NCBI GenBank assembly: GCA_964389725.1
Contig: CAYMDV010000004.1
Location: forward strand, 100,145 to 164,144
DNA: 64,000 nucleotides
Direction: 5' to 3'
Origin: an uncultured Anaerolineaceae bacterium
GTDB taxonomy: Bacteria; Chloroflexota; Dehalococcoidia; Tepidiformales; Tepidiformaceae
Below the pieces are notes generated by a model. The model was not told the DNA's origin and ran no database searches. It saw only the letters and a list, made by a program, of their open reading frames with translations. Positions 1-64,000 of the stretch are shown here, piece by piece. Numbering within the stretch: position 1 is the first letter of the stretch; each line of letters begins with the position of its first letter. Position numbers and translations under genes: made by a program.

Positions 1-941
1 TCGATCCGCCGCGCCAGCCCGGCCACGCTCAGGTCGCGGGCGTTCGGCACGACCGGCACGACCAGCCCCCGCTCCGTCGCGATCGCGATGCCGAGGTTCA
101 CGCGCCGGTAGCGGTGCAGCTCATCGCCGTGCCAGCGCGCGTTCAGTTCGGGGAAGTCCGTCAGCGTGTGCGCCACCGTCGAGGCGAAGTAGGGCAGGTA
201 CGTCAGATCCACCCCGACGAAGCGCTCCCGCTCCCGCGTCCGCAGCTCCACCAGCCCCGTCACGTCTACCTCGACCATCATCCAGGCCTGGGGCGCCTCC
301 GTCGTCGAGCGTGCCATGTTCTCGCCGATCTTCCGGCGCGTGGCGGAGAGGGGAACGATGTCGTACGCCTCGGAGGCCGCGACCGTCGCAACCTCGGGTG
401 GGGGTACCACCTCCCCGTCCGGGAGGGGGACGGGGGCGGCGGCGGGCGGAATGCCCTCCGCGACGGCCGCTTCCCGCTCGCGCGCGTCGATGACGGCCTG
501 CACGTCCTTGCGGGTCACGCGCCCCCCACGCCCGCTCCCCGCGATCGCCGTCAGGTCGATGTCGTGCCGGGCTGCCAGCCGCTGCACCACCGGCGAGTAC
601 ACGTCGGCCCGGCTGCCGTCGCTGGCGGGCTCCGGCGGAGCCGCCTCCGCCTCGACCGTCGCGGGCCCGCCTGCGGCCACGGGCACCGGCTCCGCCGGAG
701 CCGCGCCGCTCTCCTCGATGGTGCACAGCGGGGCGTCCACGTCGACGACCTCGCCCTCGGGCACCAGGATCTCGCCGAGAACGCCCTCGAAGGGCGAGGG
801 CAGCTCCGCTGCCACCTTTTCCGTCTCGATCTCGCAGAGCGGTTCATCCAGGGCAACGTTGTCGCCGGGCTGCTTCAGCCACTGCAGGACCGTGCCCTCC
901 GTGACGCTCTCGCCCAGCTGGGGCATCGTCACCGTCGCCAT
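1..941 (-). CDS. 2-oxoacid dehydrogenase E2 (dihydrolipoamide acyltransferase), branched-chain type; 3' end lies beyond window edge
   Basis: Not in the ORF track because it is open at the window edge. My reverse-strand translation from ATG (941-939) reads MATVTMPQLGESVTEGTVLQWLKQPGDNVALDEPLCEIETEKVAAELPSPFEG. This is a lipoyl domain with its Lys in ETEK. An Ala/Pro linker follows, then YSPVVQRLAARHDIDLTAIAGSGRGGRVTRKDV (peripheral subunit-binding domain). ATGA start/stop overlap with the E1-beta gene. Confidence 0.85.
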   Translation of the reverse strand, partial: MATVTMPQLGESVTEGTVLQWLKQPGDNVALDEPLCEIETEKVAAELPSPFEGVLGEILVPEGEVVDVDAPLCTIEESGAAPAEPVPVAAGGPATVEAEAAPPEPASDGSRADVYSPVVQRLAARHDIDLTAIAGSGRGGRVTRKDVQAVIDAREREAAVAEGIPPAAAPVPLPDGEVVPPPEVATVAASEAYDIVPLSATRRKIGENMARSTTEAPQAWMMVEVDVTGLVELRTRERERFVGVDLTYLPYFASTVAHTLTDFPELNARWHGDELHRYRRVNLGIAIATERGLVVPVVPNARDLSVAGLARRI

Positions 942-1918
942 CAGTAGGCCGCCAGGTCCCGCGCGGCGGCGGCGATCTTCTGCCGGTCGGGCAGGAAGAA
1001 CTCCTCCATCGCTTCGTGGAAGGGGACGGGGGGCACGTCGAGCCCCGCCAGCCGCCGGATGGGCGCGTCCAGATCCTCGAAGGCGTGCTCCGCGATGAGG
1101 GCCGCGATCTCGCCGCCGAATCCGCCCGTCAGCGTGTCCTCGTGCACGATCAGCACCTTGCCGGTCGCGCGCGCCGCCTCCAGCACCGTCTCGCGGTCGA
1201 GCGGGTTGAGCGTGAGCAGGTCGACGACCGTGCACTCGATGCCCTCGCTCGCGAGCTCCTCCGCGGCGGCGAGCGCTTCGTGCAGCATGAATCCGTAGGC
1301 GAACACGGTCAGGTCGTCGCCCCGCCGCGTAATCCGCGAGCGGCCGATCTGGTCCTCCGCCGGCGCCCCCTCGATCTCCTGCCGGATGAGCCGGTACGTC
1401 CGCTTGTGCTCCAGGAAGAGCACCGGGTTCGGGTCCGCGATGGCGGCCAGCAGCAGCGATCGGTAGTCCGCCGGGAAGGACGGCGCGACCACCTTGATGC
1501 CCGGCATGTGCGAGTAGTGCGCCTCGATGCTCTGCGAGTGGTGCTGCCCGCCGTGCACGCCCGCGCCCCAGGGCGTGCGCACGACCATCGGCAGGTACTG
1601 CTCGCCCATCGTCCGCCACGACCAGCGCGAGGCCTCGCTGCAGAGCTGGTCGAACCCCGCGTGGATGAAGTCGGCGAACTGGATCTCTGCGATGGGCCGC
1701 TGCCCGTAGTGCGCCGCCCCGATCGTGATCCCGATGATGGAGGACTCCGCGAGGGGCGTATCGAGCACGCGCCCGGGGTACTTCGTGGCGAGCCCGTCCG
1801 TCGCCCGGAAGACGCCTCCCGCCTCCAGGTCCTCGCCCAGCAGGAACACCCGGTCGTCCCCCGCGAGCGCTTCGTCGAGCGTCTCGCGCACGGCCTCGAG
1901 CACGCTCAGCTCAGCCAT
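941..1918 (-). CDS. 2-oxoisovalerate (branched-chain 2-oxoacid) dehydrogenase E1 beta subunit
   Basis: 325-aa ORF with typical E1-beta sequence (VFLLGEDLEAGGVFRAT...DTPLAESSIIGITIGAA...FADFIHAGFDQL...GIKVVAPS). Overlaps the E1-alpha stop and the E2 start, so it is in an operon. Confidence 0.93.
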   Translation of the reverse strand: MAELSVLEAVRETLDEALAGDDRVFLLGEDLEAGGVFRATDGLATKYPGRVLDTPLAESSIIGITIGAAHYGQRPIAEIQFADFIHAGFDQLCSEASRWSWRTMGEQYLPMVVRTPWGAGVHGGQHHSQSIEAHYSHMPGIKVVAPSFPADYRSLLLAAIADPNPVLFLEHKRTYRLIRQEIEGAPAEDQIGRSRITRRGDDLTVFAYGFMLHEALAAAEELASEGIECTVVDLLTLNPLDRETVLEAARATGKVLIVHEDTLTGGFGGEIAALIAEHAFEDLDAPIRRLAGLDVPPVPFHEAMEEFFLPDRQKIAAAARDLAAY

Positions 1919-2942
1919 CCAGCGCCTCCCGGTAGACGAAGCCGAGAGCGTCCTCGGGCACCGGGTCGGGCTGGTCGAACGCCCACTTCGAGGCCGCCCG
2001 CACCTCTACGTCGACGCCCGACTCGATGGCGTCGAGGTCCTCCGGCGGGAACAGGCAATCCTCCTCCACGCGCGAGCGGAACAGGGCGATGGGGTCGCGG
2101 CTGGCCCAGTTCTCTAGCTCCTCGCGGGGGCGGTAGCGGCGGTGGTCGTCGTCGCTCGAATGCGCCCACATGCGGAAGCACTTCGCCTCGATCAGGAACG
2201 GTCCCCCGCCCCGCCGCGCCTGGTCGACGGCGGGCCGCACGGTCTGGTAGACGGCGATCGCGTCGAGCCCGTCGACAACGGCGCTCTGGATGCCGTAGGC
2301 GGAGGCGCGGTCGGCCACGTGCGGCACGGACATCTCCTTCTCCGTGCGCTCCGAGATGGCGTACCCGTTGTTCTCCACGAAGAAGATGACCGGGAGCTTG
2401 TGGATGGCCGCGAAGTTGAGCGCTTCGTGGAAGTCGCCGCGGCTCGTGCTCCCCTCGCCGCAGCTGGCGAAGGCCACGATCGGGTCGTTGCGCATCTTCG
2501 CCGCCAGCGCCACCCCCACGGCGTGGACCAGCTGCGTCGCCACCACGCTCGACTGCGTGAGCACTCGCCGCTCGGCGCTCCCCCAGTGCGAGGGCATCTG
2601 GCGGCCGAACGAATTCGGGTCGTCGCGCTTGCCGAGAGCATTCAGCATCGCCTCCCGCGCGGTCATGCCCAGCACCAGCATCACGCCCAGGTCGCGGTAG
2701 TACGGCGCCGCGTAATCGACACCCGGCTTGAGCGCCATCCCCGCACCCACCTGCGCCGCCTCCTGCCCCGCCCCGGCGATGACGAAGTCGGCCCGCCCCT
2801 GACGGTTCAGGGTCATCATCCGCTCCTCCAACCGGCGGGAGAGCAGCATGTAGCGATACATCGCCTCGAGCTGCTCCTCGCTCAGGAGGTAGTCGTGGAG
2901 CATTTCCGTCGAGCGTGGCGCACGGGTCTGGCTGGCGGTCAT
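1911..2942 (-). CDS. 2-oxoisovalerate dehydrogenase E1 alpha subunit (TPP-dependent)
   Basis: The ORF track gives 1911..2963 with a TTG start. I prefer ATG at 2942 (MTASQ...), which has an AAGGGA RBS-like element upstream. TPP-binding region: CGEGSTSRGDFHEALNFAAIHKLPVIFFVENNGYAIS. Confidence 0.92.
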   Translation of the reverse strand: MTASQTRAPRSTEMLHDYLLSEEQLEAMYRYMLLSRRLEERMMTLNRQGRADFVIAGAGQEAAQVGAGMALKPGVDYAAPYYRDLGVMLVLGMTAREAMLNALGKRDDPNSFGRQMPSHWGSAERRVLTQSSVVATQLVHAVGVALAAKMRNDPIVAFASCGEGSTSRGDFHEALNFAAIHKLPVIFFVENNGYAISERTEKEMSVPHVADRASAYGIQSAVVDGLDAIAVYQTVRPAVDQARRGGGPFLIEAKCFRMWAHSSDDDHRRYRPREELENWASRDPIALFRSRVEEDCLFPPEDLDAIESGVDVEVRAASKWAFDQPDPVPEDALGFVYREALDG

Positions 2943-2995
2943 GGGGTAGCTATCCCTTCGCAATCCATGCTAGCAGGGTGGGTAAGAGGGGTCCG

Positions 2996-3304
2996 TTAGT
3001 CCCCTTCCATCGGTGGCAGGGCTGGCGTGATGTCCGTCAGCGAGAAGTTCCCCTTCCCCTTCGGCACGCCGCGTTCGTCGTAGAGGTACTCGCCGTGGGT
3101 CAGGGAGAGCTCCTCCCCCGCGGCGAGGGCGGGGTCGCGTTCCCGCGCGATGGCGGCAGTCCGCCTGCCAATCGCCAACAGTTCGCGAGCAAGCTCCTCG
3201 CGCTCAAGACGCTCCCGCAGGGCGACGGTGATGGCGCGGGTCTTGGTCTCACCCGTCAGCTCGGCCAGTTCTTCGGCGAGGCGGCAGGTCTCTTCGTTCT
3301 CCAT
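2996..3304 (-). CDS. VapB / Rv0623-like (PSK family) type II antitoxin-like protein; no adjacent toxin
   Basis: C-terminal 102 codons of track ORF 2996..3883, starting at ATG 3304: MENEETCRLAEELAELTGETKTRAITVALRERLERE...LTHGEYLYDERGVPK. It has the layout of Rv0623-like antitoxins: an N-terminal RHH-like 'TKTxAI' segment and a C-terminal 'LYDE-GLP'-type tail. The rest of the track ORF is Arg/Gly-rich shadow sequence. Confidence 0.6.
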   Translation of the reverse strand: MENEETCRLAEELAELTGETKTRAITVALRERLEREELARELLAIGRRTAAIARERDPALAAGEELSLTHGEYLYDERGVPKGKGNFSLTDITPALPPMEGD

Positions 3305-3397
3305 GCTGAGGTTCCCTTCCCACCCTCCGCTACGAGCGCAGCACCACCAGAAGGTCACCCCAGCCTGCGCCTCCTCCCCTTCCCTTATCCTTGCCCC

Positions 3398-4111
3398 ATG
3401 TGCGGACGCTTCACGATGACTATCGACGACGTCGGGGCCGTGGCCGAGGCCTTCGGCGTGGCCTCGGGCGAGCTCCCGCCGGTCCAGGCGCGCTTCAACA
3501 TCGCTCCCACCGACGAGCACGTCGTCGTGCGCATGCGTCGCGAGGATCGCGAGCTGTTGTCGGCGCGCTGGGGGCTGGTGAAGTACGGGTCGAAGGACCG
3601 CAAGCAGGCTGCGCGCGGCATCAACGCCCGCGTGGAAGGCGTCGAGAAGCGTCCCCTCTACCGGGAGGCCTTCCGCAAGCGCCGCTGCGTCGTACCCGCC
3701 GATGGCTACTACGAGTGGACGGGCACGAAGGAGAACCGCCAGCCGTTCTGGTTCCACCGCCCCAACGGCGAACTGCTTGCGTTCGCCGGGCTCTACGAGT
3801 GGTGGCGCCCCACCCCGGAGAGCTGGGAGGCGACCTTCACCATCCTCACCTGCCCGCCCAACGACCTCGCCGCCCGCGTCCACGACCGCATGCCCGTCAT
3901 CCTGCCGGAGGACCGCGTCGACGACTGGATCTTCGCTGGTGATCGGGAACCGGAGGAGCTGAAGGCGCTGCTGGGACCAGTGCCCGAAGACTACCTGGTC
4001 GTGCGGCCCGTCTCCCAGCGGGTGAACAGCGTTCGCAACGACGGCCCCGACCTCATCGAGGAGTTGACCTCCGAGACCGGCGACCAGCTCGATCTCTTCG
4101 GCGAAGGGTAA
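3398..4111 (+). CDS. SOS response-associated peptidase (SRAP / YedK-HMCES family), abasic-site DNA-protein crosslink protein
   Basis: In-frame ATG at 3398 within track ORF 2915..4111. The protein starts MCGRF (catalytic Cys2) and carries SARWGLV, VPADGYYEW, FAGLYEWW and DRMPVIL, the hallmark SRAP motifs. Confidence 0.9.
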   Translation: MCGRFTMTIDDVGAVAEAFGVASGELPPVQARFNIAPTDEHVVVRMRREDRELLSARWGLVKYGSKDRKQAARGINARVEGVEKRPLYREAFRKRRCVVPADGYYEWTGTKENRQPFWFHRPNGELLAFAGLYEWWRPTPESWEATFTILTCPPNDLAARVHDRMPVILPEDRVDDWIFAGDREPEELKALLGPVPEDYLVVRPVSQRVNSVRNDGPDLIEELTSETGDQLDLFGEG

Positions 4112-4296
4112 GGACGCCCACGCGCGGGGCCGTGGTTGACAGTCGGGCGACTCCCTATCATGGTCGCAGGGTCGGGATACCGTTCCGGGGAGTTTGAGCG
4201 TCGCGCTACGCGGCGAGCCCGGGCGAGGCGGCGGCTTCCTTCGTCGTTATCGTGGTTGAAGCACGAGCCCGCCGCCCGGAAGAGGAGCGCCAGCGA

Positions 4297-5694
4297 GTGA
4301 GCACAGTCGAGCGTCCAGGGACCATCGGTGAGTTGCGGGAATCGGGCTACGAGCCCCTCCCCGTGCGCGAGGAGATGCGCAGGAACCTGATCGCGCGCAT
4401 CCGCTCGGGGGAGGAGCTCTTCCCCGGCGTCTACGGCTACGACGAGACCGTCATCCCCCACATCGTGAACGCCATTCTCGCCGGCCAGGACATCATTTTC
4501 CTGGGCGAGCGAGGCCAGGCGAAGTCCCGCATCATCCGCTCCCTCACGAGCCTTCTCGACGAGGCCTACCCCGTCCTCGCCGGCTGCGAGATCCCCGAGG
4601 ATCCCTTCGACCCGATCACCACCCAGGGCCGCCAGATCCTCGAAGAACAGGGCGACTCAGCCCCACTCGTCTGGCTCGACCGCAGCCAGCGCTACGGCGA
4701 GAAGCTGGCCACCCCCGATATCACCATCGCCGACCTCATCGGCGAGGTCGATCCCATCAAGGTCGCCGAGGGCCGCTACCTCTCCGACGAGCTCACGATC
4801 CACTACGGGCTCGTGCCGCGCACGAACCACGGCATCTTCTGCATCAACGAGCTGCCCGATCTCGCCGAGCGCATCCAGGTCGGCCTCCTCAACATCATGG
4901 AGGAACGCGACGTCCAGATCCGCGGCTACCGTGTGCGCCTGCCCCTCGACGTATTCGTCGTCGCCAGCGCCAACCCCGAGGACTACACCAACCGCGGCCG
5001 CATCATCACCCCCCTCAAGGACCGCTACGGGGCGCAGGTGCGGACGCACTACCCCCAGCGCATCGAGCACGAGATGGACATCGTCGAGGCGGAGCACCAC
5101 CCCGTCCCCGCCGACTTCAGCGTGGCCGTCCCCGCCTACATGAAGGAGATCATCGCCGAGATCACGCGCCTGGCCCGGCGCAGCCCCGACGTCAACCAGC
5201 GCTCCGGTGTGAGCGTCCGCGCAAGCATCGCGAACTACGAGAGCATGCTCGCCAACTCACTCCGCCGCGCCATCGTGAACGAGGAGCAGGAGGCCGTCCC
5301 CCGCGTCAGCGACCTGCCCTTCGTCGTCCCCACCCTCAGCGGCAAGGTCGAGCTCGAGACCATCGAGGACGGTCGCGAGGAGCAGATCATCGAGAAGCTC
5401 ATCCAGGGCGCGGTCGTCGCCGTCTTCAACCGGCTCTACAACCTCAACGACCTCGAACCGATCGTGGCGCGCTTCAAGGCGGGCATCTCCGTGGAGGTCG
5501 GGGAGATGACGGCCAGCGACGACTACAAGGGCTTGCTCAACACCATCGAGGGGCTCGACGAGGCCCTGCGCGTGGTGGAGGCGAGCTCCCCCGGGGAGGT
5601 CGCCGCAGGCACCGAGTTCATCCTTGAGGGCCTGCACTTGAACAAGCGGCTCAACAAGGATCGGGTCGGAGCGAAGATCCAGTATCGGGGATGA
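4297..5694 (+). CDS. AAA+ ATPase, Mg-chelatase ChlI/MoxR-related family protein
   Basis: Track ORF 4252..5694. GTG at 4297 is preceded by GAGGAG about 9 nt upstream. Walker A-like FLGERGQAKSR; Walker B region FCINELPDL; CINE...LLNIMEERDVQIRG is typical of ChlI-like ATPases. The start is uncertain (4252 or 4297). Confidence 0.8.
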   Translation: MSTVERPGTIGELRESGYEPLPVREEMRRNLIARIRSGEELFPGVYGYDETVIPHIVNAILAGQDIIFLGERGQAKSRIIRSLTSLLDEAYPVLAGCEIPEDPFDPITTQGRQILEEQGDSAPLVWLDRSQRYGEKLATPDITIADLIGEVDPIKVAEGRYLSDELTIHYGLVPRTNHGIFCINELPDLAERIQVGLLNIMEERDVQIRGYRVRLPLDVFVVASANPEDYTNRGRIITPLKDRYGAQVRTHYPQRIEHEMDIVEAEHHPVPADFSVAVPAYMKEIIAEITRLARRSPDVNQRSGVSVRASIANYESMLANSLRRAIVNEEQEAVPRVSDLPFVVPTLSGKVELETIEDGREEQIIEKLIQGAVVAVFNRLYNLNDLEPIVARFKAGISVEVGEMTASDDYKGLLNTIEGLDEALRVVEASSPGEVAAGTEFILEGLHLNKRLNKDRVGAKIQYRG

Positions 5695-6245
5695 GCTGGC
5701 GAGTCGAACCCTTTCCCGAAGATGGCCCCCTGTTCGAGGGGGCCATCGCCGTCTACGCGGCGGCCTTCGCTCCCCCTCCCTACAGCGATCCTGACCGCGG
5801 GGAGGAGATCCGCTACCGTCTCAGCAAGCTGCACCGCGATCGTGAGGGATTCCGCGGCTTCATCGCCCTCGGCGAACCGGACGCCCCCGGCCTCCCCGCC
5901 CACGGCGTCGTCGGCATGACCTACGGCTACCGCAGCCTGCGCGGCCAGTGGTGGCGCGATGCCGTCGCCCGCGAGCTCGACCGGCGGTCGCGCAAGCGCT
6001 GGCTGGATAGCGCCTACGAACTCGTCGAAATCGCGACCCACCCCGACTTCCAGAGCCGCGGCATCGGCGGCTTGCTCGTGGAACGGCTCCTGGAGGGCCG
6101 CCCCGAGTCGACGTGCGTCCTCAGCACCCGCACCGATAGCCGCGCCCACGAGCTGTACGCCCGCCTCGGTTTCGAGGTCATCACGGAGATGGCCTTCACC
6201 CCCGGCGGCGCCCCCTTCTACGTCATGGGGAAGCAGCTGCGCTAG
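5691..6245 (+). CDS. GNAT family N-acetyltransferase
   Basis: 184-aa ORF with the acetyl-CoA binding motif HPDFQSRGIGGLLVERLL (Q/RxxGxG). ATGA overlap with the upstream ATPase gene. Confidence 0.85.
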   Translation: MSWRVEPFPEDGPLFEGAIAVYAAAFAPPPYSDPDRGEEIRYRLSKLHRDREGFRGFIALGEPDAPGLPAHGVVGMTYGYRSLRGQWWRDAVARELDRRSRKRWLDSAYELVEIATHPDFQSRGIGGLLVERLLEGRPESTCVLSTRTDSRAHELYARLGFEVITEMAFTPGGAPFYVMGKQLR

Positions 6246-6268
6246 GGCTTGCGCCGGGTCGACAAAAG

Positions 6269-6586
6269 ATGGCAAGCTACAAGAGCATGGCGACGAAACT
6301 GACGGAAGCCAAAGCTCGCGACCTGTTCGGGGATCTTGAGGAGCGCGCCCGCGAGCTGGAAGCCTTCTCGCGCGGCGCACGGACCTTTGCAGTCCACCAG
6401 GCCCGCCTTGAGGCCGACCACGAAGGTCGGTGGATTGCCATCCATGAGGATGACACCGAAGCCGCCCGAGTTGTTGTCGGGGAAGGCATCGAACAATTGA
6501 GGACGGCCCTGGAGGACAGCGGAGTGCGTGAGGGTGAGTGCTTCGTCCGTTTCGTGTCCAGACCCAGGGGAAAACTGATCGTCTAG
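6269..6586 (+). CDS. small DUF5678-like protein (hypothetical)
   Basis: 105-aa ORF. The segment HEGRWIAIHEDDTEAARVVVGEGIEQLRTAL...FVRFV resembles the 'GKWVAI-dG-VV..g.d..el' pattern of DUF5678-type small proteins. The domain assignment comes from memory of the family pattern, not from a search. The local sequence is visibly more A/T-rich. Confidence 0.6.
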   Translation: MASYKSMATKLTEAKARDLFGDLEERARELEAFSRGARTFAVHQARLEADHEGRWIAIHEDDTEAARVVVGEGIEQLRTALEDSGVREGECFVRFVSRPRGKLIV

Positions 6587-6588
6587 CG

Positions 6589-7032
6589 ATGGCGCTGGTT
6601 GGCTGGGTCCAGGATCCTAGTGGCTGCCCGTACATTGATGCGTTTGTCAGGACTCCTGCAGGGGTTCACACCAGCAGGATCTCCTTCCTGGTGGACACAG
6701 GAGCAGAGACATCGTTCCTGATGCCCCTGGACGCCCGCGCCCTCGGTGTCGACTACGAACGGCTGACTCTCTCTCCCGACTCAACCACAGGCATCGGCGG
6801 TGAAGCTCGCTACTACCAGGAACAGGCACTCGTGACGTTCTTCGATAGCGAGCACATCTACATGTACGAGCTCGCACTCGAGATTGCCGAGCCTACCGAA
6901 CATAATCTCGGTATCCCCTCCCTGCTCGGTCGCGACATCCTCAGCCGCTGGCTGCTGCGGTACGAGGCTCCCCGCGGTCTCCTCTCCGCCGAGGTCGACT
7001 CCGCCGACCTGGTGGTCTCACGCGCGGGCTAG
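6589..7032 (+). CDS. retropepsin-like (clan AA) aspartic protease
   Basis: In-frame ATG at 6589, 2 nt after the stop of the preceding gene, within track ORF 6538..7032. Active-site signature FLVDTGAETSFL (D-T-G-A), then a later GIPSLLGRDIL flap/dimer-like segment. Confidence 0.75.
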   Translation: MALVGWVQDPSGCPYIDAFVRTPAGVHTSRISFLVDTGAETSFLMPLDARALGVDYERLTLSPDSTTGIGGEARYYQEQALVTFFDSEHIYMYELALEIAEPTEHNLGIPSLLGRDILSRWLLRYEAPRGLLSAEVDSADLVVSRAG

Positions 7033-7047
7033 GAGGCTCGGAGTCGC

Positions 7048-8280
7048 CTACGCCCCCAGCCGTGTCGGGTTCTCCAGGGCCGTCTGGATCTCCTTCAGGA
7101 AGCGCGCCCCCTCCGCCCCGTCCGTGACGCGGTGGTCGGCGCTCAGCGCGAGCGTCATCAGCTGGCGGATGGCGACTTCGCCGTCCACGACCGCCGGCCG
7201 CTCGGTCACCGAGCCCGCCCCCAGGATGGCCGCCTGCCCCGCGTTGATGATCCCCACCAGCACGTCGATGCCGTAGGCCCCGAGGTTCGTGATCGTGAAC
7301 GTGCCGCGCGTGTACTCCTCGGCCCGCAGCTTGCCCGCCCGCGCCCGCTCGACGAGCGCCTTCGACTCCTCCGCGATGACGGGGAGCGGCTTCGAGGCCA
7401 CGTCCAGCAGGGCGGGCGCAATCAGCCCCTCGTCCAGGGCCACCCCGATGTTGATGTCCATCGTGTCGTGGTACTGGATGCCTTCGTCCGTCAGGGAGGC
7501 GTTGAACTTCGGGTGGCTCAGCAGTGCGACCGCGCACGCCCGCACCAGCAGGTCGTTCACGCTCACGCGCTGCGTCTCCCCCAGCACCAGGTTGACGTGC
7601 CGCCGGAAGGCCATCGCCTCGGTCATGTCCACGTCGACGGTGAGGTAGTAGTGCGGCTGTTGCTGCTTCGCGTCGCTCATGTTGCGGGCGATGGCGGCGC
7701 GCATGCGCGAAAGCGGCTCGATCCGCGCGGGGTCCACCGGTGGTGGCGGCGGCGGCGGTGTGGGCGCCACCGTCGGGACGCCCGCGGGCGCGTGCTGGTC
7801 GCGGGCCGCGATGGCCGCCTCCACGTCGCGCCGCAGGATGCGCCCGTCCGGGCCGGAACCCGTGACCGTGTCGATGTCGATGCCCGCATCGTCCGCGATG
7901 CGCCGCGCCACCGGCGAGACCCGCACCCGGCGCGACCCGAACGTCTCGTCGACGGCGTCGGCGCTCGCCTCCGCGGCGGCGACCGCGCGGGGGTTGGGCT
8001 TCTCGGGGCGGGGTCGGCGCTCCACCTCGGGCATGGGTTCATCCGCGTCCCCCAGCAGGGCGATGACGTCTCCCACCGGGATGACATCCCCCTCCTCGGC
8101 GACGACTTGCCGGAGCACGCCCGCCTCGAATGCCTCGAGCTCGACCGTCGCCTTGTCCGTCTCGATCTCCGCGATGATGTCGCCGCGCTCGATCGTGTCG
8201 CCGGGGGCCTTGAGCCAGCGCACAAGGGTGCCTTCCGTCATGTCGGCGCCCATCTGGGGCATCACTACTTCAAGAGCCAT
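7048..8280 (-). CDS. dihydrolipoamide acetyltransferase (E2) of pyruvate/acetoin dehydrogenase-type complex
   Basis: Lipoyl domain (GDIIAEIETDKATVELEAF), a PPPPPPP linker, a subunit-binding domain (VSPVARRIADDAGIDIDTVTGSGPDGRILRRDV) and the catalytic motif SADHRVTDGAEGARFL. Confidence 0.95.
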   Translation of the reverse strand: MALEVVMPQMGADMTEGTLVRWLKAPGDTIERGDIIAEIETDKATVELEAFEAGVLRQVVAEEGDVIPVGDVIALLGDADEPMPEVERRPRPEKPNPRAVAAAEASADAVDETFGSRRVRVSPVARRIADDAGIDIDTVTGSGPDGRILRRDVEAAIAARDQHAPAGVPTVAPTPPPPPPPVDPARIEPLSRMRAAIARNMSDAKQQQPHYYLTVDVDMTEAMAFRRHVNLVLGETQRVSVNDLLVRACAVALLSHPKFNASLTDEGIQYHDTMDINIGVALDEGLIAPALLDVASKPLPVIAEESKALVERARAGKLRAEEYTRGTFTITNLGAYGIDVLVGIINAGQAAILGAGSVTERPAVVDGEVAIRQLMTLALSADHRVTDGAEGARFLKEIQTALENPTRLGA

Positions 8281-8289
8281 GTGCGCCTC

Positions 8290-9267
8290 CTAGAGCATCG
8301 CCAGGACCGCCTCTGCCACGTCCTCCTCGGACGGCAGGGCGGCGTATTCGAGATTTCGGTTGTAGGGCATGGGCACGTCTGCTCCGGCCACCCGCGCCAC
8401 GGGCGCATCCAGCCAGTCGAAGGCGCGCTCCATGATCTGCGCGGCGATCTCCCCCGCGAAGCCCCCGAACTTCCAGTCGTCTTCCACCACGACTGCGCGG
8501 TTCGTGCGTTTCACCGAACGGATCACCGTCGACATGTCCAGCGGGCGGATGGTGCGAAGATCGATCACGTCGGCGCTCAGGCCGTGCTCCCCCGCGAGGA
8601 TGTCGGCGGCCCGCAGGCACTGGTGCACGCTGCCGCTGTAGCCCACGAGGGTGACGTCGCTGCCCGAGCGCACCGTCGCCGCCTGCCCGAACTCGATCAG
8701 GTGGTCGGGGTCGTCCGAGACCTCCCCGCGCGTGCCATAGAGCGCCGTGTGCTCGATGAAGACGACCGGGTTCGGCTCGCGGAAGGACCGCTTCAGCAAC
8801 GCCTTGGCGTCGCCCGGGAAGGCCGGGCACACGACCGTCAGACCCGGGAAGTGGGCGAACATCCCCTCCAGGCTGTGGCTGTGCGTCGCCCCGAGCTGGC
8901 TGCCCCCGCCGCTCGCCATGCGCAGCACCAGGGGCACGTTCACCTGCCCGCCGCTCATGTAGTGGAGCTTCGAGGCGTTGTTCACGATCTGGTCGAGGGC
9001 CACGAGGCTGAAGTTGATGGTCATGATCTCGACCATCGGGATGAATCCCGCCAGCGCCGCCCCCACGCCCGCGCCCACGATGCCCGACTCGGAGATGGGC
9101 GTGTCTCGCACCCGCTCCGGGCCGAACTCGTCGAGCAGGCCCCGCGTGCAGGCGTAGGAGCCCCCGTAGGCGCCGATGTCCTCGCCCATCAGGAAAACGC
9201 GCTCGTCGCGCAGCATCTCCTCCCGCATCGCCTCGCGGATGGCGTCGCGCATGCGCTGCTCCGTCAC
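8290..9267 (-). CDS. pyruvate/acetoin dehydrogenase E1 beta subunit
   Basis: 325-aa ORF; VFLMGEDIGAYGGSY...DTPISESGIVGAGVGAALAG...FPGLTVVCPAFP. Sits in the operon between E1-alpha and E2. Confidence 0.95.
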   Translation of the reverse strand: MTEQRMRDAIREAMREEMLRDERVFLMGEDIGAYGGSYACTRGLLDEFGPERVRDTPISESGIVGAGVGAALAGFIPMVEIMTINFSLVALDQIVNNASKLHYMSGGQVNVPLVLRMASGGGSQLGATHSHSLEGMFAHFPGLTVVCPAFPGDAKALLKRSFREPNPVVFIEHTALYGTRGEVSDDPDHLIEFGQAATVRSGSDVTLVGYSGSVHQCLRAADILAGEHGLSADVIDLRTIRPLDMSTVIRSVKRTNRAVVVEDDWKFGGFAGEIAAQIMERAFDWLDAPVARVAGADVPMPYNRNLEYAALPSEEDVAEAVLAML

Positions 9268-10277
9268 GCCGACCCCCCTTCGTACTCCTTGGTGATGTGG
9301 TCGTAGAGGGTGTGCAGTCCCGGTTCCGGGCTCGCGTCGGCGAACGCGACGGCTTCGTCGACCTCGGCATCCACCTCGGCGACGAGCGCGGCGTACCCCG
9401 CCTCGTCGAGCAGGCCGTCGGCCACCATTGAGCGCTTCAGCCGCTGGATGGCGTCCCGCTGGCGGAAGGCGTCGACCTCCTCCTTCGTGCGGTACAGCTC
9501 CGGGTCGGCCATCGAGTGGCCCCGGTAGCGGTAGGTCAGCGCCTCGATAAAGTAAGGCCCGTTCCCCTCGCGGCAGTGGGCCAGGGCGAGCTGCGTGGCC
9601 GCGTAGACCTCGAGCACGTCCATGCCGTCGATGCGCACGCTGGGCATCTGGTAGGCCGCCGCGATCTTGTACACATCGTTCGCCAGGGAGGCGTCGAAGG
9701 GGACGCCCATGCCGTAGCCGTTGTTCTCGCAGAACCAGACCACCGGCAGCTTCCAGATGGCCGCCAGGTTGAGGGCTTCGTGGAACTCGCCCTCCCCGAC
9801 TCCGCCATCGCCGAAGATGCAGAGAGCCGCCCAGTCCTCGCCGCTCATCTTCGAGGCCAGCCCCAGCCCGGCCGCGAGCGGCATGTGCCCGGCCACGATC
9901 GCGTACCCCCCGAGGAAGTTGCGGCTCACGTCGAAGATGTGCATCGAACCGCCGCGGCCTTCGTTTGTGCCGCCCGTGCGGGCGAACAACTCCGCCATGA
10001 TGCGGTCGGGCTCGACGCCCCGGGCCAGCGCGTGGCCGTGGTCGCGGTAGTGCGTCACGATCTTGTCGTCCGCGCGCAGGGCGTTGATGGCGCCCACGGC
10101 GCAGGCTTCCTCACCCGTGTAGAGGTGCAGGAACCCGCGGATCTTGCCGCGCGTGTACATCTCCGCGCACTTCTCCTCGAAGCGCCGGATGAGCAGCATC
10201 TCGTAGAGGAACTGCCGCTGGAGTTTGCTGTCGGGGGGCTCTCCCAGCGTCGTGGGGATCGCCTGGTCCACGGTCAT
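9264..10277 (-). CDS. pyruvate/acetoin dehydrogenase E1 alpha subunit (TPP-dependent)
   Basis: Track ORF 9264..10301. I prefer ATG at 10277 (MTVDQ...), which has GAGGG upstream. Motifs: FLHLYTGEEA, FGDGGVGEGEFHEALNLAAIWKLPVVWFCENNGYGMG, YRYRGHSMADP. Confidence 0.94.
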   Translation of the reverse strand: MTVDQAIPTTLGEPPDSKLQRQFLYEMLLIRRFEEKCAEMYTRGKIRGFLHLYTGEEACAVGAINALRADDKIVTHYRDHGHALARGVEPDRIMAELFARTGGTNEGRGGSMHIFDVSRNFLGGYAIVAGHMPLAAGLGLASKMSGEDWAALCIFGDGGVGEGEFHEALNLAAIWKLPVVWFCENNGYGMGVPFDASLANDVYKIAAAYQMPSVRIDGMDVLEVYAATQLALAHCREGNGPYFIEALTYRYRGHSMADPELYRTKEEVDAFRQRDAIQRLKRSMVADGLLDEAGYAALVAEVDAEVDEAVAFADASPEPGLHTLYDHITKEYEGGSA

Positions 10278-10390
10278 GCCGGGACCCTCGTGTGCATGCA
10301 CATAGGCCTCCAGTGTAGGGGACGCTCCGTAAAGGGGTGATGACCGGATCCCGACGGGCCGCTGGCACGCGCACGGGCTAGACTCGCCCG

Positions 10391-11167
10391 ATGGACCCGC
10401 AACTGGACGAACTGACCGGTCTCGCGCGCCGGGCGGCGGCCCTCGCCGGCGAGATCGTGATGCCCCTCTTCGAGCAGCGCCTCACGGTCGAGCTGAAGGC
10501 GGATGGCACCCCCGTCACCGAGGCCGACCGGCGCGCCGAAGAGGCCATGCGCGAGCTCTTCGCCAGGGAGACGCCCGCCTTCGGGGTGCTGGGCGAGGAG
10601 CACGGCGAGACCCCGGGCGAGGGGCGCTATCGCTGGGTCATCGACCCCATCGACGGCACCAAGAGCTACATCCACCACGTGCCCCTCTTCGGCACCCTCG
10701 TCGCCCTGGAACGAGACGGCGAGCCGGTCGTGGGCGTGGTCGCCTGCCACGCCGTCGGCGAGACCGCCTGGGCGAGCCGCGGTGGCGGAGCTTTCCTCAA
10801 CGGCGAGCCCACCCGCGTCAGCGAGACGCCCTCGCTGGCCGAAGCGACGGTCCTGACGACCTCCTCGGTGAGCCTGCACCGGCGCTCGCCGCAGGGCTTT
10901 GCCCGGCTCGGCAACGAGGCCCGGCTGCTCCGCTCCTGGGGCGATTGCTACGGCTACCTGGCCGTTGTCGCGGGGCGGGCGGAGGCGATGATCGACCCCG
11001 TCGTCAATCCCTGGGACATCGCCCCGTTCGCCGTGCTCCTGGAGGAGGCGGGCGGGCGGCTGACGACGTGGGCGGGAGTCGACGGCGCCGGCGAGGACGC
11101 GGTCGCCACGAACGGGCGCATCCACGAAGCCCTGCTCGATGTCCTGGCTGGCGAGGGTGAGTCCTAG
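10391..11167 (+). CDS. inositol monophosphatase family protein (possibly histidinol-phosphatase HisN-type)
   Basis: IMPase signatures WVIDPIDGTKSYI and WDIAPFAVLLEEAGG. Confidence 0.88.
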   Translation: MDPQLDELTGLARRAAALAGEIVMPLFEQRLTVELKADGTPVTEADRRAEEAMRELFARETPAFGVLGEEHGETPGEGRYRWVIDPIDGTKSYIHHVPLFGTLVALERDGEPVVGVVACHAVGETAWASRGGGAFLNGEPTRVSETPSLAEATVLTTSSVSLHRRSPQGFARLGNEARLLRSWGDCYGYLAVVAGRAEAMIDPVVNPWDIAPFAVLLEEAGGRLTTWAGVDGAGEDAVATNGRIHEALLDVLAGEGES

Positions 11168-12075
11168 CCGGTAACGACCTTCAGGGCGCGAACACGGCCC
11201 GGCACGTCCACCTCGCCGACCCCCACGAAGGAGCCATCGGCGCCGTAGAGGCGCGCGAGCGTGGCCGGCCGCAGAAAGCCGCCGCGCGTCCACGCGACCT
11301 GCCCGTTGCGGATCTGCTGGGCGTGGCTCGTCGTGAGGATGGCGGCTGCACTCCCGGCGACCCCCTCGTCCGCGGGCCGCACGACTTCGTCGAGCTTGCC
11401 GGCCCCCGCGAACGCTCCCAGCGCCTCCACCGGCACGGCCTCTCGCACGTGGAAGGGGCCACTGCCCGTGCGCCGCAGGCTCGCCAGGTGCGCCCCGCAG
11501 CCGATCGCCCGCCCGATGTCGCGAGCGAGGCTGCGCACGTACATCCCCGCCCCGCAGTGCACATCCACGCGCAGCCGGTCGGGGGCGATGCGTTGCAGGC
11601 TGAGGGCGGTCACGGTTACCGGTCGCGGCTGCAGCTCCGGCGCCTCGCCCTCGCGGGCGAGCGCGTAGGCTCGCCGACCCTCCACCTTGACGGCGCTGTA
11701 GGCCGGCGGCGTCTGCATGATCTCCCCCGTGAACCGGCGCGCAATCGCCTCCAGGTCAATCTCGCCCTCGGGAACCGGGGCGGAGCGCGTGGGCTGGCCC
11801 TCGGCGTCGTCCGTGTCCGTCTCCTGGCCCAGGGCGATCTCGCCTTCGTACGCCTTCTCGCCCGGCATCATGTACTCCACAAGCCGCGTCGCCCGCCCCA
11901 GGCAGAGGACCAGCAGGCCCGTCGCCATCGGGTCGAGCGCGCCCGTGTGCCCGATGCGCCGCTGGCCGGTCAGCCGGCGGGAGCGCGCGACGACGTCGTG
12001 GCTCGTCCAGCCGGGCTCCTTGTCGATCAGGAGCACTCCCGTCAGGCCGGAGTCGCCCTTGCGGCGCGGGCTCAC
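11164..12075 (-). CDS. truB: tRNA pseudouridine(55) synthase
   Basis: GVLLIDKEPGWTSHDVV...GHTGALDPMATGLLVLCLG (catalytic Asp motif). Lies downstream of rbfA with a 4-nt overlap. Confidence 0.95.
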   Translation of the reverse strand: MSPRRKGDSGLTGVLLIDKEPGWTSHDVVARSRRLTGQRRIGHTGALDPMATGLLVLCLGRATRLVEYMMPGEKAYEGEIALGQETDTDDAEGQPTRSAPVPEGEIDLEAIARRFTGEIMQTPPAYSAVKVEGRRAYALAREGEAPELQPRPVTVTALSLQRIAPDRLRVDVHCGAGMYVRSLARDIGRAIGCGAHLASLRRTGSGPFHVREAVPVEALGAFAGAGKLDEVVRPADEGVAGSAAAILTTSHAQQIRNGQVAWTRGGFLRPATLARLYGADGSFVGVGEVDVPGRVRALKVVTG

Positions 12076-12452
12076 GAGCCGTCGTTCCCGCCGTCCGTCA
12101 CGTCACGGTCCCGGGCGAGCTCGGCGATGGTGGAGGCGAGGCGCGCCCCCCGTTCGATGGATGGGTCGAAGCGGAAACTGAGTGAGGGCGTGCGGCGCAG
12201 GCGCAGGCGCCGTCGCAGTTCGCGTTCCAGGAACGCCGAGGCGCTCTGCAGCCCCGCGAGCGCTTCGTCGCGCTCCTCCGTGCTGCCGAGATGGGAGACG
12301 AACACCGATGCGGTCCGCAGGTCCGCGCTCACCTCCACCTCCGTGATGGTGAGGAACGCCCCTTCGAGGCGTGGATCCTTGAGCTCCCGCTGGACGAGCT
12401 CGCTGAGCTCCTCGCGGAGCAACTCGCTGACACGGCTGGTGCGCCGGCTCAT
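12072..12452 (-). CDS. rbfA: ribosome-binding factor A
   Basis: 126-aa ORF; RVSELLREELSELVQRELKDPRL...LTITEVEVSADLRTASVFV. Conserved position between infB and truB. Confidence 0.93.
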   Translation of the reverse strand: MSRRTSRVSELLREELSELVQRELKDPRLEGAFLTITEVEVSADLRTASVFVSHLGSTEERDEALAGLQSASAFLERELRRRLRLRRTPSLSFRFDPSIERGARLASTIAELARDRDVTDGGNDGS

Positions 12453-12476
12453 CGTGATTCCACCCGGGTCCGCGCC

Positions 12477-14249
12477 CTAGTTGACGCGCTGCTGGTGGTA
12501 GAACTCCAGGAGGTCGCCTTCCTCGAAGGCGTCGAAGCGCTCCAGCACGATGCCGCACTCGAAGCCCTGCTGCACCTCGCGAACGTCGTCCTGGAAGCGG
12601 CGCAGCCCCTCGCAGGCGGCGTCGGTGATCTCCTCGCCGTTGCGAAGCACGCGCACGCGGTCGCCCCGCCGGAGCGTGCCGTCCGTGACGTAGCAGCCCG
12701 CAATCTGCCCGACTCGGCTCGAGCGGAAGAGCGCCCGCACCTCGGCCGTGCCGTCCACGACCCGCTCGTAGACGGGCTCGTACATCCCTTCGAGTGCCTG
12801 CTCGACGCTCTCCAGGAGCTGGTAGATGACGTCGTAGGTGCGAATCTCGACCCCGTTGACCTCCGCCTGGGCGGCGGCCGAAGGCTCGGTGCGCACGTTG
12901 AAGGCGAGGATGATCGCCCCCGAGGCGCCCGCCAGCATCACGTCCGATTCGCTCACGGGGCCCGTCGCGGAGTGGATGACCTTGATCTTCACCTCGCCCG
13001 TGCCCAGCCCCTGCAGCGAGCCCCGGATCGCCTCCCCGCTGCCCCGCACGTCCGTTTTCAGGATGAGCAGCAGCTCCTTCACGTTCCCGGCGCTGACTTC
13101 GTGGAAAAGCGTGTCGAGCGTGAGGTGGCCGCGTCGCGCGCCCGAGGCGCCTTCCGCGTCGCGCCGCGCCTGTTCGACGATGCGGCGCGCGGCGCGCTCG
13201 CTCTCGACGACTTCGATGGCGTCGCCTGCGGCGGGCACGTCCTCGAGCCCCATGATGCGCACCGGCCGGGCGGGACCCGCCTCCTCGAGGCGCTCCCCGC
13301 GCTCGTCGAACATCGCCTTCACCTTGCCGCTGATGAGCCCGCTCACGAGAGCGTCGCCCCGCCGCAGGGTGCCGTTGCGGACGAGTACGGTCGCCAGCGG
13401 CCCGCGGCGTGCGTCCAGCTCCGCCTCGACCACTGTGCCCGTGGCCAGTCGGTCCGGGCGCGCCGTCAGCTCCTGGATCTCCGCGAGGAGCTCGATCGAA
13501 TCGAGCAAGTCGCCGATCCCTTCCCCGGTGGTCGCCGAGACGGGTACGGCCAGGACATCGCCGCCGTAGTCCTCGACGACGACGCTCTGTTCGGTGAGCT
13601 GCTGCTTCACGCGGTCGGGATTGGCGGCCGGCAGGTCCGTCTTGTTGATGGCGATGATCATCGGCACGTCCGCGGCGCGCACATGGTCGATCGCCTCGAC
13701 CGACTGCGGCATCACGCCGTCGTCCGCTGCTACCACCACCACGGCGATGTCCGTGATCTGGGCACCGCGCGCCCGCATCGCGGTGAAGGCCGCGTGGCCG
13801 GGCGTGTCGATGAAGGTGATGGGGCTGCCCTTGCGCTCGATCTGGTAGGCGCCGATGTGCTGCGTGATGCCCCCTGCCTCGCCCGCGACGACGTTCGTCT
13901 CCCGGATCGCGTCCAGCAGGCTGGTCTTCCCGTGGTCCACGTGCCCGAGGATCGTGACCACCGGCGGCCGGGGAGTACCGGCGCCGTCCGCTTCCTCCTC
14001 GGCTTCGGGCGTGGTTGTTGCGACGGCCCCGGGGGCAGCCTCGTGTGAGGGCTCGAGCCCGAGCTCCGTGGAGACCATCGCGGCCGTCTCGTAGTCGATC
14101 GTGTCGTTCATGGCGGCCATCACGCCATGCGTCATGAGGCGCTTGATCGCCTCGATGGGGGTAATGCCCAGGCGCTCGCTCAACCCCTTGACGGTAATCG
14201 CCTCGGGGAGGGTGACGGTGCGCGGCCGGGACGACTGTCGGGCTGTCAT
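12477..14249 (-). CDS. infB: translation initiation factor IF-2
   Basis: Track ORF 12477..14375. I place the start at ATG 14249 (MTARQ...), which forms an ATGA overlap with the ylxR stop. GTPase motifs [21 protein letters not shown]; C-terminal domains are typical of IF-2. Confidence 0.95.
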
Positions 14250-14542
14250 GCTTCCTCCGCGTCTCTGTCGGGAATGGCTTCCTGGTAACGCCGCAGGCCC
14301 TCGAGATCGCCGGAATTCGGGGTCATGCGGAGGGCCTTGCCTATCGTAGCGCCTTGCAGGGCCTGCTCCCAACACGAACGCGAGCGGTGCAGGTACGCGC
14401 CCCGCCCGGCGAGCCGCTTCCCCGGCGATTCCACCGCCACGCCCCCCTCGGGCGCCCGCACGATGCGCACGAGTCCGCGCTTCCCGGCTACCTCGCGGCA
14501 GCCGATGCAGGTGCGCTGCGGCTCATGGCGCGCGGCTGCCAT
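14246..14542 (-). CDS. ylxR: YlxR/RnpM family (DUF448) RNA-binding protein
   Basis: 98-aa ORF; PQRTCIGCREVAGKRGLVRIV...GRGAYLH. Conserved position between nusA and infB. Confidence 0.9.
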   Translation of the reverse strand: MAAARHEPQRTCIGCREVAGKRGLVRIVRAPEGGVAVESPGKRLAGRGAYLHRSRSCWEQALQGATIGKALRMTPNSGDLEGLRRYQEAIPDRDAEEA

Positions 14543-14550
14543 TCCCGTCC

Positions 14551-16092
14551 TCAGTGGATCCGGCCTGCGTAGTCGATGTCGTCCTCGAAGTCGTCCTCTT
14601 CCACGCGCGGGGCCCGGCGGCGGCGCCGGGGGCTGGGCTCCTCCTCGCGGGCCGGCAGGACATCCTCGGCAAAGCGGATGGCGGTCGGGCGTTCCTCCGG
14701 CACCACCAGCGTGGGCACCGTGTATTCCTCACCCTCGTCGTCGTCGAACTCTTCCTCGCCGTAGTCCTCTGCCTCGCGCGTTTCCTCGTCCGGGATTTCC
14801 ATCTCGGCAAGGGCCGCGGGGAAGAGCACGTCCTCCTCTTGCTGCGTCCCGGCCAGCGCTGCCGGCTCTTCAGCGGCGACTGCCGCCGCAGCCGCGGCCG
14901 CCGGAACGGCCACGGGCGGGCGCACCGGCTCGTCCACGATGGGCGGCAGGGGCTCGTCCGGAAGCTGCAGAATGTCGAGGTCCGGTTCGGTCCCCGGCGG
15001 GAACGCGTCGAAGGCCGCGGGCGCCTCCACGATCGCGGCGCCCTCTACCTCGCGCTCCGTCCCGGTCTGGCTGCGGACGCTGATGCGGTAGCCCGTCAGC
15101 TTCGCTGTCAGGCGCGCGTTCTGTCCCTCCTTGCCGATGGCCAGGGAGAGCATGGAATCGGGCACGACCACTGTCGCCTCCCGCGTGTCCTCGTCGAGCT
15201 GCACCTCGACCACCTGTGCCGGGCTGAGCGCGTTGGTCACGAAGTTCACCGGGTCCGCGTCCCACTTGATGATGTCGACCCGCTCCCCGCCGAGCTCGTT
15301 CACGACGTTCTGGATGCGCGATCCGCGCATCCCCACGCACGCCCCGATCGGGTCCACGCTGGCGGCGCGACCGTGCACCGCCACCTTGCTGCGATGTCCG
15401 CCCTCGCGCGCGATTGCCTTGACCTCGACGCGCCCCTGGGCGATCTCGGGAACCTCGACCTCCAGCAGGCGGCGCAGCAGGAGGCGGTGCCCCCGGCTCA
15501 CGATCACCTGCGGGCCCTTCACCTCGTCGTTCACCTCGAGCAGCAGCACCTTCACGCGCTGGCCGGCGCGCAGGTGCTCGTTGCGCACCATCTCGCTGCC
15601 GGGCAGGAGCGCTTCCGTCCCGCGCCCGATCTCGACCGTGGCCTGGCGGTTCTCGACCCGCTGGACCGTGGCCAGCAGCACCTCGCCCTGCTTGTCCGCG
15701 TACTCCTCGTAGATGGCGCCCCGCTCGGCCTCCCGCAGCCGCTGCAGCACGACCTGCTTGGCCGTCTGCGCGGCGATGCGGCCCGCGTTCTCGGGCGGTT
15801 TCACCTCGAACTCGAGGATGTCGTCGATGCGCGCGTCTGGCTTGTAGCGCTTCGCCTCTTCGATATCCATCTCGAGGTTCTCGTCCTCGACCGTGCGGAC
15901 CACGGTCTTCTGGATGAAGGCGCTGATGTCGCCCGTCTCGCCCGAGATGCGCACGTGCACCTCCGGGCCTTCCTCGCCATCCCGGCGGTAGGCGGAGGCC
16001 AGCGCGGACTCGACGGCCTGGAAGATCACCTCGCGCGCGAGGTTCTTCTCCGCCGCCAACTGGCTGATCGCAAGCAGGAAGTCGTTCTTCAT
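14551..16092 (-). CDS. nusA: transcription termination/antitermination factor NusA with long acidic low-complexity C-terminal tail
   Basis: Track ORF 14551..16119. ATG at 16092 (MKNDFLLAISQLAAEKNL...) has GGGAGA upstream. N-terminal, S1 and KH1/KH2 regions are present (ACVGMRGSRIQNVVNELGGERVDI; AIGKEGQNARLTAKLTG). The last ~170 aa are Ala/Pro/Glu/Asp-rich. Confidence 0.95.
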   Translation of the reverse strand: MKNDFLLAISQLAAEKNLAREVIFQAVESALASAYRRDGEEGPEVHVRISGETGDISAFIQKTVVRTVEDENLEMDIEEAKRYKPDARIDDILEFEVKPPENAGRIAAQTAKQVVLQRLREAERGAIYEEYADKQGEVLLATVQRVENRQATVEIGRGTEALLPGSEMVRNEHLRAGQRVKVLLLEVNDEVKGPQVIVSRGHRLLLRRLLEVEVPEIAQGRVEVKAIAREGGHRSKVAVHGRAASVDPIGACVGMRGSRIQNVVNELGGERVDIIKWDADPVNFVTNALSPAQVVEVQLDEDTREATVVVPDSMLSLAIGKEGQNARLTAKLTGYRISVRSQTGTEREVEGAAIVEAPAAFDAFPPGTEPDLDILQLPDEPLPPIVDEPVRPPVAVPAAAAAAAVAAEEPAALAGTQQEEDVLFPAALAEMEIPDEETREAEDYGEEEFDDDEGEEYTVPTLVVPEERPTAIRFAEDVLPAREEEPSPRRRRRAPRVEEDDFEDDIDYAGRIH

Positions 16093-16100
16093 CGTCTCCC

Positions 16101-16133
16101 AAACAAAAGAGGCGGGCACTGCCGCCCACCTCT
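16101..16133 (-). terminator. intrinsic terminator/attenuator hairpin plus U-tract between ldh and nusA
   Basis: Reverse strand reads AGAGGTGGGC-GGCAGT-GCCCGCCTCT followed by TTTGTTTGG. This is a 10-bp stem with one mismatch and a 6-nt loop. The T-rich tract ends about 10 nt before the nusA ATG. It is the clearest hairpin+T-tract in the window. Confidence 0.55.
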
Positions 16134-16155
16134 CCCCAAAGGATTGGCCTCATGC

Positions 16156-16164
16156 ACTATAGCA
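16156..16164 (-). promoter_or_regulatory. putative extended -10 promoter element (TGCTATAGT) upstream of the nusA leader
   Basis: Reverse strand reads TGCTATAGT (TGn + TATAGT) about 20 nt upstream of the hairpin. The same TGCTATA core occurs upstream of ftsH (26967). No good -35 element was seen. Confidence 0.35.
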
Positions 16165-16173
16165 GAACCGCCC

Positions 16174-17271
16174 TTAGCGGGCTCCCGATCCCGTCCTTGG
16201 ACGGCGTGGCACACGGGCGTGCAGACCGCCCACCTCGCGGATGCGCCGGTCCGCCCGCGCGATGGCTTCCTCCAGCGGTGTGACCCCTGCCTGGCGGGCG
16301 CGCTCGAGTACGTCGGTTACCGTCCCCTCAATGGCGTCGACCCGCCGGTTCGCGCGGTCTTCGCGGTAGTCGCGCCCCACCTCCTCCGCCAGATTCACGA
16401 CTCCCCCCGCGTTCACGATGAAGTCCGGCACGTAGAGGATGCCGCGCCCGGCGAGCTCATCCGCGAGCTCGTCGCTGGCGAGCTGGTTGTTGGCGCTGCC
16501 GAGGACGGCGGCGCAGCGCAGCGCGGGGAGCGTCTCGGGGTTGATGGCCCCACCGAGGGCGCACGGCGCGTACACGTCGCACGCCGTCGCGTGGATCGCG
16601 CCCGGGTCGGCCACCTCCGCCCCCGTCTCGCTCGCCAGCGCGGCCACGGCCTCCTCGTTCACGTCCGCGACCGTCAGGCAGGCGCCCGCCTCGGCGAGCA
16701 TCCGTGCGAAGGCGCCACCCACCTTCCCCACCCCCTGGATGGCGACGTGCCGGCCCGTCAGGTCGGGCCCGTCCCAGAGCGAGCGCGCAGCCCCGCGCAT
16801 GGCCGCCATCAGTCCCCGTGCGGTCGTGGGCGAAGGGTCGCCCGAGCCGCCCGCGTCGTGCGAGGCGCCCGTCACGTAGGCGGTCTCGCGCGCGATCGTC
16901 TCCATGTCCGCGATCGTCGTGCCCACGTCCTCGGCGGTCACGTACGCCCCGCCCAGCGACTGCACGGCGCGCCCGTAGGCCCGCAGCAACCGCTCGGACT
17001 TGTCCTGTCGCGGGTCGCCGATGATGACGCCCTTCCCCCCGCCGAAGTCGAGCCCCGCGGCGGCGTTCTTGCGGGTCATGGCCCGCGAGAGCCGAAGGGC
17101 GTCGGCGAGGGCGTCCTCCTCGGAGTCGTATGGGTAGAAGCGCGTGCCCCCGAGCGCCGGCCCGAGGACGGTAGAGTGGACGGCGATGATGGCCCTCAGG
17201 CCCGACTCGCCATCGCGCGCGAAGAGAATCTGCTCGTGACCGCCCTCATCGGCGGCGGCGAAGACCTTCAT
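16174..17271 (-). CDS. leucine dehydrogenase (Glu/Leu/Phe/Val dehydrogenase family)
   Basis: In-frame ATG at 17271 within track ORF 16174..17739: MKVFAAADEGGHEQILF...GPALGGTRFYPY...AAAGLDFGGGKGVIIGDP...VAIQGVGKVGG. The catalytic Lys motif and Rossmann GxGxxG are typical of Leu/Val dehydrogenases. Confidence 0.9.
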   Translation of the reverse strand: MKVFAAADEGGHEQILFARDGESGLRAIIAVHSTVLGPALGGTRFYPYDSEEDALADALRLSRAMTRKNAAAGLDFGGGKGVIIGDPRQDKSERLLRAYGRAVQSLGGAYVTAEDVGTTIADMETIARETAYVTGASHDAGGSGDPSPTTARGLMAAMRGAARSLWDGPDLTGRHVAIQGVGKVGGAFARMLAEAGACLTVADVNEEAVAALASETGAEVADPGAIHATACDVYAPCALGGAINPETLPALRCAAVLGSANNQLASDELADELAGRGILYVPDFIVNAGGVVNLAEEVGRDYREDRANRRVDAIEGTVTDVLERARQAGVTPLEEAIARADRRIREVGGLHARVPRRPRTGSGAR

Positions 17272-17332
17272 GGCTTCGATCGTAGCGCAGCCACCGGCAT
17301 GCGGCCTCAATCGGTGCACGGCGGGTAAAGCA

Positions 17333-18097
17333 ATGCCGGCCGAGGTGATCGCGGCGGAGATCGAGCGCGTCCTGCGGGCCGAGGGCGATCCTCGCCGCGC
17401 CGTGGGGCAGCAGGCCGACCGCGAGAAGCACATCCCCAATCCCCCGGGGCCGGGCCTCGGCCTCGAATACCTGGGCGCGACCGTTCCGCTGGTCCGGAGC
17501 ACGACGAAGGCAGCGCTGCGCGCGCACCCGGTGAAACGGCGCGAGGAGCTGGTGGCGTTGGCCGAACGCCTCTGGGACGCCGGCGTGTACGACCTGAGAC
17601 TGGCGGCTATCGATGCCCTGAGGGTGCACATCAGGCTGCTTGCCGAGGAGGACCTGGCGGTGCTCGAGCGGTTCGTGCGCGAGGCGCAGACATGGGCGCT
17701 GCTCGACACCCTCTCGATCAGCGTGCTCGCCCCGCTCATCGAGCGCTTCCCGGCGCTCGTGGGAACGCTGGACCGGTGGGCGGAGGACGACGACTTCTGG
17801 GTTCGGCGCCAGGCGATGCTGAGCCTGCTGCCCGCCCTCCGCCGAGGCGAGGGCGACTTCGACCGCTTCGTGCGCTACGCCGACGCCATGCTCGAGGAGC
17901 GCGAGTTCTTCATCCGCAAGGTTATCGGCTGGATCCTGCGCGAGGTCAGCAAGAGGCGCCCCCGGCTGGTCACGGAGTGGCTGGCCCCGCGCACGGGTCG
18001 GGCCTCGGGCGTGACCTTCCGGGAAGCGGTGAAGTACCTGCCCCCGGACGATCGCGAGCGCCTCACCGCCGCCTTCCGCGAAGGCCGCCCGGCCTGA
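17333..18097 (+). CDS. DNA alkylation repair protein (AlkC/AlkD-like HEAT-repeat family)
   Basis: Track ORF 17270..18097. I prefer ATG at 17333 (MPAEVIAAEIERVL...). The C-terminal pattern WAEDDDFWVRRQAML...EFFIRKVIGWILRE is characteristic of the PF08713-type family. Confidence 0.85.
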   Translation: MPAEVIAAEIERVLRAEGDPRRAVGQQADREKHIPNPPGPGLGLEYLGATVPLVRSTTKAALRAHPVKRREELVALAERLWDAGVYDLRLAAIDALRVHIRLLAEEDLAVLERFVREAQTWALLDTLSISVLAPLIERFPALVGTLDRWAEDDDFWVRRQAMLSLLPALRRGEGDFDRFVRYADAMLEEREFFIRKVIGWILREVSKRRPRLVTEWLAPRTGRASGVTFREAVKYLPPDDRERLTAAFREGRPA

Positions 18098-18100
18098 GGG

Positions 18101-20536
18101 TCAGTTCGCCTCGGTGGCCGTCTCCAGGAAGGGCTTGGCCGCGATCGCGACGCCCCGGTGCTCCGGCTTCTGCAGCAGCGGATCCCGCGCGAGGATGCGG
18201 CGCGCCAGCTCCCGCGCGTCCGTGAGCAGGTCCCGGTCCGTCACCCGCGCCACGCGCAGCATCCCGTTGCCGCCGCTCTGGGCCATGCCCCAGGCCTCGC
18301 CTTCCCCCCGCATCTCCAGGTCCACCTCCGCCAGCTCGAAGCCATCGGTTGTGCGTTCCATCGCCCGCAGGCGGTTCTGGGCCTCGGGGCCGGGCTCCTC
18401 GTCGCTGCTGAAGAGCAGGCAGTAGCCCTGCCGGTGGGAGCGCCCCACCCGCCCCCGGAACTGGTGCAGCTGGCTCAACCCGAAGCGTTCCGCCCCCTCG
18501 ATCACGATCGTGGTCGCGTTGGGCACGTCGATCCCTACCTCCACCACGCTCGTCGAGACCAGCACCTGTGTCTCGCCCGCCTCGAAGCGCGTCATCACCT
18601 CGTCCTTCTGGCGGCCGCGCATGCGTCCGTGCAGCAGGTCGAGCCGGTAGGCAGCGAGCGGCCCGCTCCGCAGCCGTGCGAACTCCTCCTCCGCCGAGCG
18701 CACATCGAGCGCCTCCGATTCGTCCACGAGCGGGCAGATCACGAACGCCTGCTCTCCCGCGTCCAGCCGCTCCTGAAGGAAGTCGTACGCCTCCTCTCGC
18801 TCCTGCGGCTCGACCCACGTGGTCGTGACCGGCAGCCGCCCGGGGGGAAGCTCGTCGATCGTCGAGACCTCCAGGTCGCCGTACGCCGTCAGCGCGAGCG
18901 TGCGGGGGATGGGCGTCGCCGTCATCACGAGCAGGTGGGGGTTGGCGCCCTTCTGGCGCAGCCGCGCACGCTGGTCGACCCCAAAGCGGTGCTGCTCGTC
19001 GACGACGGCGAGCGCGAGGCGCGGCAACTCCACCCCCTCCTCGATGATGGCGTGCGTGCCGATCACGAGGTCGGCGCCGCCGTGCGCGGCCGCGTCGCGC
19101 ACGCGCTGCTTCTCCGCCGCCGTTCGCGATCCCGTCAGGAGCGCGACCCGCAGCGGCCGCCCCCCGAGCCACTCAGGCGCGAACATCCCCTCGAAGGCGG
19201 ACTCCCCGCCGCCGAGCAGGTTCATCAGCGAGCGGTAGTGCTGCTCCGCGAGGATCTCGGTGGGCGCCATCAGCGCCGCCTGCCTCCCCGCCGCGACGGC
19301 GGCGAGCATGGCCGCGAAGGCCACGACCGTCTTGCCGCTTCCCACCTCGCCCTGCAGCAGCCGCAGCATCGGCACGCGCTTCGCGATGTCGGCCAGGATC
19401 TCGTCGAGCGCACTCCGCTGCGCGCCGGTGAGCGTGAACGGAAGCGACCCCAGGTACCCCTCGAGCTGGGCGCTGAAGTCGAGCTCGGGGGCCTGCTGGT
19501 CGAGCTGCCACGCCGCCCGCCGCTGGAGCACCGCCGCCTGGATCGCGAGGAACTCCCCGAGCGCGAGCCGCTTGCGGGCGTGCTCGGCCTCCCCCGGCGC
19601 CTCCGGCTCGTGGAATGCGCGCACGCAGTCGCCGTACGGCTCCAGCCCCTCCGCCTTCGCCAGCCACCCCGGCACCGGGTCGGGCAGCCGCCCGGCGAGC
19701 TGCTCCACCGCGAACGCGACCGCCTTCCGGATCGTTCGCTGCCCCAGCCCCTGCGTCCCCGGGTAGATCGGCAGCAGCTTCCCCGGGCGCATCACCTCCG
19801 AGTCGAACGGCTCGTACTCGGGCGGGTTGGCCATCTGCAGCCGGCCCCGGTACACGGTCACCGTTCCGGAGACTGCCAGCTCCTCGCCTTCCTTCAGTCC
19901 CCGGTGCACCCACGGCATGTTGAACCAGACGATCCGGAGCGACCCCGAGCCATCGTTGATGACCGCCTCGCTGCCCCGCACCCGCCGCCCGTAGCGCATC
20001 TGCCCGGACTTCAGGATCGTGCCGACCACGGTCTTGGGGAGCCCGTCCGGTTCAAGGTCGGAGATTCGGCGCACATCGGTGAAGTCGCGGAAGCGGCGGG
20101 GGAAGAAGAGCGCCGCGTCTCCGGCGGTCGTCACGCCCAGCTTCTCGAAGCGCTCCGCGGCGTTCTTCCCGATGCCGGGCAGGCGGGTCACGGGGTCGCC
20201 GGGCTCGAGGGGGCGCTTCGAGGCGCTCGCCGCCCGCCTCGGGGCAGGCTCCTCCCCGCCCCCCGGTCCGGTCGCGATGATCGCTCCTTCGAGCCATCGG
20301 CGGCGTCCCTCGGGGTTGAGCCCGCGGTAGCCCTTGCCCCGCTGCAGGCCCCGGATCCGTTCGTACAGCGGATGGCCCCTCGCGACCACGCCGTCCTCGA
20401 TCAGCCGGATGAGCAACGCGTCGATGCCGCCCGGAATCTCGCCCGCCGCCGAGCCGTCCTCAAGCTCGCGCCGGAAGAGGTCGCGCAGTCGGGAGAGCTC
20501 GGAGTCGGCCGATTGCGTCGAAGGGCCTGCCGTCAA
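18101..20536 (-). CDS. recG: ATP-dependent DNA helicase RecG
   Basis: 811-aa ORF. Wedge/OB region, helicase motifs LLQGEVGSGKT, DEQHRFGV, MTATPIPRT, QLHQFRGRVGRS. Has a ~110-aa N-terminal extension. 4-nt overlap with the upstream degV. Confidence 0.95.
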   Translation of the reverse strand: MTAGPSTQSADSELSRLRDLFRRELEDGSAAGEIPGGIDALLIRLIEDGVVARGHPLYERIRGLQRGKGYRGLNPEGRRRWLEGAIIATGPGGGEEPAPRRAASASKRPLEPGDPVTRLPGIGKNAAERFEKLGVTTAGDAALFFPRRFRDFTDVRRISDLEPDGLPKTVVGTILKSGQMRYGRRVRGSEAVINDGSGSLRIVWFNMPWVHRGLKEGEELAVSGTVTVYRGRLQMANPPEYEPFDSEVMRPGKLLPIYPGTQGLGQRTIRKAVAFAVEQLAGRLPDPVPGWLAKAEGLEPYGDCVRAFHEPEAPGEAEHARKRLALGEFLAIQAAVLQRRAAWQLDQQAPELDFSAQLEGYLGSLPFTLTGAQRSALDEILADIAKRVPMLRLLQGEVGSGKTVVAFAAMLAAVAAGRQAALMAPTEILAEQHYRSLMNLLGGGESAFEGMFAPEWLGGRPLRVALLTGSRTAAEKQRVRDAAAHGGADLVIGTHAIIEEGVELPRLALAVVDEQHRFGVDQRARLRQKGANPHLLVMTATPIPRTLALTAYGDLEVSTIDELPPGRLPVTTTWVEPQEREEAYDFLQERLDAGEQAFVICPLVDESEALDVRSAEEEFARLRSGPLAAYRLDLLHGRMRGRQKDEVMTRFEAGETQVLVSTSVVEVGIDVPNATTIVIEGAERFGLSQLHQFRGRVGRSHRQGYCLLFSSDEEPGPEAQNRLRAMERTTDGFELAEVDLEMRGEGEAWGMAQSGGNGMLRVARVTDRDLLTDARELARRILARDPLLQKPEHRGVAIAAKPFLETATEAN

Positions 20537-21381
20537 GCCGGCGGGCTCCGCCGCACCGTGCAGATGCCGAGGGCGTTCGGCCCGAGGTAGGCGCCCACCG
20601 TCGGCCCCGTCTGGATAACCTCGATGCGGGTGTGGGGCAGGTGCGGAGACACGTCGTCGATCAGCTTTCGCGCACTGGCGTCGTCCGTCGAGTAGATGAC
20701 GAACAGCTTCTCCAGCGTCTTGTCCTCCAGCACGACCTCCTCGATGCGCTTCACCGCCTTCGAGCGGGTCCGTACGCGGTCGAAGGGCGCTACCTCGCCG
20801 CCGTCGATGTGGATGATTGGCTTGATTCGCAGCGCGGTCCCGAGGAAGGCGTTCGCCCGCCCGATACGCCCGCCCTTCTGCAGGTACTCCAGCGTATCGA
20901 GCGTGACGAACACGTGGCTCCGATCCATCACGCTGCGCGCCGCCGCCGTCACGTCCTCCAGCGGCGCCCCCTCGCGCGCCTGCTCGGCCGCCGCCTCCAC
21001 GACCGCGCGCAGTCCCACGCCCGCCGTGTACGAATCCAGCAGCTCGACGCGCGTTTCCAGTTCGCTCGTCTCGCTCGCGATGGAGGCCGAGTTGAGTGTC
21101 CCGGAGAGCTTCGAGGAGACGTGGATCGAGGCGATGTCGTTCCCCTCCGCCGCGACCTCGCGGTAGACCGTCGCGAACGCCTCAACGCTCGGCTGGCTCG
21201 TCTTGGGGAACTCGCGGGCGCTCATCAGCCGCTCGTAGAACTCCGAGGGCGTGATGTCGACGCGGTCGCGGTAGACGTCGTCGCCGAAGGCCACGAGCGC
21301 CGGGACCACCCGCACGCCGAGCTCCGCGGCCTCGTCGGGACTGATGTCGCTGGTTGAATCGGTGACTACCTGTACAGCCAT
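20533..21381 (-). CDS. DegV family fatty-acid-binding protein
   Basis: In-frame ATG at 21381 within track ORF 20533..21612: MAVQVVTDSTSDISPDEAAELGVRVVP...TSQPS...SSKLSGT...LQKGGRIG. Confidence 0.92.
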   Translation of the reverse strand: MAVQVVTDSTSDISPDEAAELGVRVVPALVAFGDDVYRDRVDITPSEFYERLMSAREFPKTSQPSVEAFATVYREVAAEGNDIASIHVSSKLSGTLNSASIASETSELETRVELLDSYTAGVGLRAVVEAAAEQAREGAPLEDVTAAARSVMDRSHVFVTLDTLEYLQKGGRIGRANAFLGTALRIKPIIHIDGGEVAPFDRVRTRSKAVKRIEEVVLEDKTLEKLFVIYSTDDASARKLIDDVSPHLPHTRIEVIQTGPTVGAYLGPNALGICTVRRSPPA

Positions 21382-21462
21382 GGGAACCCACCCTTGATAC
21401 TGCGCATGAGTATAAGCGGAAGCGTCCTGCCACCGGCGCCCGCGAACCAATAGAATCGCCCC

Positions 21463-22128
21463 ATGCGCACCGTGCAGCTGGCCCCCTCCATCCTCACGGC
21501 GGACTTCGGGCGGCTCGCGGAGGAGGTGCGGGCGGCCGAGGAAGGCGGCGCGGACCTCCTCCACCTGGATGTGATGGACGGGCGCTTCGTGCCCAACATC
21601 ACCTTCGGGCACGCGCTGGTGGAGGCGTTGCGGAAGGAGACCTCACTCCCGTTCGATATCCACCTGATGGTGGTCGAACCGGAGCGACAGGTCGGGTTCT
21701 ACACCGAGGCGGCGGCGACGGTGAACGTGCACATCGAGGCGACCAGCCACATCAACCGCGTGCTGGACTCAATCCGGAAGGGTGGCGCGGAGGCGGGGGT
21801 CTGCATCAACCCGGGTACTTCGTTGGCGGCCATCGAGGAGTCCCTCCCCGAGGTCGACCAGGTCATGGTCATGACCATCAACCCCGGCTGGGGCGGCCAG
21901 ACCCTGATTCCGGCGCAGCTCGAGAAGGTGGCCCGCCTGCGGTCCCTGCTCGACGAAGGCGGGCATCGCGCGCGCATCGAGATCGACGGCGGCGTGAAGG
22001 TCGAGAACGCGGCGACCTGCGCGGCGGCGGGCGCCGACGTGCTCGTCTGCGGGAGCAGCGTCTACAACGACCGGTCGAGCGTGGGCGAGAACCTGGCGTC
22101 GCTACGTGCGGCGCTGGCGGGAAGCTAA
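21463..22128 (+). CDS. rpe: ribulose-phosphate 3-epimerase
   Basis: LAPSILTADFGRLAEEV...LHLDVMDGRFVPNITFG...MTINPGWGGQ...IEIDGGV. Confidence 0.95.
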   Translation: MRTVQLAPSILTADFGRLAEEVRAAEEGGADLLHLDVMDGRFVPNITFGHALVEALRKETSLPFDIHLMVVEPERQVGFYTEAAATVNVHIEATSHINRVLDSIRKGGAEAGVCINPGTSLAAIEESLPEVDQVMVMTINPGWGGQTLIPAQLEKVARLRSLLDEGGHRARIEIDGGVKVENAATCAAAGADVLVCGSSVYNDRSSVGENLASLRAALAGS

Positions 22129-22337
22129 GCGCTCTTGGAGAGCGTACGGAGACAGCGCGTGCAGATATTCAGCCGCTTCCAGGCGCCGTCGATGAAGACC
22201 CGCTGCTTGTTGATGTTCGGCTTGAGCTGGCGCGGCTTCGAGGGCGCCTTGCGCTCCCACCGGCCACCGTGGCGGTGGCGGATGTGGCGACCGAAGGTGG
22301 TCTTCTTTGGGCAAAGGTCGCAGGCTCCGCTGGCCAT
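22125..22337 (-). CDS. rpmB: 50S ribosomal protein L28
   Basis: The last 70 codons of track ORF 22125..23591 start at ATG 22337: MASGACDLCPKKTTFGRHIRHRHGGRWERKAPSKPRQLKPNINKQRVFIDGAWKRLNICTRCLRT. This is an L28 pattern. The upstream 418 codons of that track ORF are an antisense shadow of yloV. Confidence 0.85.
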   Translation of the reverse strand: MASGACDLCPKKTTFGRHIRHRHGGRWERKAPSKPRQLKPNINKQRVFIDGAWKRLNICTRCLRTLSKSA

Positions 22338-22421
22338 GGATGCCACTCCCCTGAAAGGCTGGAGAACGATGCTAGCACCGGTTTGCGCTAGCAGCCATCC
22401 TGTTCCCCCGGAGGAACGCCC

Positions 22422-24017
22422 ATGACCGCCGAGACCCTTTCCGGAACCGAGCTTCGCGCCGCCATCACCGCCGCCGCCGACTACCTGACCGACTCGGCGA
22501 AGGCCGTCGACGCCATCAACGTCTACCCCGTCCCCGACGGAGACACGGGTTCGAACATGGCCGCCACCCTGCGCGAGGCCTGCGACCACATGCTCGCCCT
22601 CGAGGAGCCCCTGGCCGCCGGCCAGGTACTCGCCACGTTCGCGCGCGGAGCCCTCTACGGGGGTCGCGGGAACTCCGGCGTGATCCTGTCCCAGTCCCTG
22701 CTGGGCCTGGCGAAGGCCGTCGGCGAGGTCGACGTGCTTGGTGGCGATGCACTTGCCCGCGGCCTCCGCGGCGCCGCCGATGCCGCCTACACCGCCGTCT
22801 CCGAGCCGGTCGAGGGCACCATGCTCACGGTCCTGCGGGAAGGGGCCGGCGGGGCCGAGGCCCACGCCTCCGAGGGCGTGCTGGCCGTCCTCGCGGGCGC
22901 GCTCGCCGAGGCCGAGCGCGCCGAGGCGGAGACCATCGACCAGCTCCCCGCCCTCCGCGAGGCGGGCGTCACCGACGCCGGTGGCGAGGGCATCTGCGTC
23001 ATCCTGCGGGGGCTCGTGGCTGCGTTGCGGGGCGAGCTGCCCCCGCCTGTCGCCATCCCCGACAAGCCCCTCGCCATGCTTCCCGGCCACATCGACGACG
23101 GCTTCGGCTACTGCACCGAGTTCGTCCTCGTCGGCAGCGAGCGCGAGGTCGATGTCGACGGCCTGCGCCGTCACACCGAGGGTGACGCCTACGGCTCCGT
23201 CGTCATCGTCGGCGATGAGCAGGCCCTGCGCGTCCACGTCCACACCAACGAGCCCGAGCGACTCCTCGAGGAGGCCGGCGCCTTCGGCGAGCTCACCCGC
23301 CCCAAGTTCGAGGACATGAGCGCCCAGCATGCGCGCTTCCGGGAGGAGGGGAGCGGCGCCGGCCTCAAGGTGGGATTGCTCGCGCTCAGCAGCAGCGAGG
23401 GCTTCGACGAGGTCTTCCAGAGCCTCGGCGCGACGACCTTCCGGCTGGAGGCCATCGTCAAGCCTGCCGCCGGCGACATCGCGCAGGCGGCGGACGCCCT
23501 CGGCCCCGCCGACGTCATCGTCCTCGCCAACCACAAGAACGCCATCCCCGCCGCCGAGCAGGCCGTCGACCTCGCCCGCTGCACCCTGCACGTCGCCCCC
23601 TCGATCTCGCTCGCGCAGGGCGCCGCCGCCGCCATCGCCTTCAACGCCCAGTCGACCGCCCCCGAGAACGCCGAAGCCCTCGCCGAAGCCCTTGAAGCCA
23701 CCCGCACCGTCGAGGTCACCCGCGCCGCCGCCGACCGCACCGCCGACGGCGTCGACGTGCAGGAGGGCCAGGCCATCACCCTCGTCGACGGGACACTCAT
23801 CGGTGGCGGCGACGACCCCGTCGAGGGTCTCCTCGCCGGCCTCGCCCAGGCCGGCGCCGCCGAGGCCGCCATCGTCACCGTCTACACCGGCGCCGACTAC
23901 ACCGGCCCGGAGGACGCCCTCACCGAACGCATCGAAGCCGCCTTCGACGGCATCGAGGTGGAGGTACTGGAAGGCGGCCAGCCCCTCTACGAACTGGTCG
24001 CCGCGGTCGAGGAGTAG
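22422..24017 (+). CDS. yloV: DAK2 domain-containing protein (YloV family)
   Basis: 531-aa ORF; INVYPVPDGDTGSNM...GGRGNSGVILSQ (Dak2 phosphatase-domain motifs). C-terminal DegV-like half. Neighbourhood is rpmB/recG, as in many Terrabacteria. Confidence 0.9.
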   Translation: MTAETLSGTELRAAITAAADYLTDSAKAVDAINVYPVPDGDTGSNMAATLREACDHMLALEEPLAAGQVLATFARGALYGGRGNSGVILSQSLLGLAKAVGEVDVLGGDALARGLRGAADAAYTAVSEPVEGTMLTVLREGAGGAEAHASEGVLAVLAGALAEAERAEAETIDQLPALREAGVTDAGGEGICVILRGLVAALRGELPPPVAIPDKPLAMLPGHIDDGFGYCTEFVLVGSEREVDVDGLRRHTEGDAYGSVVIVGDEQALRVHVHTNEPERLLEEAGAFGELTRPKFEDMSAQHARFREEGSGAGLKVGLLALSSSEGFDEVFQSLGATTFRLEAIVKPAAGDIAQAADALGPADVIVLANHKNAIPAAEQAVDLARCTLHVAPSISLAQGAAAAIAFNAQSTAPENAEALAEALEATRTVEVTRAAADRTADGVDVQEGQAITLVDGTLIGGGDDPVEGLLAGLAQAGAAEAAIVTVYTGADYTGPEDALTERIEAAFDGIEVEVLEGGQPLYELVAAVEE

Positions 24018-24020
24018 CGC

Positions 24021-24365
24021 CTAGCGGCGTTCCTTGATGCGCGCGGCGCGACCCGTCAGGCCGCGCAGGTAGGAGAGGTTCTTGCGACGCACCTTGCCCC
24101 GGCGCACGACCTCGATCTTGTCGAGGCGGGGGCTGTACAGCGGGAACGTGCGCTCCACGCCGACACCGCTGGCGATCTTGCGCACGGTGAAGTTCGAGGA
24201 GAGGCCCTTGCGGCGGTTGCGAATAACGACGCCTTCGAAGACCTGGATACGTTCCTTGTTGCCCTCGACGACCTTCGCGTGGACGCGCACGGTGTCGCCG
24301 CTGCCGAAGTCGGGCAGGTCGTCCCGCGGTGTGGTGTCGGTCAGGGCATCGAGTTCGTACGACAT
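24021..24365 (-). CDS. rplS: 50S ribosomal protein L19
   Basis: 114-aa ORF; [67 protein letters not shown]. Confidence 0.96.
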
Positions 24366-24450
24366 GGCGGCGTCCCTGTAGGAAGGCGTGAGCCCATACC
24401 GTAGGACACCCGTCGCCTATGGCCAACGCCCGGCGTCCAGGCCCTTTGTC

Positions 24451-24909
24451 TCACTCGTGAAGCTCGATACGCAGGTCCAGCAGGCGCTCTTGGAGCGCAC
24501 CCCAGGTTGGCTGGGAACGAAGCAGTGCGTAGAGCCGCCTGACGATCGAGCGTTCCTCTTCCGTGATTGTGACGCCAGTCTCTAGGCGGAGGCGTTGCAC
24601 GTCTCCAATAAGAGGCTGGATGCACTCGTTCCCGTCTACCTCACCGCGTAGGTGGCCAGACACACACTCCTGCAAGTCGGAAAGGGCTGCGTCCAATAGC
24701 TCGGTCGCGTCAGCCGGCGTAGGAACGGCCGATCGAGGAATGATGGGCGTGCCGGATGGGCGTGGTGCTGTTCCTGCTGACTGTGGTGATAGTGTTGCCG
24801 GCGCGTCATCGCCCTGTGAGCCCAGCACCGCCAGGATTATCCCGACCACGACGACGATGCCGATGAGTCCGGCGACGAGGAAGCCCACTACTTTCGCGAG
24901 TGTCTTCAA
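24451..24909 (-). CDS. hypothetical membrane-anchored protein
   Basis: 152-aa ORF. N-terminal hydrophobic helix (VVGFLVAGLIGIVVVVGIILAVL), a Pro/Ser/Thr-rich linker, and a ~80-aa C-terminal domain with 2 Cys. No family recognised. The region is visibly more A/T-rich than its neighbours. Confidence 0.55.
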   Translation of the reverse strand: MKTLAKVVGFLVAGLIGIVVVVGIILAVLGSQGDDAPATLSPQSAGTAPRPSGTPIIPRSAVPTPADATELLDAALSDLQECVSGHLRGEVDGNECIQPLIGDVQRLRLETGVTITEEERSIVRRLYALLRSQPTWGALQERLLDLRIELHE

Positions 24910-25012
24910 GGCACGAGCCCCCGCGCGGACTGGCAGAGCGCGGCTTGCCGAGTATCCACGGGCCGCGATCGTACCGCGAACGCCCCACGATAGAAGCCCT
25001 CAACGGCCGGTG

Positions 25013-25444
25013 TCAGCGGCCCGTGCTCCCGTGCCCGCCCGACCCGCGCCCCGTCTCCGGGAGCTCCTCGCGGAGACCGAATGTGACGTCCGCCAGCCGC
25101 CCGATGACGAGCTGCGCGATGCGGTCGCCGTCCTCGACCACGTAGCTGATCTCGGGCGAGGTCGTGTAGAGCGTGACGAACACCTCCCCACGGTAGTCAG
25201 CGTCGAGGGTGCCGAACGTGCTGATGACGCCCTTGCCGGCAAGACCGCTCCGGCCCCGAACCTGTGCGTCGAGGCCGGGCGGTACTGCGAACGCCAGCCC
25301 CGTGGGGATGCGCACGGGCCGGTCCCCCACCCGCACGGGGCCGTCGGGGAGGCAGGCGTGGAGGTCGTAGCCGGAGGCGTGCTCGCTCGCCTTCTCGGGC
25401 AAGCGGGCGCCCTCGCCCAGCAACTTGACCCCGATCTCGTCCAT
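25013..25444 (-). CDS. dut: dUTP diphosphatase
   Basis: In-frame ATG at 25444 within track ORF 25013..25984: MDEIGVKLLGEGARLPEKASEHASGYDLHA...RGRSGLAGKG...GTLDADYRGEV...DRIAQLV...GGHGSTG. All five dUTPase motifs are recognisable. Confidence 0.93.
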   Translation of the reverse strand: MDEIGVKLLGEGARLPEKASEHASGYDLHACLPDGPVRVGDRPVRIPTGLAFAVPPGLDAQVRGRSGLAGKGVISTFGTLDADYRGEVFVTLYTTSPEISYVVEDGDRIAQLVIGRLADVTFGLREELPETGRGSGGHGSTGR

Positions 25445-25452
25445 CGCGGGGC

Positions 25453-26202
25453 TCAGCGGAAGAGGTCGCGCTCGGCCTCGCGGATGATGTCCGTCATCGA
25501 GGCCGTGTCGTCGGGCTCCCAGGGGTAGCCGCGGATGAGGGCGACGGGCACGCGGCTCAGGTTGCCCTTCACCAGCTCGCCCGCGCTGGCCAGCTCGTCC
25601 GCCCGGCAGACCGCCTGCACGAGGAATTCGTGCCCGTGGGGGTCGTGCTCGCCGATGTAACTGATGACGGGGTTGATCCCGGCGATGCCGATGGCCACGT
25701 CCACCTGCGCCTCCCGCCACGGCCGCCCGAACGTATCGGAGATGATGACCGCCACGTCGTGCCCCAGCTCGCGGAATCGTGCCCGCAGGCCGCGTGCGCT
25801 CGCGTCCGGGTCGACGGGCAGCAGGACGATCCGCCCCTTCGCTCCCGAGCTCGACTGGTCGACCCCGCTGTTCGCGCACACGAAGCCGTGCCGGGTCTCG
25901 GTGATGAGCACGGGGCCGACCTGGCGCACGACGCGCTTCGCCTCCCGCAACACCATCTCGACGACTCCTGGCTCCTTCTCCCACGTCTCCGCGAACTGGC
26001 GGGCGAAGGGCGAGGGTTCGACGGTGTCGAGATCGACCGCGCGCCCCTCGGACTTGGACACGATCTTGGAGGTGACGATGACAACGTCGCCGTCGGCGAG
26101 TGGTTCGCCGCCGGACGCGGCGGACTCGACGATCATCGCGGCGAGGTCGTCGCCCTCGGCGATCTCGGGAAGGCCTTCGACGGCGATAACGGAGACGGCC
26201 AC
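25453..26202 (-). CDS. cofE: coenzyme F420-0:L-glutamate ligase
   Basis: 249-aa ORF; VVIVTSKIVSKSEGR...ITETRHGFVCANSGVDQSS...ISDTFGRPWREAQVDVAIG, typical of CofE/FbiB N-terminal domains. Confidence 0.88.
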   Translation of the reverse strand: MAVSVIAVEGLPEIAEGDDLAAMIVESAASGGEPLADGDVVIVTSKIVSKSEGRAVDLDTVEPSPFARQFAETWEKEPGVVEMVLREAKRVVRQVGPVLITETRHGFVCANSGVDQSSSGAKGRIVLLPVDPDASARGLRARFRELGHDVAVIISDTFGRPWREAQVDVAIGIAGINPVISYIGEHDPHGHEFLVQAVCRADELASAGELVKGNLSRVPVALIRGYPWEPDDTASMTDIIREAERDLFR

Positions 26203-26214
26203 GGCGCTTCCCCC

Positions 26215-26865
26215 TTAGACGCCCGCGATGCGGATGCTGGTCTGCGTCTTGTGGACGCGGTTCAGGTTGATCAGGAGCGAGGTCAGCATCTCCACGTAGC
26301 GGCTGTTTGAGAGCGCCCCCCCGTCGACGCCGCGGACGCCGTCGATCTCGTCGGCCAGCCCCAGGAGGACCGCCTTCGCCTCCTTGTCGTCGCCGCAGAC
26401 GAGCACGTCCGCCTCGACGGGCTTGTCGAGCTCCATCAGCTTCTCCGCGCTCATGTTCTGGAAGGCGGAGACGACACGGGCGTTGGGGAGGGCGGCGGCC
26501 GCCTCCTCGGCGGCGCTGTTGCCGTCCACGTCCATGGCCACGGCGCCCTTCCCCCGGACGAACTCAAGGGGCGCGACCACGTCGCAGACGATGGCCCCGT
26601 CGAGCGTGTTGCCGATGGCCTCGAGCGTGGGCGCCTGGCCCCCGTACGGGAACGTCAGGAAGACGACGTCGGCGCCCTCGACGGCGGCGGCGTTCTCGCC
26701 CCCGCTGACGCTGGCGCCGGGCACCGCCTCGGCGACCTTGGCGGCGCCCTCCTCGCCTCGCTCCGTGGAGCGGGAGCCGATGGCGACGTGGTGACCGGAT
26801 GCGGCGAAGCGGATGGCGAGCCCCAGGCCCTCGGGCCCGGTCCCGCCGACGAATGCAAGTTTCAT
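26215..26865 (-). CDS. NADPH-dependent F420 reductase (NpdG-like)
   Basis: [33 protein letters not shown] Rossmann N-terminus. Length and C-terminal pattern match F420-dependent NADP oxidoreductases. Adjacent to cofE. Confidence 0.82.
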
Positions 26866-26966
26866 GGCCTGCGGAGTCTAGCCGAAGTGGCCCGAAGGCA
26901 CGCGCGAGCGCCGGGCAGGGCCGGCCCGGCGCCTTCCGCCAGCCTTACGGGCGAAGCGGGAGCCTC

Positions 26967-26975
26967 TGCTATACT
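26967..26975 (+). promoter_or_regulatory. putative extended -10 promoter element (TGCTATACT) for ftsH
   Basis: TGCTATACT lies ~60 nt upstream of the ftsH TTG start and is immediately followed by the palindrome CTCGA-TTT-TCGAG (26974-26986). It shares the TGCTATA core with the putative nusA promoter. No convincing -35. Confidence 0.35.
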
Positions 26976-27035
26976 CGATTTTCGAGCGCGAACACGCCGC
27001 ATCTGAGCGGCCTCCTTGCCGCCAGGAGACCCCAT

Positions 27036-29042
27036 TTGTACTCCCGCTGGGCCCGCAACGGCTTCATCTGGCTCCTCGTGGTCGTGGCTGCCATTGCCAT
27101 CGGCTTCGCCTTCTTCTCCGGGGGCGACTCCCGGGAGGATGTGTCCTTCGGGCAACTCGTCCAGGATATCGAGGCCGGCCTAGTCGATACCCTCGAGGTG
27201 GACGGGCGGGACATCAACGCGATCTACTTCCAGCAGGCCCAGGGCCAGCGCCTCGAGCGCAAGTCCCAGGTGGCGGAGAACACCGACGTCGCCACCTTCC
27301 TGAGCGACCGCGGGATCGCCATCAACGGCTCCTCGCCGGGACGCCAGAACGCCGTCAACCTCGAGTTCAAGGAGAGCGGCGGCTTCGGCTGGCTCGGATT
27401 GCTCCTGAACCTGTTCCCCTTCCTCCTCTTCGGCGCCTTCCTGTTGCTCATCATGCGGCAGGCGCAGGGCTCCAACTCGCAGGCCATGAGCTTCGGCAAG
27501 AGCCGCGCGCGCCTCTTCACCGGCGCCAAGGTGACCGTCACCTTCATGGATGTCGCCGGCGCCGATGAGGCCAAGGAAGAGCTCGTCGAGGTCGTCGAGT
27601 TCCTCAAGTACCCCGAGAAGTTCGCCGCCCTCGGCGCCCGCATCCCCAAGGGCGTCCTGCTCGTGGGCCCGCCGGGCACCGGCAAGACCCTCCTCTCCCG
27701 CGCCGTCGCCGGCGAGGCGGGTGTGCCCTTCTTCAGCATCTCCGGCTCCGAGTTCGTCGAGATGTTCGTCGGCGTTGGCGCCAGCCGCGTGCGCGACCTC
27801 TTCGAACAGGCCAAGAAGAACGCGCCCTGCATCGTCTTCGTCGACGAGATCGACGCCGTCGGGCGCCAGCGCGGCGCCGGCCTCGGCGGCAGCCACGACG
27901 AGCGTGAGCAGACCCTGAACCAGATCCTCGTCGAGATGGACGGCTTCGATACCGGCACGAACGTCATCGTCATCGCCGCCACCAACCGCCCCGACATCCT
28001 CGACCCGGCGCTCATGCGCCCGGGCCGCTTCGACCGCAAGGTCGTGCTCGATTCCCCCGACGTGAAGGGCCGCGAGGCCATCCTCGGCGTGCACCTGAAG
28101 GGCAAGCCCATCAGCGACGACGTCGAGCCCGCGACCCTCGCCAAGTCGACGCCCGGCTTCAGCGGCGCCGACCTTGCCAACCTCGTGAACGAGGCCGCCA
28201 TCCTCGCCGCCCGCCGCAACCGCAAGACCATCGCCATGGGGGAGTTCGAGGAGGCGGTCGACCGCGTCATCGCCGGCCCCGAGCGCAAGAGCCGCGTGAT
28301 GAGCGAGCACGAGAAGCGGCTCACCGCCTACCACGAGGGCGGCCACACCGTCATCGCCCACTTCCTTGATAAGCACGACCCGCCCCACAAGGTCACCATC
28401 GTCTCGCGCGGCATGGCGGGCGGGTACACCCGCTTCCTCCCCGACGAGGAGACCCACTACCGCACGCCCGAAATGTTCAAGGACCAGCTCTGCACGGCCC
28501 TCGGCGGCCATGCCGCCGAGGAGCTCATCTTCGGCGAGGCCTCGACCGGACCCTCGAACGACATCGAGCAGGTCACGCGCATCGCCCGCTCGATGGTCAC
28601 CCGCTGGGGCATGAGCGCGCGCCTCGGGCTTCGCACCTTCGGGCGCAGCGACGACCTCGTCTTCCTCGGCCGTGAGATCTCGGAGACCCGCAACTACTCC
28701 GAGAAGATCGCCGAAGAGATCGACGACGAGGTGCGGCGCCTCATCGAGGAGGCGCAGGGCCGCGCCCGTGAAGTCCTCCGGGAGAAGCGCGATGTCCTGG
28801 ACAAGCTCGCGACCGTCCTGCTCGATGTCGAGACGCTCGAAGGCGAGGAGCTCACCCGTCTGCTCGAGAGCGACCCCAACGACCCCTGGCCGCCGGAGGA
28901 CCTGAAGAAGAAGGAAGAGCCGCCGGTGGAGACCCCCGACGGCGACCCTGCCGAGACGCCCACCTTCCACCCCACGCCCAAGCCTGGTCTGGCCTGGGAG
29001 GGCGGCGCCCAGGCGACCACCGACGGTGGCGGCGGGAAGTAG
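27036..29042 (+). CDS. ftsH: ATP-dependent zinc metalloprotease FtsH
   Basis: Track ORF 26799..29042. I place the start at TTG 27036, 7 nt after AGGAGA, just before the first TM helix ([18 protein letters not shown]). Walker A GPPGTGKT, Walker [12 protein letters not shown], and Zn site HEGGH. Confidence 0.95.
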
Positions 29043-29049
29043 CCACACC

Positions 29050-29157
29050 ATGAGCGATGAACAGGACGAACGGCGCTGCTCCGCGTGCGGCGCCAGGCTC
29101 CCCGCGAATCACGACAGTGAGCTCTGCGTGGATTGCATCATCGCCTCGGAGGGCTAG
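29050..29157 (+). CDS. possible 35-aa zinc-ribbon-like micro-protein
   Basis: Below the ORF-track size cut-off. My translation: MSDEQDERRCSACGARLPANHDSELCVDCIIASEG, with CxxC-N13-CxxC. Starts 8 nt after the ftsH stop. No RBS is obvious. Confidence 0.3.
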   Translation: MSDEQDERRCSACGARLPANHDSELCVDCIIASEG

Positions 29158-29176
29158 GCGAAGGCGCCTCGCGGCG

Positions 29177-29204
29177 TTGACCCTACGCGGGGCCTTCCTA
29201 GACT
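29177..29204 (+). promoter_or_regulatory. putative sigma-70-type promoter for rplU-rpmA-rpmE
   Basis: TTGACC (29177-29182), a 16-nt spacer, then TAGACT (29199-29204), ~40 nt upstream of the rplU GTG. Confidence 0.35.
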
Positions 29205-29245
29205 GAACCTTCCCCGATTAGAGCGGGAATGACTGGAGCAGCCGG

Positions 29246-29557
29246 GTGCAGGCGATCGTGCGAGCGGGTGGACACCAATTCATGCTCACCGAAGGGCAGG
29301 AGTTCGACGTGGGCAGCCTCGACGGCGAGCCCGGTGACACCATCGACTTCGACGTGCTCATGCTCATCGACGGCGCCGACGTCGAGATCGGCGAGCCGAC
29401 CGTCTCCGGAGCCTCCCTGCGGGCGCGCATCGCCCAGCACGGCAAGGCCCCCAAGCTTCGCTTCATGAAGTACAAGAACAAGGTGCGCTACCGGCGCACG
29501 CTCGGGCACCGGCAGCCGGTCACCCGGCTCATCGTCGAGTCCATTACGAAGGGGTAG
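29246..29557 (+). CDS. rplU: 50S ribosomal protein L21
   Basis: GTG start with GGAG upstream; MQAIVRAGGHQFMLTEGQ...KFMKYKNKVRYRRTLGHRQPVTRLIVESI. Confidence 0.95.
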   Translation: MQAIVRAGGHQFMLTEGQEFDVGSLDGEPGDTIDFDVLMLIDGADVEIGEPTVSGASLRARIAQHGKAPKLRFMKYKNKVRYRRTLGHRQPVTRLIVESITKG

Positions 29558-29560
29558 GCC

Positions 29561-29836
29561 ATGGCGCACAAGAAGGGCCTCGGCAGCACCAAGAACGGCC
29601 GCGACAGCAACAGCCAGCGCCTCGGCGTGAAGCGCTTCGACGGCGAGTACGTCACCCCCGGCACGATCATCCTGCGCCAGCGCGGCACCCGCTTCCACCC
29701 GGGAGCGAACGTCGGCCTCGGGCGCGACCACACCATCTTCGCCAAGGTCGAAGGCACCGTGAAGTTCAGCCCCCACGCCAAGGGACGGCGCAAGCGCGTG
29801 AGCGTCCTCGTCCCCGCTGGCGAGAGCGAGGAGTAA
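29561..29836 (+). CDS. rpmA: 50S ribosomal protein L27
   Basis: [61 protein letters not shown]. Confidence 0.97.
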
Positions 29837-29840
29837 CCCG

Positions 29841-30050
29841 GTGAAGGCCGAGATTCATCCCGAATACGTCGATGCCGTCATCACCTGCTCCTGCGGGCAC
29901 CGCGTCGAGACCCGCGCCACCAAGGCCCAGATGCACATCGATGTCTGCAGCCAGTGCCACCCGTTTTTCACCGGTGAGCAGCGCATCGTCGATACGGCCG
30001 GCCGCGTCGAGCGCTTCCAGCGCCGCTACTCGCTCGGCGATCCCTCCTAG
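29841..30050 (+). CDS. rpmE: 50S ribosomal protein L31 (Cys-containing type A)
   Basis: GTG start; MKAEIHPEYVDAVITCSCGH...DVCSQCHPFFTGEQRIVDTAGRVERFQRRY. Confidence 0.95.
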   Translation: MKAEIHPEYVDAVITCSCGHRVETRATKAQMHIDVCSQCHPFFTGEQRIVDTAGRVERFQRRYSLGDPS

Positions 30051-30116
30051 CGCCTCCCGCTGCGTGGCCGCTCCACCCGGCCACCGCCCCTCCCTGCAGC
30101 AGAAGCAGTCCCCCGC

Positions 30117-31070
30117 ATGAGCGCTGCCCCCTCGCCACCCGACGTGTACTACGGCGGCCAGGCCGTCCTCGAGGGTGTCATGATCCGCGCCCCCCGGCAC
30201 ATGGCCATCGCCGTGCGCGGCCCCGGCGGCGCCATCGTGCGCCAGGTCGAGGAGCTCGCGGGCTTCACCACCGGACCGCTGCGGCGCATCCCCCTGCTGC
30301 GCGGCGCCGTCGTCCTCTGGGAGACGCTCTCGCTGGGCATGCGCGCCATCAACTTCTCCTCGCGCATCGCCTACGAGGTCGCCCTCGAGGAGGAGAAGGC
30401 CGAGCGCCTCGCCAACAATGAGCCGCCTCCCGAGGAGGAAGAGGGCGAGCTCGGCGACGCCGCCATCTGGGGCTCGATGGCCATCGGCATCGCCCTTGCC
30501 GTCGGCATCTTCTTCGTTGGACCCGTGCTGTTTGCCAACTTCCTCGAGTCGCTGGGCGTCGTCCGCGCCGGCGTCGTCGCCATCGAGGCGGGCGTGCGGA
30601 TGGCGCTGTTCGTCGCCTACATCGCCCTCATCGGGCTCATGCCCGATATCCGCCGCATGTTCCAGTACCACGGCGCCGAGCACATGACCATCCACGCCTA
30701 CGAAGCCGCCCGCCCCCTCACCGTCCCCGATGTCCGCGGCCTGCCCAAGGAGCACACCCGCTGCGGCACCAGCTTCCTCGTCGTCGTCATCGTGATCGCG
30801 CTGGCTGCCTTCATGGTGTTCGACCTGCTCGTCGACGAGGGCATCGTCGTGCGCATCCTCTCGCGCGTGGTGCTGCTACCCCCCATCGCCGGGATCAGCT
30901 ACGAGATCCTGCGCTTCGGCGCCCGCTACGAATCGAACGCTCTTGTGCGCTCCCTCTTCATCCCCAACATCGCCCTCCAGGCGCTTACCACGCGCGTCCC
31001 CGAGGACGACCAGATCGAGGTCGCCATCGCCGCCTTCGAGACGGCCCTGGAGTCCTCCGCCGAAGGCTAG
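30117..31070 (+). CDS. DUF1385 domain-containing membrane protein (YqhQ-like)
   Basis: YYGGQAVLEGVMIRAP...YHGAEHMTIHAYE...CGTSFL plus several hydrophobic helices, the pattern of the DUF1385 family. Confidence 0.85.
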   Translation: MSAAPSPPDVYYGGQAVLEGVMIRAPRHMAIAVRGPGGAIVRQVEELAGFTTGPLRRIPLLRGAVVLWETLSLGMRAINFSSRIAYEVALEEEKAERLANNEPPPEEEEGELGDAAIWGSMAIGIALAVGIFFVGPVLFANFLESLGVVRAGVVAIEAGVRMALFVAYIALIGLMPDIRRMFQYHGAEHMTIHAYEAARPLTVPDVRGLPKEHTRCGTSFLVVVIVIALAAFMVFDLLVDEGIVVRILSRVVLLPPIAGISYEILRFGARYESNALVRSLFIPNIALQALTTRVPEDDQIEVAIAAFETALESSAEG

Positions 31071-31118
31071 CGGGAGGCCGTCTGGCGCGCAGCGGCGGTG
31101 GTCCGTACCGTGTGCGCC

Positions 31119-31976
31119 ATGACGGCGGCTGCCTACCGGACGGGCGAGTTTGACATCGCCGTGGTCTCCGATGGCCACATCAAGCTCGATGGGGGCGCCA
31201 TTTTCGGGCTCGTCCCCCGCATCCTCTGGGAGCCCGTCGTCGGCAGCGAGAACATCGACGCCGAACACCGCATCCCCCTCGCCCTCAACTGCATGCTCGT
31301 GCGCCGCGGCGACGACGTCATCCTCGTCGAGACGGGCATGGGCACCAAGTACACGGAGCGCGAGCGCGAGCGCATCTGGCCGGGCCAATACGGAACCCTC
31401 CTCGATGAGCTTGCCGCCATCGGTGTGGCCCCCGCGGACGTGACCCACGTCGTCAATACCCACCTCCACACCGATCACTGCGGCTGGAACACGGTCGAGC
31501 GCGACGGCGAGGTGGTGCCCACCTTCCCCAACGCCCGCTACTTCATCCAGCAGGGCGAGTACGAGGCCGCCCTCAACCCCAACGACCGCACCCGCGCCAC
31601 CTACCTCGCCCCCAACTTCGTCCCCCTCGAGGAAGCGGGCCAGCTCGAGCTCATCGACGGCGAGCGCGAGATCCTGCCCGGCATCACCTTCCTGCCGACC
31701 CCCGGCCACACCGCCGACCACGCCTCCATCGTGCTCAGCTCCCGGGGCGAGACCGCCATCTACACGGGCGATCTCGTGCACCACGCCGTGCAAGCCGAAC
31801 GCCCCGCCTGGATCGCCGCCTTCGACATCCTCCCGCTGGTCAGCCTCGAATCGAAGAAGCGGCTCATGGAGCGGGCCGTGCGCGAGCGCGCCCTCCTCGT
31901 CTGCGTCCATAACGCCTTTCCCGGCGTGGGCCGTCTGACCGAGGTCGACGGCCGCCGGCGCTTCGTCGAGGAGTGA
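31119..31976 (+). CDS. MBL-fold metallo-hydrolase
   Basis: Track ORF 31098..31976 (GTG). An ATG at 31119 is also possible. Metal-binding motif NTHLHTDHCGWN and a later TPGHTADH. Confidence 0.85.
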   Translation: MTAAAYRTGEFDIAVVSDGHIKLDGGAIFGLVPRILWEPVVGSENIDAEHRIPLALNCMLVRRGDDVILVETGMGTKYTERERERIWPGQYGTLLDELAAIGVAPADVTHVVNTHLHTDHCGWNTVERDGEVVPTFPNARYFIQQGEYEAALNPNDRTRATYLAPNFVPLEEAGQLELIDGEREILPGITFLPTPGHTADHASIVLSSRGETAIYTGDLVHHAVQAERPAWIAAFDILPLVSLESKKRLMERAVRERALLVCVHNAFPGVGRLTEVDGRRRFVEE

Positions 31977-33016
31977 CCGACCCCGGCGTCAATCGCCTGG
32001 CCCTGCACGCCGTCCACGAGACGCTCGGCGCGACCTTCGCGCTGCACGGCGGCTGGCGTCTCCCCGAGACCTACGGCGATCCCGAGGATGAGTACGCGCG
32101 GCTGCGCTCGAACGCCGTCGCCTTCGACCGTTCCGACCGCACCCGACTGCTCGTCAGCGGCACGGATGCCGGGGCGGTGCTGGGCGCGGTCTTCGGCGCG
32201 GCGGCGGGCGAGCTGGAGGAAGGCCGTGCCGTCCGCGCGGCCGCCCTCGACGACGCCGGTCGCATCGCCGACCTCGCCCTCGTCGCGCGCACGGGCGGCA
32301 TCGCCTACATCGTCATGGGCGAACCCGGGCGCGGCGCTTCCACGCTGGCCATGCTCGAGGGGGCCGTCGGTGAGGAGTACGACGTCGTCATCCAGGACCG
32401 CACCGCGACCACCTGTCTTGTCGGGATCGCCGGTCCGGGGGCGGCGGACGCGGCCACCCGCCACGTGAACGACTCCCTCGCTCCGCGCCTCCCCTCGATG
32501 CACGCCGCCCCCTTCGAGTTCCATGGCTACCGCGCTCTCGCCGTGCGCACGAGCGCCCTCGGCGAGGACGGCTTCGAGTTCATGGTGGCGCCGCCCGTGG
32601 CCGAGCACCTGCTCGGGCTGCTGGAGGCCGGCGGCATCGGGCCGGCGGGCGCCGCGGCCCAGGAGGTCGCCCGTATCGAGGCGGGCGTGCCCGCCTTCAC
32701 CCCCGACCTGGAGACGGGCCTGACCCCCGCCGAGGCCGGCCTCGGAGAGGCCCTCGGCCTTCCCCCCGAGGAGCCACCGCGCCTCCTGAGCGCCCTCCTC
32801 TTCGAGGGCTTCGCCACGCCCCCCGTGGGCGCCCCGGCGCTCGCCGAGGGGCAGGTTGTGGGCGAGCTCCGCAGCTGCGCGCGCTCCTTCGCGCTTGACG
32901 CTGCCGTAGGACTGGCAATACTCAATCTCGACCGGAGCCAACCGGGCACAGCCATATCGGTCGGCGGCGAGCGCGCCCTGGTCGCGCAGAAGCCGCTCTA
33001 CCGGCGGAGGAAATAG
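31973..33016 (+). CDS. aminomethyltransferase (GcvT)-fold folate-binding protein (YgfZ/GcvT-like)
   Basis: 347-aa ORF. GTG start overlaps the previous stop. LHAVHETLGATFALHGGWRLPETYGDPEDEYARLRSNAVAFDRSDRTRLLVSG is the typical GcvT-family N-terminus. Confidence 0.8.
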   Translation: MTDPGVNRLALHAVHETLGATFALHGGWRLPETYGDPEDEYARLRSNAVAFDRSDRTRLLVSGTDAGAVLGAVFGAAAGELEEGRAVRAAALDDAGRIADLALVARTGGIAYIVMGEPGRGASTLAMLEGAVGEEYDVVIQDRTATTCLVGIAGPGAADAATRHVNDSLAPRLPSMHAAPFEFHGYRALAVRTSALGEDGFEFMVAPPVAEHLLGLLEAGGIGPAGAAAQEVARIEAGVPAFTPDLETGLTPAEAGLGEALGLPPEEPPRLLSALLFEGFATPPVGAPALAEGQVVGELRSCARSFALDAAVGLAILNLDRSQPGTAISVGGERALVAQKPLYRRRK

Positions 33017-33019
33017 CAA

Positions 33020-33586
33020 ATGCCACTCGGCGACATCCCCATGCCCGCCCTGCCCGAGACGCACTATCACGGGAAAGTGGAGATCATCCTCGGGAGCGAC
33101 TGGCGCTCGGTGTACGTCGAGGAGGAGGAGTCCCTCCCCGACGATCGCCCCGCCCTCTACGCCTACGCCTGCGTCGTCCGCGGCGACTACGGTTACGTGA
33201 CCGAGCAGGAAGAGGGCAGCGGCTGGGACGTGGTCGAAGGCGAGATCGGCGAGGGCGAGACCCCCGAGGAGTTCGTCAGCCGCGCCGCCCACGAGCGAAT
33301 CGGCGCGACCATCTCGCAGACGCTCCTCCTCGGCTACCTCGATTGCGAGGCCACCAGCTACAACGAGCGCTACGAGACCCACTTCCGCGCCATCCGGCCT
33401 GTCTACGTGGCGATCGCGAGCGAGGTGGGGCGGATTCCCGAGGACTCGGGCTGGCACCGCCGCCGCCTGCCCATGAACCAGTACACGAACGAGTTGCGGA
33501 AGCGTTACCTGCTGCTCTCCCAGCACCTGATGAAGGGCCTGAACCGCTACATGGTCCTGGATCGCACGGGGCAGCTGAAGGGCTAA
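33020..33586 (+). CDS. hypothetical protein with degenerate Nudix-box-like segment
   Basis: 188-aa ORF. GEIGEGETPEEFVSRAAHERIGA resembles Gx5Ex7R..E..G but lacks the REUxEE glutamates. No other motif recognised. Confidence 0.5.
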   Translation: MPLGDIPMPALPETHYHGKVEIILGSDWRSVYVEEEESLPDDRPALYAYACVVRGDYGYVTEQEEGSGWDVVEGEIGEGETPEEFVSRAAHERIGATISQTLLLGYLDCEATSYNERYETHFRAIRPVYVAIASEVGRIPEDSGWHRRRLPMNQYTNELRKRYLLLSQHLMKGLNRYMVLDRTGQLKG

Positions 33587-33590
33587 CCGC

Positions 33591-34328
33591 CTACTCCTCG
33601 TCCTCCGCGATCGCCCACGTCGCGTGCACTGTGACGCTTACGCCCGCGGTTCCCGGCTGGATCGACGTGGCCGCCATGTCGAAGGCCATCTCGGCGCGCC
33701 CGGCTCCCGCCGCGAAGGGCGCCGCCCAGCTCGTCTCGACGACGCTGACCGGCTCGCCCAGGGTCACGCCCGTGAGCTCCGCGAGCTGCTCGGCCTTCGC
33801 CCGTGCATCCGCGACGGCCAGCTCGCGCGCCTGCTCCGTCAACGCCTCCGGATTCTCGTGGCCGAAGGCGATTCCGTTGAAGCGAATGGCGTCGCCCCCC
33901 GCTGCCGCCACCGCGTCGATCAGCTCCCCGATCCCGTCGATGTCCCGCACCGTCACCTCGATCGCGTTCGAGACGACGTAGCCGTTGATGCGCGGCGTGT
34001 CGTCCCGGTAGTCGTACATCGGGTAGATGGAGAAGTTCACCGTCCGGATGTCCGGCTCCTCGACGCCGTTGGCGCGCAGCGCGGCGACAACCGCGTCGGT
34101 CGCCTCGGCGGCGCCTGCCCGCGCCGCCGCAACGCTGTCGGCGCGAACCTCGACCCCCGTGCTCACGCTGGCGATGTCGGGTTCCGCGAGCACCTCGCCG
34201 GTTCCGTTCACGCTGATGGAGCGCTCGGCGTCGATCCCGTCGTCCACCGAGGCCTGCAGGCAGGCGGAGGCGAGAACGAGGAACGCCACGGCGGCCCCGA
34301 GGATGGCGATCAGGCGGGTGCGGGTCAT
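33591..34328 (-). CDS. SIMPL (DUF541) domain-containing secreted protein
   Basis: Signal/lipobox-like N-terminus (LVLASACLQ). ISVNGTGEVLAEPDIASVSTGVEV...A and a repeated beta-alpha pattern are typical of SIMPL/26-kDa periplasmic immunogenic proteins. Confidence 0.8.
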   Translation of the reverse strand: MTRTRLIAILGAAVAFLVLASACLQASVDDGIDAERSISVNGTGEVLAEPDIASVSTGVEVRADSVAAARAGAAEATDAVVAALRANGVEEPDIRTVNFSIYPMYDYRDDTPRINGYVVSNAIEVTVRDIDGIGELIDAVAAAGGDAIRFNGIAFGHENPEALTEQARELAVADARAKAEQLAELTGVTLGEPVSVVETSWAAPFAAGAGRAEMAFDMAATSIQPGTAGVSVTVHATWAIAEDEE

Positions 34329-34378
34329 GGAACCTCTATGCCCGCGTGCAGGCGGGCCACGTTCGAGCGTAGGTGACG

Positions 34379-35149
34379 CTACCCTGACGCGCGACCTGCC
34401 GAGCGCCTCACGCGATAGCGCAGGTAAAGCTCGTTCGTCTCCGGGTTGGCGTGAGCCGAGAGCAGCGTCAGCCGCTTCGCCTCCGCGATCGTGAACGCGC
34501 GTTCCCCGGCGACCGCCGTCAGCGTGTCCGCCCCGCCCACGACCACCGGCCCCAGCGTCACGAACGCCTCGTCGATGGCGTCGATCGCGTACAGGCCCGC
34601 GTAGATCGTTGGCCCGCCCTCGACGAGCAGCACCTCCGCGTCCAGCTCGTGCCGCAGGTGCCGCAGCATTGCCGCGAACTCGTCGCCCGCCGGCAACGTC
34701 ACGACGGGCCGCCCCGTGGCCGCGACCGCCGCCCGGCGCTCCTCCGGCGCTTCCTCGGAGAGGTACACGACCGCCGGAAAGTCGGTGGCCGTGAAGAACG
34801 CCCGCTCCAGCGGCAGATCCCCGCTTCGGCTCAACACCGCCGCGATCGGTGTGCGCGGCTTGACCCGCCCCAGGCGGATCAACTCCAGCTCGCGGTCGCC
34901 CAGCCGGGAGGAGGTGCCGCTCGCCCGCAGCGTGCCTGCTCCGTTCAGGACCACGTCCGCGTTCACCCGCAGCTCGCGCATGAGCCGCTGGTCCACTTCC
35001 GACCCGATGCCCCGCTCCGTGCCCTCGATCACGCTCTTGCCGTCCGCCGACATCACCACGTTCGCGATGACGTAGGGCCGGTCGGGTGGAGGCTCCGGCA
35101 GGTCGAGCGCCGTGTAGTCGGGTTTGCCCGGGTCCCAGGGGCCGCTCAC
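34379..35149 (-). CDS. RibD C-terminal domain / dihydrofolate-reductase-like family protein
   Basis: PYVIANVVMSADGKSV...VLNGAGTLR...LLVEGGPTIYAGL, characteristic of the bifunctional deaminase-reductase C-terminal domain. Confidence 0.82.
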   Translation of the reverse strand: MSGPWDPGKPDYTALDLPEPPPDRPYVIANVVMSADGKSVIEGTERGIGSEVDQRLMRELRVNADVVLNGAGTLRASGTSSRLGDRELELIRLGRVKPRTPIAAVLSRSGDLPLERAFFTATDFPAVVYLSEEAPEERRAAVAATGRPVVTLPAGDEFAAMLRHLRHELDAEVLLVEGGPTIYAGLYAIDAIDEAFVTLGPVVVGGADTLTAVAGERAFTIAEAKRLTLLSAHANPETNELYLRYRVRRSAGRASG

Positions 35150-35475
35150 GGCAGGTCGTGCTCGCGGTCGACCTCGCGGTAGTAGCAGGTCACGTTGTTC
35201 GTGTGGCAGGTCGGGCCCTCGGGCCGCGCCATCACCAGCAGCGAGTTGTCCTCGCAGTTCTTGTGCAGGCTGACGAAGTTGAGGAAGTTCCCGCTCGTCG
35301 CGCCCTTCTCCCAGAGTTCGTCCCGGCTGCGGCTCCAGAACGTCACGTGCCCCGTCGCGAACGTGTGGTCCAGCGACTGGCGGTTCATCCAGCCCAGCAT
35401 CAACACCTGCTGGGTCTCGACGTCCTGGACGATGGCGGGGATGCGGTCGTGCTCGTCGAAGGAAAGGGGGGCCAT
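35146..35475 (-). CDS. hisI: phosphoribosyl-AMP cyclohydrolase
   Basis: Track ORF 35146..35517. I prefer ATG at 35475 (MAPLSFDEHDRIPAIVQD...), which has AAGAGGA upstream. Motifs: GWMNRQSL, FWSRSR..LW.KG.TSGN, C-x-D...C. Confidence 0.92.
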   Translation of the reverse strand: MAPLSFDEHDRIPAIVQDVETQQVLMLGWMNRQSLDHTFATGHVTFWSRSRDELWEKGATSGNFLNFVSLHKNCEDNSLLVMARPEGPTCHTNNVTCYYREVDREHDLP

Positions 35476-35548
35476 GCGCGTCCTCTTGGCTACTCGGTTG
35501 TCTCTGCCTTCGAGCATAGCCGGGGGAATCGTTGTAGGCGTCCCCGCG

Positions 35549-36319
35549 TCAGTCGCGGTCGCCCACGGGTCGCATGGGGATGCCTGCTTCCGCCAGCGCC
35601 GCCTTCACCTCGCGGATGGAGTACGTGCCGAAGTGGAAGATGCTCGCCGCCAGCACGGCGTCCGCCAGCCCCTCGGTAAGCGCCTCCGCCATGTGGTCGG
35701 GACCGCCCGCCCCCCCGGACGCGATGACCGGTACGTTCACGGCCTCGCTCATCGCCCGCAGCATGGGGATGTCGTACCCCTTCTGGTGGCCGTCGGTATC
35801 CATGCTCGTCACGAGCAGCTCGCCCGCCCCCCGCTCCACTACCTCCCGCGCCCACGCGATCGCGTCCATCCCCGTGGGTGTGCGCCCGCCGTGCGTGTAG
35901 ACCTCCCAGCCCTCCCCGGTCCCCTTCGCGTCGATGGCCACCACGATGCACTGGCTCCCGAAGCGATAGGCCCCTTCGTTCACCAGGTCCGGGTCGTTCA
36001 CGGCGGCCGTGTTGATGCTCACCTTGTCCGCCCCCAGCTCCAGCATCGTCTTCATGTCGACGGTCGTGCGGATGCCCCCGCCCACGGTGAAGGGGATGAA
36101 CACCTGGTCCGCCGTCGCCGACACCATGTCGTAGACCGTCGCCCGGTTGTCCGAAGACGCGGTGATGTCGAGGAACACGAGCTCGTCCGCGCCCTCGGCG
36201 TCGTACAGCTTTGCCAGCTCGACCGGGTCGCCGGCGTCGCGTAGCTCCACGAAGGAGACGCCCTTCACCACGCGGCCCCGGTCCACGTCGAAGCAGGGGA
36301 TGATCCGTTTCGTCAGCAC
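35549..36319 (-). CDS. hisF: imidazole glycerol phosphate synthase cyclase subunit
   Basis: In-frame GTG at 36319 within track ORF 35549..37048: [54 protein letters not shown]...GGGIRT...[13 protein letters not shown]...IASGGAG. Confidence 0.95.
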
Positions 36320-37038
36320 GCCGCCACCGCCTCCAGCGCTTCCGCCAGGGTGAAGCGCCCCTCGTAGAGCGCCTTCCCCACGATCGCGCCCTCGCAGCCC
36401 GTCTCCGCCAGCGCCCGCAGGTCGTCCGCGGTCGTGACCCCGCCCGACGCCACCACCGGCACCGGGAGCGCCCCCGCGAACTCCGCCGCCAGCGCCACGT
36501 TCGGCCCCTCGAGCGCGCCGTCCCGCGCTACATCCGTGACCATGATGCGTGGCGCCCCCCGCGCCACCATTTCCTTCGCCAGCGCCAGCGCATCCGCCCC
36601 CGACCCCTCGCGCCACCCCTCCGTCAGCGCCTCCCCCGCGCGCGTATCGACCGCCACCACGACCATCCCCGGGAAGCGCTCGGCCGCGGTGTTCACGAGG
36701 TCGGGGTTGCGAACAGCGGCGCTCCCGAGCTGCAGGCGCGCCGCCCCCAGTCCCGCCGCCGCCTCCAAATCGTCCATCGTGCGCAGCCCCCCCGAGACCT
36801 CCACCGGGATCGCGACCGCCTCGCAGATGGCCGCCACCTCCGCCCGGTTCACCGGGCGCCCCTCTCGCGCCCCGTCGAGGTCCACCACGTGCAGCCGGGG
36901 CGCGCCCTGCGCCTCCCACTCCCGCGCCACCGCCGCCGGGTCGTCGCCGTAGACGGTTTCGCGGTCGTAGTCTCCCTGGAGGAGGCGCACGCAGCGCCCC
37001 CCGCGGATGTCGATGGCCGGGATCACCTCGAATGTCAC
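36313..37038 (-). CDS. hisA: 1-(5-phosphoribosyl)-5-[(5-phosphoribosylamino)methylideneamino]imidazole-4-carboxamide isomerase
   Basis: [30 protein letters not shown]...LHVVDLDGA...VSGGLRT...VASGGVT. Confidence 0.95.
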
Positions 37039-37664
37039 GCTGCCTCACGCACCCAGCGGGCGAAGTTCGCGTAGAGCGTCAGCCCCGCCGCGCCGCTCTT
37101 CTCCGGGTGGAACTGCGTCGCGACCATGTTGTCGCGCGCGAGCACGCTCGGGAAGGTGAACCCGTACGTCGTCTCGCCCAGCGCCAGCTCGGGTTCCGAA
37201 GGCGCGGGGTAGAAGCTGTGTACGAAGTAGAAGTAGGTGCCGCTGGGGATGCCCTCGGTCATGCGGTGCTCTCGCAGCCAGTCGACCTGGTTCCAGCCCA
37301 TGTGCGGCACCTTCAGGTGGTCGAACCCGAAGTGGCGCACGTTCCCCGGGAGCAGCCCCAGGCACTCCTGCCCGCCCCCCTCATCCGAGTGGTCGAGCAG
37401 CGCCTGCAGTCCCATGCAGACCCCCAGGAACGGCCGCCCCGAGGCGACGTACTCCCGCAGGGGTTCCGTCAGCTCGCGTGCTTCCAGCTTCGCCATCGTG
37501 TCCGAGGCCGCCCCCACCCCCGGCAACACCACCCCGTCCGCCCGTGCGATGTCCGCCCAGTCAGCCGATACGGTCGCGTCTACCCCGACGTGCGCGAGCG
37601 CCCGTTCGACGCTGCGCAGGTTGCCCGCGTCGTAGTCCACCACCACCAGAGCGGGATCGGCCAT
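37035..37664 (-). CDS. hisH: imidazole glycerol phosphate synthase glutamine amidotransferase subunit
   Basis: In-frame ATG at 37664 within track ORF 37035..37763: [23 protein letters not shown]...LPGVGA...[11 protein letters not shown] (catalytic Cys)...[10 protein letters not shown]. Confidence 0.94.
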
Positions 37665-37741
37665 GAGGCCAGTGTGCGGCCTCGCTTCGCTATCGTCACG
37701 ACCAGCGGTGCCCGGTCGAGTGACCCCGCTCCGCGCGCTAA

Positions 37742-40060
<2,319 letters not shown>

Positions 40061-40103
40061 CGGGGTGCCCGCAAACCCCGCGAGCGTTCACAATGGCTCC
40101 CGC

Positions 40104-40910
40104 ATGAGCGACCCCGCCCCCCGCGACACCTACACCCACGGCCATCACGCCTCCGTCGTGGCGCAGCACAGCCGCCGCACCGCCGAGGAGGCCGCCGCCT
40201 TCCTCATCCCCCGCCTGCGCCCGGACATGCGCCTGCTCGATGTCGGCTGCGGCCCCGGCTCGATCACCGCCGGCCTCGCGAAGTACGTGGGCGAGGTCGT
40301 GGGGATCGACGTCGAGGCTTCCGTCCTCGAGACCGCCCGCGAGCTCACGGCCGGCGTTCCGAACCTCAGCTTCGAGGAAGCGAGCGTCTACACCCTCCCC
40401 TACGAGGACGGCTCCTTCGACGCCGCCTATGCCCACCAGCTCATGCAGCACCTCGCCGATCCCGCCGCCGCCCTGCGCGAGATGGCCCGCGTCGTGCGCC
40501 CCGGCGGCTACGTCGCCGCCCGCGATTCCGACTACCAGACGATGATCAGCCACCCCCGCACGGAGGGCATCGAGGAGTGGCGCGCCCTCTACACCGAGGT
40601 CGTGCGCCGCAACGGCGCCGATGCCAACGCCGGCCGCCGCATCCCCGCCTGGATGGCCGCCGCCGGGCTCGACCAGGTCGATGTCTCCACCACCGTCGCG
40701 ATGATGCGCGACCCCGCCGAGGTGCTGAACTGGGGCGACTCCTGGGCGGAGCGCGTCACCACTTCCGCCCTCGCCGAGCAGGCCCTCGCCTACAACCTCG
40801 CCACCCGCGAGGACCTCGAGCGCATCGCTGCCGGCTGGCGCGCCTGGGCGCGACACGAGGAAGCCCTCTTCCTCTTCGTCCACGTCGAGGGGCTCGCGAC
40901 CGTTTCCTGA
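40104..40910 (+). CDS. class I SAM-dependent methyltransferase
   Basis: In-frame ATG at 40104 within track ORF 39927..40910: MSDPAPRDTYTHGHH...LLDVGCGPGSIT (motif I)...FDAAYAHQLMQHL...VVRPGGYV. Confidence 0.88.
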   Translation: MSDPAPRDTYTHGHHASVVAQHSRRTAEEAAAFLIPRLRPDMRLLDVGCGPGSITAGLAKYVGEVVGIDVEASVLETARELTAGVPNLSFEEASVYTLPYEDGSFDAAYAHQLMQHLADPAAALREMARVVRPGGYVAARDSDYQTMISHPRTEGIEEWRALYTEVVRRNGADANAGRRIPAWMAAAGLDQVDVSTTVAMMRDPAEVLNWGDSWAERVTTSALAEQALAYNLATREDLERIAAGWRAWARHEEALFLFVHVEGLATVS

Positions 40911-41006
40911 GGGTGGCGCTTACCGGGCCCTCAGCTCCGCTGCCCCTATACTGAGCGCAAGCGCCCACCCTGTGAGTGCGGTTCATCCCTGCCCAGGACT
41001 GGTTCT

Positions 41007-42068
41007 GTGGCCCGACTCGGACCCCTCTCGCGCTTCTTCGGCTTCCTGTCCCACGACATCGCCATCGACCTGGGGACGGCGAATACGCTCGTCATGGTCC
41101 GGGGGCGCGGGATCGTCATCATCGAGCCCTCCATCGTTGCCATCGACCGTACCTCCAAGCGCATCCTCGCCATCGGCGAGGATGCCCAGCGCATGGTCGG
41201 CCGCACCCCTGCCAACATCGTCGCCGTCCGCCCTCTCCGGGACGGCGTGATCTCCGACTTCGAGGTCACGGAACGGATGCTCAGCTACTTCATCCGCGCC
41301 GTGCAGGACCGCACGTTCCTTGCCCAGCCCCGAGTCGTCGTGGGCATCCCCAGTGGCGTCACCGAGGTCGAGAAACGCGCCGTCCACGACGCCGCCCTCA
41401 GCGCCGGCGCCCGCTCCTGCTTCCTCATCGAGGAGCCTCTCGCTGCCGCCATCGGCTCGGGCCTGCCCGTCATGGAGGCGTCGGGCTGCATGGTCGTCGA
41501 CATCGGCGGCGGCACCACCGAGGTCGCCGTCATCTCCCTCGGCGGCATGGTCGTCAGCCGCTCCATCCGCATCGCCGGCGACGAGATGGACCGCAGCATC
41601 GTCACCTACGCCCGCCAGGTGCATAACCTGCTCATCGGAGAACGCACCGCCGAGGAGGTGAAGAAGACGGCGGGCTCCGCCTCGCCCCTTGATGTCGAGG
41701 AATCGGTCACCTTGCGCGGGCGCGACCAGGCCACCGGACTGCCCAAAGCCGTCGAGGTGAGCACCATCGAGTTGCGTGATGCCCTCGCCGGCTCCGTCAG
41801 CCAGATCGTCGAGGCCGTCCGCTCTTCCATCGAGGTCACGCCGCCCGAGCTGGTCAGCGACCTGATGGCCCACGGCATCGCGCTTGCCGGGGGCGGCGCG
41901 CTCCTGCGCGGGCTCGACCGCCGCATCAGCCAGGAGACCCGCTTCCCCGTCTACGTCTCCGAGGAAGCCCTCCTCTGCGTCGTCCGCGGCGCCGGCGCCA
42001 TCTTCGATGAGATCGATGCGAGCAGCACCGTGGAGCAGCAGTTCGACCCCGGAAGGGCGCGGCGATAG
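41007..42068 (+). CDS. mreB: rod shape-determining protein MreB
   Basis: GTG start; DIAIDLGTANTLV...VVGIPSGVTEVEKRAV...VVDIGGGTTEVAVISLGG...LAGGGALLRGLD. Confidence 0.96.
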   Translation: MARLGPLSRFFGFLSHDIAIDLGTANTLVMVRGRGIVIIEPSIVAIDRTSKRILAIGEDAQRMVGRTPANIVAVRPLRDGVISDFEVTERMLSYFIRAVQDRTFLAQPRVVVGIPSGVTEVEKRAVHDAALSAGARSCFLIEEPLAAAIGSGLPVMEASGCMVVDIGGGTTEVAVISLGGMVVSRSIRIAGDEMDRSIVTYARQVHNLLIGERTAEEVKKTAGSASPLDVEESVTLRGRDQATGLPKAVEVSTIELRDALAGSVSQIVEAVRSSIEVTPPELVSDLMAHGIALAGGGALLRGLDRRISQETRFPVYVSEEALLCVVRGAGAIFDEIDASSTVEQQFDPGRARR

Positions 42069-42086
42069 CCTCGGAGGGGTCGCCGC

Positions 42087-42911
42087 ATGCTGATCTTCAG
42101 CCGCTACACGTACTGGGTCGGAGCGATGGTCGCGTTGGCCGTCTTGCTTGCGGTCGTGGGGCGCGCGGGCCTTCTCGACCCCGTCCAGGATGTCTTCCTC
42201 CGCGTCACCGCCCCCATGGAGGAAGGCGTCTCCTCCGCCTTCCGGCCCATCGCCGGCTTCTTCGGCGATATCGGCGACCTCGACCGTTTGCAGGAGGAAA
42301 ACCGCCGCCTCCGCAGTGAGAACGAGACCCTCCGCAGCGAGAACGCCGCCCTCAGGGTCGAGAGCCGCCAGCTCGAGGAGCTGCGGCAGGCGAGCGCCGT
42401 CGTCGCCGCCGACACCGAGGCGGAGCTGCTCGCCGCCGGCGTGCTCAGCCGCATCCAGGGACCACTTACCCGCGAGCTCCGCATCAACCGGGGTACCAGC
42501 CACGGGGTTCGTGTGGGGAACCCCGTGATCTCCGTCGAGGGCAGGCTCATCGGGACGGTCACGGAAGCCCTCCCCGGCAGCTCCTTCGTCCGCCTCCTCA
42601 CCGATAGCCGCAGCAGCATCGCCGCCCAGGTCGAGGACAGCCCTGCGGATGGCATCGCCAGGGGCGATGGCGGTGGCCTCCGCTTCGAGCTCGTCGAGGG
42701 GGACGTGAACCTCGCCGACCGCATCGTCACCTCCGGCCTGGGCGGCGCCTATCCCCCCGACCTCCGCATCGGCGAGGTCTCCGCCATCCTCGGCGATGCG
42801 CAGGACCCCTTCCCCACGGTCGAGCTCCAGACCACCGTGCGCATCTCCACCACGCGCACGGTCCTAGTGATGATCAGCTTCACGCCCGCCCGTTACGAGG
42901 TGGACGAATGA
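42087..42911 (+). CDS. mreC: rod shape-determining protein MreC
   Basis: N-terminal TM helix, coiled coil (LQEENRRLRSENETLRSENAALR) and beta-rich domain (TSGLGGAYPPDLRIGEV). Sits between mreB and mreD. Confidence 0.92.
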   Translation: MLIFSRYTYWVGAMVALAVLLAVVGRAGLLDPVQDVFLRVTAPMEEGVSSAFRPIAGFFGDIGDLDRLQEENRRLRSENETLRSENAALRVESRQLEELRQASAVVAADTEAELLAAGVLSRIQGPLTRELRINRGTSHGVRVGNPVISVEGRLIGTVTEALPGSSFVRLLTDSRSSIAAQVEDSPADGIARGDGGGLRFELVEGDVNLADRIVTSGLGGAYPPDLRIGEVSAILGDAQDPFPTVELQTTVRISTTRTVLVMISFTPARYEVDE

Positions 42912-43432
42912 CCCGCGCCGCCCTCCTCGTCCTGCTCGTCCTCGCCACGGCCGTCGCCCAGGTCGCCGTCGCGCCCTTCTTCCCGGTCCTGGGCGCGGTC
43001 GTCGAGCTTCCCATCGTCGTCCTGCTGCTGCTCGCCGTCTTCGCCGGGCCCTACGCCGTCATGACCGGCCTCCCCGTACTCGTCCTCTTCCTCGGCTTCA
43101 CCACCAACTTCGAGTTCGAGTGGTTCGTGTTCGCCTACCTGCCCCTCCTCCCCGCCACCGCCTGGATCCAGCGCCAGCTTGCCCTCCCCCAGACCCCCTA
43201 CGTCCTCCTCCTCCTGATCGTCGTTGGCGCTGCCGTCTGGGCCCGCGCCATCTTCGCCGTCGCCGCGGTCACTTCCGGCGCCAGTCCTGCCTTCAGCGCC
43301 GTGGTTCTCGATATCCTGCTGCCGGGCGCCGCCTTCGATGCGGTCGTGCTCTCCATCGCGTACGCGCTCTGCCGCTGGATCGGCTGGCCCGTGCGCTCAC
43401 TCGAGCTGCAGGAGGCGGACTACCAGGCATGA
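42908..43432 (+). CDS. mreD: rod shape-determining protein MreD
   Basis: 174-aa polytopic hydrophobic ORF. Overlaps the mreC stop and the mrdA start (ATGA). Assigned by position and membrane profile. Confidence 0.8.
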   Translation: MTRAALLVLLVLATAVAQVAVAPFFPVLGAVVELPIVVLLLLAVFAGPYAVMTGLPVLVLFLGFTTNFEFEWFVFAYLPLLPATAWIQRQLALPQTPYVLLLLIVVGAAVWARAIFAVAAVTSGASPAFSAVVLDILLPGAAFDAVVLSIAYALCRWIGWPVRSLELQEADYQA

Positions 43433-45336
43433 GCCTCATCGGCGACCGCCGCGTCAACCCCGGCTTCAGCCGCAACCGTCCCCACGGCAACGTCGCCGTG
43501 CTGCGCATCGCCGTGGTCGTCCTCTTCCTCGTGCTGGGCGCGCGCCTCGTTCAGATGCAGCTCGTCGACGGCGCCGACTACGCCGAGCGCTCCGAGCTGA
43601 ACCGCATCATCGTCGAAAGCGTCAGTCCCACCCGCGGCGTCATCTTCGATCGCAAGGGGCAGCCCCTCGTCCAGAACAGCGGCTCCTTCGCCGCTGTTAT
43701 CACCCCCGGCTTCCTCCCCGAGGATCCCGCCGATCGCTACCGCCTCTACCTCTACCTTGAGGACCTGCTCGGCGTCCCCGCCCTCCAGATCGAGGAGGCC
43801 GTGAACGCCGCCGAGGCGCGCGGTCAGCGCGACCTGCCCCTCGCCGTCGCCCGCGCCCTCGAACGTGATGTCGCCCTCATGCTCGAGCAGGTCGCCGCCG
43901 ACCTTCCCGGCGTCGATCTCGCCATCGAGCCCCGGCGCGTCTACCCCGCCGGTCCCGAATTCAGCCACATCCTCGGCTACGTGGGCGCGCAGTCCCCCGA
44001 TGAGTGGCGGCTGAACCAGGAGGACGGCTACGCCTTCAACGAGGTGGTCGGCAAGGTCGGAGTCGAGGCTCGCTACGAGTCCGAGTTGCGCGGAACGCCG
44101 GGCCGCGCCGTCACCGAAATTGACGCCCAGGGCGACCTCGTCACCACCATCGAGAGCTCCGATCCCGAGGGCGGCCGGAGCATCCTCCTCTCCATCGATT
44201 CCGACCTCCAGCGCTACGTGTACGAGCTGCTCTCCAACACCATGGGTGAGGCCACCACCGCCGCCGCCGTCGTCGTGAGCCCCGTGACCGGCGAGGTCTA
44301 CGCCATCGTCTCCGTGCCCACCTACGACAACAACATCTTCTCGCTGCCCGACCCCGGCGACGAGTACCAGCGCCTCCTCGACGACCCCCGCATCCCCCTC
44401 CTCCACCAGGCCCTCAGCCCCGTCGCCCCCGGCTCCACCTTCAAGATCATCACCGCCGCCGCTGCCCTCCAGGAGGGCAACATCACCCCCTCTACCCGCC
44501 GCGACGTGAACAGCAGCGTCCTCGAGTTCATCGGTGAAGACGGCCAGCCCTACTACTTCTACGACTGGCGCGTCCACGGCGATATCGACCTCGTCGGGGC
44601 CATCTCCTGGTCGTCCAACATCTACTTCTACATGGCCTCCTGCGGCATCCCCCAGGAGGGGGTCGCCGGGCTCGGGGCGAACACCGAGCAGTCCGCCGTC
44701 GTCCTCGGCTACTACGCCCGCAGCTTCGGTCTGGGCCAGGTCACCGGCCTCGACATCGCCAGCACCGAGTCCCCCGGCGTCATTCCCAGCCCCGAATGGA
44801 AGCGCCGCGTCCGCAGCGGCTCCCTCTTCAACCCCGAGGACCGCGACTGGTACCTCGCCGACACCTGCTTCATGGGCATCGGCCAGGGCGATGTCACCGC
44901 CACCCCCCTCCAGATGGCGGTCGCCACCGCCGCTATCGCCAACGGCGGCCTGCTCCTCCAGCCCTACGTCGCCCGCCAGATCCTCTCTCCCGATGGCGCC
45001 ACCGTCTTCACCACGCAGCCCTCGGCCGAACGCGTGCCCGTCGACGAGCAGCACCTGGCCGTCATCCGCGAGGGCATGCGCCAGTCCGTCATCGATGGCG
45101 CCGCCCGGCTCGCCGCCCTCCCCGGCACCACCGTCGCGGGCAAGACCGGCACCGCCGAGTTCATCGATCCCGAGGACGGCGTGACCAAGGAGCGCGCCTG
45201 GTTTACCGGCTTCGCTCCCTACGACAACCCCCAGGTTGTCGTCACCGTCTTCTACGACCTCGGCGTGGGCGGGGCGAAGGCCGCGCCCGTCGCCGCCGAC
45301 ATACTGGGCTACTTCCTGGAGAACGTGGAGCCATGA
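43429..45336 (+). CDS. mrdA: penicillin-binding protein 2 (elongasome transpeptidase)
   Basis: In-frame ATG at 43429 within track ORF 43120..45336: MSLIGDRR...TM...RGVIFDRKGQPLV...PGSTFKIITAAAAL (SxxK)...SSN...AGKTGTA (KTG). Confidence 0.93.
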   Translation: MSLIGDRRVNPGFSRNRPHGNVAVLRIAVVVLFLVLGARLVQMQLVDGADYAERSELNRIIVESVSPTRGVIFDRKGQPLVQNSGSFAAVITPGFLPEDPADRYRLYLYLEDLLGVPALQIEEAVNAAEARGQRDLPLAVARALERDVALMLEQVAADLPGVDLAIEPRRVYPAGPEFSHILGYVGAQSPDEWRLNQEDGYAFNEVVGKVGVEARYESELRGTPGRAVTEIDAQGDLVTTIESSDPEGGRSILLSIDSDLQRYVYELLSNTMGEATTAAAVVVSPVTGEVYAIVSVPTYDNNIFSLPDPGDEYQRLLDDPRIPLLHQALSPVAPGSTFKIITAAAALQEGNITPSTRRDVNSSVLEFIGEDGQPYYFYDWRVHGDIDLVGAISWSSNIYFYMASCGIPQEGVAGLGANTEQSAVVLGYYARSFGLGQVTGLDIASTESPGVIPSPEWKRRVRSGSLFNPEDRDWYLADTCFMGIGQGDVTATPLQMAVATAAIANGGLLLQPYVARQILSPDGATVFTTQPSAERVPVDEQHLAVIREGMRQSVIDGAARLAALPGTTVAGKTGTAEFIDPEDGVTKERAWFTGFAPYDNPQVVVTVFYDLGVGGAKAAPVAADILGYFLENVEP

Positions 45337-46469
45337 ACCGCTTCGGCATCCAGGGTTCCCTCCGCGCCTGGGACCGCTTCGACGCGATCCTCGCTATCGC
45401 GGCGCTCGCGCTCGTCGGCTACGGGCTTGTCCTCATCTACAGCGGCAGCCTCGGCTCCTACGACGGCCCCACCGCCAGCATCAACAACCCCGTCGTCCGG
45501 CAGGGGCTCTTCGCCTTCATCGCCATCGGCCTCATGTTCATCGTCTCCCGCTTCGATTACCACGTGCTCCTGCACTACGCCTGGTGGCTCTACGGCGCGT
45601 CCATGCTGCTCCTGGTGGCGCTCATCCCCATCGGCCAGACCGAGTTCGGGTCGACGCGCTGGTTCGACCTCGGCCCGATCCAGTTCCAGCCCTCCGAGTT
45701 CGCCAAGATCGCGACCGTGCTCCTCCTCGCCCGCTTCCTCAGCGAGCAAGGCGGCGACGCCCGCGACCTGCGCGTCCTCGGCGGCTCGCTCGCCATCACC
45801 GCCCCAGTCCTCCTCCTCGTCTTCGTCCAGCCCGACCTGGGCACGAGCATCATCTTCGCCACCATCTGGCTCGGGATGGTCGTCGTCGCTGGCATCCAGC
45901 GCCGCCACCTGCTCGTCTTCGCGGCCGTCTTCCTCGCCCTCCTCCCCTTCCTCTGGACCTTCACCGTGGCCGACTACCAGATCGAACGCATCTCCGTGCT
46001 CCTCGATGCCGAGGAGGACCCCCTCGACGCCGGCTACAACCCCATCCAGTCGCAGATCGCCGTCGGCTCCGGCCAGCTCTTCGGGAAGGGGCTCACCAAC
46101 GGCGAGCAGACCCAGCTTGACTTCCTCAAGGTGAAGACCAAGGACTTCATCTTCAGCGTGCTCGGGGAGGAGCTCGGCTTCGTCGGCGCGATGGCCCTTT
46201 TCGCGCTCTTCATCCTGTTACTGATGCGAGGGATCCGCGCCGCCCAGATCGCGGGCGACATCCCCGGCCAGCTCGTGGCCGCGGGCATCGTCATCATGAT
46301 CCTGATGCAGGCCTTCATCAACATCGCGGTGAACCTCAGCATCTTCCCCGTCACCGGCCTGCCCCTCCCCTTCGTCAGCCAGGGGGGAAGCTCGCTCGTG
46401 ACCCTCTTCATCGGGATCGGCATCGTCCAGAGCATCGTCATGCGCCACCGCGCCTACCGGCAGTTCTAG
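45333..46469 (+). CDS. rodA: rod shape-determining protein RodA (SEDS glycosyltransferase)
   Basis: In-frame ATG at 45333 (ATGA overlap with mrdA) within track ORF 44796..46469. FtsW/RodA/SpoVE family: QPSEFAKI...DLGTS...DFIFSVLGEELGFVG...PFVSQGGSS. Confidence 0.92.
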   Translation: MNRFGIQGSLRAWDRFDAILAIAALALVGYGLVLIYSGSLGSYDGPTASINNPVVRQGLFAFIAIGLMFIVSRFDYHVLLHYAWWLYGASMLLLVALIPIGQTEFGSTRWFDLGPIQFQPSEFAKIATVLLLARFLSEQGGDARDLRVLGGSLAITAPVLLLVFVQPDLGTSIIFATIWLGMVVVAGIQRRHLLVFAAVFLALLPFLWTFTVADYQIERISVLLDAEEDPLDAGYNPIQSQIAVGSGQLFGKGLTNGEQTQLDFLKVKTKDFIFSVLGEELGFVGAMALFALFILLLMRGIRAAQIAGDIPGQLVAAGIVIMILMQAFINIAVNLSIFPVTGLPLPFVSQGGSSLVTLFIGIGIVQSIVMRHRAYRQF

Positions 46470-46535
46470 CGGGTCGCTGCCCGAACCCCGCCCCGCCGCG
46501 TACCCTGCCCCCGACCGCCCCCCAAGGAGGACCGC

Positions 46536-47471
46536 GTGGCCAGCCAGGAGCATCCCCCCACCCAGTCCGAGGTCCTCGGCTATTTCGACTCCCTCTCCAA
46601 CTGGGGCCGCTGGGGGGCCGAGGACCAGCTCGGCGCCCTGAACTACATAACGCCCGAGAAGCGCCGCGACGCCGGAGCCCTCATCCGCGAGGGTATCGCC
46701 GTCTCCTGCGCCTGGGATATTGGGACCACCCCCCGCCCGGACCACATGTTCGGCGTGCCCCAGCGCTACATGGTCGCCAGCGGCAAGGACCCCCTCGAGT
46801 TCGGCCGTGGCGGTTCCGCCCTCGAAGCCATGAGCCTCGTCTTCCACGGCGCCACCATCACCCACCTCGATGGCCTCAGCCACATCTTCTGGGATGGCCG
46901 TATGTACAACGGCAAGCCCGCCGAGCTCGTCACCGCCGCGAAAGGCGCCGAGCACCACGCCGTCACCGCCCTCGGCGATGGCATCGTCACCCGCGGCGTC
47001 CTCATGGACATCCCCGCCCTCGACGACCGCCCCTGGCTCGACCCAGGCGAGGGCGTCTTCCCCGAGCACCTCGAGGCCGCCGAGGAGCGCCAGGGCGTGC
47101 GCGTCTCCACCGGCGATATCGTCCTGCTGCGCACCGGCAAGGGCCGCCGCCAGCGCGAGGAGTCCGACGCGCCGCGTTCCTCCGGCGGCTGGCACGTTGC
47201 CGCCCTGCCCTGGCTGCACGAGCGCGAGGTCGCCGTCATCGGCGCCGATACCGCCCAGGAGGCGGGCTCGCCCGGCTACGAGGCCATCCCCGTCCCCGTC
47301 CACATGATCGCCATCGTCGCCATGGGCCTGCACCTCATCGATAACTGCGACCTCGAAGCCCTCGCCGAGACCTGCGCCCGCCTCAACCGCTGGGAGTTCT
47401 TCCTTAGCATCCAGCCCCTCCGCCTCGAAGGCGGCACCGGCAGCGCTGTCAACCCCGTCGCCGTGTTCTGA
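46536..47471 (+). CDS. cyclase family protein (kynurenine formamidase-like, PF04199-type)
   Basis: GTG start after AAGGAGGA; NWGRWGAEDQLGALNYIT...HGATITHLDGLSHIF...GVLMDIP. Confidence 0.85.
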   Translation: MASQEHPPTQSEVLGYFDSLSNWGRWGAEDQLGALNYITPEKRRDAGALIREGIAVSCAWDIGTTPRPDHMFGVPQRYMVASGKDPLEFGRGGSALEAMSLVFHGATITHLDGLSHIFWDGRMYNGKPAELVTAAKGAEHHAVTALGDGIVTRGVLMDIPALDDRPWLDPGEGVFPEHLEAAEERQGVRVSTGDIVLLRTGKGRRQREESDAPRSSGGWHVAALPWLHEREVAVIGADTAQEAGSPGYEAIPVPVHMIAIVAMGLHLIDNCDLEALAETCARLNRWEFFLSIQPLRLEGGTGSAVNPVAVF

Positions 47472-47505
47472 GCCATCCCCACCCCTGCACTGCCGATCCC
47501 GTAGG

Positions 47506-48297
47506 ATGCCCGCCGTGGGCGTACTCGACCAGTTCAGGCTCGATGGGCAGGTGGCCGTCGTCACCGGCGGAGGCCGCGGCATTGGCCGCGGCATCGCCCT
47601 CGCCTTCGCCGAGGCCGGCGCCGACGTGGTCGTCGCCGCCCGCCGCACCCACGAGGTCGAGGCCGTTGCCGAGGAAGTCCGCCAGCTCGGCCGCCGGGCC
47701 CTCGCCGTGGGCATGGACGTGCTCGACTGGCCCGCCAACGATCGCCTCGCCGAGGCCACCGTTGCCGAGCTCGGCAAGCTCACCATCTGGGTCAACAATG
47801 CCGGCGGTAACCTCGACCGCACCCAGCGCACCCTCGTCGACACCCCCGAGGACGTCTGGAACACCCTCGTCGACCTCAACCTGAAGAGCGCCTGGTGGGG
47901 CTCGAAGGCTGCCGTCGAGCAGATGACCGACGGCGGCAACATCATCAACATCGCGTCCGTCGCCGCCTGGGGCCCGTCCCCGACGGCGGGCCCGTACGCC
48001 GCGACCAAGTCCGCCATGATCAACATGACCAAGACGCTCGCCATGGAGCTGGCCCCGCAGCAGATCAGGGTCAACTGCATCGCGCCGGGCCTCGTCCCGA
48101 CCGAGATGTTCTTCGAGACCATGAAGGTCGACGAAGCGGCGGTCGAGGAGATGGGCGGGCAGCTGCCGGCCGGGCGCGCGGGCAAGCCCGAGGACCTCGG
48201 CGCCGCGGCCGTCTACTTCTGCTCCCCCGCCGCCGAGTGGATTACCGGCCAGACGCTGGCCGTCAGTGGCGGCCCCACGGGAACGAGGGAAATGTGA
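47506..48297 (+). CDS. SDR family oxidoreductase (FabG-like)
   Basis: VAVVTGGGRGIGRGIA (TGxxxGxG), NNAG, and Y-x3-K in GPYAATKSA. Confidence 0.9.
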   Translation: MPAVGVLDQFRLDGQVAVVTGGGRGIGRGIALAFAEAGADVVVAARRTHEVEAVAEEVRQLGRRALAVGMDVLDWPANDRLAEATVAELGKLTIWVNNAGGNLDRTQRTLVDTPEDVWNTLVDLNLKSAWWGSKAAVEQMTDGGNIINIASVAAWGPSPTAGPYAATKSAMINMTKTLAMELAPQQIRVNCIAPGLVPTEMFFETMKVDEAAVEEMGGQLPAGRAGKPEDLGAAAVYFCSPAAEWITGQTLAVSGGPTGTREM

Positions 48298-49061
48298 GCA
48301 TCCTCGATCGATTCCGGCTGGACGGGCAGGTGGCCGTGATCACCGGCTCCGGGCGTGGCATTGGCGAAGGCATCGCCGTCGGCCTCGCCGAAGCAGGGGC
48401 CGCCGTCGTCGTGGCTGCGCGCCGCACGAACGAGATCGAAGCGGTCGCGGAGAAGATTCGGGCAGCCGGCGGACAGGCCCTCGCCCTGACGACCGACTTC
48501 CTCGAAGTCGACCAGATCGAGGCCCTCGCCGACGCCGCCGTCGCCGAGTTCGGCAAGCTCACCATCTGGGTGAACAACGTCGGCGGCGCCCAGGACCGGA
48601 CCGCGCGCACCATCCTCGGCACCCCCGAGCAGGCCTGGGACAACCAGATCGACCTGAACCTCAAGTCGGTCTGGGCCGGCGCGAGGGCCGCCAACCGCGC
48701 CATGGGCGAGGAGGGCGGCGTCATCGTCAACATCTCCTCCGCCGCCGCGACCAAGCCTTCCCCCATGAACGGCCCCTACGCTGCCGCCAAGTTCGGCGTG
48801 AACAGCCTCACCATGACCCTCGCCGCCGAGCTGGCGCCGCGAGTGCGCGTGGTCGGCATCTCCCCGGGCCCCATCCCCACCGAGGTCATGATCGAGTACA
48901 CCGGCATGAGCGAGGAGCAGCTGCGCCAGGGCCTTGGCTCGATGCTGCCCCTCCAGCGCATCGGCGAGCCCGAGGACGTTGCCGCCGCCGTCGTCTACCT
49001 CGCCTCCCCTGCCGCCTCCTGGGTCACTGGCGCAACCCTCTCCGTCACCGGCGGCAGCTAG
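48294..49061 (+). CDS. SDR family oxidoreductase (tandem paralogue of preceding gene)
   Basis: In-frame GTG at 48294 overlaps the previous stop, within track ORF 47895..49061: VSILDRFRLDGQVAVITGSGRGIGEGIA...NNVG...GPYAAAKFG. The N-terminus is nearly identical in pattern to the 47506 gene (LDQFRLDGQVAVVTGGGRGIG). Confidence 0.9.
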   Translation: MSILDRFRLDGQVAVITGSGRGIGEGIAVGLAEAGAAVVVAARRTNEIEAVAEKIRAAGGQALALTTDFLEVDQIEALADAAVAEFGKLTIWVNNVGGAQDRTARTILGTPEQAWDNQIDLNLKSVWAGARAANRAMGEEGGVIVNISSAAATKPSPMNGPYAAAKFGVNSLTMTLAAELAPRVRVVGISPGPIPTEVMIEYTGMSEEQLRQGLGSMLPLQRIGEPEDVAAAVVYLASPAASWVTGATLSVTGGS

Positions 49062-49101
49062 GCCCGCGCCCCCGGCGGGTGGACAGGGAAGGGGTGGAAG
49101 C

Positions 49102-49785
49102 GTGACTCACACCACGGACTCAGTCCTGGCCTGGCTGCGGGACAACGCCTCGGAAGAGGCCCGCGAGGGCATGCTGCGCTACGCCATCCCCAACGAGCGA
49201 GCCTTCGGCCTTGCCATGCGCGACATGAAGGCCTACGCGAAGAAGATCGGCAAGGACCACGACCTGGCGCTTTCGCTCTGGCAAACGGGCTGGTACGAAG
49301 CTCGCACGGTCGCCGCCTTCATCGCCGAACCATCAGCGATGACGAGCGCGCAGATTGACGCCTGGGCCGCCGATTTCGACAGCTGGGCAATCTGCGACAC
49401 CGCCTGCTTCCACCTCTTTGACCGCACCCCTCACGCCTGGAGCAAGGTGCCGAAGTGGGCCAGGGCGCGCGGCGAGTACAAGAAGCGCGCCGCCTTCGCC
49501 CTGCTCTGGGGCCTCAGCTTCCACGACAAGGAAGCGGCCGACCAACGGTTCATCGACGCGCTGGCGTGGATCGAGCAAGGCGCTCAGGACGAGCGGCTCT
49601 ACGTGAAGAAGTCGGTCGACATGGCCCTGCGCGCGATCGGCAAGCGAAACCGCCCGCTGAACGACGCCGCCCGTGAAGTCGCCGCCCGCCTGGCCACCGA
49701 CCCGGCGCGGGCGCCCGGCTGGGTTGGCCGCCACGCGCTCCGCGAGCTCGAGTCCGAGCGCGTCCAGGCCAGGCTTCCCGCGTAA
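49102..49785 (+). CDS. DNA alkylation repair protein (AlkC/AlkD-like HEAT-repeat family), second copy in window
   Basis: In-frame GTG at 49102 within track ORF 48934..49785: VTHTTDSVLAWLRDNASEEAREGMLRYAIP...LWQTGWYEARTVAAFI...YVKKSVDMALRAIGKRN. Confidence 0.82.
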   Translation: MTHTTDSVLAWLRDNASEEAREGMLRYAIPNERAFGLAMRDMKAYAKKIGKDHDLALSLWQTGWYEARTVAAFIAEPSAMTSAQIDAWAADFDSWAICDTACFHLFDRTPHAWSKVPKWARARGEYKKRAAFALLWGLSFHDKEAADQRFIDALAWIEQGAQDERLYVKKSVDMALRAIGKRNRPLNDAAREVAARLATDPARAPGWVGRHALRELESERVQARLPA

Positions 49786-49861
49786 CGGCCCGCGGCAACA
49801 CCCCTCCGTCGGACGTGAGGGCGGCGTGGGAGGCTCCGCCTGCCGCGATGCCCGTGAAGGC

Positions 49862-51076
49862 TTAGATAATCGCTCCGGCCGACTTGGCGCTCTCGATCTC
49901 CGACCAGTCCAGGCCCAGCTCCAGCAGGAGCTCTTCGGTGTGTTGGCCGACCTCCGCAACGTCCCCGCCCAGCCGGGGCGCGCTCGCAAAGTCCACCGGG
50001 GACGGCGGGATTCTCCGGGGCGTGTCCCCCGATTGGGAGTCGGCGAAGCCCACGCCCTCGAGTGACTCGTCCTCGATTGCCTCCTCGAGTGTTCGGAGGG
50101 GAGCCCAGATCACACCACGCTCCTCCAGCGCTCTGCCGATGTCGGTGCGACTCTTGCCGGCAAACGCTTCGTCGAGTGTCGCCACCAGCTCCTCGCGGTG
50201 GATGGCTCTGCCGCGCGCCGTCGCGTACTCGTCGTTTTCCAGCAGCCGTTCGAGGCCCATAGCCTCGCAGAACGGTCCCCACGCAACATCGGACTGCAGG
50301 TTGACGAGCACGAGCCACTCACCCCCCGCGCACTCATAGGAGTTGTTGAGCGGGTTCGTCGCGCTCCGGCGGCTAGGTGGGGGAGCGGCCTCCCCAACCC
50401 ATGCGAGGTTCGCGTAGTCCCACCCCAGCTGGTACGTCCCATTGCCGACCAGTGACGTGTGCACCAACTGGCCGCGACCTGTGCGAGTCCGGGCATACAG
50501 GGCCGCACATATCCCCGCGGCAGCGGACATCGCCGTTGCGTGGTCGCCAACGGCCGGCCGTGGCGCTACCGGTTCGTCCAGACCGCTGCTGACGGCCATG
50601 CCCATCCCGGAAGCGGCCCAGTAGGCCGCGCCGTCGAATCCCGGGAGGTTGGCGGCCGGCCCCTCGTAGCCATAGCCCGATACCACGCAAAACACCACGC
50701 CCGGCGCGTACTCCGCGATGTCCGAATACTCGAGCCCGAGGGCGGACCGACCGGCTGGACGCAGGTTGGTGAGCACGACGTCGCTCGCCATGACCATTCG
50801 GCGCAGCAGCGGCAGCGCCTCCGGGGCCCTCAGATTCAGTGCGACGCTCCTCTTTCCCGGGTTGGTGATCTCGAACGGAGGGCTCACCCCCGGAACGCGT
50901 GCAGGATTGCCCATCCCGCGGAGCGCGTCTCCGTTCACCGGCTCGAGCTTCACGACCTCGGCGCCCCACTCCTTCAGGATGCGACCGCAGGCCGGCGCCG
51001 CGATCCAGCTCGCGATCTCGAGCACCTTGACGCCTTCCAGAGGGAGCTCCGAAGACTCCGACTGCACCTCAGCCAT
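49862..51076 (-). CDS. CoA transferase (CaiB/BaiF family, type III)
   Basis: LEGVKVLEIASWIAAPACGRILKEWGAEVVKLEP...GDALR...NPGKRSVALNL...SGYG family pattern. Confidence 0.9.
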   Translation of the reverse strand: MAEVQSESSELPLEGVKVLEIASWIAAPACGRILKEWGAEVVKLEPVNGDALRGMGNPARVPGVSPPFEITNPGKRSVALNLRAPEALPLLRRMVMASDVVLTNLRPAGRSALGLEYSDIAEYAPGVVFCVVSGYGYEGPAANLPGFDGAAYWAASGMGMAVSSGLDEPVAPRPAVGDHATAMSAAAGICAALYARTRTGRGQLVHTSLVGNGTYQLGWDYANLAWVGEAAPPPSRRSATNPLNNSYECAGGEWLVLVNLQSDVAWGPFCEAMGLERLLENDEYATARGRAIHREELVATLDEAFAGKSRTDIGRALEERGVIWAPLRTLEEAIEDESLEGVGFADSQSGDTPRRIPPSPVDFASAPRLGGDVAEVGQHTEELLLELGLDWSEIESAKSAGAII

Positions 51077-51151
51077 AACTGACCCCTTTCAATGCCCGGC
51101 GTCCCGGCAGGGGCCGGCGACGGGCTTCACGCCGAGCCTCGCGGTTGAGCG

Positions 51152-51478
51152 TTAGCGGTGGCGCAACCGTGGATCCAGGACATCCCGAAGCGTATCCCCA
51201 ACGATGTTGACGGCGAACACTGCGAGTGAAATCGCTACTCCCGGGAACAACACCATCCACGGCGCCCTCTCCATGAAGCGGCGCCCGTCGCCAGCCAACA
51301 TCGAGCCCCAGTCGGGAGTGGGTGGAGCGGCTCCAAGGCCCAGGAAACTCAGCGACGCGACGATGATAAAGGAGTTCGCAATCGCCAGGCTGGCGAAGAC
51401 GATGACCGGCGCGGCCACGTTCGGCGCAATGTGGCGCGCCATGATCCGCCAGGGGCTGCACCCGATGACCTCGTCCTC
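51152..51478 (-). pseudogene. 3' remnant of an ABC peptide/nickel-type transporter permease (DppC/OppC-like)
   Basis: Only the last ~108 codons of a normally ~280-300-aa permease remain: ...GCSPWRIMARHIAPNVAAPVIVFASLAIANSFIIVASLSFLGLGAAPPTPDWGSMLA...VNIVGDTLRDVLDPRL (EAA-loop region and C-terminus). The frame opens immediately after the narK stop codon (51479-51481). No N-terminal half or partner ABC genes are nearby. Confidence 0.75.
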
Positions 51479-52861
51479 CTACTTGCCGCCGGCACTGCCT
51501 TCAGCGACAACGTCGGGTTCGCCGAGCCTCGGGCCGGCCCTGCCCGCGAGCACCTCGCGGAGCCGCCGCCGTTCCAGCGCCTCGACCCTCGGCGTGAACC
51601 GCACGACCAGGACCAGGCTCGACGCCGCCACGACCGCCACGCCCATGTAGAGGAAGGCATCCTGGAACGGGAGGCTCTCCATGCGGAAGAGGAACCCCGC
51701 TGCCACCGCCCCCGCGTTGCCCCCGGCGCCGACAATGCCGGCCACGGTGCCGAGCGCCTTGCGGTTGATGAAGGGGACCACGGAGAAGGTCGCCCCCTCC
51801 GACATCTGCACGAAGACGCTGAAGAGGAGCATGGCTGGAATCGCCAGCAGGAGCGCGTCCATGCGGGAGAAGAACATCAGGGCAATGCCCTCCATCAGGA
51901 GCACCCCGCCGAGGAACAGCACCCGGCCCCGCAGCCCGAAGCGGATACCAGCGCGATCTCCGAGGAAGCCCCCCGTCGTCCGGGCGAAGATGTTCATCAG
52001 TCCAAAGAGCCCCGCGACCACCCCCGCCAGTCCCACACCCATGCCGAAGCGGTCGTGGAAGTAGAGGGCGGCCACGTTGTTGATCGTGAGCTCGATGCCG
52101 AAGCAAGCGCCGTAGATCAGGAACAGCGCCCAGACGCGGTGGTCCCGCGCCGCCGACCAGAACGCCCCCTTCGTTGCATCCGACTGGGGCAGCACGCCGC
52201 TGGCGCGCAGGTCGCGGAAGTCCCCATCGGGAGCGTCCCGGGTGACGCGGTAATAGGCGATGCCCGTCACGAAAAGCGCGATGCCGGGCACGATCATCGC
52301 CACCCGCCAGCCCAGTGCCTCCCCCACACCAAGGGCAATGATCACCGTGAGCACGAGGGGCATCACCATCTGCGTGACGCCGCCACCAAGGTTCCCCCAG
52401 CCGGCCGTGGTGGCGTTCGCTGTCCCGACGACGTTAGGGGCGAACATGACCGAGGTGTGGTACTGCGTGATGACGAAGGAGGCGCCGATCACGCCGATGC
52501 CCAGCCGGAACAGCAGGAAGGTCTCGTAACTCTGCGCGAGCCCGATACCCATCACCGGGAGGGAGCCGAGTATCAGGAGCCCCGTGTAGGTGCGGCGCGG
52601 GCCGTAGCGGTCGCTCAGGTACCCAATGACAAGCCGGGCGATGATCGTGATCGCGACGGACGCGATGATCGTGTTGCCCACCTCGGCTTTGGAGAGGTCG
52701 AGGTCCTCGCGCACGATGGCCATGAGCGGCGCGATGCCGAACCAGCCGAAGAAGGCGAGGAAGAAGGCGGCCCACGTCATGTGGAACGTGCGCATCTGCA
52801 TGCTCTTCAAGCTGAACAAGTCGATCCGGGATGCCTTGTTCTGGATCCGGGCTGTGTCCAA
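51479..52861 (-). CDS. narK: MFS nitrate/nitrite transporter (NNP family, NarK/NrtP-like)
   Basis: 460-aa, 12-TM-like ORF; FHMTWAAFFLAFFGWFGIAPL...GWGNLGGGVTQ (NNP signature-like)...GIVGAGGNAG. Last gene of the nitrate-assimilation operon. Confidence 0.85.
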   Translation of the reverse strand: MDTARIQNKASRIDLFSLKSMQMRTFHMTWAAFFLAFFGWFGIAPLMAIVREDLDLSKAEVGNTIIASVAITIIARLVIGYLSDRYGPRRTYTGLLILGSLPVMGIGLAQSYETFLLFRLGIGVIGASFVITQYHTSVMFAPNVVGTANATTAGWGNLGGGVTQMVMPLVLTVIIALGVGEALGWRVAMIVPGIALFVTGIAYYRVTRDAPDGDFRDLRASGVLPQSDATKGAFWSAARDHRVWALFLIYGACFGIELTINNVAALYFHDRFGMGVGLAGVVAGLFGLMNIFARTTGGFLGDRAGIRFGLRGRVLFLGGVLLMEGIALMFFSRMDALLLAIPAMLLFSVFVQMSEGATFSVVPFINRKALGTVAGIVGAGGNAGAVAAGFLFRMESLPFQDAFLYMGVAVVAASSLVLVVRFTPRVEALERRRLREVLAGRAGPRLGEPDVVAEGSAGGK

Positions 52862-53075
52862 GTGATGCCTCCACCTGAGACCTGCGTTGGTGTAAGAACC
52901 ACGCTAGCCAGGGCACGTTTAGGCCTGTTTGCATCCAGGTGAACTCCGCGAGAACACCGTGCGTCGCCCACGTTTCGTGCCAGGCATGTTTCGTGGCGGC
53001 GCGGAGTGCGTGCAGCGCCGGCCTCCACGGCCTCGCCGCCGGGTGGCCTGTGGTGATCGGAGAGGAGGGTGGGAC

Positions 53076-55196
53076 CTAGAGCGGCTCCACCCGGACGGCC
53101 GCGAACTTCAGCTCTGGTTGCTTCGAACGCGGGTCGACTGCCTCGCTGGTGACCGCGTTCACGGGCCCGCCCTCGTGCCGCAGGGCGCCCCAGTGAAACG
53201 GCGCCCAGACCGTGCCCGGACGCACTCTGCGGTCGACCCGGGCGCGGGCCTCGAAGCTCCCCCGGCGAGAGCTGACGCGAAGAGATCGGCCGTTGCGAAC
53301 GCCGAGCGGACGGGCGTCCACGGGGTGGATCTCGAGTACGGGCTCGACCTCGCTCTTGTTGAGCTTGGGTACGTCGCCCGTGCGGGTCATCGTGTGCCAC
53401 TGGTCCTTCACCCGCCCGGTAACGAGCGAGAGCGGATAGCGCTCGGTCAGGGCGTCGTCGGGCTCCCGATACGTGGGAACGTGGAAGCGCGCGCGACCGT
53501 CCGGCGTAGCGAAGGGCGCGCCCTCAAAGAGTCGCGGCCGTTCGCGTTCCCCCTCTGGAAGGGGCCACTGCACCCCGCCCGAGGAAGCTCGCAGCAGTTC
53601 GTAGCTGACACCCGTGATGTCGAGGTCCTGTCCCCGCGTGAACTCCCGATACTCGGCGAAGATCTCCTCCACATCGCCGTAGGAGAACGCCTCTTCGTGT
53701 CCGAGGGCGGCGGCGACGCGGCTGATGATCTCCCAGTCCGGAAGCGCCTCCCCGGGTGCCTCGCCGACGGCCTCGAGCAGGCAGATGCGGCGCTCGCTGT
53801 TCGTCATGGTGCCGGTGCGCTCGGACCACTGCGCCGCGGGCAAGAGGACGTCCGCCAGCTCGCCCGTCTCCGTGGGGTAGTAGGCATCCTGGACGACCAC
53901 CAGCTCGGCCTTCGCGAAGGCGGCGCGTACCCGTTCGCTGTTGGGAAGCGAGGCGACGGGGTTCGTGGCCGCTACCCACACGACCTTCAGTTCGCCCCGC
54001 TCCAGCCCCTCGACCATCTCCGAGGCGGTGACCCCCGGCCGGGAGGAGATCGAGCCGGCGGGGACTCCCCAGGCTGCCTCCACAACCCCCCGGTCTCGGG
54101 CGTTGGCGACGAGCCGGTGACCGGGCAGGGTGGGCGCGAGGCCTCCTGCCTCCCGGCCCCCCATCGCGTTCGGTTGGCCCGTCAGCGAGAAAGGCCCGGC
54201 GCCCGGGCGGCCGATGTTCCCCGTCGCCAGCGAGAGGTTGATTAGCGCGAGGTTCTTGTCGACCCCCGAGGTGCTCTGGCTCGCCCCCATCGTCCACAGG
54301 GTGAGGACGGGGCCGTTCGAGGCGATGAGCCGCGCCGCGTCGACAATCTCCTGGGCGGCCAGCCCCGTCAGGTCGGACGCGCGCTCGGCGGACCACCCCG
54401 CAAGCGAAGCGGCCACCTCGTCCCAGCCGCTCGTGTGCTCCGCGATGAACGCTTCGTCCAGGCCTCCCGCGAGCCGTATCTCGAAGAGCAGGGACTGCAG
54501 GAGCGCGACGTCGGTCCCTGGCTTGACCGGCAGGTAGAGGTCGGCGATCTCGGCCGTACGGGTGCGCCGCGGGTCCACCACGATCACCTTCACGTCGTCG
54601 CCGCCCCGGCGCTTTCGCGCCTTGATGCGATCGAACAGGATCGGGTGGCAGGCCTCGATGTTGGCCCCGAGGATGAGGAACGTGCTCGCCTGCTCGATGT
54701 CCGCGAACGAAGCCGGGGGTGAGTCGCTCCCGAAGGCGAGGCTGTAGGCCGCGACCGTGCTGGCCATGCAGAGACGCGAGTTCGTGTCCTGGTTGTTGGT
54801 CCCGATGTAGCCCTTGGCGAGCTTGCCGAAGAGGTAGTAGTCCTCCGTGTGGAGCTGGCCCGAGCCGTAGAACATGACCGAGTGCGGCCCGTGCTGATCG
54901 ATCGCCGAACTGATACCGCCGGCTACACGATCGATGGCCTCGTCCCAGGAGGCAGGGGCGAGCGCGCCGTCCTTGCTGAAGCGAATAGCCGGCCGCAGGA
55001 GGCGGTCCTCGGACTCGAAGATCGCGGGGAGAAGGGCGCCCTTCGCGCACAGCCGTCCCCGGTTCACCGGGTGGTCGGGGTCGCCCTTGACCTTTGCGAC
55101 CACCCCATCGCGGGCCTGGGCCAGGATCCCGCAGCCCGTCCCGCAGTAGCAGCAGATCGACCGAAGCCAGCCCTTGCCGCCGCGTTCTCCTGGCAC
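53076..55196 (-). CDS. assimilatory nitrate reductase catalytic subunit (molybdopterin oxidoreductase, NasA/NarB type)
   Basis: N-terminal 4Fe-4S motif CCYCGTGCG...C-x..GRLCAKG, then MGD-binding domains (TNNQDTNSRLCMAS). 706 aa. Sits between nirA and narK. Confidence 0.9.
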   Translation of the reverse strand: MPGERGGKGWLRSICCYCGTGCGILAQARDGVVAKVKGDPDHPVNRGRLCAKGALLPAIFESEDRLLRPAIRFSKDGALAPASWDEAIDRVAGGISSAIDQHGPHSVMFYGSGQLHTEDYYLFGKLAKGYIGTNNQDTNSRLCMASTVAAYSLAFGSDSPPASFADIEQASTFLILGANIEACHPILFDRIKARKRRGGDDVKVIVVDPRRTRTAEIADLYLPVKPGTDVALLQSLLFEIRLAGGLDEAFIAEHTSGWDEVAASLAGWSAERASDLTGLAAQEIVDAARLIASNGPVLTLWTMGASQSTSGVDKNLALINLSLATGNIGRPGAGPFSLTGQPNAMGGREAGGLAPTLPGHRLVANARDRGVVEAAWGVPAGSISSRPGVTASEMVEGLERGELKVVWVAATNPVASLPNSERVRAAFAKAELVVVQDAYYPTETGELADVLLPAAQWSERTGTMTNSERRICLLEAVGEAPGEALPDWEIISRVAAALGHEEAFSYGDVEEIFAEYREFTRGQDLDITGVSYELLRASSGGVQWPLPEGERERPRLFEGAPFATPDGRARFHVPTYREPDDALTERYPLSLVTGRVKDQWHTMTRTGDVPKLNKSEVEPVLEIHPVDARPLGVRNGRSLRVSSRRGSFEARARVDRRVRPGTVWAPFHWGALRHEGGPVNAVTSEAVDPRSKQPELKFAAVRVEPL

Positions 55197-55202
55197 CGCC
55201 AG

Positions 55203-56735
55203 CTAGCCCGCGGCCTCGGAGCTGGACTCGCGAACCCGCACCGCCCCACTGCCGCGTATCGACCGCAGGGAGTTGGCCACGGCTTCGGGCAGGTCGTCCA
55301 CCAGCACCCCCGTGCTGATCCGCTCGCCGAGGGCCGCATCCTCCCCGAGCTTCCCGCCCACGAACAGGTCCGCGGCGTCCACGATCGCCTCGCCCTTGCG
55401 GACGCGGCTGCCCAGCAAGCCGATCTCGCCCGCCCGGTGCTGTCCGCACGAGTGTGGGCAGCCCGACATCTGAAGCCGCACGGGCGCACCGATCTCGTAG
55501 CGCTCGTCGAGGGCGCGGGCGAGCTTGAGCGCTTCGCCCTTCGTGTCGATCAAGCTGAAGTGGCAGAACTCCGTCCCCGTACAGGTGACGACCGACCGCA
55601 TCCGGGGCGACGGTTCGGGGCTGAACGTCTCCAGGAGCGGCTCCCCCAGGAGGGCGTCCAGGCGGGACTCCCGCACATGCGGAATGAGCACGTTCTGTTG
55701 CACCGTGAGCCGCAGCTCCCCTTCGCCGCGCACCCGCGCCAGGCGACCGAACTCGATCAGCTGGTCTCCCGTGATCCTCCCGACCGGGACCAGGCAGCCG
55801 ACGACGCGTCGTCCAGGCTGCCTCTGCCCGGTCACGCCGATGTGGTCGCCACCGTCCCGCTGCGTCGCCGGTTCGCCCGCATGCCCGAGCGGGCGTCCGA
55901 AGCGTCCCTCGACCACCTCCCGAAAGCGCTCGATGCCCCACTCCTTCAGGAGCACCTTCAGCCGCGAGGCGCGCCGGGACTCGCGGGGACCGTGGTCGCG
56001 AAAGACCTCAAGGATGGCGGTCGCGAGCGGAACCACGTCCCCCGCCTCGACGAAGACGTCCAGTGGCTGGGCGTACATTGGCTCGCGGCCGCCCATCGCG
56101 CCGCCCACGAGGACGTTGAAGCCGGCGGTCTCTCGCTCGCCGCCCCGGGCGGGAACGAAGGAGAGATCGTGGGTCTGGGCGTGAATGCAGTCGTCCTGGC
56201 AGCCGGTAATGGCCAGGTTGAACTTGCGCGGCAGGTTGCTGAACCCTCTGTGCCCGATGATCGCCTGCTGGAGCCGCACCGCGAGCGCGCGGCTGTCGAC
56301 TAACTCGTCGGGATCGAGGCCGGCGATGGGGCATCCCACTACGTTGCGAACGTTGTCCATGCCGCTCTGCTGCGAGGTGATACCGGCAGCGGACAGACGC
56401 TGGAAGATCCAGGGGACGTCCTCGATCTCGATCCAGCGCAGCTGGATGTTCTGCCGCGTGGTAATGTCCGCCTGTCCCCGCCCGCAGCGATTCGCGATCT
56501 CGCCGATGGCACCGACCTGCTCGCTCGTGAGCACCCCGTTTGGGATCCGCAGCCGGAGCATGAAGTAGCCCGGAGTCGCCCTGCGGTGGAAGAGCCCGTA
56601 CCACTTCAGGCGCTCGAAGTCGTCCGGGTCTATCGCGGCGTGGCCTTCCTGCGCATAGCGAAGCAGGTCGGGAAACACCTCGAGCCCGTCCTTCGCCTGC
56701 TTCAGTGCTTCGATCTTGTTCGCCATCGACGCCAC
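55203..56735 (-). CDS. nirA: ferredoxin-nitrite reductase (siroheme/[4Fe-4S] sulfite/nitrite reductase family)
   Basis: 510-aa ORF with duplicated NiR/SiR ferredoxin-like halves. Cluster-binding motifs ITGCQDDC and TCTGTEFCHF...SGCPHSCGQH. Context is nitrate reductase and narK. Sulfite reductase cannot be excluded from the sequence alone. Confidence 0.85.
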   Translation of the reverse strand: MASMANKIEALKQAKDGLEVFPDLLRYAQEGHAAIDPDDFERLKWYGLFHRRATPGYFMLRLRIPNGVLTSEQVGAIGEIANRCGRGQADITTRQNIQLRWIEIEDVPWIFQRLSAAGITSQQSGMDNVRNVVGCPIAGLDPDELVDSRALAVRLQQAIIGHRGFSNLPRKFNLAITGCQDDCIHAQTHDLSFVPARGGERETAGFNVLVGGAMGGREPMYAQPLDVFVEAGDVVPLATAILEVFRDHGPRESRRASRLKVLLKEWGIERFREVVEGRFGRPLGHAGEPATQRDGGDHIGVTGQRQPGRRVVGCLVPVGRITGDQLIEFGRLARVRGEGELRLTVQQNVLIPHVRESRLDALLGEPLLETFSPEPSPRMRSVVTCTGTEFCHFSLIDTKGEALKLARALDERYEIGAPVRLQMSGCPHSCGQHRAGEIGLLGSRVRKGEAIVDAADLFVGGKLGEDAALGERISTGVLVDDLPEAVANSLRSIRGSGAVRVRESSSEAAG

Positions 56736-56920
56736 ACCTCACGCGTAGGGTCGGCGACCGGTGTTGCGACGGCATGACAGGCCGGTAAACGTTGGATGAA
56801 CCCATAGCCCGACAGAGCTACCCGATGGGAGCTCGCCCAGGACGAACAAGTCCACGCTGCCCCGAAAGTGGCTGGCCAAAGGCGACTGTACTGCGAACCT
56901 TCCGCTGGGAGGTAGCCCTC

Positions 56921-56949
56921 TAAGGGAGCCAGGCTCGCCCCGGCCCTTA
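56921..56949 (-). terminator. possible terminator hairpin overlapping the ImmA-like gene stop codon
   Basis: Reverse strand: TAAGGGCC-GGGGCGAGCCT-GG(CT)CCCTTA. This gives 6+2 bp with a 2-nt bulge. There is no U-tract, so support is weak. Confidence 0.2.
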
Positions 56950-57825
56950 TCGATGTTCGGGAAGACCTGGCTGGAGCGCAGCCGTTCTCGCCGGACTGCG
57001 TCGCTGTAGCGAGCGGGCTCCCATTTCGATTTCAACCAGCACCTGCCGCTGGTCATCGCGCAAGGGAACGCAGGTGACGACAGCGTGACGGTAACTGTGG
57101 GAGCCTCGAGGGAGCCGTCCCTGCTTGGTTGGCAGTTGCATGGGCGTCGATACCTCAGGAGTGAGCACGTCCTCGATTCCGAGACTCTGCGTCGTCAGTT
57201 GCTCTAGCTGTCGATACGTGGTCCGGTCATAGGCCCCCGAACGTACTCGGTAGTCACCGTGAGCATCGACCTCGCACATTAGCAGTATGCAGTCGGCACC
57301 CATAAGCGAAAGGTCATCCAAACGGATCATTGATGCCTGAAGCGACACCCCAAACTCATCGGCCAATTTGCGAAGCGCCGACAGGCGGGAGAGGTTCCTA
57401 TGGTGCCGAAGCGATCTCTTGAAAGTTTCTCCGGGCATGAGAAGCGCAGCGGCAAACTTGTCGCATCGCGTCTCTTCTTCCTGAGAGTAAGTGCGTGCGT
57501 CTGCCCCATCAACGCCGAAAATCAAGTGGTGTCCAAGTTCGTGCGCTAATGTGAATCGCTGTCGCTGCAGGCCCTCCCTCGTGCTCAACGCGATGCGAAG
57601 GCCAACGCTTGTCCACTCAATCCGACCGGACTCCGAGAGGGCCGTGGCTTGCACGACCTCGATGCCTTCGGATGTGGCTAAGTCGTGGACATTGACGGGT
57701 CCGCCAGAATCTCGAAGCAAACGCGAACCAAGCGTGTCCCCAAGTTGAATGGCGGCACGACGGCCCTTCTCGCCGTTACTAAGGTCCGCGGCCGTGCTCT
57801 GCCTCTTCTTGGGTAGCCTGATCAT
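56947..57825 (-). CDS. ImmA/IrrE family (COG2856, peptidase M78) zinc metallopeptidase with C-terminal extension
   Basis: 292-aa ORF. HExxH active site in RQRFTLAHELGHHLIF, downstream E (EETRCDKFAAALLMP). About 130-aa C-terminal domain of unknown type. The ATG (57825-57823) directly abuts the TGA of the upstream HD gene. Low G+C. Confidence 0.85.
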   Translation of the reverse strand: MIRLPKKRQSTAADLSNGEKGRRAAIQLGDTLGSRLLRDSGGPVNVHDLATSEGIEVVQATALSESGRIEWTSVGLRIALSTREGLQRQRFTLAHELGHHLIFGVDGADARTYSQEEETRCDKFAAALLMPGETFKRSLRHHRNLSRLSALRKLADEFGVSLQASMIRLDDLSLMGADCILLMCEVDAHGDYRVRSGAYDRTTYRQLEQLTTQSLGIEDVLTPEVSTPMQLPTKQGRLPRGSHSYRHAVVTCVPLRDDQRQVLVEIEMGARSLQRRSPARTAALQPGLPEHR

Positions 57826-59808
57826 TCAAAGGAGCCTGCCGGATCCAGCGCCATCCAAGTACTCTCGGACAGCCAGCTCGAAGGCAAGCTTCGCAGGATC
57901 AGTCTCATCTGTCGCGCCGCCTCCTCGTCGGGCCGCTGGGCCCTTCCCCAGCTTGGCGCGGAAGCGATCTTCAAAGTCGTGGGGCGACTCGTGGATTGTG
58001 CCCAACACTCGGTCGAGGTCAGATGGCGCCTCCAAGACTCCATCGGCCAACTCGTCGAGGAATAGGGCCAGGTTTAGGCGAGCGACCCCTTCGTCCGTAT
58101 CGAGAGCGAATTCCTGCTGGCCCACCATCGCCGTGGAGCCTGCAGCCGCAGCAACGGTGGCGTGGAGTTCTGGATGTTCAATGCTGATACGCTCTCTCCC
58201 CCTCCACTGCGATAGCCTGTCCTCGCTGTGTTGTCTCGGGCTCGCTGCCGAGTCCCACTCGCTAATTCCGAGCTTCTCCTGAAGGCTAGCCAGAACCACC
58301 GTGCGCTGGTGGTCTGAGAGTCGGGGGTCTACGTAAACGCGCATTGCCCAGAGCCCGTGGTGGCTCTCGATAATCTCCGAGCCTCGTGCCCCGTTCGCCC
58401 GGTCCCATGTCTCGAGCGAGACGATTTCGCTTGGCGACCCATCGTCCACCAGCACGTCGGCTGGCTTAAGGCGCATCGCTGGGTTAGGCACCCAGAGCGC
58501 AACCATCCACCCGTGCTCCGCACCTGCCCGGCGGGCTGCGTATCGCTCTACGTCGGCCCTTGCCTTGGGGTCGCGGTAACGTTGATAAAGTCTGTCTCCC
58601 ATGTGTCTCTTTGTGTATTCGCCGATCGGCTTGAAGAGCCTGCGCCTCTGAAGCTGTTTCACGATGTCTGCGACACCCTCCCAGGGTCCATGCGAATCAC
58701 GTTGCCCAGCCTCGTACAGCATGTGCTCAAGCAATCCGTCGTCCCCTCGTCGCAGTGCTTCCGCTTCGATTCGCTCCTTTGCATCAACACCGGAATCCTC
58801 TTCCGCGAGGGCGGTCTCCCACATCTCCATCGCTTTTCCGACCATCACGTCAGCTGCGAGTTTGGCATGGTGGACTAACGCGCGCTCGCTCAGTTCGTAG
58901 CGATAGCGCAAGTACTTGAAGAGCTCGGAGACAACGTCGGCTCGTTGCCGGTTGCCCCTAGTGATCCGAATCACCATGCGGCGCGGATAGTCTGAGTGGT
59001 CCGACCGGGTGACATAGAACCCGTCAAGAAACCTACTACCAAATGCGGCCGGCAAGCCTGTGTGCAGATGGTCTCGCTGAAGGTAGTCAATCAGGTCCGC
59101 ACAGATGGTATTGCCAACAAGGTCATAGACGAACGGGTACTTCTTGGGTATCGACTGAGCCTGGCCAGACTTCGAGAGGATGAGGGGCTTCAGTTGCTCG
59201 GTCAGTTCCTTTGGCACCTTGATCCCATGCCGTGCGACGTCTGACGGCTCGTTCAGATCGGCCTCGATAGCATCCCAGAGGGTCTCGTAACGCTCTTCGT
59301 TCGCATCATGTGATCTGAAGAATCCCAGGTCATCTTCCAAAGTGTGACCAAACGGAACATGACCGAGGTCGTGCAAGAGCCCGCCCAGCCGAGCAAGGAC
59401 CGTAGCCTCACCCACCATTCGTTGAAACTCTTCGGGGGTCTCGTTCTCACGCCACTGTTCGAAGAGGTCAGGGATGGGGTGTCTCTCCGCCCCCTGCCGC
59501 AAGACTACGTCCATGAGATCCTGCGCTGCGCGGAGAGTACCTAGCGCATGGGAGAAACGCGTGTGCGTGGCACTCGGATACACCAACTGGGTAGTTCCGA
59601 GTTGGCGCACCCGTCGCAGTCGCTGGAGCGAAGCAGTGTCGAGAACAGCGGTCTCGAGCACGGTGAGGTAGATGTCCCCATGGATTGGGTCAGTGATCTG
59701 CTTATGAGGGTGTAGCCACTCCGAGGGTAAGCCCCACGGCCGGGCCTTGAGTTGTTCCTCGGTCAGTCCCCACTTAGGCAAGAGCACGCCCCCAAAGCCA
59801 TGATACAT
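57826..59808 (-). CDS. SAMHD1-like HD-domain deoxynucleoside triphosphate triphosphohydrolase-family protein with ~310-aa uncharacterised C-terminal region
   Basis: 660-aa ORF. ITDPIHGDIYLTVLE, LQRLRRVRQLG, VYPSATHTRFSHALGT (H), LLHDLGHVPFGH (HD...H), ICADLIDYLQRDHLHTG (D). This is the SAMHD1/dGTPase HD motif order. GAGAGGG lies upstream of the ATG. Low G+C. Confidence 0.85.
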   Translation of the reverse strand: MYHGFGGVLLPKWGLTEEQLKARPWGLPSEWLHPHKQITDPIHGDIYLTVLETAVLDTASLQRLRRVRQLGTTQLVYPSATHTRFSHALGTLRAAQDLMDVVLRQGAERHPIPDLFEQWRENETPEEFQRMVGEATVLARLGGLLHDLGHVPFGHTLEDDLGFFRSHDANEERYETLWDAIEADLNEPSDVARHGIKVPKELTEQLKPLILSKSGQAQSIPKKYPFVYDLVGNTICADLIDYLQRDHLHTGLPAAFGSRFLDGFYVTRSDHSDYPRRMVIRITRGNRQRADVVSELFKYLRYRYELSERALVHHAKLAADVMVGKAMEMWETALAEEDSGVDAKERIEAEALRRGDDGLLEHMLYEAGQRDSHGPWEGVADIVKQLQRRRLFKPIGEYTKRHMGDRLYQRYRDPKARADVERYAARRAGAEHGWMVALWVPNPAMRLKPADVLVDDGSPSEIVSLETWDRANGARGSEIIESHHGLWAMRVYVDPRLSDHQRTVVLASLQEKLGISEWDSAASPRQHSEDRLSQWRGRERISIEHPELHATVAAAAGSTAMVGQQEFALDTDEGVARLNLALFLDELADGVLEAPSDLDRVLGTIHESPHDFEDRFRAKLGKGPAARRGGGATDETDPAKLAFELAVREYLDGAGSGRLL

Positions 59809-59845
59809 CCTGCCCTCTCGGGGCCACTGCTGAACGGCCCCTGCC

Positions 59846-59934
59846 CGTGACTAGGACGTGACCTCCTCGGATACGCTCACGTGTTCTATCCATTATGCTA
59901 TTGAGGGCCTTGGTGGCCTGCGAAGGCACAGGCC
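59846..59934. promoter_or_regulatory. divergent control region between HD/ImmA operon and SIR2-APAZ/pAgo operon with repeated CGTGA motifs and back-to-back -10-like boxes
   Basis: CGTGAC occurs at 59846-51 and 59857-62 (11-bp spacing), with an inverted TCACG at 59877-81. TGCTATTGA (59896-59904, + strand, same TGCTAT core as the nusA and ftsH elements) overlaps CATAAT on the - strand (59897-59892). Inverted repeat GGCCTG-N8-CAGGCC lies at 59915-59934. Confidence 0.25.
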
Positions 59935-59995
59935 TCAGCGCCGCTCCGCGACTAAGTCTTCTCGTCTTGTCGCTCAAAACTGAGGAGCTCGCCTC

Positions 59996-61894
59996 TTGCC
60001 CGGATCGGCAACTGTGAGAAACCCTACAAACCCCGACTCGGACCACATCCTAGCTGGACAGCCCGAGCTTGCTGCCTTCGCTCGGAGCTTCTCGCAGCGA
60101 GCGCCGCGACTTGCCTGGTTCCTCGGTGCGGGTGCTAGTGCCCAGTCGTTCGTCCCCACGGCTGAACAACTGGTCGACGTTCTGTTGCGACAAATCTACT
60201 GCACCGAGCGCGGCGTTCCGGTCGACTCGATTGACTTGGGGGACCGTCATCAACGCCGAAGGCTGCATGAGATATACAGCGGTCAAGAGGGCCTCTCCCT
60301 TGATGGCGATCCGAGCTTCTACTCGGAGGTCTTTGAGCGTGCCTACGCGAGCCCGCAGGACCGGGCGGCATTCATCGAGAGTCAGGTACGGGAGGCTGCT
60401 CCAAACTATGGCCATCAGGTGCTGGCGGCGCTTGTTGCAGCAAACTCCCTGCGGCTCGTTGCCACCACCAACTTCGATCCGCTCATCGAGCGGGCGATCA
60501 ATCCGCTGCTTGACGGCCAGTTGTTGGATGGCCGCCAACTCGATGTAGCAGATCTTGACAATCCAGGCAGAGTGGCCAGGGCTCTGTCAGCCGATCGATG
60601 GCCTCTCCTCGTGAAGCTGCACGGGGACTACCGCTCTGACGACCTCAAGAACATTTCGACAGAACTTCAGGAGCAGGACGAGGAACTGCGGCGCACGATG
60701 ACTAGCGCCCTGTCTCGACTTGGTTTGGTGGTCGTTGGCTACAGCGGTCGTGACGAGTCGATTATCAACATGCTTCAGGACGTGCTCGCTTTGCCAACGC
60801 CGTTCCCGGCTGGCTTGGTCTGGGTGAAGCGTCCGCAAGACGCGCTGCTGCCATCCGTCGCGGACCTGTTGTCCAATGCGCAGGCGGCGGGCGTGGAGAC
60901 ATCCATCGTGACTGCTAGTTCCTTCGTAGACCTCACGACGCGAATTCAGCAGGCGATGACGCTGCCGACGCCCGTTAGACAGTGGCTTTCTGCGAGGGCT
61001 CCAACGCTGACTCGTCGGGCCGAGACAGCCGTTAAGGGGCCAACGGGCACAGGGCCCATCCTTCAGCTCAACGCTCTTCCCGTTGAACAACTCCCCTCTA
61101 AGGCCAGACGCCTCGAGTGGGCCGCCAATCCCGTTTCGATAGATAGCCTCCGCGAGGCGCTACGTGGCCCCGAGCGGAACGCTCTGGTGGGCCTGGTGAG
61201 CGGCACTGCCGCAGCGTTTGGACAAGACTCGACCCTACGGGCAGCACTTGTCGGTGCTGGGGTTCGGGTTACCGATGCCTACGAGTCACTCGACCTAGGT
61301 GCTGACGACTCAGGCGAAGTGGATACTCAGGCCCTTGGTCTTGTCACGGATGCCTTAGTTGTCGGGCTCGCAAGGCTGCGAGGTCTCAGGCCTGTGTTGC
61401 GTCGCCATCGGCCACACCTGCTCCGAGTTATCCGTCCGAACGACCCAGCTCTTCAGCCGTTGAATCGAGCTTGTGGCGGTCCACTGAGGGGAGAAATCCA
61501 CCACCGCGCCTCCGGTCTCCGACTTCCGTGGGCAGAGGCAGTCTCGGCCAATCTGGAGCGGAGACATGGCCAGTGGTGGCTGCTACTCAACCCAGAAATC
61601 TGGACTCGGCGCGAACCGCTCCCAGGGGATGGCGGGGCACCCCCTTCGCACGCCGAACTTGGCGCGCTTCTCGACCAGCGCAAGGAGTTCATTCGAGAGA
61701 GGAACGCAAAGCGGTACAACCGGCAGACGGGGGAAATCTTGACGGCGTGGATGGAAATCCTGACTGGGGGCCAGCGGGCCGAAATCAGGACGTTCGGCCT
61801 GCAAGGTGGCGCAGGCATCGATGCAGGCTTCGTGCTGGACGGTAGGGCTGCGACTAGTCTTCCGCTTCTCTCTCGAAACGGATCACGAGACTAA
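59996..61894 (+). CDS. SIR2-APAZ protein (NADase effector partner of short pAgo; SPARSA-type)
   Basis: 632-aa ORF. The start is uncertain (TTG 59996 or GTG 60014). SIR2_2-type motifs: LAWFLGAGASAQSFVPT (Rossmann G-A-G-x-S), LVATTNFDPLIERA (catalytic Asn region), LLVKLHGDYRSDD (catalytic His), VVVGYSGRDESI. The C-terminal ~330 aa matches the expected APAZ position. Its stop overlaps the pAgo ATG (TAATG). Confidence 0.85.
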   Translation: MPGSATVRNPTNPDSDHILAGQPELAAFARSFSQRAPRLAWFLGAGASAQSFVPTAEQLVDVLLRQIYCTERGVPVDSIDLGDRHQRRRLHEIYSGQEGLSLDGDPSFYSEVFERAYASPQDRAAFIESQVREAAPNYGHQVLAALVAANSLRLVATTNFDPLIERAINPLLDGQLLDGRQLDVADLDNPGRVARALSADRWPLLVKLHGDYRSDDLKNISTELQEQDEELRRTMTSALSRLGLVVVGYSGRDESIINMLQDVLALPTPFPAGLVWVKRPQDALLPSVADLLSNAQAAGVETSIVTASSFVDLTTRIQQAMTLPTPVRQWLSARAPTLTRRAETAVKGPTGTGPILQLNALPVEQLPSKARRLEWAANPVSIDSLREALRGPERNALVGLVSGTAAAFGQDSTLRAALVGAGVRVTDAYESLDLGADDSGEVDTQALGLVTDALVVGLARLRGLRPVLRRHRPHLLRVIRPNDPALQPLNRACGGPLRGEIHHRASGLRLPWAEAVSANLERRHGQWWLLLNPEIWTRREPLPGDGGAPPSHAELGALLDQRKEFIRERNAKRYNRQTGEILTAWMEILTGGQRAEIRTFGLQGGAGIDAGFVLDGRAATSLPLLSRNGSRD

Positions 61895-63321
61895 TGCCGG
61901 GAAGCCTCGTCGACCTCGCTCCGTACGTCGTCATCCCAGAACCGCTGTTGAGCTTCGACCCCGTCGATCCTTCCCAGCGGGCCCTCAATCCTCAGGTCGG
62001 CCTCCTCAGGCATGGTCCGTTTTCGGCTCGCAATTGGCCTGAAGAAGAAGCCGCCGTGCGAGTCGCAATGCTCTCGCCCGAGGACGACCTGCAGAAGCTA
62101 AAGGATCTGTTGAACGAGATTCATTCCAGACAGCGTGTCATCGAGAGACGTCCCTACCTTCCCGACTACCCCGGCTTTCGCGGCGCATTCCACTGTCCGA
62201 TCGTTCCTGCAGCCGAAGCCGCCCAAGTCTCGCTACCCTCTGACTTGGATGACCGCTTCGAGGGCGCGCTCGAGCCACATGGCGAATTAGTGGCAACCTT
62301 CTCTCACAGCCTGCGCCAACTCAAGGCCGTCCAATCGCTGTTCGATGTCGTCGTCTTCTACCTGCCCAAGAGGTGGCAGCGTGCGTTCGTCGTAGGGGAT
62401 TTCGACTTGCACGACGCGATCAAGGCCGACGCAGCTCAATTGGGCCTGCCAACGCAGATTGTCACGGACGACGCCATCGAGTACCGCTGTAGGGCGAGCG
62501 TCGCTTGGCGCCTTGGCCAAGCGTTGTACGCCAAAGCAGGGGGTGTGCCCTACAAGCTTGCCACGAACACTGGGCTCCTCGACGCTGACGCTGCCTTTGT
62601 AGGCCTTGCCTATGCAACGCGGAAACGCGATGACGGGGCGACCGCGTTCACGGTGTGTGCTAGCCAGATTTTTGACTCCGCAGGCGGTGGTATGGACTTC
62701 GTCGCCTTTGAAGTCTCAGATGATGTGGATCCAGAGAACCCCCTTCTCAGTCGAGAGCAAATGCGCGGCGTCATATCAGCGACCCTAGGGGTCTACGCCG
62801 ACCGTACGTCGGGCCACCGTCCACGCCGGCTTGTTGTCCACAAAGTGCTCCCGTTCACAGAGGAGGAAGTTGCTGGCTGCGCCGACGCATGGGGCGAGGG
62901 CACGGACCTCGAGTGCATCAGCCTCTCGCGGTCCCCCTGGCTTGGCGTTGAACTGATGCCAGGTGGGACAGGGCAGTGGAGCTATGCCATGCGTCGAGGG
63001 ACACTGTTGCCACTGGATGACTTCAGTCGGCTTATCTGGGTGGCGGGGAATGCTCCTTCGGCCACCTTGTCAGGCAAGGCAAACTACTTTCAGTCCGGCA
63101 AAGGCGTGCCGCGACCGCTCCTGATGACCCGTTGGGCGGGTACTGGCGACCTTACCCAAGCAGCAACCGAGGTCTTGGCGCTAAGTAAGATCGACTGGAA
63201 CAACGATGCGCTCTACGACGCCATCCCGGTGACTGTGCGATATGCCCAGATCCTTGCCAGAGTGGTGAAGCACGTTCCTGCTCTGCCCCAGATCCCCTTC
63301 GACTACCGGCTCTTCATGTAG
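61894..63321 (+). CDS. short prokaryotic Argonaute (MID-PIWI only)
   Basis: 475-aa ORF, too short for the N/PAZ domains. MID-like 5'-end pocket pattern H173-x3-K177 (FDLHDAIKAD), Q188 (LPTQIV), K214 (ALYAKAGGVPYKL). The PIWI-like C-terminal half ends in a hydrophobic tail (...PFDYRLFM). I could not locate a DEDX tetrad by eye. Operonic with the SIR2-APAZ gene. Confidence 0.85.
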   Translation: MPGSLVDLAPYVVIPEPLLSFDPVDPSQRALNPQVGLLRHGPFSARNWPEEEAAVRVAMLSPEDDLQKLKDLLNEIHSRQRVIERRPYLPDYPGFRGAFHCPIVPAAEAAQVSLPSDLDDRFEGALEPHGELVATFSHSLRQLKAVQSLFDVVVFYLPKRWQRAFVVGDFDLHDAIKADAAQLGLPTQIVTDDAIEYRCRASVAWRLGQALYAKAGGVPYKLATNTGLLDADAAFVGLAYATRKRDDGATAFTVCASQIFDSAGGGMDFVAFEVSDDVDPENPLLSREQMRGVISATLGVYADRTSGHRPRRLVVHKVLPFTEEEVAGCADAWGEGTDLECISLSRSPWLGVELMPGGTGQWSYAMRRGTLLPLDDFSRLIWVAGNAPSATLSGKANYFQSGKGVPRPLLMTRWAGTGDLTQAATEVLALSKIDWNNDALYDAIPVTVRYAQILARVVKHVPALPQIPFDYRLFM

Positions 63322-63369
63322 CCAGCCACGATCAGTTCCACAGGTGCAGTCGGATGGCGCCGGTGGGGT

Positions 63370-63390
63370 GCCCGACCTCGGGCTTGATTG
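63370..63390 (+). terminator. possible intrinsic terminator downstream of pAgo
   Basis: GCCCG-ACCT-CGGGC followed by TTGATTG, ~50 nt after the pAgo stop. The stem is short (5 bp), so support is weak. Confidence 0.25.
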
Positions 63391-63728
63391 CCGAGCTCCC
63401 GGTTTGGAGGCCGCGCGCTAGCCAGCGTCTTGTTTCTGCCTAGGCGCTGGTGGACGAGACTCGTCCGCTACAGTCCTAGGCAACCCCTGCCCACGCAATT
63501 GGGCGCGCGCGATCATCCGCGCCAGTATCCGCAGCCCCGACTCCAGCGTCTCGCGCTGCTCTGCCGTGTAGGTGTCCCGCCCCGTCGCGTCGTCCATACG
63601 TTAGCTCTCCCGTATCGCCTTCCAGCGTTCCGGTAGGAGGTCGGTGGGACAACTACTTGGGAGGGGATGCATGGGTGAACCCGGCGTGCTTCCCGGGCAC
63701 TTTGCGGTCAGCCCGCTAGACTGACGCC

Positions 63729-64000
63729 GTGACCGCGACCCAGGACGCCAACAGCGCCACGACCGGCTACGAGGCCGAGCTGTGGGGGATGGCCGACGCC
63801 CTCCGCGGGAGCATGGACGCGGCCGAGTACAAGCACGTCGTTCTCGGGCTTATCTTCCTCAAGTACATCTCCGACGCCTTCGAGGAGGCCCACGCCAGGC
63901 TCGTGTCGGAGCAGGACCAGGGGGCCGACCCCGAGGACCCCGACGAGTACCGCGCCCAGAGCATCTTCTGGGTGCCGCCGGAGGCGCGCTGGGCGTACCT
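63729..64000 (+). CDS. hsdM: type I restriction-modification system methyltransferase subunit HsdM (5' part; continues beyond window)
   Basis: Not in the ORF track because it is open at the window edge. GTG at 63729 is the first start after an in-frame TAG (63717-19). My translation: [58 protein letters not shown]...[15 protein letters not shown]. This is the classic HsdM N-terminal domain. Confidence 0.85.

Follow-up and report, generated by a model that had tools for sequence, protein, structure and literature searches.

Two adjacent genes on the minus strand of the window (the whole stretch of DNA analysed, 64,000 nucleotides) encode an HD protein that resembles SAMHD1 and is probably a dNTP triphosphohydrolase, and an M78 zinc metallopeptidase. 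The first-pass annotation had read a 660-aa HD frame running from 59808 to 57826 and a 292-aa M78 frame with an intact HExxH, and both were recovered exactly so, with every motif string that it quoted present in the translations. The junction (...CTC CTT TGA ATG ATC...) agrees with its description as well, the start codon of the peptidase gene abutting the stop codon of the HD gene. The features of the region are as follows.

56947..57825, minus: gene for an IrrE/PprI/CapP-type M78 zinc metallopeptidase, 292 aa (ORF, Pfam, PADLOC, Foldseek)
56998..57300, minus: predicted GAF/PAS-like C-terminal domain of the peptidase, residues ~176-276 (Foldseek, five predicted beta-strands)
57301..57705, minus: peptidase domain, residues ~41-175 (invariant columns)
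57826..59808, minus: HD gene, 660 aa, SAMHD1-like, probable dNTP triphosphohydrolase (ORF)
57829..58248, minus: C-terminal extension of the HD protein, residues 521-660 (tail lengths across 88 homologues)
57856..58008, minus: tail-motif region (EM motif search)
58249..59706, minus: SAMHD1-type catalytic core, residues ~35-520 (HMMER alignment and Foldseek)
59728..59778, minus: N-terminal motif PKWGLTxxQxxxxPWGL, residues 11-27 (alignments, homologue N-termini)
59781, minus: alternative TTG start of the HD gene, N-terminus MPKWGLT
59809..59995, no strand: 187-bp intergenic region between the HD and SIR2-APAZ genes (ORF coordinates; both promoters presumed)
59996..63321, plus: short pAgo system (SIR2-APAZ 59996-61894, short pAgo 61894-63321)
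63729..64000, plus: N-terminus of an HsdM-like type I restriction-modification gene, running past the window end

The HD gene may start at the TTG at 59781, which gives the N-terminus found in most close homologues. The low G+C noted earlier for this region was borne out, at 0.59-0.63 over 57-63 kb versus ~0.70 elsewhere in the window, and the neighbours are also those first described: PADLOC identified the divergent SIR2-APAZ/short pAgo genes (Aga_SIR2-PNTD1-PNTD2 at 1.2e-142 and pAgo_I at 3.7e-156), and a type I gene begins near 63729, probably HsdM as its N-terminal motif suggests. A consensus scan of 59809..59995 returned neither a sigma-70-like site nor an inverted repeat, so the promoters are placed there by presumption.

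The profile searches proposed for HD and Peptidase_M78 detected both domains. In the 660-aa protein the Pfam HD match (PF01966) scores 27.3 bits, and solved SAMHD1 structures match it by sequence at E 1e-16 to 3e-19 (HMMER), with ~20% identity to SAMHD1/EF1143. Its AlphaFold2 (AF2) model (pLDDT 90.9) has SAMHD1 or EF1143 throughout as top Foldseek matches, sharing the fold over ~500 residues, with ~540 columns aligned to SAMHD1 and a target-normalised TM of 0.65-0.72. The motifs and the Pfam match uphold the SAMHD1/dGTPase-type signature that had been assigned, but not its extent of ~340 aa: the fold spans residues ~35-520, and the ~310 aa beyond, in which no motif had been recognised, do include a known part, the SAMHD1 C-lobe at residues 340-520. 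The conserved core residues are R84, H87, H146, D147, H150, H155, E158, H167, D238, Y242, D246 and R303; the full catalytic His, Asp, Glu and Arg set of SAMHD1/EF1143 is present and invariant among 88 homologues (24- and 88-sequence alignments). In the HMMER alignment the conserved D57, Q62 and R65 match D137, Q142 and R145 of SAMHD1 allosteric site 1, and K36 matches K116. The position of SAMHD1 Y374, a residue with a role in sugar selection, is a valine, so substrate specificity cannot be read from the HD sequence. The protein most likely lowers dNTP pools as a dNTP triphosphohydrolase.

Several traits set the HD protein apart from known enzymes of its superfamily. It lacks the SAM domain of SAMHD1, and compared with SAMHD1/EF1143 it adds the PKWGLT...PWGL element (or an XRE HTH), a tail motif and an obligate M78 neighbour. 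Within the M78-linked clade the N-terminal motif, modelled at pLDDT 93-97, is specific to the core members, and generic SAMHD1-like proteins are without it. The ~140-aa C-terminal extension occurs only in the closest subclade, has no Pfam match at E<=10 and is predicted as a beta-hairpin and five helices. Stand-alone anti-phage dGTPases (Dgt-like; PADLOC dGTPase, NCBIfam NF003701) are likewise HD-superfamily nucleotide-depleting effectors in defence islands, but they have no protease partner, and their models cover only ~100 N-terminal residues of the HD protein at 17-25 bits, versus curated cut-offs of 152-439 bits; the HD protein belongs to another branch of the superfamily (HD_assoc_2, PF19276).

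The partner protein matches Pfam Peptidase_M78 (PF06114) at 63.4 bits (2.3e-17) and the PADLOC capP model at 8.8e-26. Its AF2 model (pLDDT 87.8) matches the PprI-ssDNA complex 8sln, IrrE 3dte and CapP 7t5t over their full length, and has three parts: the zinc peptidase domain, helices in the middle and a domain of GAF-like fold. The C-terminal domain (~130 aa) called "extra" earlier, here put at ~120 aa, is the usual one of IrrE/PprI/CapP; its Foldseek matches are the IrrE and CapP GAF domains as well as isolated GAF, PAS and LOV domains. The HExxH is H95-E96-x-x-H99 (nt 57529-57543, minus strand), E118 sits in EETRCDKFAAALLMP (nt 57433-57477), and the invariant alignment columns are T92, A94, H95, E96, H99 and E118. 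Among the partner peptidases HExxH is kept in 35 of 35 and the third zinc-ligand motif in most. R88 occupies the position of CapP R90, a ssDNA-binding residue (PMC13228613), and the peptidase domain is without a cysteine-switch loop, as is IrrE. Judged from its model, this is an ordinary three-domain IrrE/CapP-type protease, and a probable DNA-damage-sensing one; with their catalytic residues intact, both enzymes look active.

HD and M78 form a genuine, conserved unit of two genes, and the pairing goes beyond chance. The coupling proposed from the window alone recurs among homologues: with clade membership defined as a custom-HMM score of >=180 bits, an adjacent M78 gene was found at ~36 of 39 assessable non-redundant HD-clade loci, down to ~28% identity, versus none within 8 kb at ~125 loci of generic ~430-aa SAMHD1-like genes. 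Three clade members (L011, L013 and L095) are missing the neighbour. The hosts belong to at least six phyla, including Chloroflexota, Actinomycetota, Planctomycetota, Gammaproteobacteria, Acidobacteriota and Myxococcota. Gene order varies, with the two genes convergent in ~8 loci. Distances among the HD proteins track those among the partner peptidases (Mantel r 0.54, p<=0.0005) and the protein trees are congruent, as expected of co-inherited proteins. HD and M78 are the sole recurring genes across the loci, with no conserved third gene. The lack of an HTH partner noted in the window held in the wider set, where Xre-type HTHs were found in 3 of 149 small flanking ORFs (<=3 of 33 loci); XRE genes adjoin the pair in L168 and L171. 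The distribution is patchy: a scan of 185,579 species representatives with two peptide patterns only gave, as a lower bound, at least about ten clade matches among the 80 loci listed. Searches of plasmids and phages returned no member of the clade.

The claim that no named system has this architecture agreed with our searches: neither PADLOC v2 (PADLOC-DB dated 2023) nor NCBIfam has a model for the pair, and it is not described in the literature searched.

A location in defence islands is clear at some loci. The pair is flanked by MzaC/MzaD and IetA/IetS in L169, adjoins DpdF/PsyrT-like and GajB-like helicases and a methyltransferase in L003, and lies within an integrase/TrwC element in L170. 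At other loci it is not: several clade members have metabolic genes around them, on large contigs of chromosomal origin, and one actinobacterial group (L007, L008, L092) shows conserved synteny. These contexts leave a defence role likely. The metabolic and syntenic contexts fit a housekeeping stress role equally well as defence.

Two features point to a direct link between protease and enzyme. One is a family tail motif, xx[IV]AA[RHY]xGxxT[FY]EDL[VL] (in shorter form AA[R/H/Y]xGxxT[F/Y]xxL[V/L]), present in most clade members; in the EM motif search its log-likelihood was 659.7 versus 273±7 in shuffled tails, and 0 of 110 generic HD tails scored >=10. The subclade to which the window's protein belongs has a rearranged motif with two candidate copies: VLGTIHESPHDFEDRF (residues 601-616), the site that the motif finder aligned to the family motif, and the motif-like PAARRGGG...LAFELAV (residues 624-647), modelled as a low-confidence loop followed by a helix (pLDDT 60-71 for residues 621-640). 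IrrE cuts DdrO at IEL/RGKRPRD, ahead of helix alpha8 (PMC6868357), and CapP cuts CapH at F82/R83, ahead of a peptidase-docking helix (PMC13228613). The layout of the tail motif, a loop and then an amphipathic terminal helix, resembles these sites, but the arginine position varies (R, H, Y, A or K), which makes its correspondence with the P1' arginine of DdrO and CapH a partial one. We infer that the tail region is a candidate recognition or cleavage site, although the motif could be an oligomerisation or docking element instead.

The other feature is an N-terminal XRE-type HTH of ~68 aa, fused to HD in the representatives of five clusters within the clade. On the N-terminus of one of these (P0272) Pfam HTH_3 reaches 27.1 bits, over its cut-off, and the gene has a 325-aa M78 gene after it. 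Among the XRE-family structures matched by a profile built from the five sequences is 7t8i (E 0.0011), an Xre-family regulator of ICEBs1 that we take to be ImmR; for the HTH chain 7t5u, presumably CapH given that its entry number neighbours that of CapP 7t5t, the E of 0.016 exceeds the customary cut-off of 0.001. The tail motif and the fusions lend indirect support to the suggestion that the protease clips the C-terminal region of the dNTPase; the long extension, being subclade-specific, is excluded as a general regulatory element.

We propose, with a probability of roughly 0.5, that the pair is a nucleotide-depletion module gated by proteolysis, with the HD protein as the substrate. In characterised relatives the protease is activated by ssDNA from DNA damage or phage replication and then cuts its XRE-type substrate, a repressor such as DdrO, CapH or ImmR, immediately before the terminal helix. 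CapP-CapH, IrrE/PprI-DdrO and ImmA-ImmR have in common with this pair the three-part protease architecture with its zinc site, and a basic residue where CapP has R90, but there a separate repressor gene is the partner, whereas here the conserved partner is an enzyme. We infer dNTPase activity, ssDNA sensing, the HD substrate, the cut site, activation by cutting and the antiviral role. By analogy with the relatives, ssDNA would switch the M78 protease on; the HD enzyme, replacing the missing XRE repressor as substrate, would be recognised and cut, most probably in the C-terminal tail motif, or in one branch be recognised through the fused XRE domain; the cut would lift the restraint on the enzyme and leave an active dNTPase, whose depletion of dNTPs would halt replication of the invading DNA.

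Both halves of this scheme have precedents. Clover, a defence system of two genes, pairs the CloA dNTPase with a dedicated regulatory partner, the nucleotidyltransferase CloB (PMC12265719). That partner makes an inhibitory nucleotide; with a zinc protease in its place, as here, control would be irreversible, by proteolysis. Effectors licensed by a protease are widespread among defence systems, and modules with MBL, alpha/beta-hydrolase, Pepco, EACC1, gasdermin and other effectors share the logic proposed here: an adjacent protease cuts the latent effector at one particular site, in many cases within the tail (10.1101/2025.11.14.688446). The MBL-clade proteases are trypsin-like, caspase-like or subtilisin-like and usually sensor-fused, and the ten effector families surveyed include neither M78 proteases nor HD/dNTPase effectors (10.1101/2025.11.14.688446).

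The M78 protein might instead restrain a constitutively toxic HD dNTPase by binding or continuous cleavage, infection removing or inhibiting the protease and freeing the enzyme, as in a toxin-antitoxin pair like RosmerTA (RmrT toxin, RmrA HTH-M78 antitoxin), where an M78 protein also meets a variable, potentially toxic partner in variable order. The M78 domain does match the PADLOC RmrA models (E 2e-14 to 3e-7) and, weakly, the NCBIfam spr1629 repressor/antitoxin model, the unit is compact and variable in order, and ImmA-type domains act as a hub antitoxin for many toxins (PMC10440598, a paper in which we found no mention of HD enzymes). We consider this unlikely, however: the RmrA matches are limited to the peptidase core, the N-terminal HTH of RmrA is absent and a GAF-like domain stands at the C-terminus instead, the full-length structural matches are to the ssDNA-activated IrrE/PprI and CapP, GAF-like domain included, and convergent loci are unusual for toxin-antitoxin pairs. 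Just as doubtful is a housekeeping damage response without a defence role, in which the HD enzyme keeps dNTP pools low and a ssDNA-activated protease destroys it, letting pools rise for repair. IrrE/PprI, itself stimulated by ssDNA, indeed controls a DNA-repair response (PMC13228613, PMC10904395), and the chromosomal metabolic settings, the actinobacterial synteny and the failure to find the clade on plasmids or phages would suit it; the very patchy distribution, the low-G+C island of the window, the company of Mza, IetAS, pAgo, restriction-modification and integrase/TrwC genes, and a spread over at least six phyla with congruent HD and M78 trees argue against it.

A purely transcriptional role, with the protease acting on an unlinked or missed XRE repressor of the HD gene and the HD protein never its substrate, appears more improbable still. 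It is the sole mechanism demonstrated to date for the M78 protease family, XRE genes do adjoin the pair at two loci, and Deinococcus irrE and ddrO are not known to be adjacent. Against it, XRE genes are not conserved beside the pair (3 of 149 small flanking ORFs), and one branch carries the XRE domain within the HD protein itself, as a fusion. Moreover, CapH and CapP characteristically lie together, upstream-divergent of their operon, whereas in this pair the protease gene either follows the HD gene in the same direction or converges with it, and the M78 partners all co-evolve with the HD protein.

With proteolytic gating of the HD enzyme as the preferred reading, the pair would be a self-contained two-gene module, mobile between genomes. 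The recurrent pairing points to an unnamed switch of two genes, probably antiviral, with the enzyme itself as the target of the protease.

Both open reading frames of the proposed two-gene module were recovered on the minus strand, every HD and M78 motif quoted by the first-pass annotation was found in the translations, and the reported TGA/ATG abutment was borne out by a junction reading CTT TGA ATG ATC. Pfam matched HD PF01966 (27.3 bits) in the 660-aa SAMHD1-like product (the HD protein) and Peptidase_M78 PF06114 (63.4 bits) in the 292-aa peptidase (the M78 protein). The low G+C ascribed to the pair holds from ~57 kb to the end of the window (0.59-0.63 vs ~0.70 elsewhere), and the divergent pAgo system consists of a SIR2-APAZ gene and a short pAgo gene (PADLOC E values of 1e-142 and 4e-156). 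The genes are arranged as follows.

56947..57825, minus strand, M78 peptidase gene, 292-aa ORF
57826..59808, minus strand, HD gene, 660-aa ORF
59996-61894, plus strand, SIR2-APAZ gene (PADLOC), its stop overlapping the start of the short pAgo gene
61894-63321, plus strand, short pAgo gene (PADLOC)

An ORF starting near 63729 is presumably the N-terminus of a type I HsdM-like gene. The low-G+C island, which holds the pair, the SIR2-APAZ/short pAgo genes and this HsdM-like start, begins just downstream of a nitrite-reductase-like gene ending at 56735. Within 59779-59808, the annotated ATG of the HD gene adds nine residues, MYHGFGGVL, that are absent from most homologues; the true start may be the TTG at 59781, which would give MPKWGLT, the usual N-terminus of close homologues.

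The sequence of the HD protein matched solved SAMHD1 structures over residues 35-398/420 (E 3e-19 to 1e-13). When its AlphaFold2 model (88-sequence alignment; pLDDT 90.9, pTM 0.81) was searched with Foldseek, all 50 matches listed were SAMHD1 or its Enterococcus homologue EF1143 (E ~1e-14, ~510-550 columns, target-normalised TM 0.65-0.72), and the catalytic core is accordingly modelled with a SAMHD1/EF1143-type fold. Since this fold reaches approximately residue 520, most of the ~310 aa previously described as lacking any recognisable motif corresponds to the SAMHD1 C-lobe, and only residues ~521-660 are truly additional. That extension is confined to the closest subclade, most homologues having a ~65-aa tail, and Pfam at E<=10 gave no match in the last 140 aa, the last 240 aa or the first 35 aa.

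At the active site, R84, H87, H146, D147, H150 and H155 align with SAMHD1 R164, H167, H206, D207, H210 and H215, while E158, H167, D238, Y242 and D246 align with D218, H233, D311, Y315 and D319; these eleven catalytic and metal residues are invariant or nearly so among 88 homologues. By this alignment the HD-domain metal and catalytic set (H...HD...D and a His/Glu or His/Asp dyad) is present. Residues D57, Q62, R65 and K36, conserved at >=90%, align with SAMHD1 D137, Q142, R145 and K116, of which D137, Q142 and R145 belong to allosteric site 1 of SAMHD1. By its profile scores the HD protein falls outside the Dgt-like anti-phage dGTPase family, scoring 17-25 bits against cut-offs of 152-439 (TIGR01353, 24.8 bits, cut-off 152; NF003701, 17.3 bits, cut-off 383), and the PADLOC dGTPase model gave 22 bits over residues 55-161 only. 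One member of the HD protein's clade, P0240 (843 aa), is extended at its N-terminus by ~330 aa in which Pfam found nothing and which contain no M78 domain; its active-site stretch is altered (LLHDVGRLPFADVLEGE), with residues other than histidine at the H150 and H155 positions, and the protein may have lost catalytic activity.

The top PADLOC match of the M78 protein was capP (8.8e-26). Its AlphaFold2 model (pLDDT 87.8) matched 8sln (full-length Deinococcus PprI bound to ssDNA), 3dte (IrrE), 8slm and 7t5t (CapP) over 259-287 columns (E 5e-12 to 2e-9), and the C-terminal part also matched isolated GAF, PAS and LOV domains. The protein is thus predicted to have a peptidase, helical linker and C-terminal GAF-like domain architecture, and these matches identify the ~130-aa C-terminal domain, which had been singled out as an extra, as the ordinary GAF-like domain of the IrrE/PprI/CapP family. 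The HExxH is intact as noted before: H95, E96 and H99, together with E118, show no variation across an alignment of 30 sequences, and the motif is kept in 35/35 of the peptidases encoded beside related HD genes. R88 occupies the position of the ssDNA-binding R90 of CapP and of R85 of IrrE. We looked for the cysteine-switch loop of the CapP subtype, and the loop IFGVDGADARTYSQEE between the HExxH and the third zinc ligand contains no cysteine, as is also the case in IrrE; C121 is part of E..C[DN], a motif of M78 proteins in general.

A word-indexed search returned 1155 HD homologues, and a profile search of 1.84 billion cluster representatives returned 15,427 SAMHD1-like proteins at E<=1e-3, of which 1020, mostly from soil metagenomes, lay at E<=1e-30, an upper figure that may include some generic SAMHD1-like proteins. 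Named hosts include Chloroflexota, Actinomycetota, Planctomycetota, Gammaproteobacteria, Acidobacteriota and Myxococcota, and tblastn against plasmid and phage collections yielded only generic HD genes at <=31% identity and no clade member. We compared 80 loci from species-representative genomes, 80 metagenomic loci and ten obtained by exact look-up, using profiles built for this analysis. The HD proteins fell into two score groups, a clade at >=180 bits (~560-790 aa) and generic proteins at <=150 bits (~430 aa), the latter mostly from Nitrososphaeria, Bacillota and cyanobacteria. The pairing seen in the window proved to be a property of the clade: an M78 gene lies directly beside the HD gene in ~36/39 assessable non-redundant clade loci, whereas none lies within 8 kb in ~125 generic loci (0/~125), the M78 assignment of the clade partners being confirmed by Pfam for a sample. 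Pairwise distances of HD proteins and partners are correlated (Mantel r 0.54, against at most 0.26 in 2000 permutations). Given the pairing counts, the recurrence and the co-variation across loci, chance adjacency is very unlikely. When neighbourhood frames were compared all against all by BLAST in search of a third conserved gene, only HD and M78 recurred, other genes common to clade neighbourhoods reflecting lineage-specific synteny; no natural HD-M78 fusion was found among long homologues. The clade loci in which an M78 neighbour is missing are listed here.

L011, 8001-9757, HD gene frameshifted
L013, 7997-10140, HD gene with a NUDIX hydrolase gene directly downstream
L095, 482-3868, HD gene with an MFS transporter gene downstream

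Most commonly the HD gene is followed by a co-directional M78 gene that overlaps or abuts it. A convergent arrangement, with abutting or overlapping stop codons, occurs in L007, L008, L089-L093 and L170; these are mostly actinobacterial-type contigs in which the stops abut or overlap by up to ~35 nt, suggesting an overlap of 3' ends and perhaps antisense effects. Coordinates of convergent M78 genes are given below.

L007, 5793-6797, convergent M78 gene
L008, 9904-10704, convergent M78 gene
L170, 11865-12725, convergent M78 gene

An M78-like ORF upstream of the HD gene and ending at its start was seen in L087 (931-1836) and L171 (9322-9915). Both ORFs keep the HExxH but not the E..C[DN]..LL.P motif, and from their sequences they are possibly degenerate or truncated. 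The M78-like ORF of L171 adjoins a minus-strand XRE-HTH gene (9037-9594).

Characterised IrrE/CapP-type relatives cleave a nearby-encoded XRE-type repressor (CapH, DdrO, ImmR). The first-pass annotation had found no HTH ORF beside the pair, and indeed there is none in the window. Among 149 small flanking ORFs from 33 loci, three matched an XRE-type HTH, and because only these three did so we ruled out a hidden Xre partner as the explanation of the protease. The gene arrangement also differs from that of CapH/CapP, in which the repressor gene is adjacent to and divergent from the regulated operon. Regulation of the neighbouring pAgo operon by the pair in the manner of CapH/CapP was likewise rejected, since pAgo adjoins the pair in this locus alone.

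Five more distant clade representatives (P0272, P0288, P0254, P0295 and P0289) carry a ~68-aa N-terminal extension. The N-terminus of P0272 by itself matched Pfam HTH_3 (27.1 bits, cut-off 23), and a profile of the five extensions matched structures of the XRE family, among them 7t8i (E 0.0011), an Xre-family regulator of ICEBs1 that we take to be ImmR. Weaker matches, beyond the usual 0.001 cut-off, included SinR, HipB and the HTH chain 7t5u (E 0.016), which is probably CapH, its entry number being adjacent to that of CapP 7t5t. On two independent contigs the next gene after that of P0272 encodes an M78 protein of 325 aa; RuvC-like, NspV-like and 599-aa genes come after the two.

L172, 1668-4571, P0272 locus (HTH fused to HD)
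L173, 355-3258, P0272 locus (HTH fused to HD)

By domain content, then, the domain that usually marks the protease substrate is in this branch part of the HD protein. Of the evidence available, this fusion hints most strongly at a direct partnership between the protease and the HD protein.

Expectation-maximisation on the C-terminal 90 residues of each of 105 non-redundant proteins of the clade gave the motif xx[IV]AA[RHY]xGxxT[FY]EDL[VL], typically 30-50 residues before the C-terminus, with a log-likelihood of 659.7 vs 273+-7 (maximum 292) for shuffled tails. A score >=10 was reached by 0/110 generic HD tails vs 54% of clade tails, the latter figure being biased upward as the motif had been trained on these same tails. 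Visual inspection shows the motif in the HTH-fused branch too, as with EIARGDSTAGPPSYDALEKHL in P0272. In the HD protein of the window it lies at residues 601-616 (IHESPHDFEDRF), and a second motif-like copy, PAARRGGG...LAFELAV, at 624-647, has a loop with a pLDDT of 60-71 followed by a confidently modelled helix. IrrE cleaves DdrO in IEL/RGKRPRD, ahead of helix alpha8 (PMC6868357), and CapP cleaves CapH at F82/R83, ahead of a helix whose predicted docking site is a hydrophobic peptidase surface (PMC13228613); the HD tail has the same layout of a flexible loop and then a terminal amphipathic helix. Reading the tail as A-A/R-G, like the L/R-G of DdrO, was not upheld by the motif model, which allows several residues there, arginine among them; with the arginine variable, the analogy with DdrO and CapH holds only in part.

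The pair lies among defence genes in the window, in L169 and in L003; in L005, L166 and L167 the surroundings are mainly metabolic with scattered toxin-antitoxin genes. In L169 the pair lies between MzaC/MzaD and IetA/IetS homologues and is part of a dense defence island (1-19033), in which DNA methylase, DUF6339, DUF4420/MzaD-like and Z1/MzaC-like genes come before it and genes for IetS/IetA homologues, an AAA_16 and a Fic protein after it. In L003 it adjoins DpdF/PsyrT-like and GajB-like helicases and a large methyltransferase, and in L171 an RHS toxin and a protein carrying the Pfam domains MrcB_N and NOV_C are encoded nearby. In L170 it lies at the border of an integrase/TrwC/SSB element (1-15706) that has inserted beside parAB-gidB, close to the replication origin, and a nucleoside 2-deoxyribosyltransferase-like gene is immediately upstream of the HD gene. 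L007, L008 and L092 share synteny. With contexts this mixed, the association of the pair with defence is suggestive, not uniform.

We propose, with a probability of about 0.5, that the module is a proteolysis-gated nucleotide-depletion system. ssDNA arising from infection or damage would be sensed by the IrrE/CapP-type protease, which would cleave the SAMHD1-like enzyme, most likely within the tail motif, with the N-terminal HTH, where present, serving recognition; the enzyme, made active by cleavage, would deplete dNTPs and block replication of the invader. The conserved adjacency, the co-inheritance, the tail motif and the HTH fusions all count, indirectly, in favour of such effector cleavage. 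The protease might instead act as an antitoxin in a Rosmer-like manner, which we consider unlikely; RmrA of RosmerTA has an N-terminal HTH fused to its M78 domain, unlike the M78 protein here, in which Pfam found no HTH and which RmrA models match only at residues ~80-180 (model positions ~180-300). A housekeeping response to damage, with cleavage serving to remove the dNTPase, seems to us improbable to a similar degree, and purely transcriptional control through an unlinked repressor even more so.

The first-pass annotation knew of no named system with this architecture, and in agreement with this PADLOC-DB v2 (2023) contains no model for it and the June 2026 release of NCBIfam no dedicated one. 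The HD-M78 combination is not among the systems reported as CapH/CapP-associated, and we found no system joining an HD/dNTPase with M78/ImmA/CapP in the openly accessible full-text literature searched. Its parts are of known kinds, namely SAMHD1-type dNTPases, IrrE/CapP/ImmA proteases, protease-licensed effectors and partner-regulated dNTPase effectors; the novelty is the combination of the HD enzyme and the M78 protease. Protease-licensed effectors were surveyed by Evans et al. (10.1101/2025.11.14.688446), and the HD-M78 combination is absent from their ten protease-associated effector families. Clover joins a dNTPase effector to a regulatory partner (PMC12265719), but that partner, CloB, is a Pol-beta-type nucleotidyltransferase, whereas the only conserved neighbour of the HD clade is an M78 peptidase. 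The wider claim, that an ssDNA-sensing IrrE/CapP-family protease has an enzyme, not a transcriptional repressor, as its substrate and that cleavage of a SAMHD1-like dNTPase, set off by damage or infection, licenses depletion in a new, widespread anti-phage family, stays in our judgement somewhat short of an even chance.

Depletion of nucleotides by dNTPases is an antiviral strategy common to bacteria and animals. One recently described way of keeping the bacterial enzymes harmless until needed is the nucleotide-signalling partner of Clover; the HD-M78 module suggests a second, proteolytic one. If so, it would add a directly cleaved effector enzyme to the repressors that the IrrE/CapP/ImmA family cuts, with the HTH fusions as a plausible evolutionary route from repressor substrate to enzyme substrate. 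The module would then represent a new anti-phage family of up to ~1000 protein clusters at 50% identity, its size offering many orthologues for study, and a bacterial counterpart of the proteolytic control of SAMHD1 in animal cells.

Follow-up and report, generated by a model that had tools for sequence, protein, structure and literature searches.

Do the two adjoining genes at positions 59996 to 63321 of a 64,000-nt window (the whole stretch of DNA analysed) form an intact short-Argonaute immune system, and to which class does it belong? We conclude that the two genes very probably make up an intact short-Argonaute immune system of the SPARSA-B type (clade S1B; Koopal et al. 2022; Zaremba et al. 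2022). This assignment draws on gene structure, homology, predicted fold, conservation of catalytic and guide-binding residues, loss of the DEDX tetrad and the conserved pairing of the two genes. A first-pass annotation of this DNA had called the class known rather than new, and rightly so: both products match PADLOC profiles and the solved chains of the Geobacter sulfurreducens system (GsSPARSA, GsSir2/Ago) over their full length. All its sequence statements proved correct, those of its refuting conditions that we could check were not borne out, and no observation of ours contradicts the assignment.

Two overlapping genes form a conserved operon

59982-59987, + strand: Shine-Dalgarno-like GAGGAG, 8 nt 5' of the gene 1 TTG (direct sequence reading)
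59996-61894, + strand: gene 1, Sir2-APAZ protein of 632 aa, predicted NADase effector subunit (PADLOC, Pfam and PDB matches)
61892-61896, + strand: TAATG, stop/start overlap coupling gene 1 and gene 2 (direct sequence reading)
61894-63321, + strand: gene 2, short prokaryotic Argonaute (pAgo) of 475 aa, MID-PIWI only, predicted nuclease-dead, guide-loaded sensor subunit (PADLOC and PDB matches, AF2 model)

The open reading frames confirm the overlap that had been described at TAATG, where the stop of gene 1 and the ATG start of gene 2 share one base. The GsSir2/Ago genes overlap by 11 bp and those of CcSir2/Ago by 8 bp (bioRxiv 10.1101/2021.12.14.472599). Gene 1 starts with TTG at 59996, and a TGA in the same frame at 59981-59983 bounds it upstream; within its first 50 codons a single further start codon is in frame, GTG at 60014 (codon 7), a possible alternative.

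We searched genome contigs. The lone pAgo sequence retrieved no relative in this search, whereas a family alignment (pattern CRASVxWRL) did. In 84 of the 85 fetched loci, the gene immediately upstream of the pAgo gene is on the same strand and encodes a Sir2-APAZ protein; the remaining locus is interrupted by a contig end. Relatives of the pAgo are plentiful in high-G+C genomes of Actinomycetota, Chloroflexota and Proteobacteria, and the earlier impression that high-G+C examples are sparsely studied did not hold, high G+C not being distinctive. What lacks study is the particular clade of gene 2, whose members share 77-81% identity with it in Chloroflexota and ~55% in Actinomycetota; proteobacterial pAgos from the fetched loci show 40-45% identity to gene 2.

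Between 59600 and 63800 we found no promoter-like sites with an E. coli-type (sigma-70-like) consensus, and terminator-like sites did not exceed the shuffled expectation; both scans are uninformative for this host. We detected inverted repeats in neither of the two flanking intergenic regions and therefore propose no operator.

Gene 1 retains the Sir2 active site and an APAZ domain

60077-60988, + strand: Sir2 (NADase) domain, ~residues 28-331 (alignment to GsSir2; limits approximate, transferred from GsSir2)
60119-60139, + strand: FLGAGAS, from residue 42
60125-60139, + strand: GAGAS, residues 44-48, within the Sir2 domain
60464-60490, + strand: TTNFDPLIE, from residue 157
60470-60472, + strand: N159, equivalent to GsSir2 N142 (alignment to GsSir2)
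60614-60643, + strand: KLHGDYRSDD, from residue 207
60620-60622, + strand: H209, equivalent to GsSir2 H186 (alignment to GsSir2)
60752-60754, + strand: D253, equivalent to GsSir2 D230 (alignment to GsSir2)
61055-61891, + strand: APAZ domain, ~residues 354-632, in place of the N-PAZ lobe, predicted to bind the pAgo (aligns with GsSir2-APAZ from ~331 to 550, inside the full-length PADLOC profile; limits approximate)

The product of gene 1 matches the PADLOC SIR2-APAZ profile Aga_SIR2-PNTD1-PNTD2 (E 1.2e-142) over profile positions 1-554 of 558, Pfam SIR2_2 (E 5e-13), and the G. sulfurreducens Sir2-APAZ chain PDB 8in8_B (E 1.8e-62; query residues 28-592, chain residues 9-550). All three SIR2_2-type motifs named in the first-pass annotation were located, and the APAZ region that it had placed after Sir2 is borne out by the full-length PADLOC match and by an alignment that runs through the APAZ part of GsSir2-APAZ. 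No Pfam model matches this APAZ part, and neither Pfam nor PADLOC finds a TIR or nuclease domain in gene 1. In GsSir2-APAZ, the Sir2 domain extends to ~residue 308 and APAZ spans 331-587 (PMC10781750).

The residues at the Gs positions N142, H186 and D230, which serve NADase catalysis and NAD binding, are intact in gene 1. In GsSir2, N142A and H186A each abolished NADase activity (PMC10781750) and D230A abolished defence (bioRxiv 10.1101/2021.12.14.472599). Among 73 upstream genes of related loci, N159, H209, D253 and the GAGxS motif are invariant.

Gene 2 is predicted to fold as a SPARSA Argonaute

Gene 2 had been described as a 475-aa Argonaute with MID and PIWI domains only, and its matches agree. 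It covers positions 4-457 of 457 in the PADLOC short-pAgo profile pAgo_I (E 3.7e-156) and can be aligned along its entire length with GsAgo, which has 473 aa (PDB 8in8_C; E 4.7e-86; query 3-475, chain 3-473). An AF2 model of the product (pLDDT 84.2, pTM 0.86) was compared with the PDB using Foldseek; the top matches were the SPARSA pAgo chains 8k87_A, 8y7z_B, 8in8_C and 8jkz_B (TM 0.84-0.89), which outrank those of SPARDA and SPARTA. Identity to the characterised SPARSA pAgo is 33-34% in the Foldseek alignments.

The profile matches anticipated in the first-pass annotation were obtained for gene 1 (SIR2_2 and, through PADLOC, SIR2-APAZ); a Pfam match for the pAgo was not, even at E<=10, nor was one found in NCBIfam. 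Since neither library recognises the pAgo, its Piwi assignment rests on the predicted fold and on the matches in PADLOC and the PDB. At 417 aa, the NCBI gene model lacks 58 residues at the N-terminus; the 475-aa form matches homologues at 100% coverage. A close relative of this pAgo carries the name "nuclease PIN".

The guide-binding pocket is conserved and the catalytic tetrad is lost

62410-62535, + strand: predicted MID pocket for the guide 5'-phosphate, with H173 (62410-62412), K177 (62422-62424), Q188 (62455-62457) and K214 (62533-62535) (alignment to GsAgo and TtAgo)
62608-63249, + strand: PIWI RNase-H-fold core with the tetrad lost, with A239 (62608-62610), V278 (62725-62727; in a loop, mapping uncertain), V318 (62845-62847) and Q452 (63247-63249) (hhalign against TtAgo)

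The proposed 5'-end-binding tetrad was upheld. H173, K177, Q188 and K214 correspond to GsAgo H166, K170, Q181 and K207 in the PDB sequence alignment, and the last three align with TtAgo K422, Q433 and K457 in a profile alignment; all four are invariant in the 27 closest relatives and in all 82 relatives. In GsAgo, K170A strongly lowered NADase activity, whereas H166A and Q181A did not (PMC10781750).

The family profile was aligned with TtAgo using hhalign (probability 90.6%, E 1.3e-6); D478, E512, D546 and D660 were confirmed in the translated pTT27 gene. D478 falls on A239, D546 on V318 and D660 on Q452, while E512 falls on V278 in a poorly aligned loop. Across the 82 relatives, columns 239, 318 and 452 hold A/S, T/Q/S/V/N/R and Q/K/H/R/S/G, respectively, with no acidic residue among the commonest listed; D occurs at column 452 in 2 of the 27 closest relatives. 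By alignment, then, the catalytic DEDX tetrad is lost from the PIWI domain of gene 2, in line with the earlier remark that none was obvious.

Other positions differ from the Gs proteins. In GsAgo, mutating the guide 5'-base contacts N184, R190 and N195 removes 5'-AU(A) guide recognition and with it activity; the equivalent residues in gene 2 are T191, Y197 and S202. The Y197 and S202 columns are invariant among the 27 closest relatives; in the 82-locus alignment, S at the latter column is fixed by the fetch pattern and says nothing about how unusual S202 is. On our reading of the alignment, the tetramer-interface residue Y168 of GsSir2 aligns with a non-aromatic residue in gene 1. Because several functionally probed Gs residues are not conserved, guide preference and details of oligomerisation may differ here.

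The operon marks the edge of a defence island

The operon lies within an island of 60% G+C on a background of 68-73% G+C, next to a type I R-M hsdM gene and an HD/M78 gene pair. It marks the edge of a low-G+C defence island in a genome that is probably of a Chloroflexota, and the island continues past the window end. The window contains no tRNA genes, and we therefore name no tRNA-linked integration site.

In the adjoining pair, the gene for a SAMHD1-like HD protein comes first and that for an M78 peptidase second; the pair is transcribed divergently from the operon, across a spacer of 187 bp (59809-59995). This pairing is conserved elsewhere and is named by no PADLOC system. The gene neighbourhoods of four HD-protein relatives were inspected: in all four an M78 gene follows the HD gene, and no SIR2 or pAgo gene was called within 5 kb. 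A literature search found nothing on the pairing; the closest parallel is Clover, a dNTPase-NTase system.

Proposed mechanism and guide choice

From homology to the G. sulfurreducens system we infer heterodimer formation, guide chemistry, tetramerisation, NADase activity and a protective phenotype. In GsSPARSA, guide RNA and target ssDNA lead to tetramerisation, NAD+ hydrolysis and protection against plasmids or phages (PMC10781750; PMC11452484; bioRxiv 10.1101/2021.12.14.472599), and the steps proposed here are modelled on that system (PMC11452484; PMC10781750). A single transcript with translational coupling would yield both proteins, which would assemble as a 1:1 heterodimer; in it, the APAZ half of gene 1 would substitute for the N-PAZ lobe missing from the 475-aa Argonaute. 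The Argonaute would take up a short 5'-phosphorylated guide (RNA in the characterised system), its 5' end held in the H173/K177/Q188/K214 pocket, and pair with complementary ssDNA of a plasmid or phage. This target would not be cut, because the PIWI domain has A, V and Q at positions of the catalytic tetrad. Target binding would instead drive oligomerisation (tetramers in GsSPARSA) and move the H209 loop beside N159 in the Sir2 domain, which would then hydrolyse NAD+, so that the infected cell stops growing or dies (abortive infection).

It is possible, though on balance doubtful, that the clade of Chloroflexota and Actinomycetota relatives picks its guides differently from GsSPARSA. A different 5'-end rule is conceivable because a 5'-AU preference would sample few transcripts in a ~70% G+C host; a different guide source, for example one other than ColE1-type origin transcripts, is conceivable as well.

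Alternative explanations

Could the operon and the divergent pair be one composite four-gene system, for example with the peptidase or dNTPase controlling, or controlled by, the Argonaute? The two pairs are adjacent and divergent within one low-G+C island, and the identical arrangement recurs on two short-read contigs (L001 and L002). The gene products of these contigs are identical to those of the window, however, so they come from one and the same organism and add no independent evidence. An HD or M78 homologue is absent from all the other 83 pAgo loci, the four HD-protein relatives keep their M78 neighbour with no SIR2 or pAgo gene called nearby, and a published analysis found no gene but that of the APAZ protein to be specifically associated with short pAgos (PMC9097488). 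We consider a composite system very unlikely. A similarly slight chance attaches to a Sir2 domain that is no bulk NADase and modifies a specific target, either as an NAD+-dependent protein deacylase or as an ADP-ribosyltransferase. Its Asn-His dyad is common to sirtuin deacetylases (PMC10781750), and NCBIfam returns weak matches to CobB-type deacylases (E 1e-4 to 4e-3), but these score 16-21 bits against curated cut-offs of 243-320. The best full-length match is to the SIR2-APAZ family, and NAD+ hydrolysis has been shown for those of its members that were tested (PMC10781750; PMC11452484; PMC9097488; bioRxiv 10.1101/2021.12.14.472599).

We give slightly less credence still to a locus that is decaying or has fallen silent and has lost its function. 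The low-G+C island shows that it was acquired horizontally, no sigma-70-like promoter was found and the NCBI pAgo gene model is short. Yet both frames are full length against the profiles, with neither frameshift nor internal stop, and keep all family-invariant catalytic and guide-binding residues; the promoter scan used an E. coli-type consensus that says little about this host, and the short model reflects an annotation choice, given the complete homologue coverage of the 475-aa form. Membership of the Argonaute superfamily is all that speaks for gene 2 as a catalytically active, long-type nuclease that cleaves invader nucleic acid. At 475 aa it is too short to hold N and PAZ domains as well, and it matches GsAgo from end to end; A, V and Q occupy the positions of TtAgo D478, D546 and D660, and the residues listed for the 82 relatives at the two Asp columns (D478 and D546) include no acidic one. 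An active nuclease is thus effectively refuted, and a SPARSA-B system remains our preferred reading.

Significance

This kind of system is well studied and the copy is ordinary, about one-third identical to the characterised one. The gain for basic biology is small: SPARSA has already been characterised genetically, biochemically and structurally, and the copy keeps every defining feature. It does document SPARSA in a Chloroflexota-like, high-G+C lineage. It also illustrates how easily short-pAgo loci are missed or mis-called in MAGs, in this case because Pfam and NCBIfam are blind to the pAgo, because of the "nuclease PIN" naming and because the gene model is 58 residues short. The HD/M78 pair is the more interesting by-product and the part of the island most worth further work.

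Comparison with known systems

With the long-A pAgo of Thermus thermophilus (TtAgo), gene 2 shares the MID-PIWI core and the Lys/Gln/Lys set for the guide 5' end; unlike TtAgo, and unlike long catalytically active pAgos in general, it has neither N and PAZ domains nor an intact DEDX tetrad. SPARTA (TIR-APAZ) and SPARDA (DREN-APAZ) share with the present system the short pAgo fold (TM 0.76-0.83), an APAZ partner and a logic in which guide-dependent sensing leads to oligomerisation and switches on a toxic effector. Their pAgos are only 17-24% identical to gene 2, and the effector is TIR or DREN nuclease there and SIR2 here. We reject SPARTA (clade S2A), since gene 1 has a SIR2_2 N-terminal domain and no TIR match in Pfam or PADLOC, and SPARTA pAgos are 17-20% identical. 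SPARDA (clade S2B) is likewise rejected: gene 1 gives no DREN/DUF4365 match, and SPARDA pAgos fall below SPARSA chains in both sequence and fold searches.

The fused systems of clade S1A (Paraburkholderia graminis PgSir2-Ago and Joostella marina JomSIR2-APAZ-Ago) have homologous domains, and on the fused PADLOC profile PDLC02420 gene 1 occupies positions 8-513 and gene 2 positions 549-1010. Clade S1A consists of single polypeptides, whereas here a TAA at 61892-61894 ends gene 1, and gene 2 begins at 61894, out of frame with it. The locus instead has what defines clade S1B: SIR2 fused to APAZ in a separate gene of the same operon (profiles, alignment, TAATG and the synteny in 84/85 loci), and a MID-PIWI pAgo that lacks N/PAZ and DEDX and keeps the 5'-phosphate-binding residues. 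Separate SIR2-APAZ and pAgo genes in an operon are also found in the clade S1B systems of Caballeronia cordobensis (CcSir2/Ago) and Xanthomonas vesicatoria (XavSIR2-APAZ/pAgo), for which NAD depletion or defence has been demonstrated (PMC9097488; bioRxiv 10.1101/2021.12.14.472599).

GsSir2/Ago (PDB 8IN8, 8JKZ, 8JL0, 8K87, 8K88, 8Y7Z, 8Y80 and 8Y82) gives the best structural match (TM 0.84-0.89). The present locus differs from it in gene 1, which is longer (632 versus 587 aa) and carries ~19 extra, less conserved residues at its N-terminus, and in its host, a probable Chloroflexota with ~70% G+C instead of Geobacter. Both systems consist of two overlapping genes with the domain order Sir2-linker-APAZ, then MID-PIWI, and both have lost DEDX. 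They share the Sir2 Asn/His/Asp and MID H-K-Q-K residues, their proteins align over the full length, and the pAgos end in ...DYRLFM here and ...DYRFFM in Gs.

A SPARSA operon of two overlapping genes

Two genes make up the SPARSA operon:

59996–61894, + strand: gene 1 (ORF1), the Sir2-APAZ gene; TTG start, 632 aa
61894–63321, + strand: gene 2 (ORF2), the short pAgo gene; ATG start, 475 aa

Both reading frames and their TAATG junction (61892–61896), already called in the first-pass annotation, were borne out exactly when read from the sequence, with the last base of the gene 1 TAA serving also as the first of the gene 2 ATG. Gene 1 is preceded by a GAGGAG Shine-Dalgarno sequence (59982–59987), 8 nt upstream of its TTG. 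The frame is closed upstream by a TGA at 59981 and offers a GTG at codon 7 as its sole alternative start, so the start of gene 1 is known within six codons. The NCBI gene model of the window pAgo (61894–63321, +) is unnamed, comprises 417 aa and starts 58 codons late, at M59. The same pAgo is called as the 475-aa form in the short-read (Logan) assembly, and close 475-aa homologues cover 99–100% of the query; the public annotation is therefore probably N-terminally truncated.

Gene 1 encodes a Sir2-APAZ protein with conserved catalytic residues

Gene 1 carries the motifs previously quoted for it (FLGAGAS at residues 42–48, TTNFDPLIE at 157–165 and KLHGDYRSDD at 207–216), and profile searches matched both Pfam SIR2_2 (E 5e-13) and the PADLOC SIR2-APAZ profile "Aga_SIR2-PNTD1-PNTD2" (E 1.2e-142, profile positions 1–554 of 558). 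Its sole match in the PDB was the Sir2-APAZ chain of the Geobacter sulfurreducens (Gs) SPARSA complex (8in8_B, 8jkz_A, 8jl0_A), with residues 28–592 aligned to chain residues 9–550 (E 1.8e-62). APAZ comprises residues 331–587 of that chain (PMC10781750); since the alignment reaches them, the region of ~330 aa that had been assigned to APAZ by position is homologous to the solved domain.

In this alignment, N159, H209 and D253 correspond to GsSir2 N142, H186 and D230. In GsSir2, N142A or H186A abolishes NADase activity (PMC10781750) and D230A abolishes defence (bioRxiv 10.1101/2021.12.14.472599). Across 73 Sir2-APAZ genes of related loci, G44, G46, S48, N159, F160, D161, K207, H209, G210 and D211 were invariant, as was G248-Y249-S250-G251...D253.

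Gene 2 encodes a MID-PIWI Argonaute predicted not to slice

The PADLOC profile pAgo_I matched gene 2 over positions 4–457 of 457 (E 3.7e-156), and residues 3–475 aligned with residues 3–473 of GsAgo (8in8_C; E 4.7e-86). The next matches in the PDB were SPARDA and SPARTA pAgos (E 1e-24 to 1e-16), followed by long pAgos (E 1e-5 or worse). No Pfam or NCBIfam model matched, even at permissive thresholds, which explains why one pAgo relative bears the name "nuclease PIN", the majority being nameless or labelled "hypothetical protein". An AlphaFold2 model built from a 27-member family alignment was confident (mean pLDDT 84.2, pTM 0.86), and its top four Foldseek matches in the PDB were SPARSA pAgo chains (8k87_A, 8y7z_B, 8in8_C, 8jkz_B; TM 0.84–0.89, identity 33–34%), above SPARDA (20–24% identity) and SPARTA chains (17–20%). 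The model spans the entire target chain and thus leaves no N or PAZ domain, in agreement with the MID-PIWI-only architecture proposed on first pass and with the full-length GsAgo alignment.

The first-pass annotation had also read H173, K177, Q188 and K214 as a 5′-end-binding tetrad. These residues stand at those positions, align with GsAgo H166, K170, Q181 and K207, and were invariant in 27/27 and 82/82 relatives. The PIWI region was aligned with TtAgo, which was taken from plasmid pTT27 and translated, its residues 478, 512, 546 and 660 being confirmed as D, E, D and D. In the hhalign alignment of the family profile (probability 90.6%, E 1.3e-6), TtAgo K422, Q433 and K457 paired with K177, Q188 and K214 of gene 2, and D478, D546 and D660 fell on A239, V318 and Q452. 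E512 was paired with V278 in an unreliably aligned loop; the adjacent D279 is conserved within the closest clade only. Among the residues listed for the 82 relatives, the first-Asp column held A/S and the second T/Q/S/V/N/R, never an acidic residue. With A239, V318 and Q452 at the tetrad positions and no acidic residue at these Asp columns, the DEDX tetrad is lost, as had been suspected, and the gene 2 protein, as aligned, cannot be a slicer. Absence of slicing has likewise been reported for GsAgo (PMC11452484) and for all short pAgos (PMC9097488).

GsAgo N184, R190 and N195 contact the guide 5′-AUA bases (PMC10781750). They are replaced in gene 2 by T191, Y197 and S202, so that guide choice may differ from that of the Gs system (GsSPARSA).

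The two-gene operon is the conserved unit

Among the candidates scored, 409 pAgo homologues were found at E≤1e-10, and a pattern scan of species-representative genomes yielded at least 531 confirmed pAgo relatives. The nearest (77–81% identical) come from metagenome assemblies, one of them labelled Chloroflexota; next are Actinomycetes MAGs at ~55% identity, and then, at 40–45%, a broad set including Amycolatopsis, Mycolicibacterium, Paraburkholderia, Stenotrophomonas, Rhodanobacter, Geobacteraceae and others. The earlier impression that high-G+C examples might be sparsely studied does not single this copy out, as relatives are common in high-G+C lineages. Hosts of characterised SPARSA systems have G+C above 60%.

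A gene 1 homologue lies directly 5′ of the pAgo gene, on the same strand, in 84 of the 85 fetched loci; in the lone exception just 76 bases of contig precede the pAgo. The surroundings of close relatives vary widely, with IS21 elements and GmrSD, Fic, AbiEii and AAA_15 genes adjoining. We conclude from this pairing amid differing neighbourhoods that the two-gene operon is the conserved unit, which agrees with the published view of the APAZ protein as the sole specific partner of short pAgos (PMC9097488). In the closest full-length relative (81% identity; L003, ena:ERZ28763718:ctg123131, 11696–16076), two pairs of IS21-type transposase and IstB genes come after the SPARSA operon, an arrangement suggesting that the operon moves with insertion sequences.

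The operon lies in a horizontally acquired defence island

The G+C content of the window is 68–73% up to ~56.5 kb and falls to 58–63% over the last ~7 kb (~56.5–63.5 kb). This drop places the operon in a horizontally acquired island that extends past the window end. Its left edge adjoins the start of the gene at 55203–56735 (−) and its right edge lies beyond the window, in which no tRNA gene was found and no integrase was seen. Two other features accompany the operon:

56947–59808, − strand: HD-protein/M78-peptidase gene pair, inside the island and divergent from the SPARSA operon
63729–64000, + strand: 5′ portion of a type I R-M hsdM gene, cut by the window end (Pfam HsdM_N, E 1e-18)

Together, hsdM, the SPARSA operon and the HD/M78 pair mark a defence island. 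A 59-aa ORF (63418–63597, −) between the pAgo gene and hsdM had no Pfam match and is also called as a gene on two Logan contigs of the same organism (L001, L002). At the island border, 53076–56735 (−) holds two large genes. Judged by their translations, one, of 706 aa, resembles an assimilatory nitrate reductase (molybdopterin oxidoreductase) and the other, of 510 aa, a nitrite/sulfite reductase. Housekeeping proteins encoded in the window share 90%-identity clusters with proteins labelled "Chloroflexi/Chloroflexota bacterium", so the host is probably a Chloroflexota MAG.

The 660-aa HD protein has a SAMHD1-type HD dNTPase fold at residues 35–398 (PDB 9mr6_A, E 3e-19; SAMHD1, ~1e-16), weak matches to PADLOC and NCBIfam dGTPase models, and a C-terminal extension of ~260 aa. 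Directly following and abutting its gene is that of a 292-aa M78 (ImmA/IrrE, CapP-like) peptidase (Pfam Peptidase_M78, E 2e-17; PADLOC capP, 9e-26; RmrA, ~1e-13); no HTH domain was detected in this peptidase. An M78 gene (292–305 aa) lies immediately 3′ in 4/4 loci of HD-protein relatives (75, 59, 50 and 45% identity) whose surroundings are otherwise unrelated; no link of the pair to pAgo was found at the other fetched pAgo loci. PADLOC v2 assigned no named system, giving only weak dGTPase and capP/RmrA component matches. The pair thus looks like a conserved module without a PADLOC system name, and may be an uncharacterised protease-regulated nucleotide (dNTP)-depleting defence or toxin-antitoxin module, loosely analogous to the Clover dNTPase/NTase system (PMC12265719).

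Mechanism and comparison with known systems

In GsSPARSA, the two proteins form a heterodimer that is inactive before activation, and the pAgo takes short 5′-P RNA guides with a 5′-AU bias; on pairing with target ssDNA a sensor loop moves and the Sir2 domain is freed, the complexes then join as a dimer of dimers to give a tetramer, the loop bearing H186 moves by as much as 9 Å into line with N142, and NAD+ is converted to ADPR and nicotinamide, so that the invaded cell dies or goes dormant (PMC11452484; PMC10781750; bioRxiv 10.1101/2021.12.14.472599). By homology, the window operon very probably works in the same way, coupling guide and target sensing to NAD+ hydrolysis by Sir2, since both subunits are full-length homologues and every residue found essential for catalysis or 5′-phosphate binding is present.

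The window locus agrees with clade S1B (SPARSA-B, with separate SIR2-APAZ and pAgo genes) in every feature that can be read from sequence, which supports the SPARSA-type reading of the first-pass annotation. It differs from S1A in that its genes are unfused, from SPARTA and SPARDA in that gene 1 has neither a TIR nor a DREN nuclease domain, and from long pAgos in that gene 2 lacks N and PAZ domains and the DEDX tetrad. The system is indeed a known one, as had been stated; about one-third identical in sequence to the characterised proteins, the window operon is a fairly divergent new member of it.
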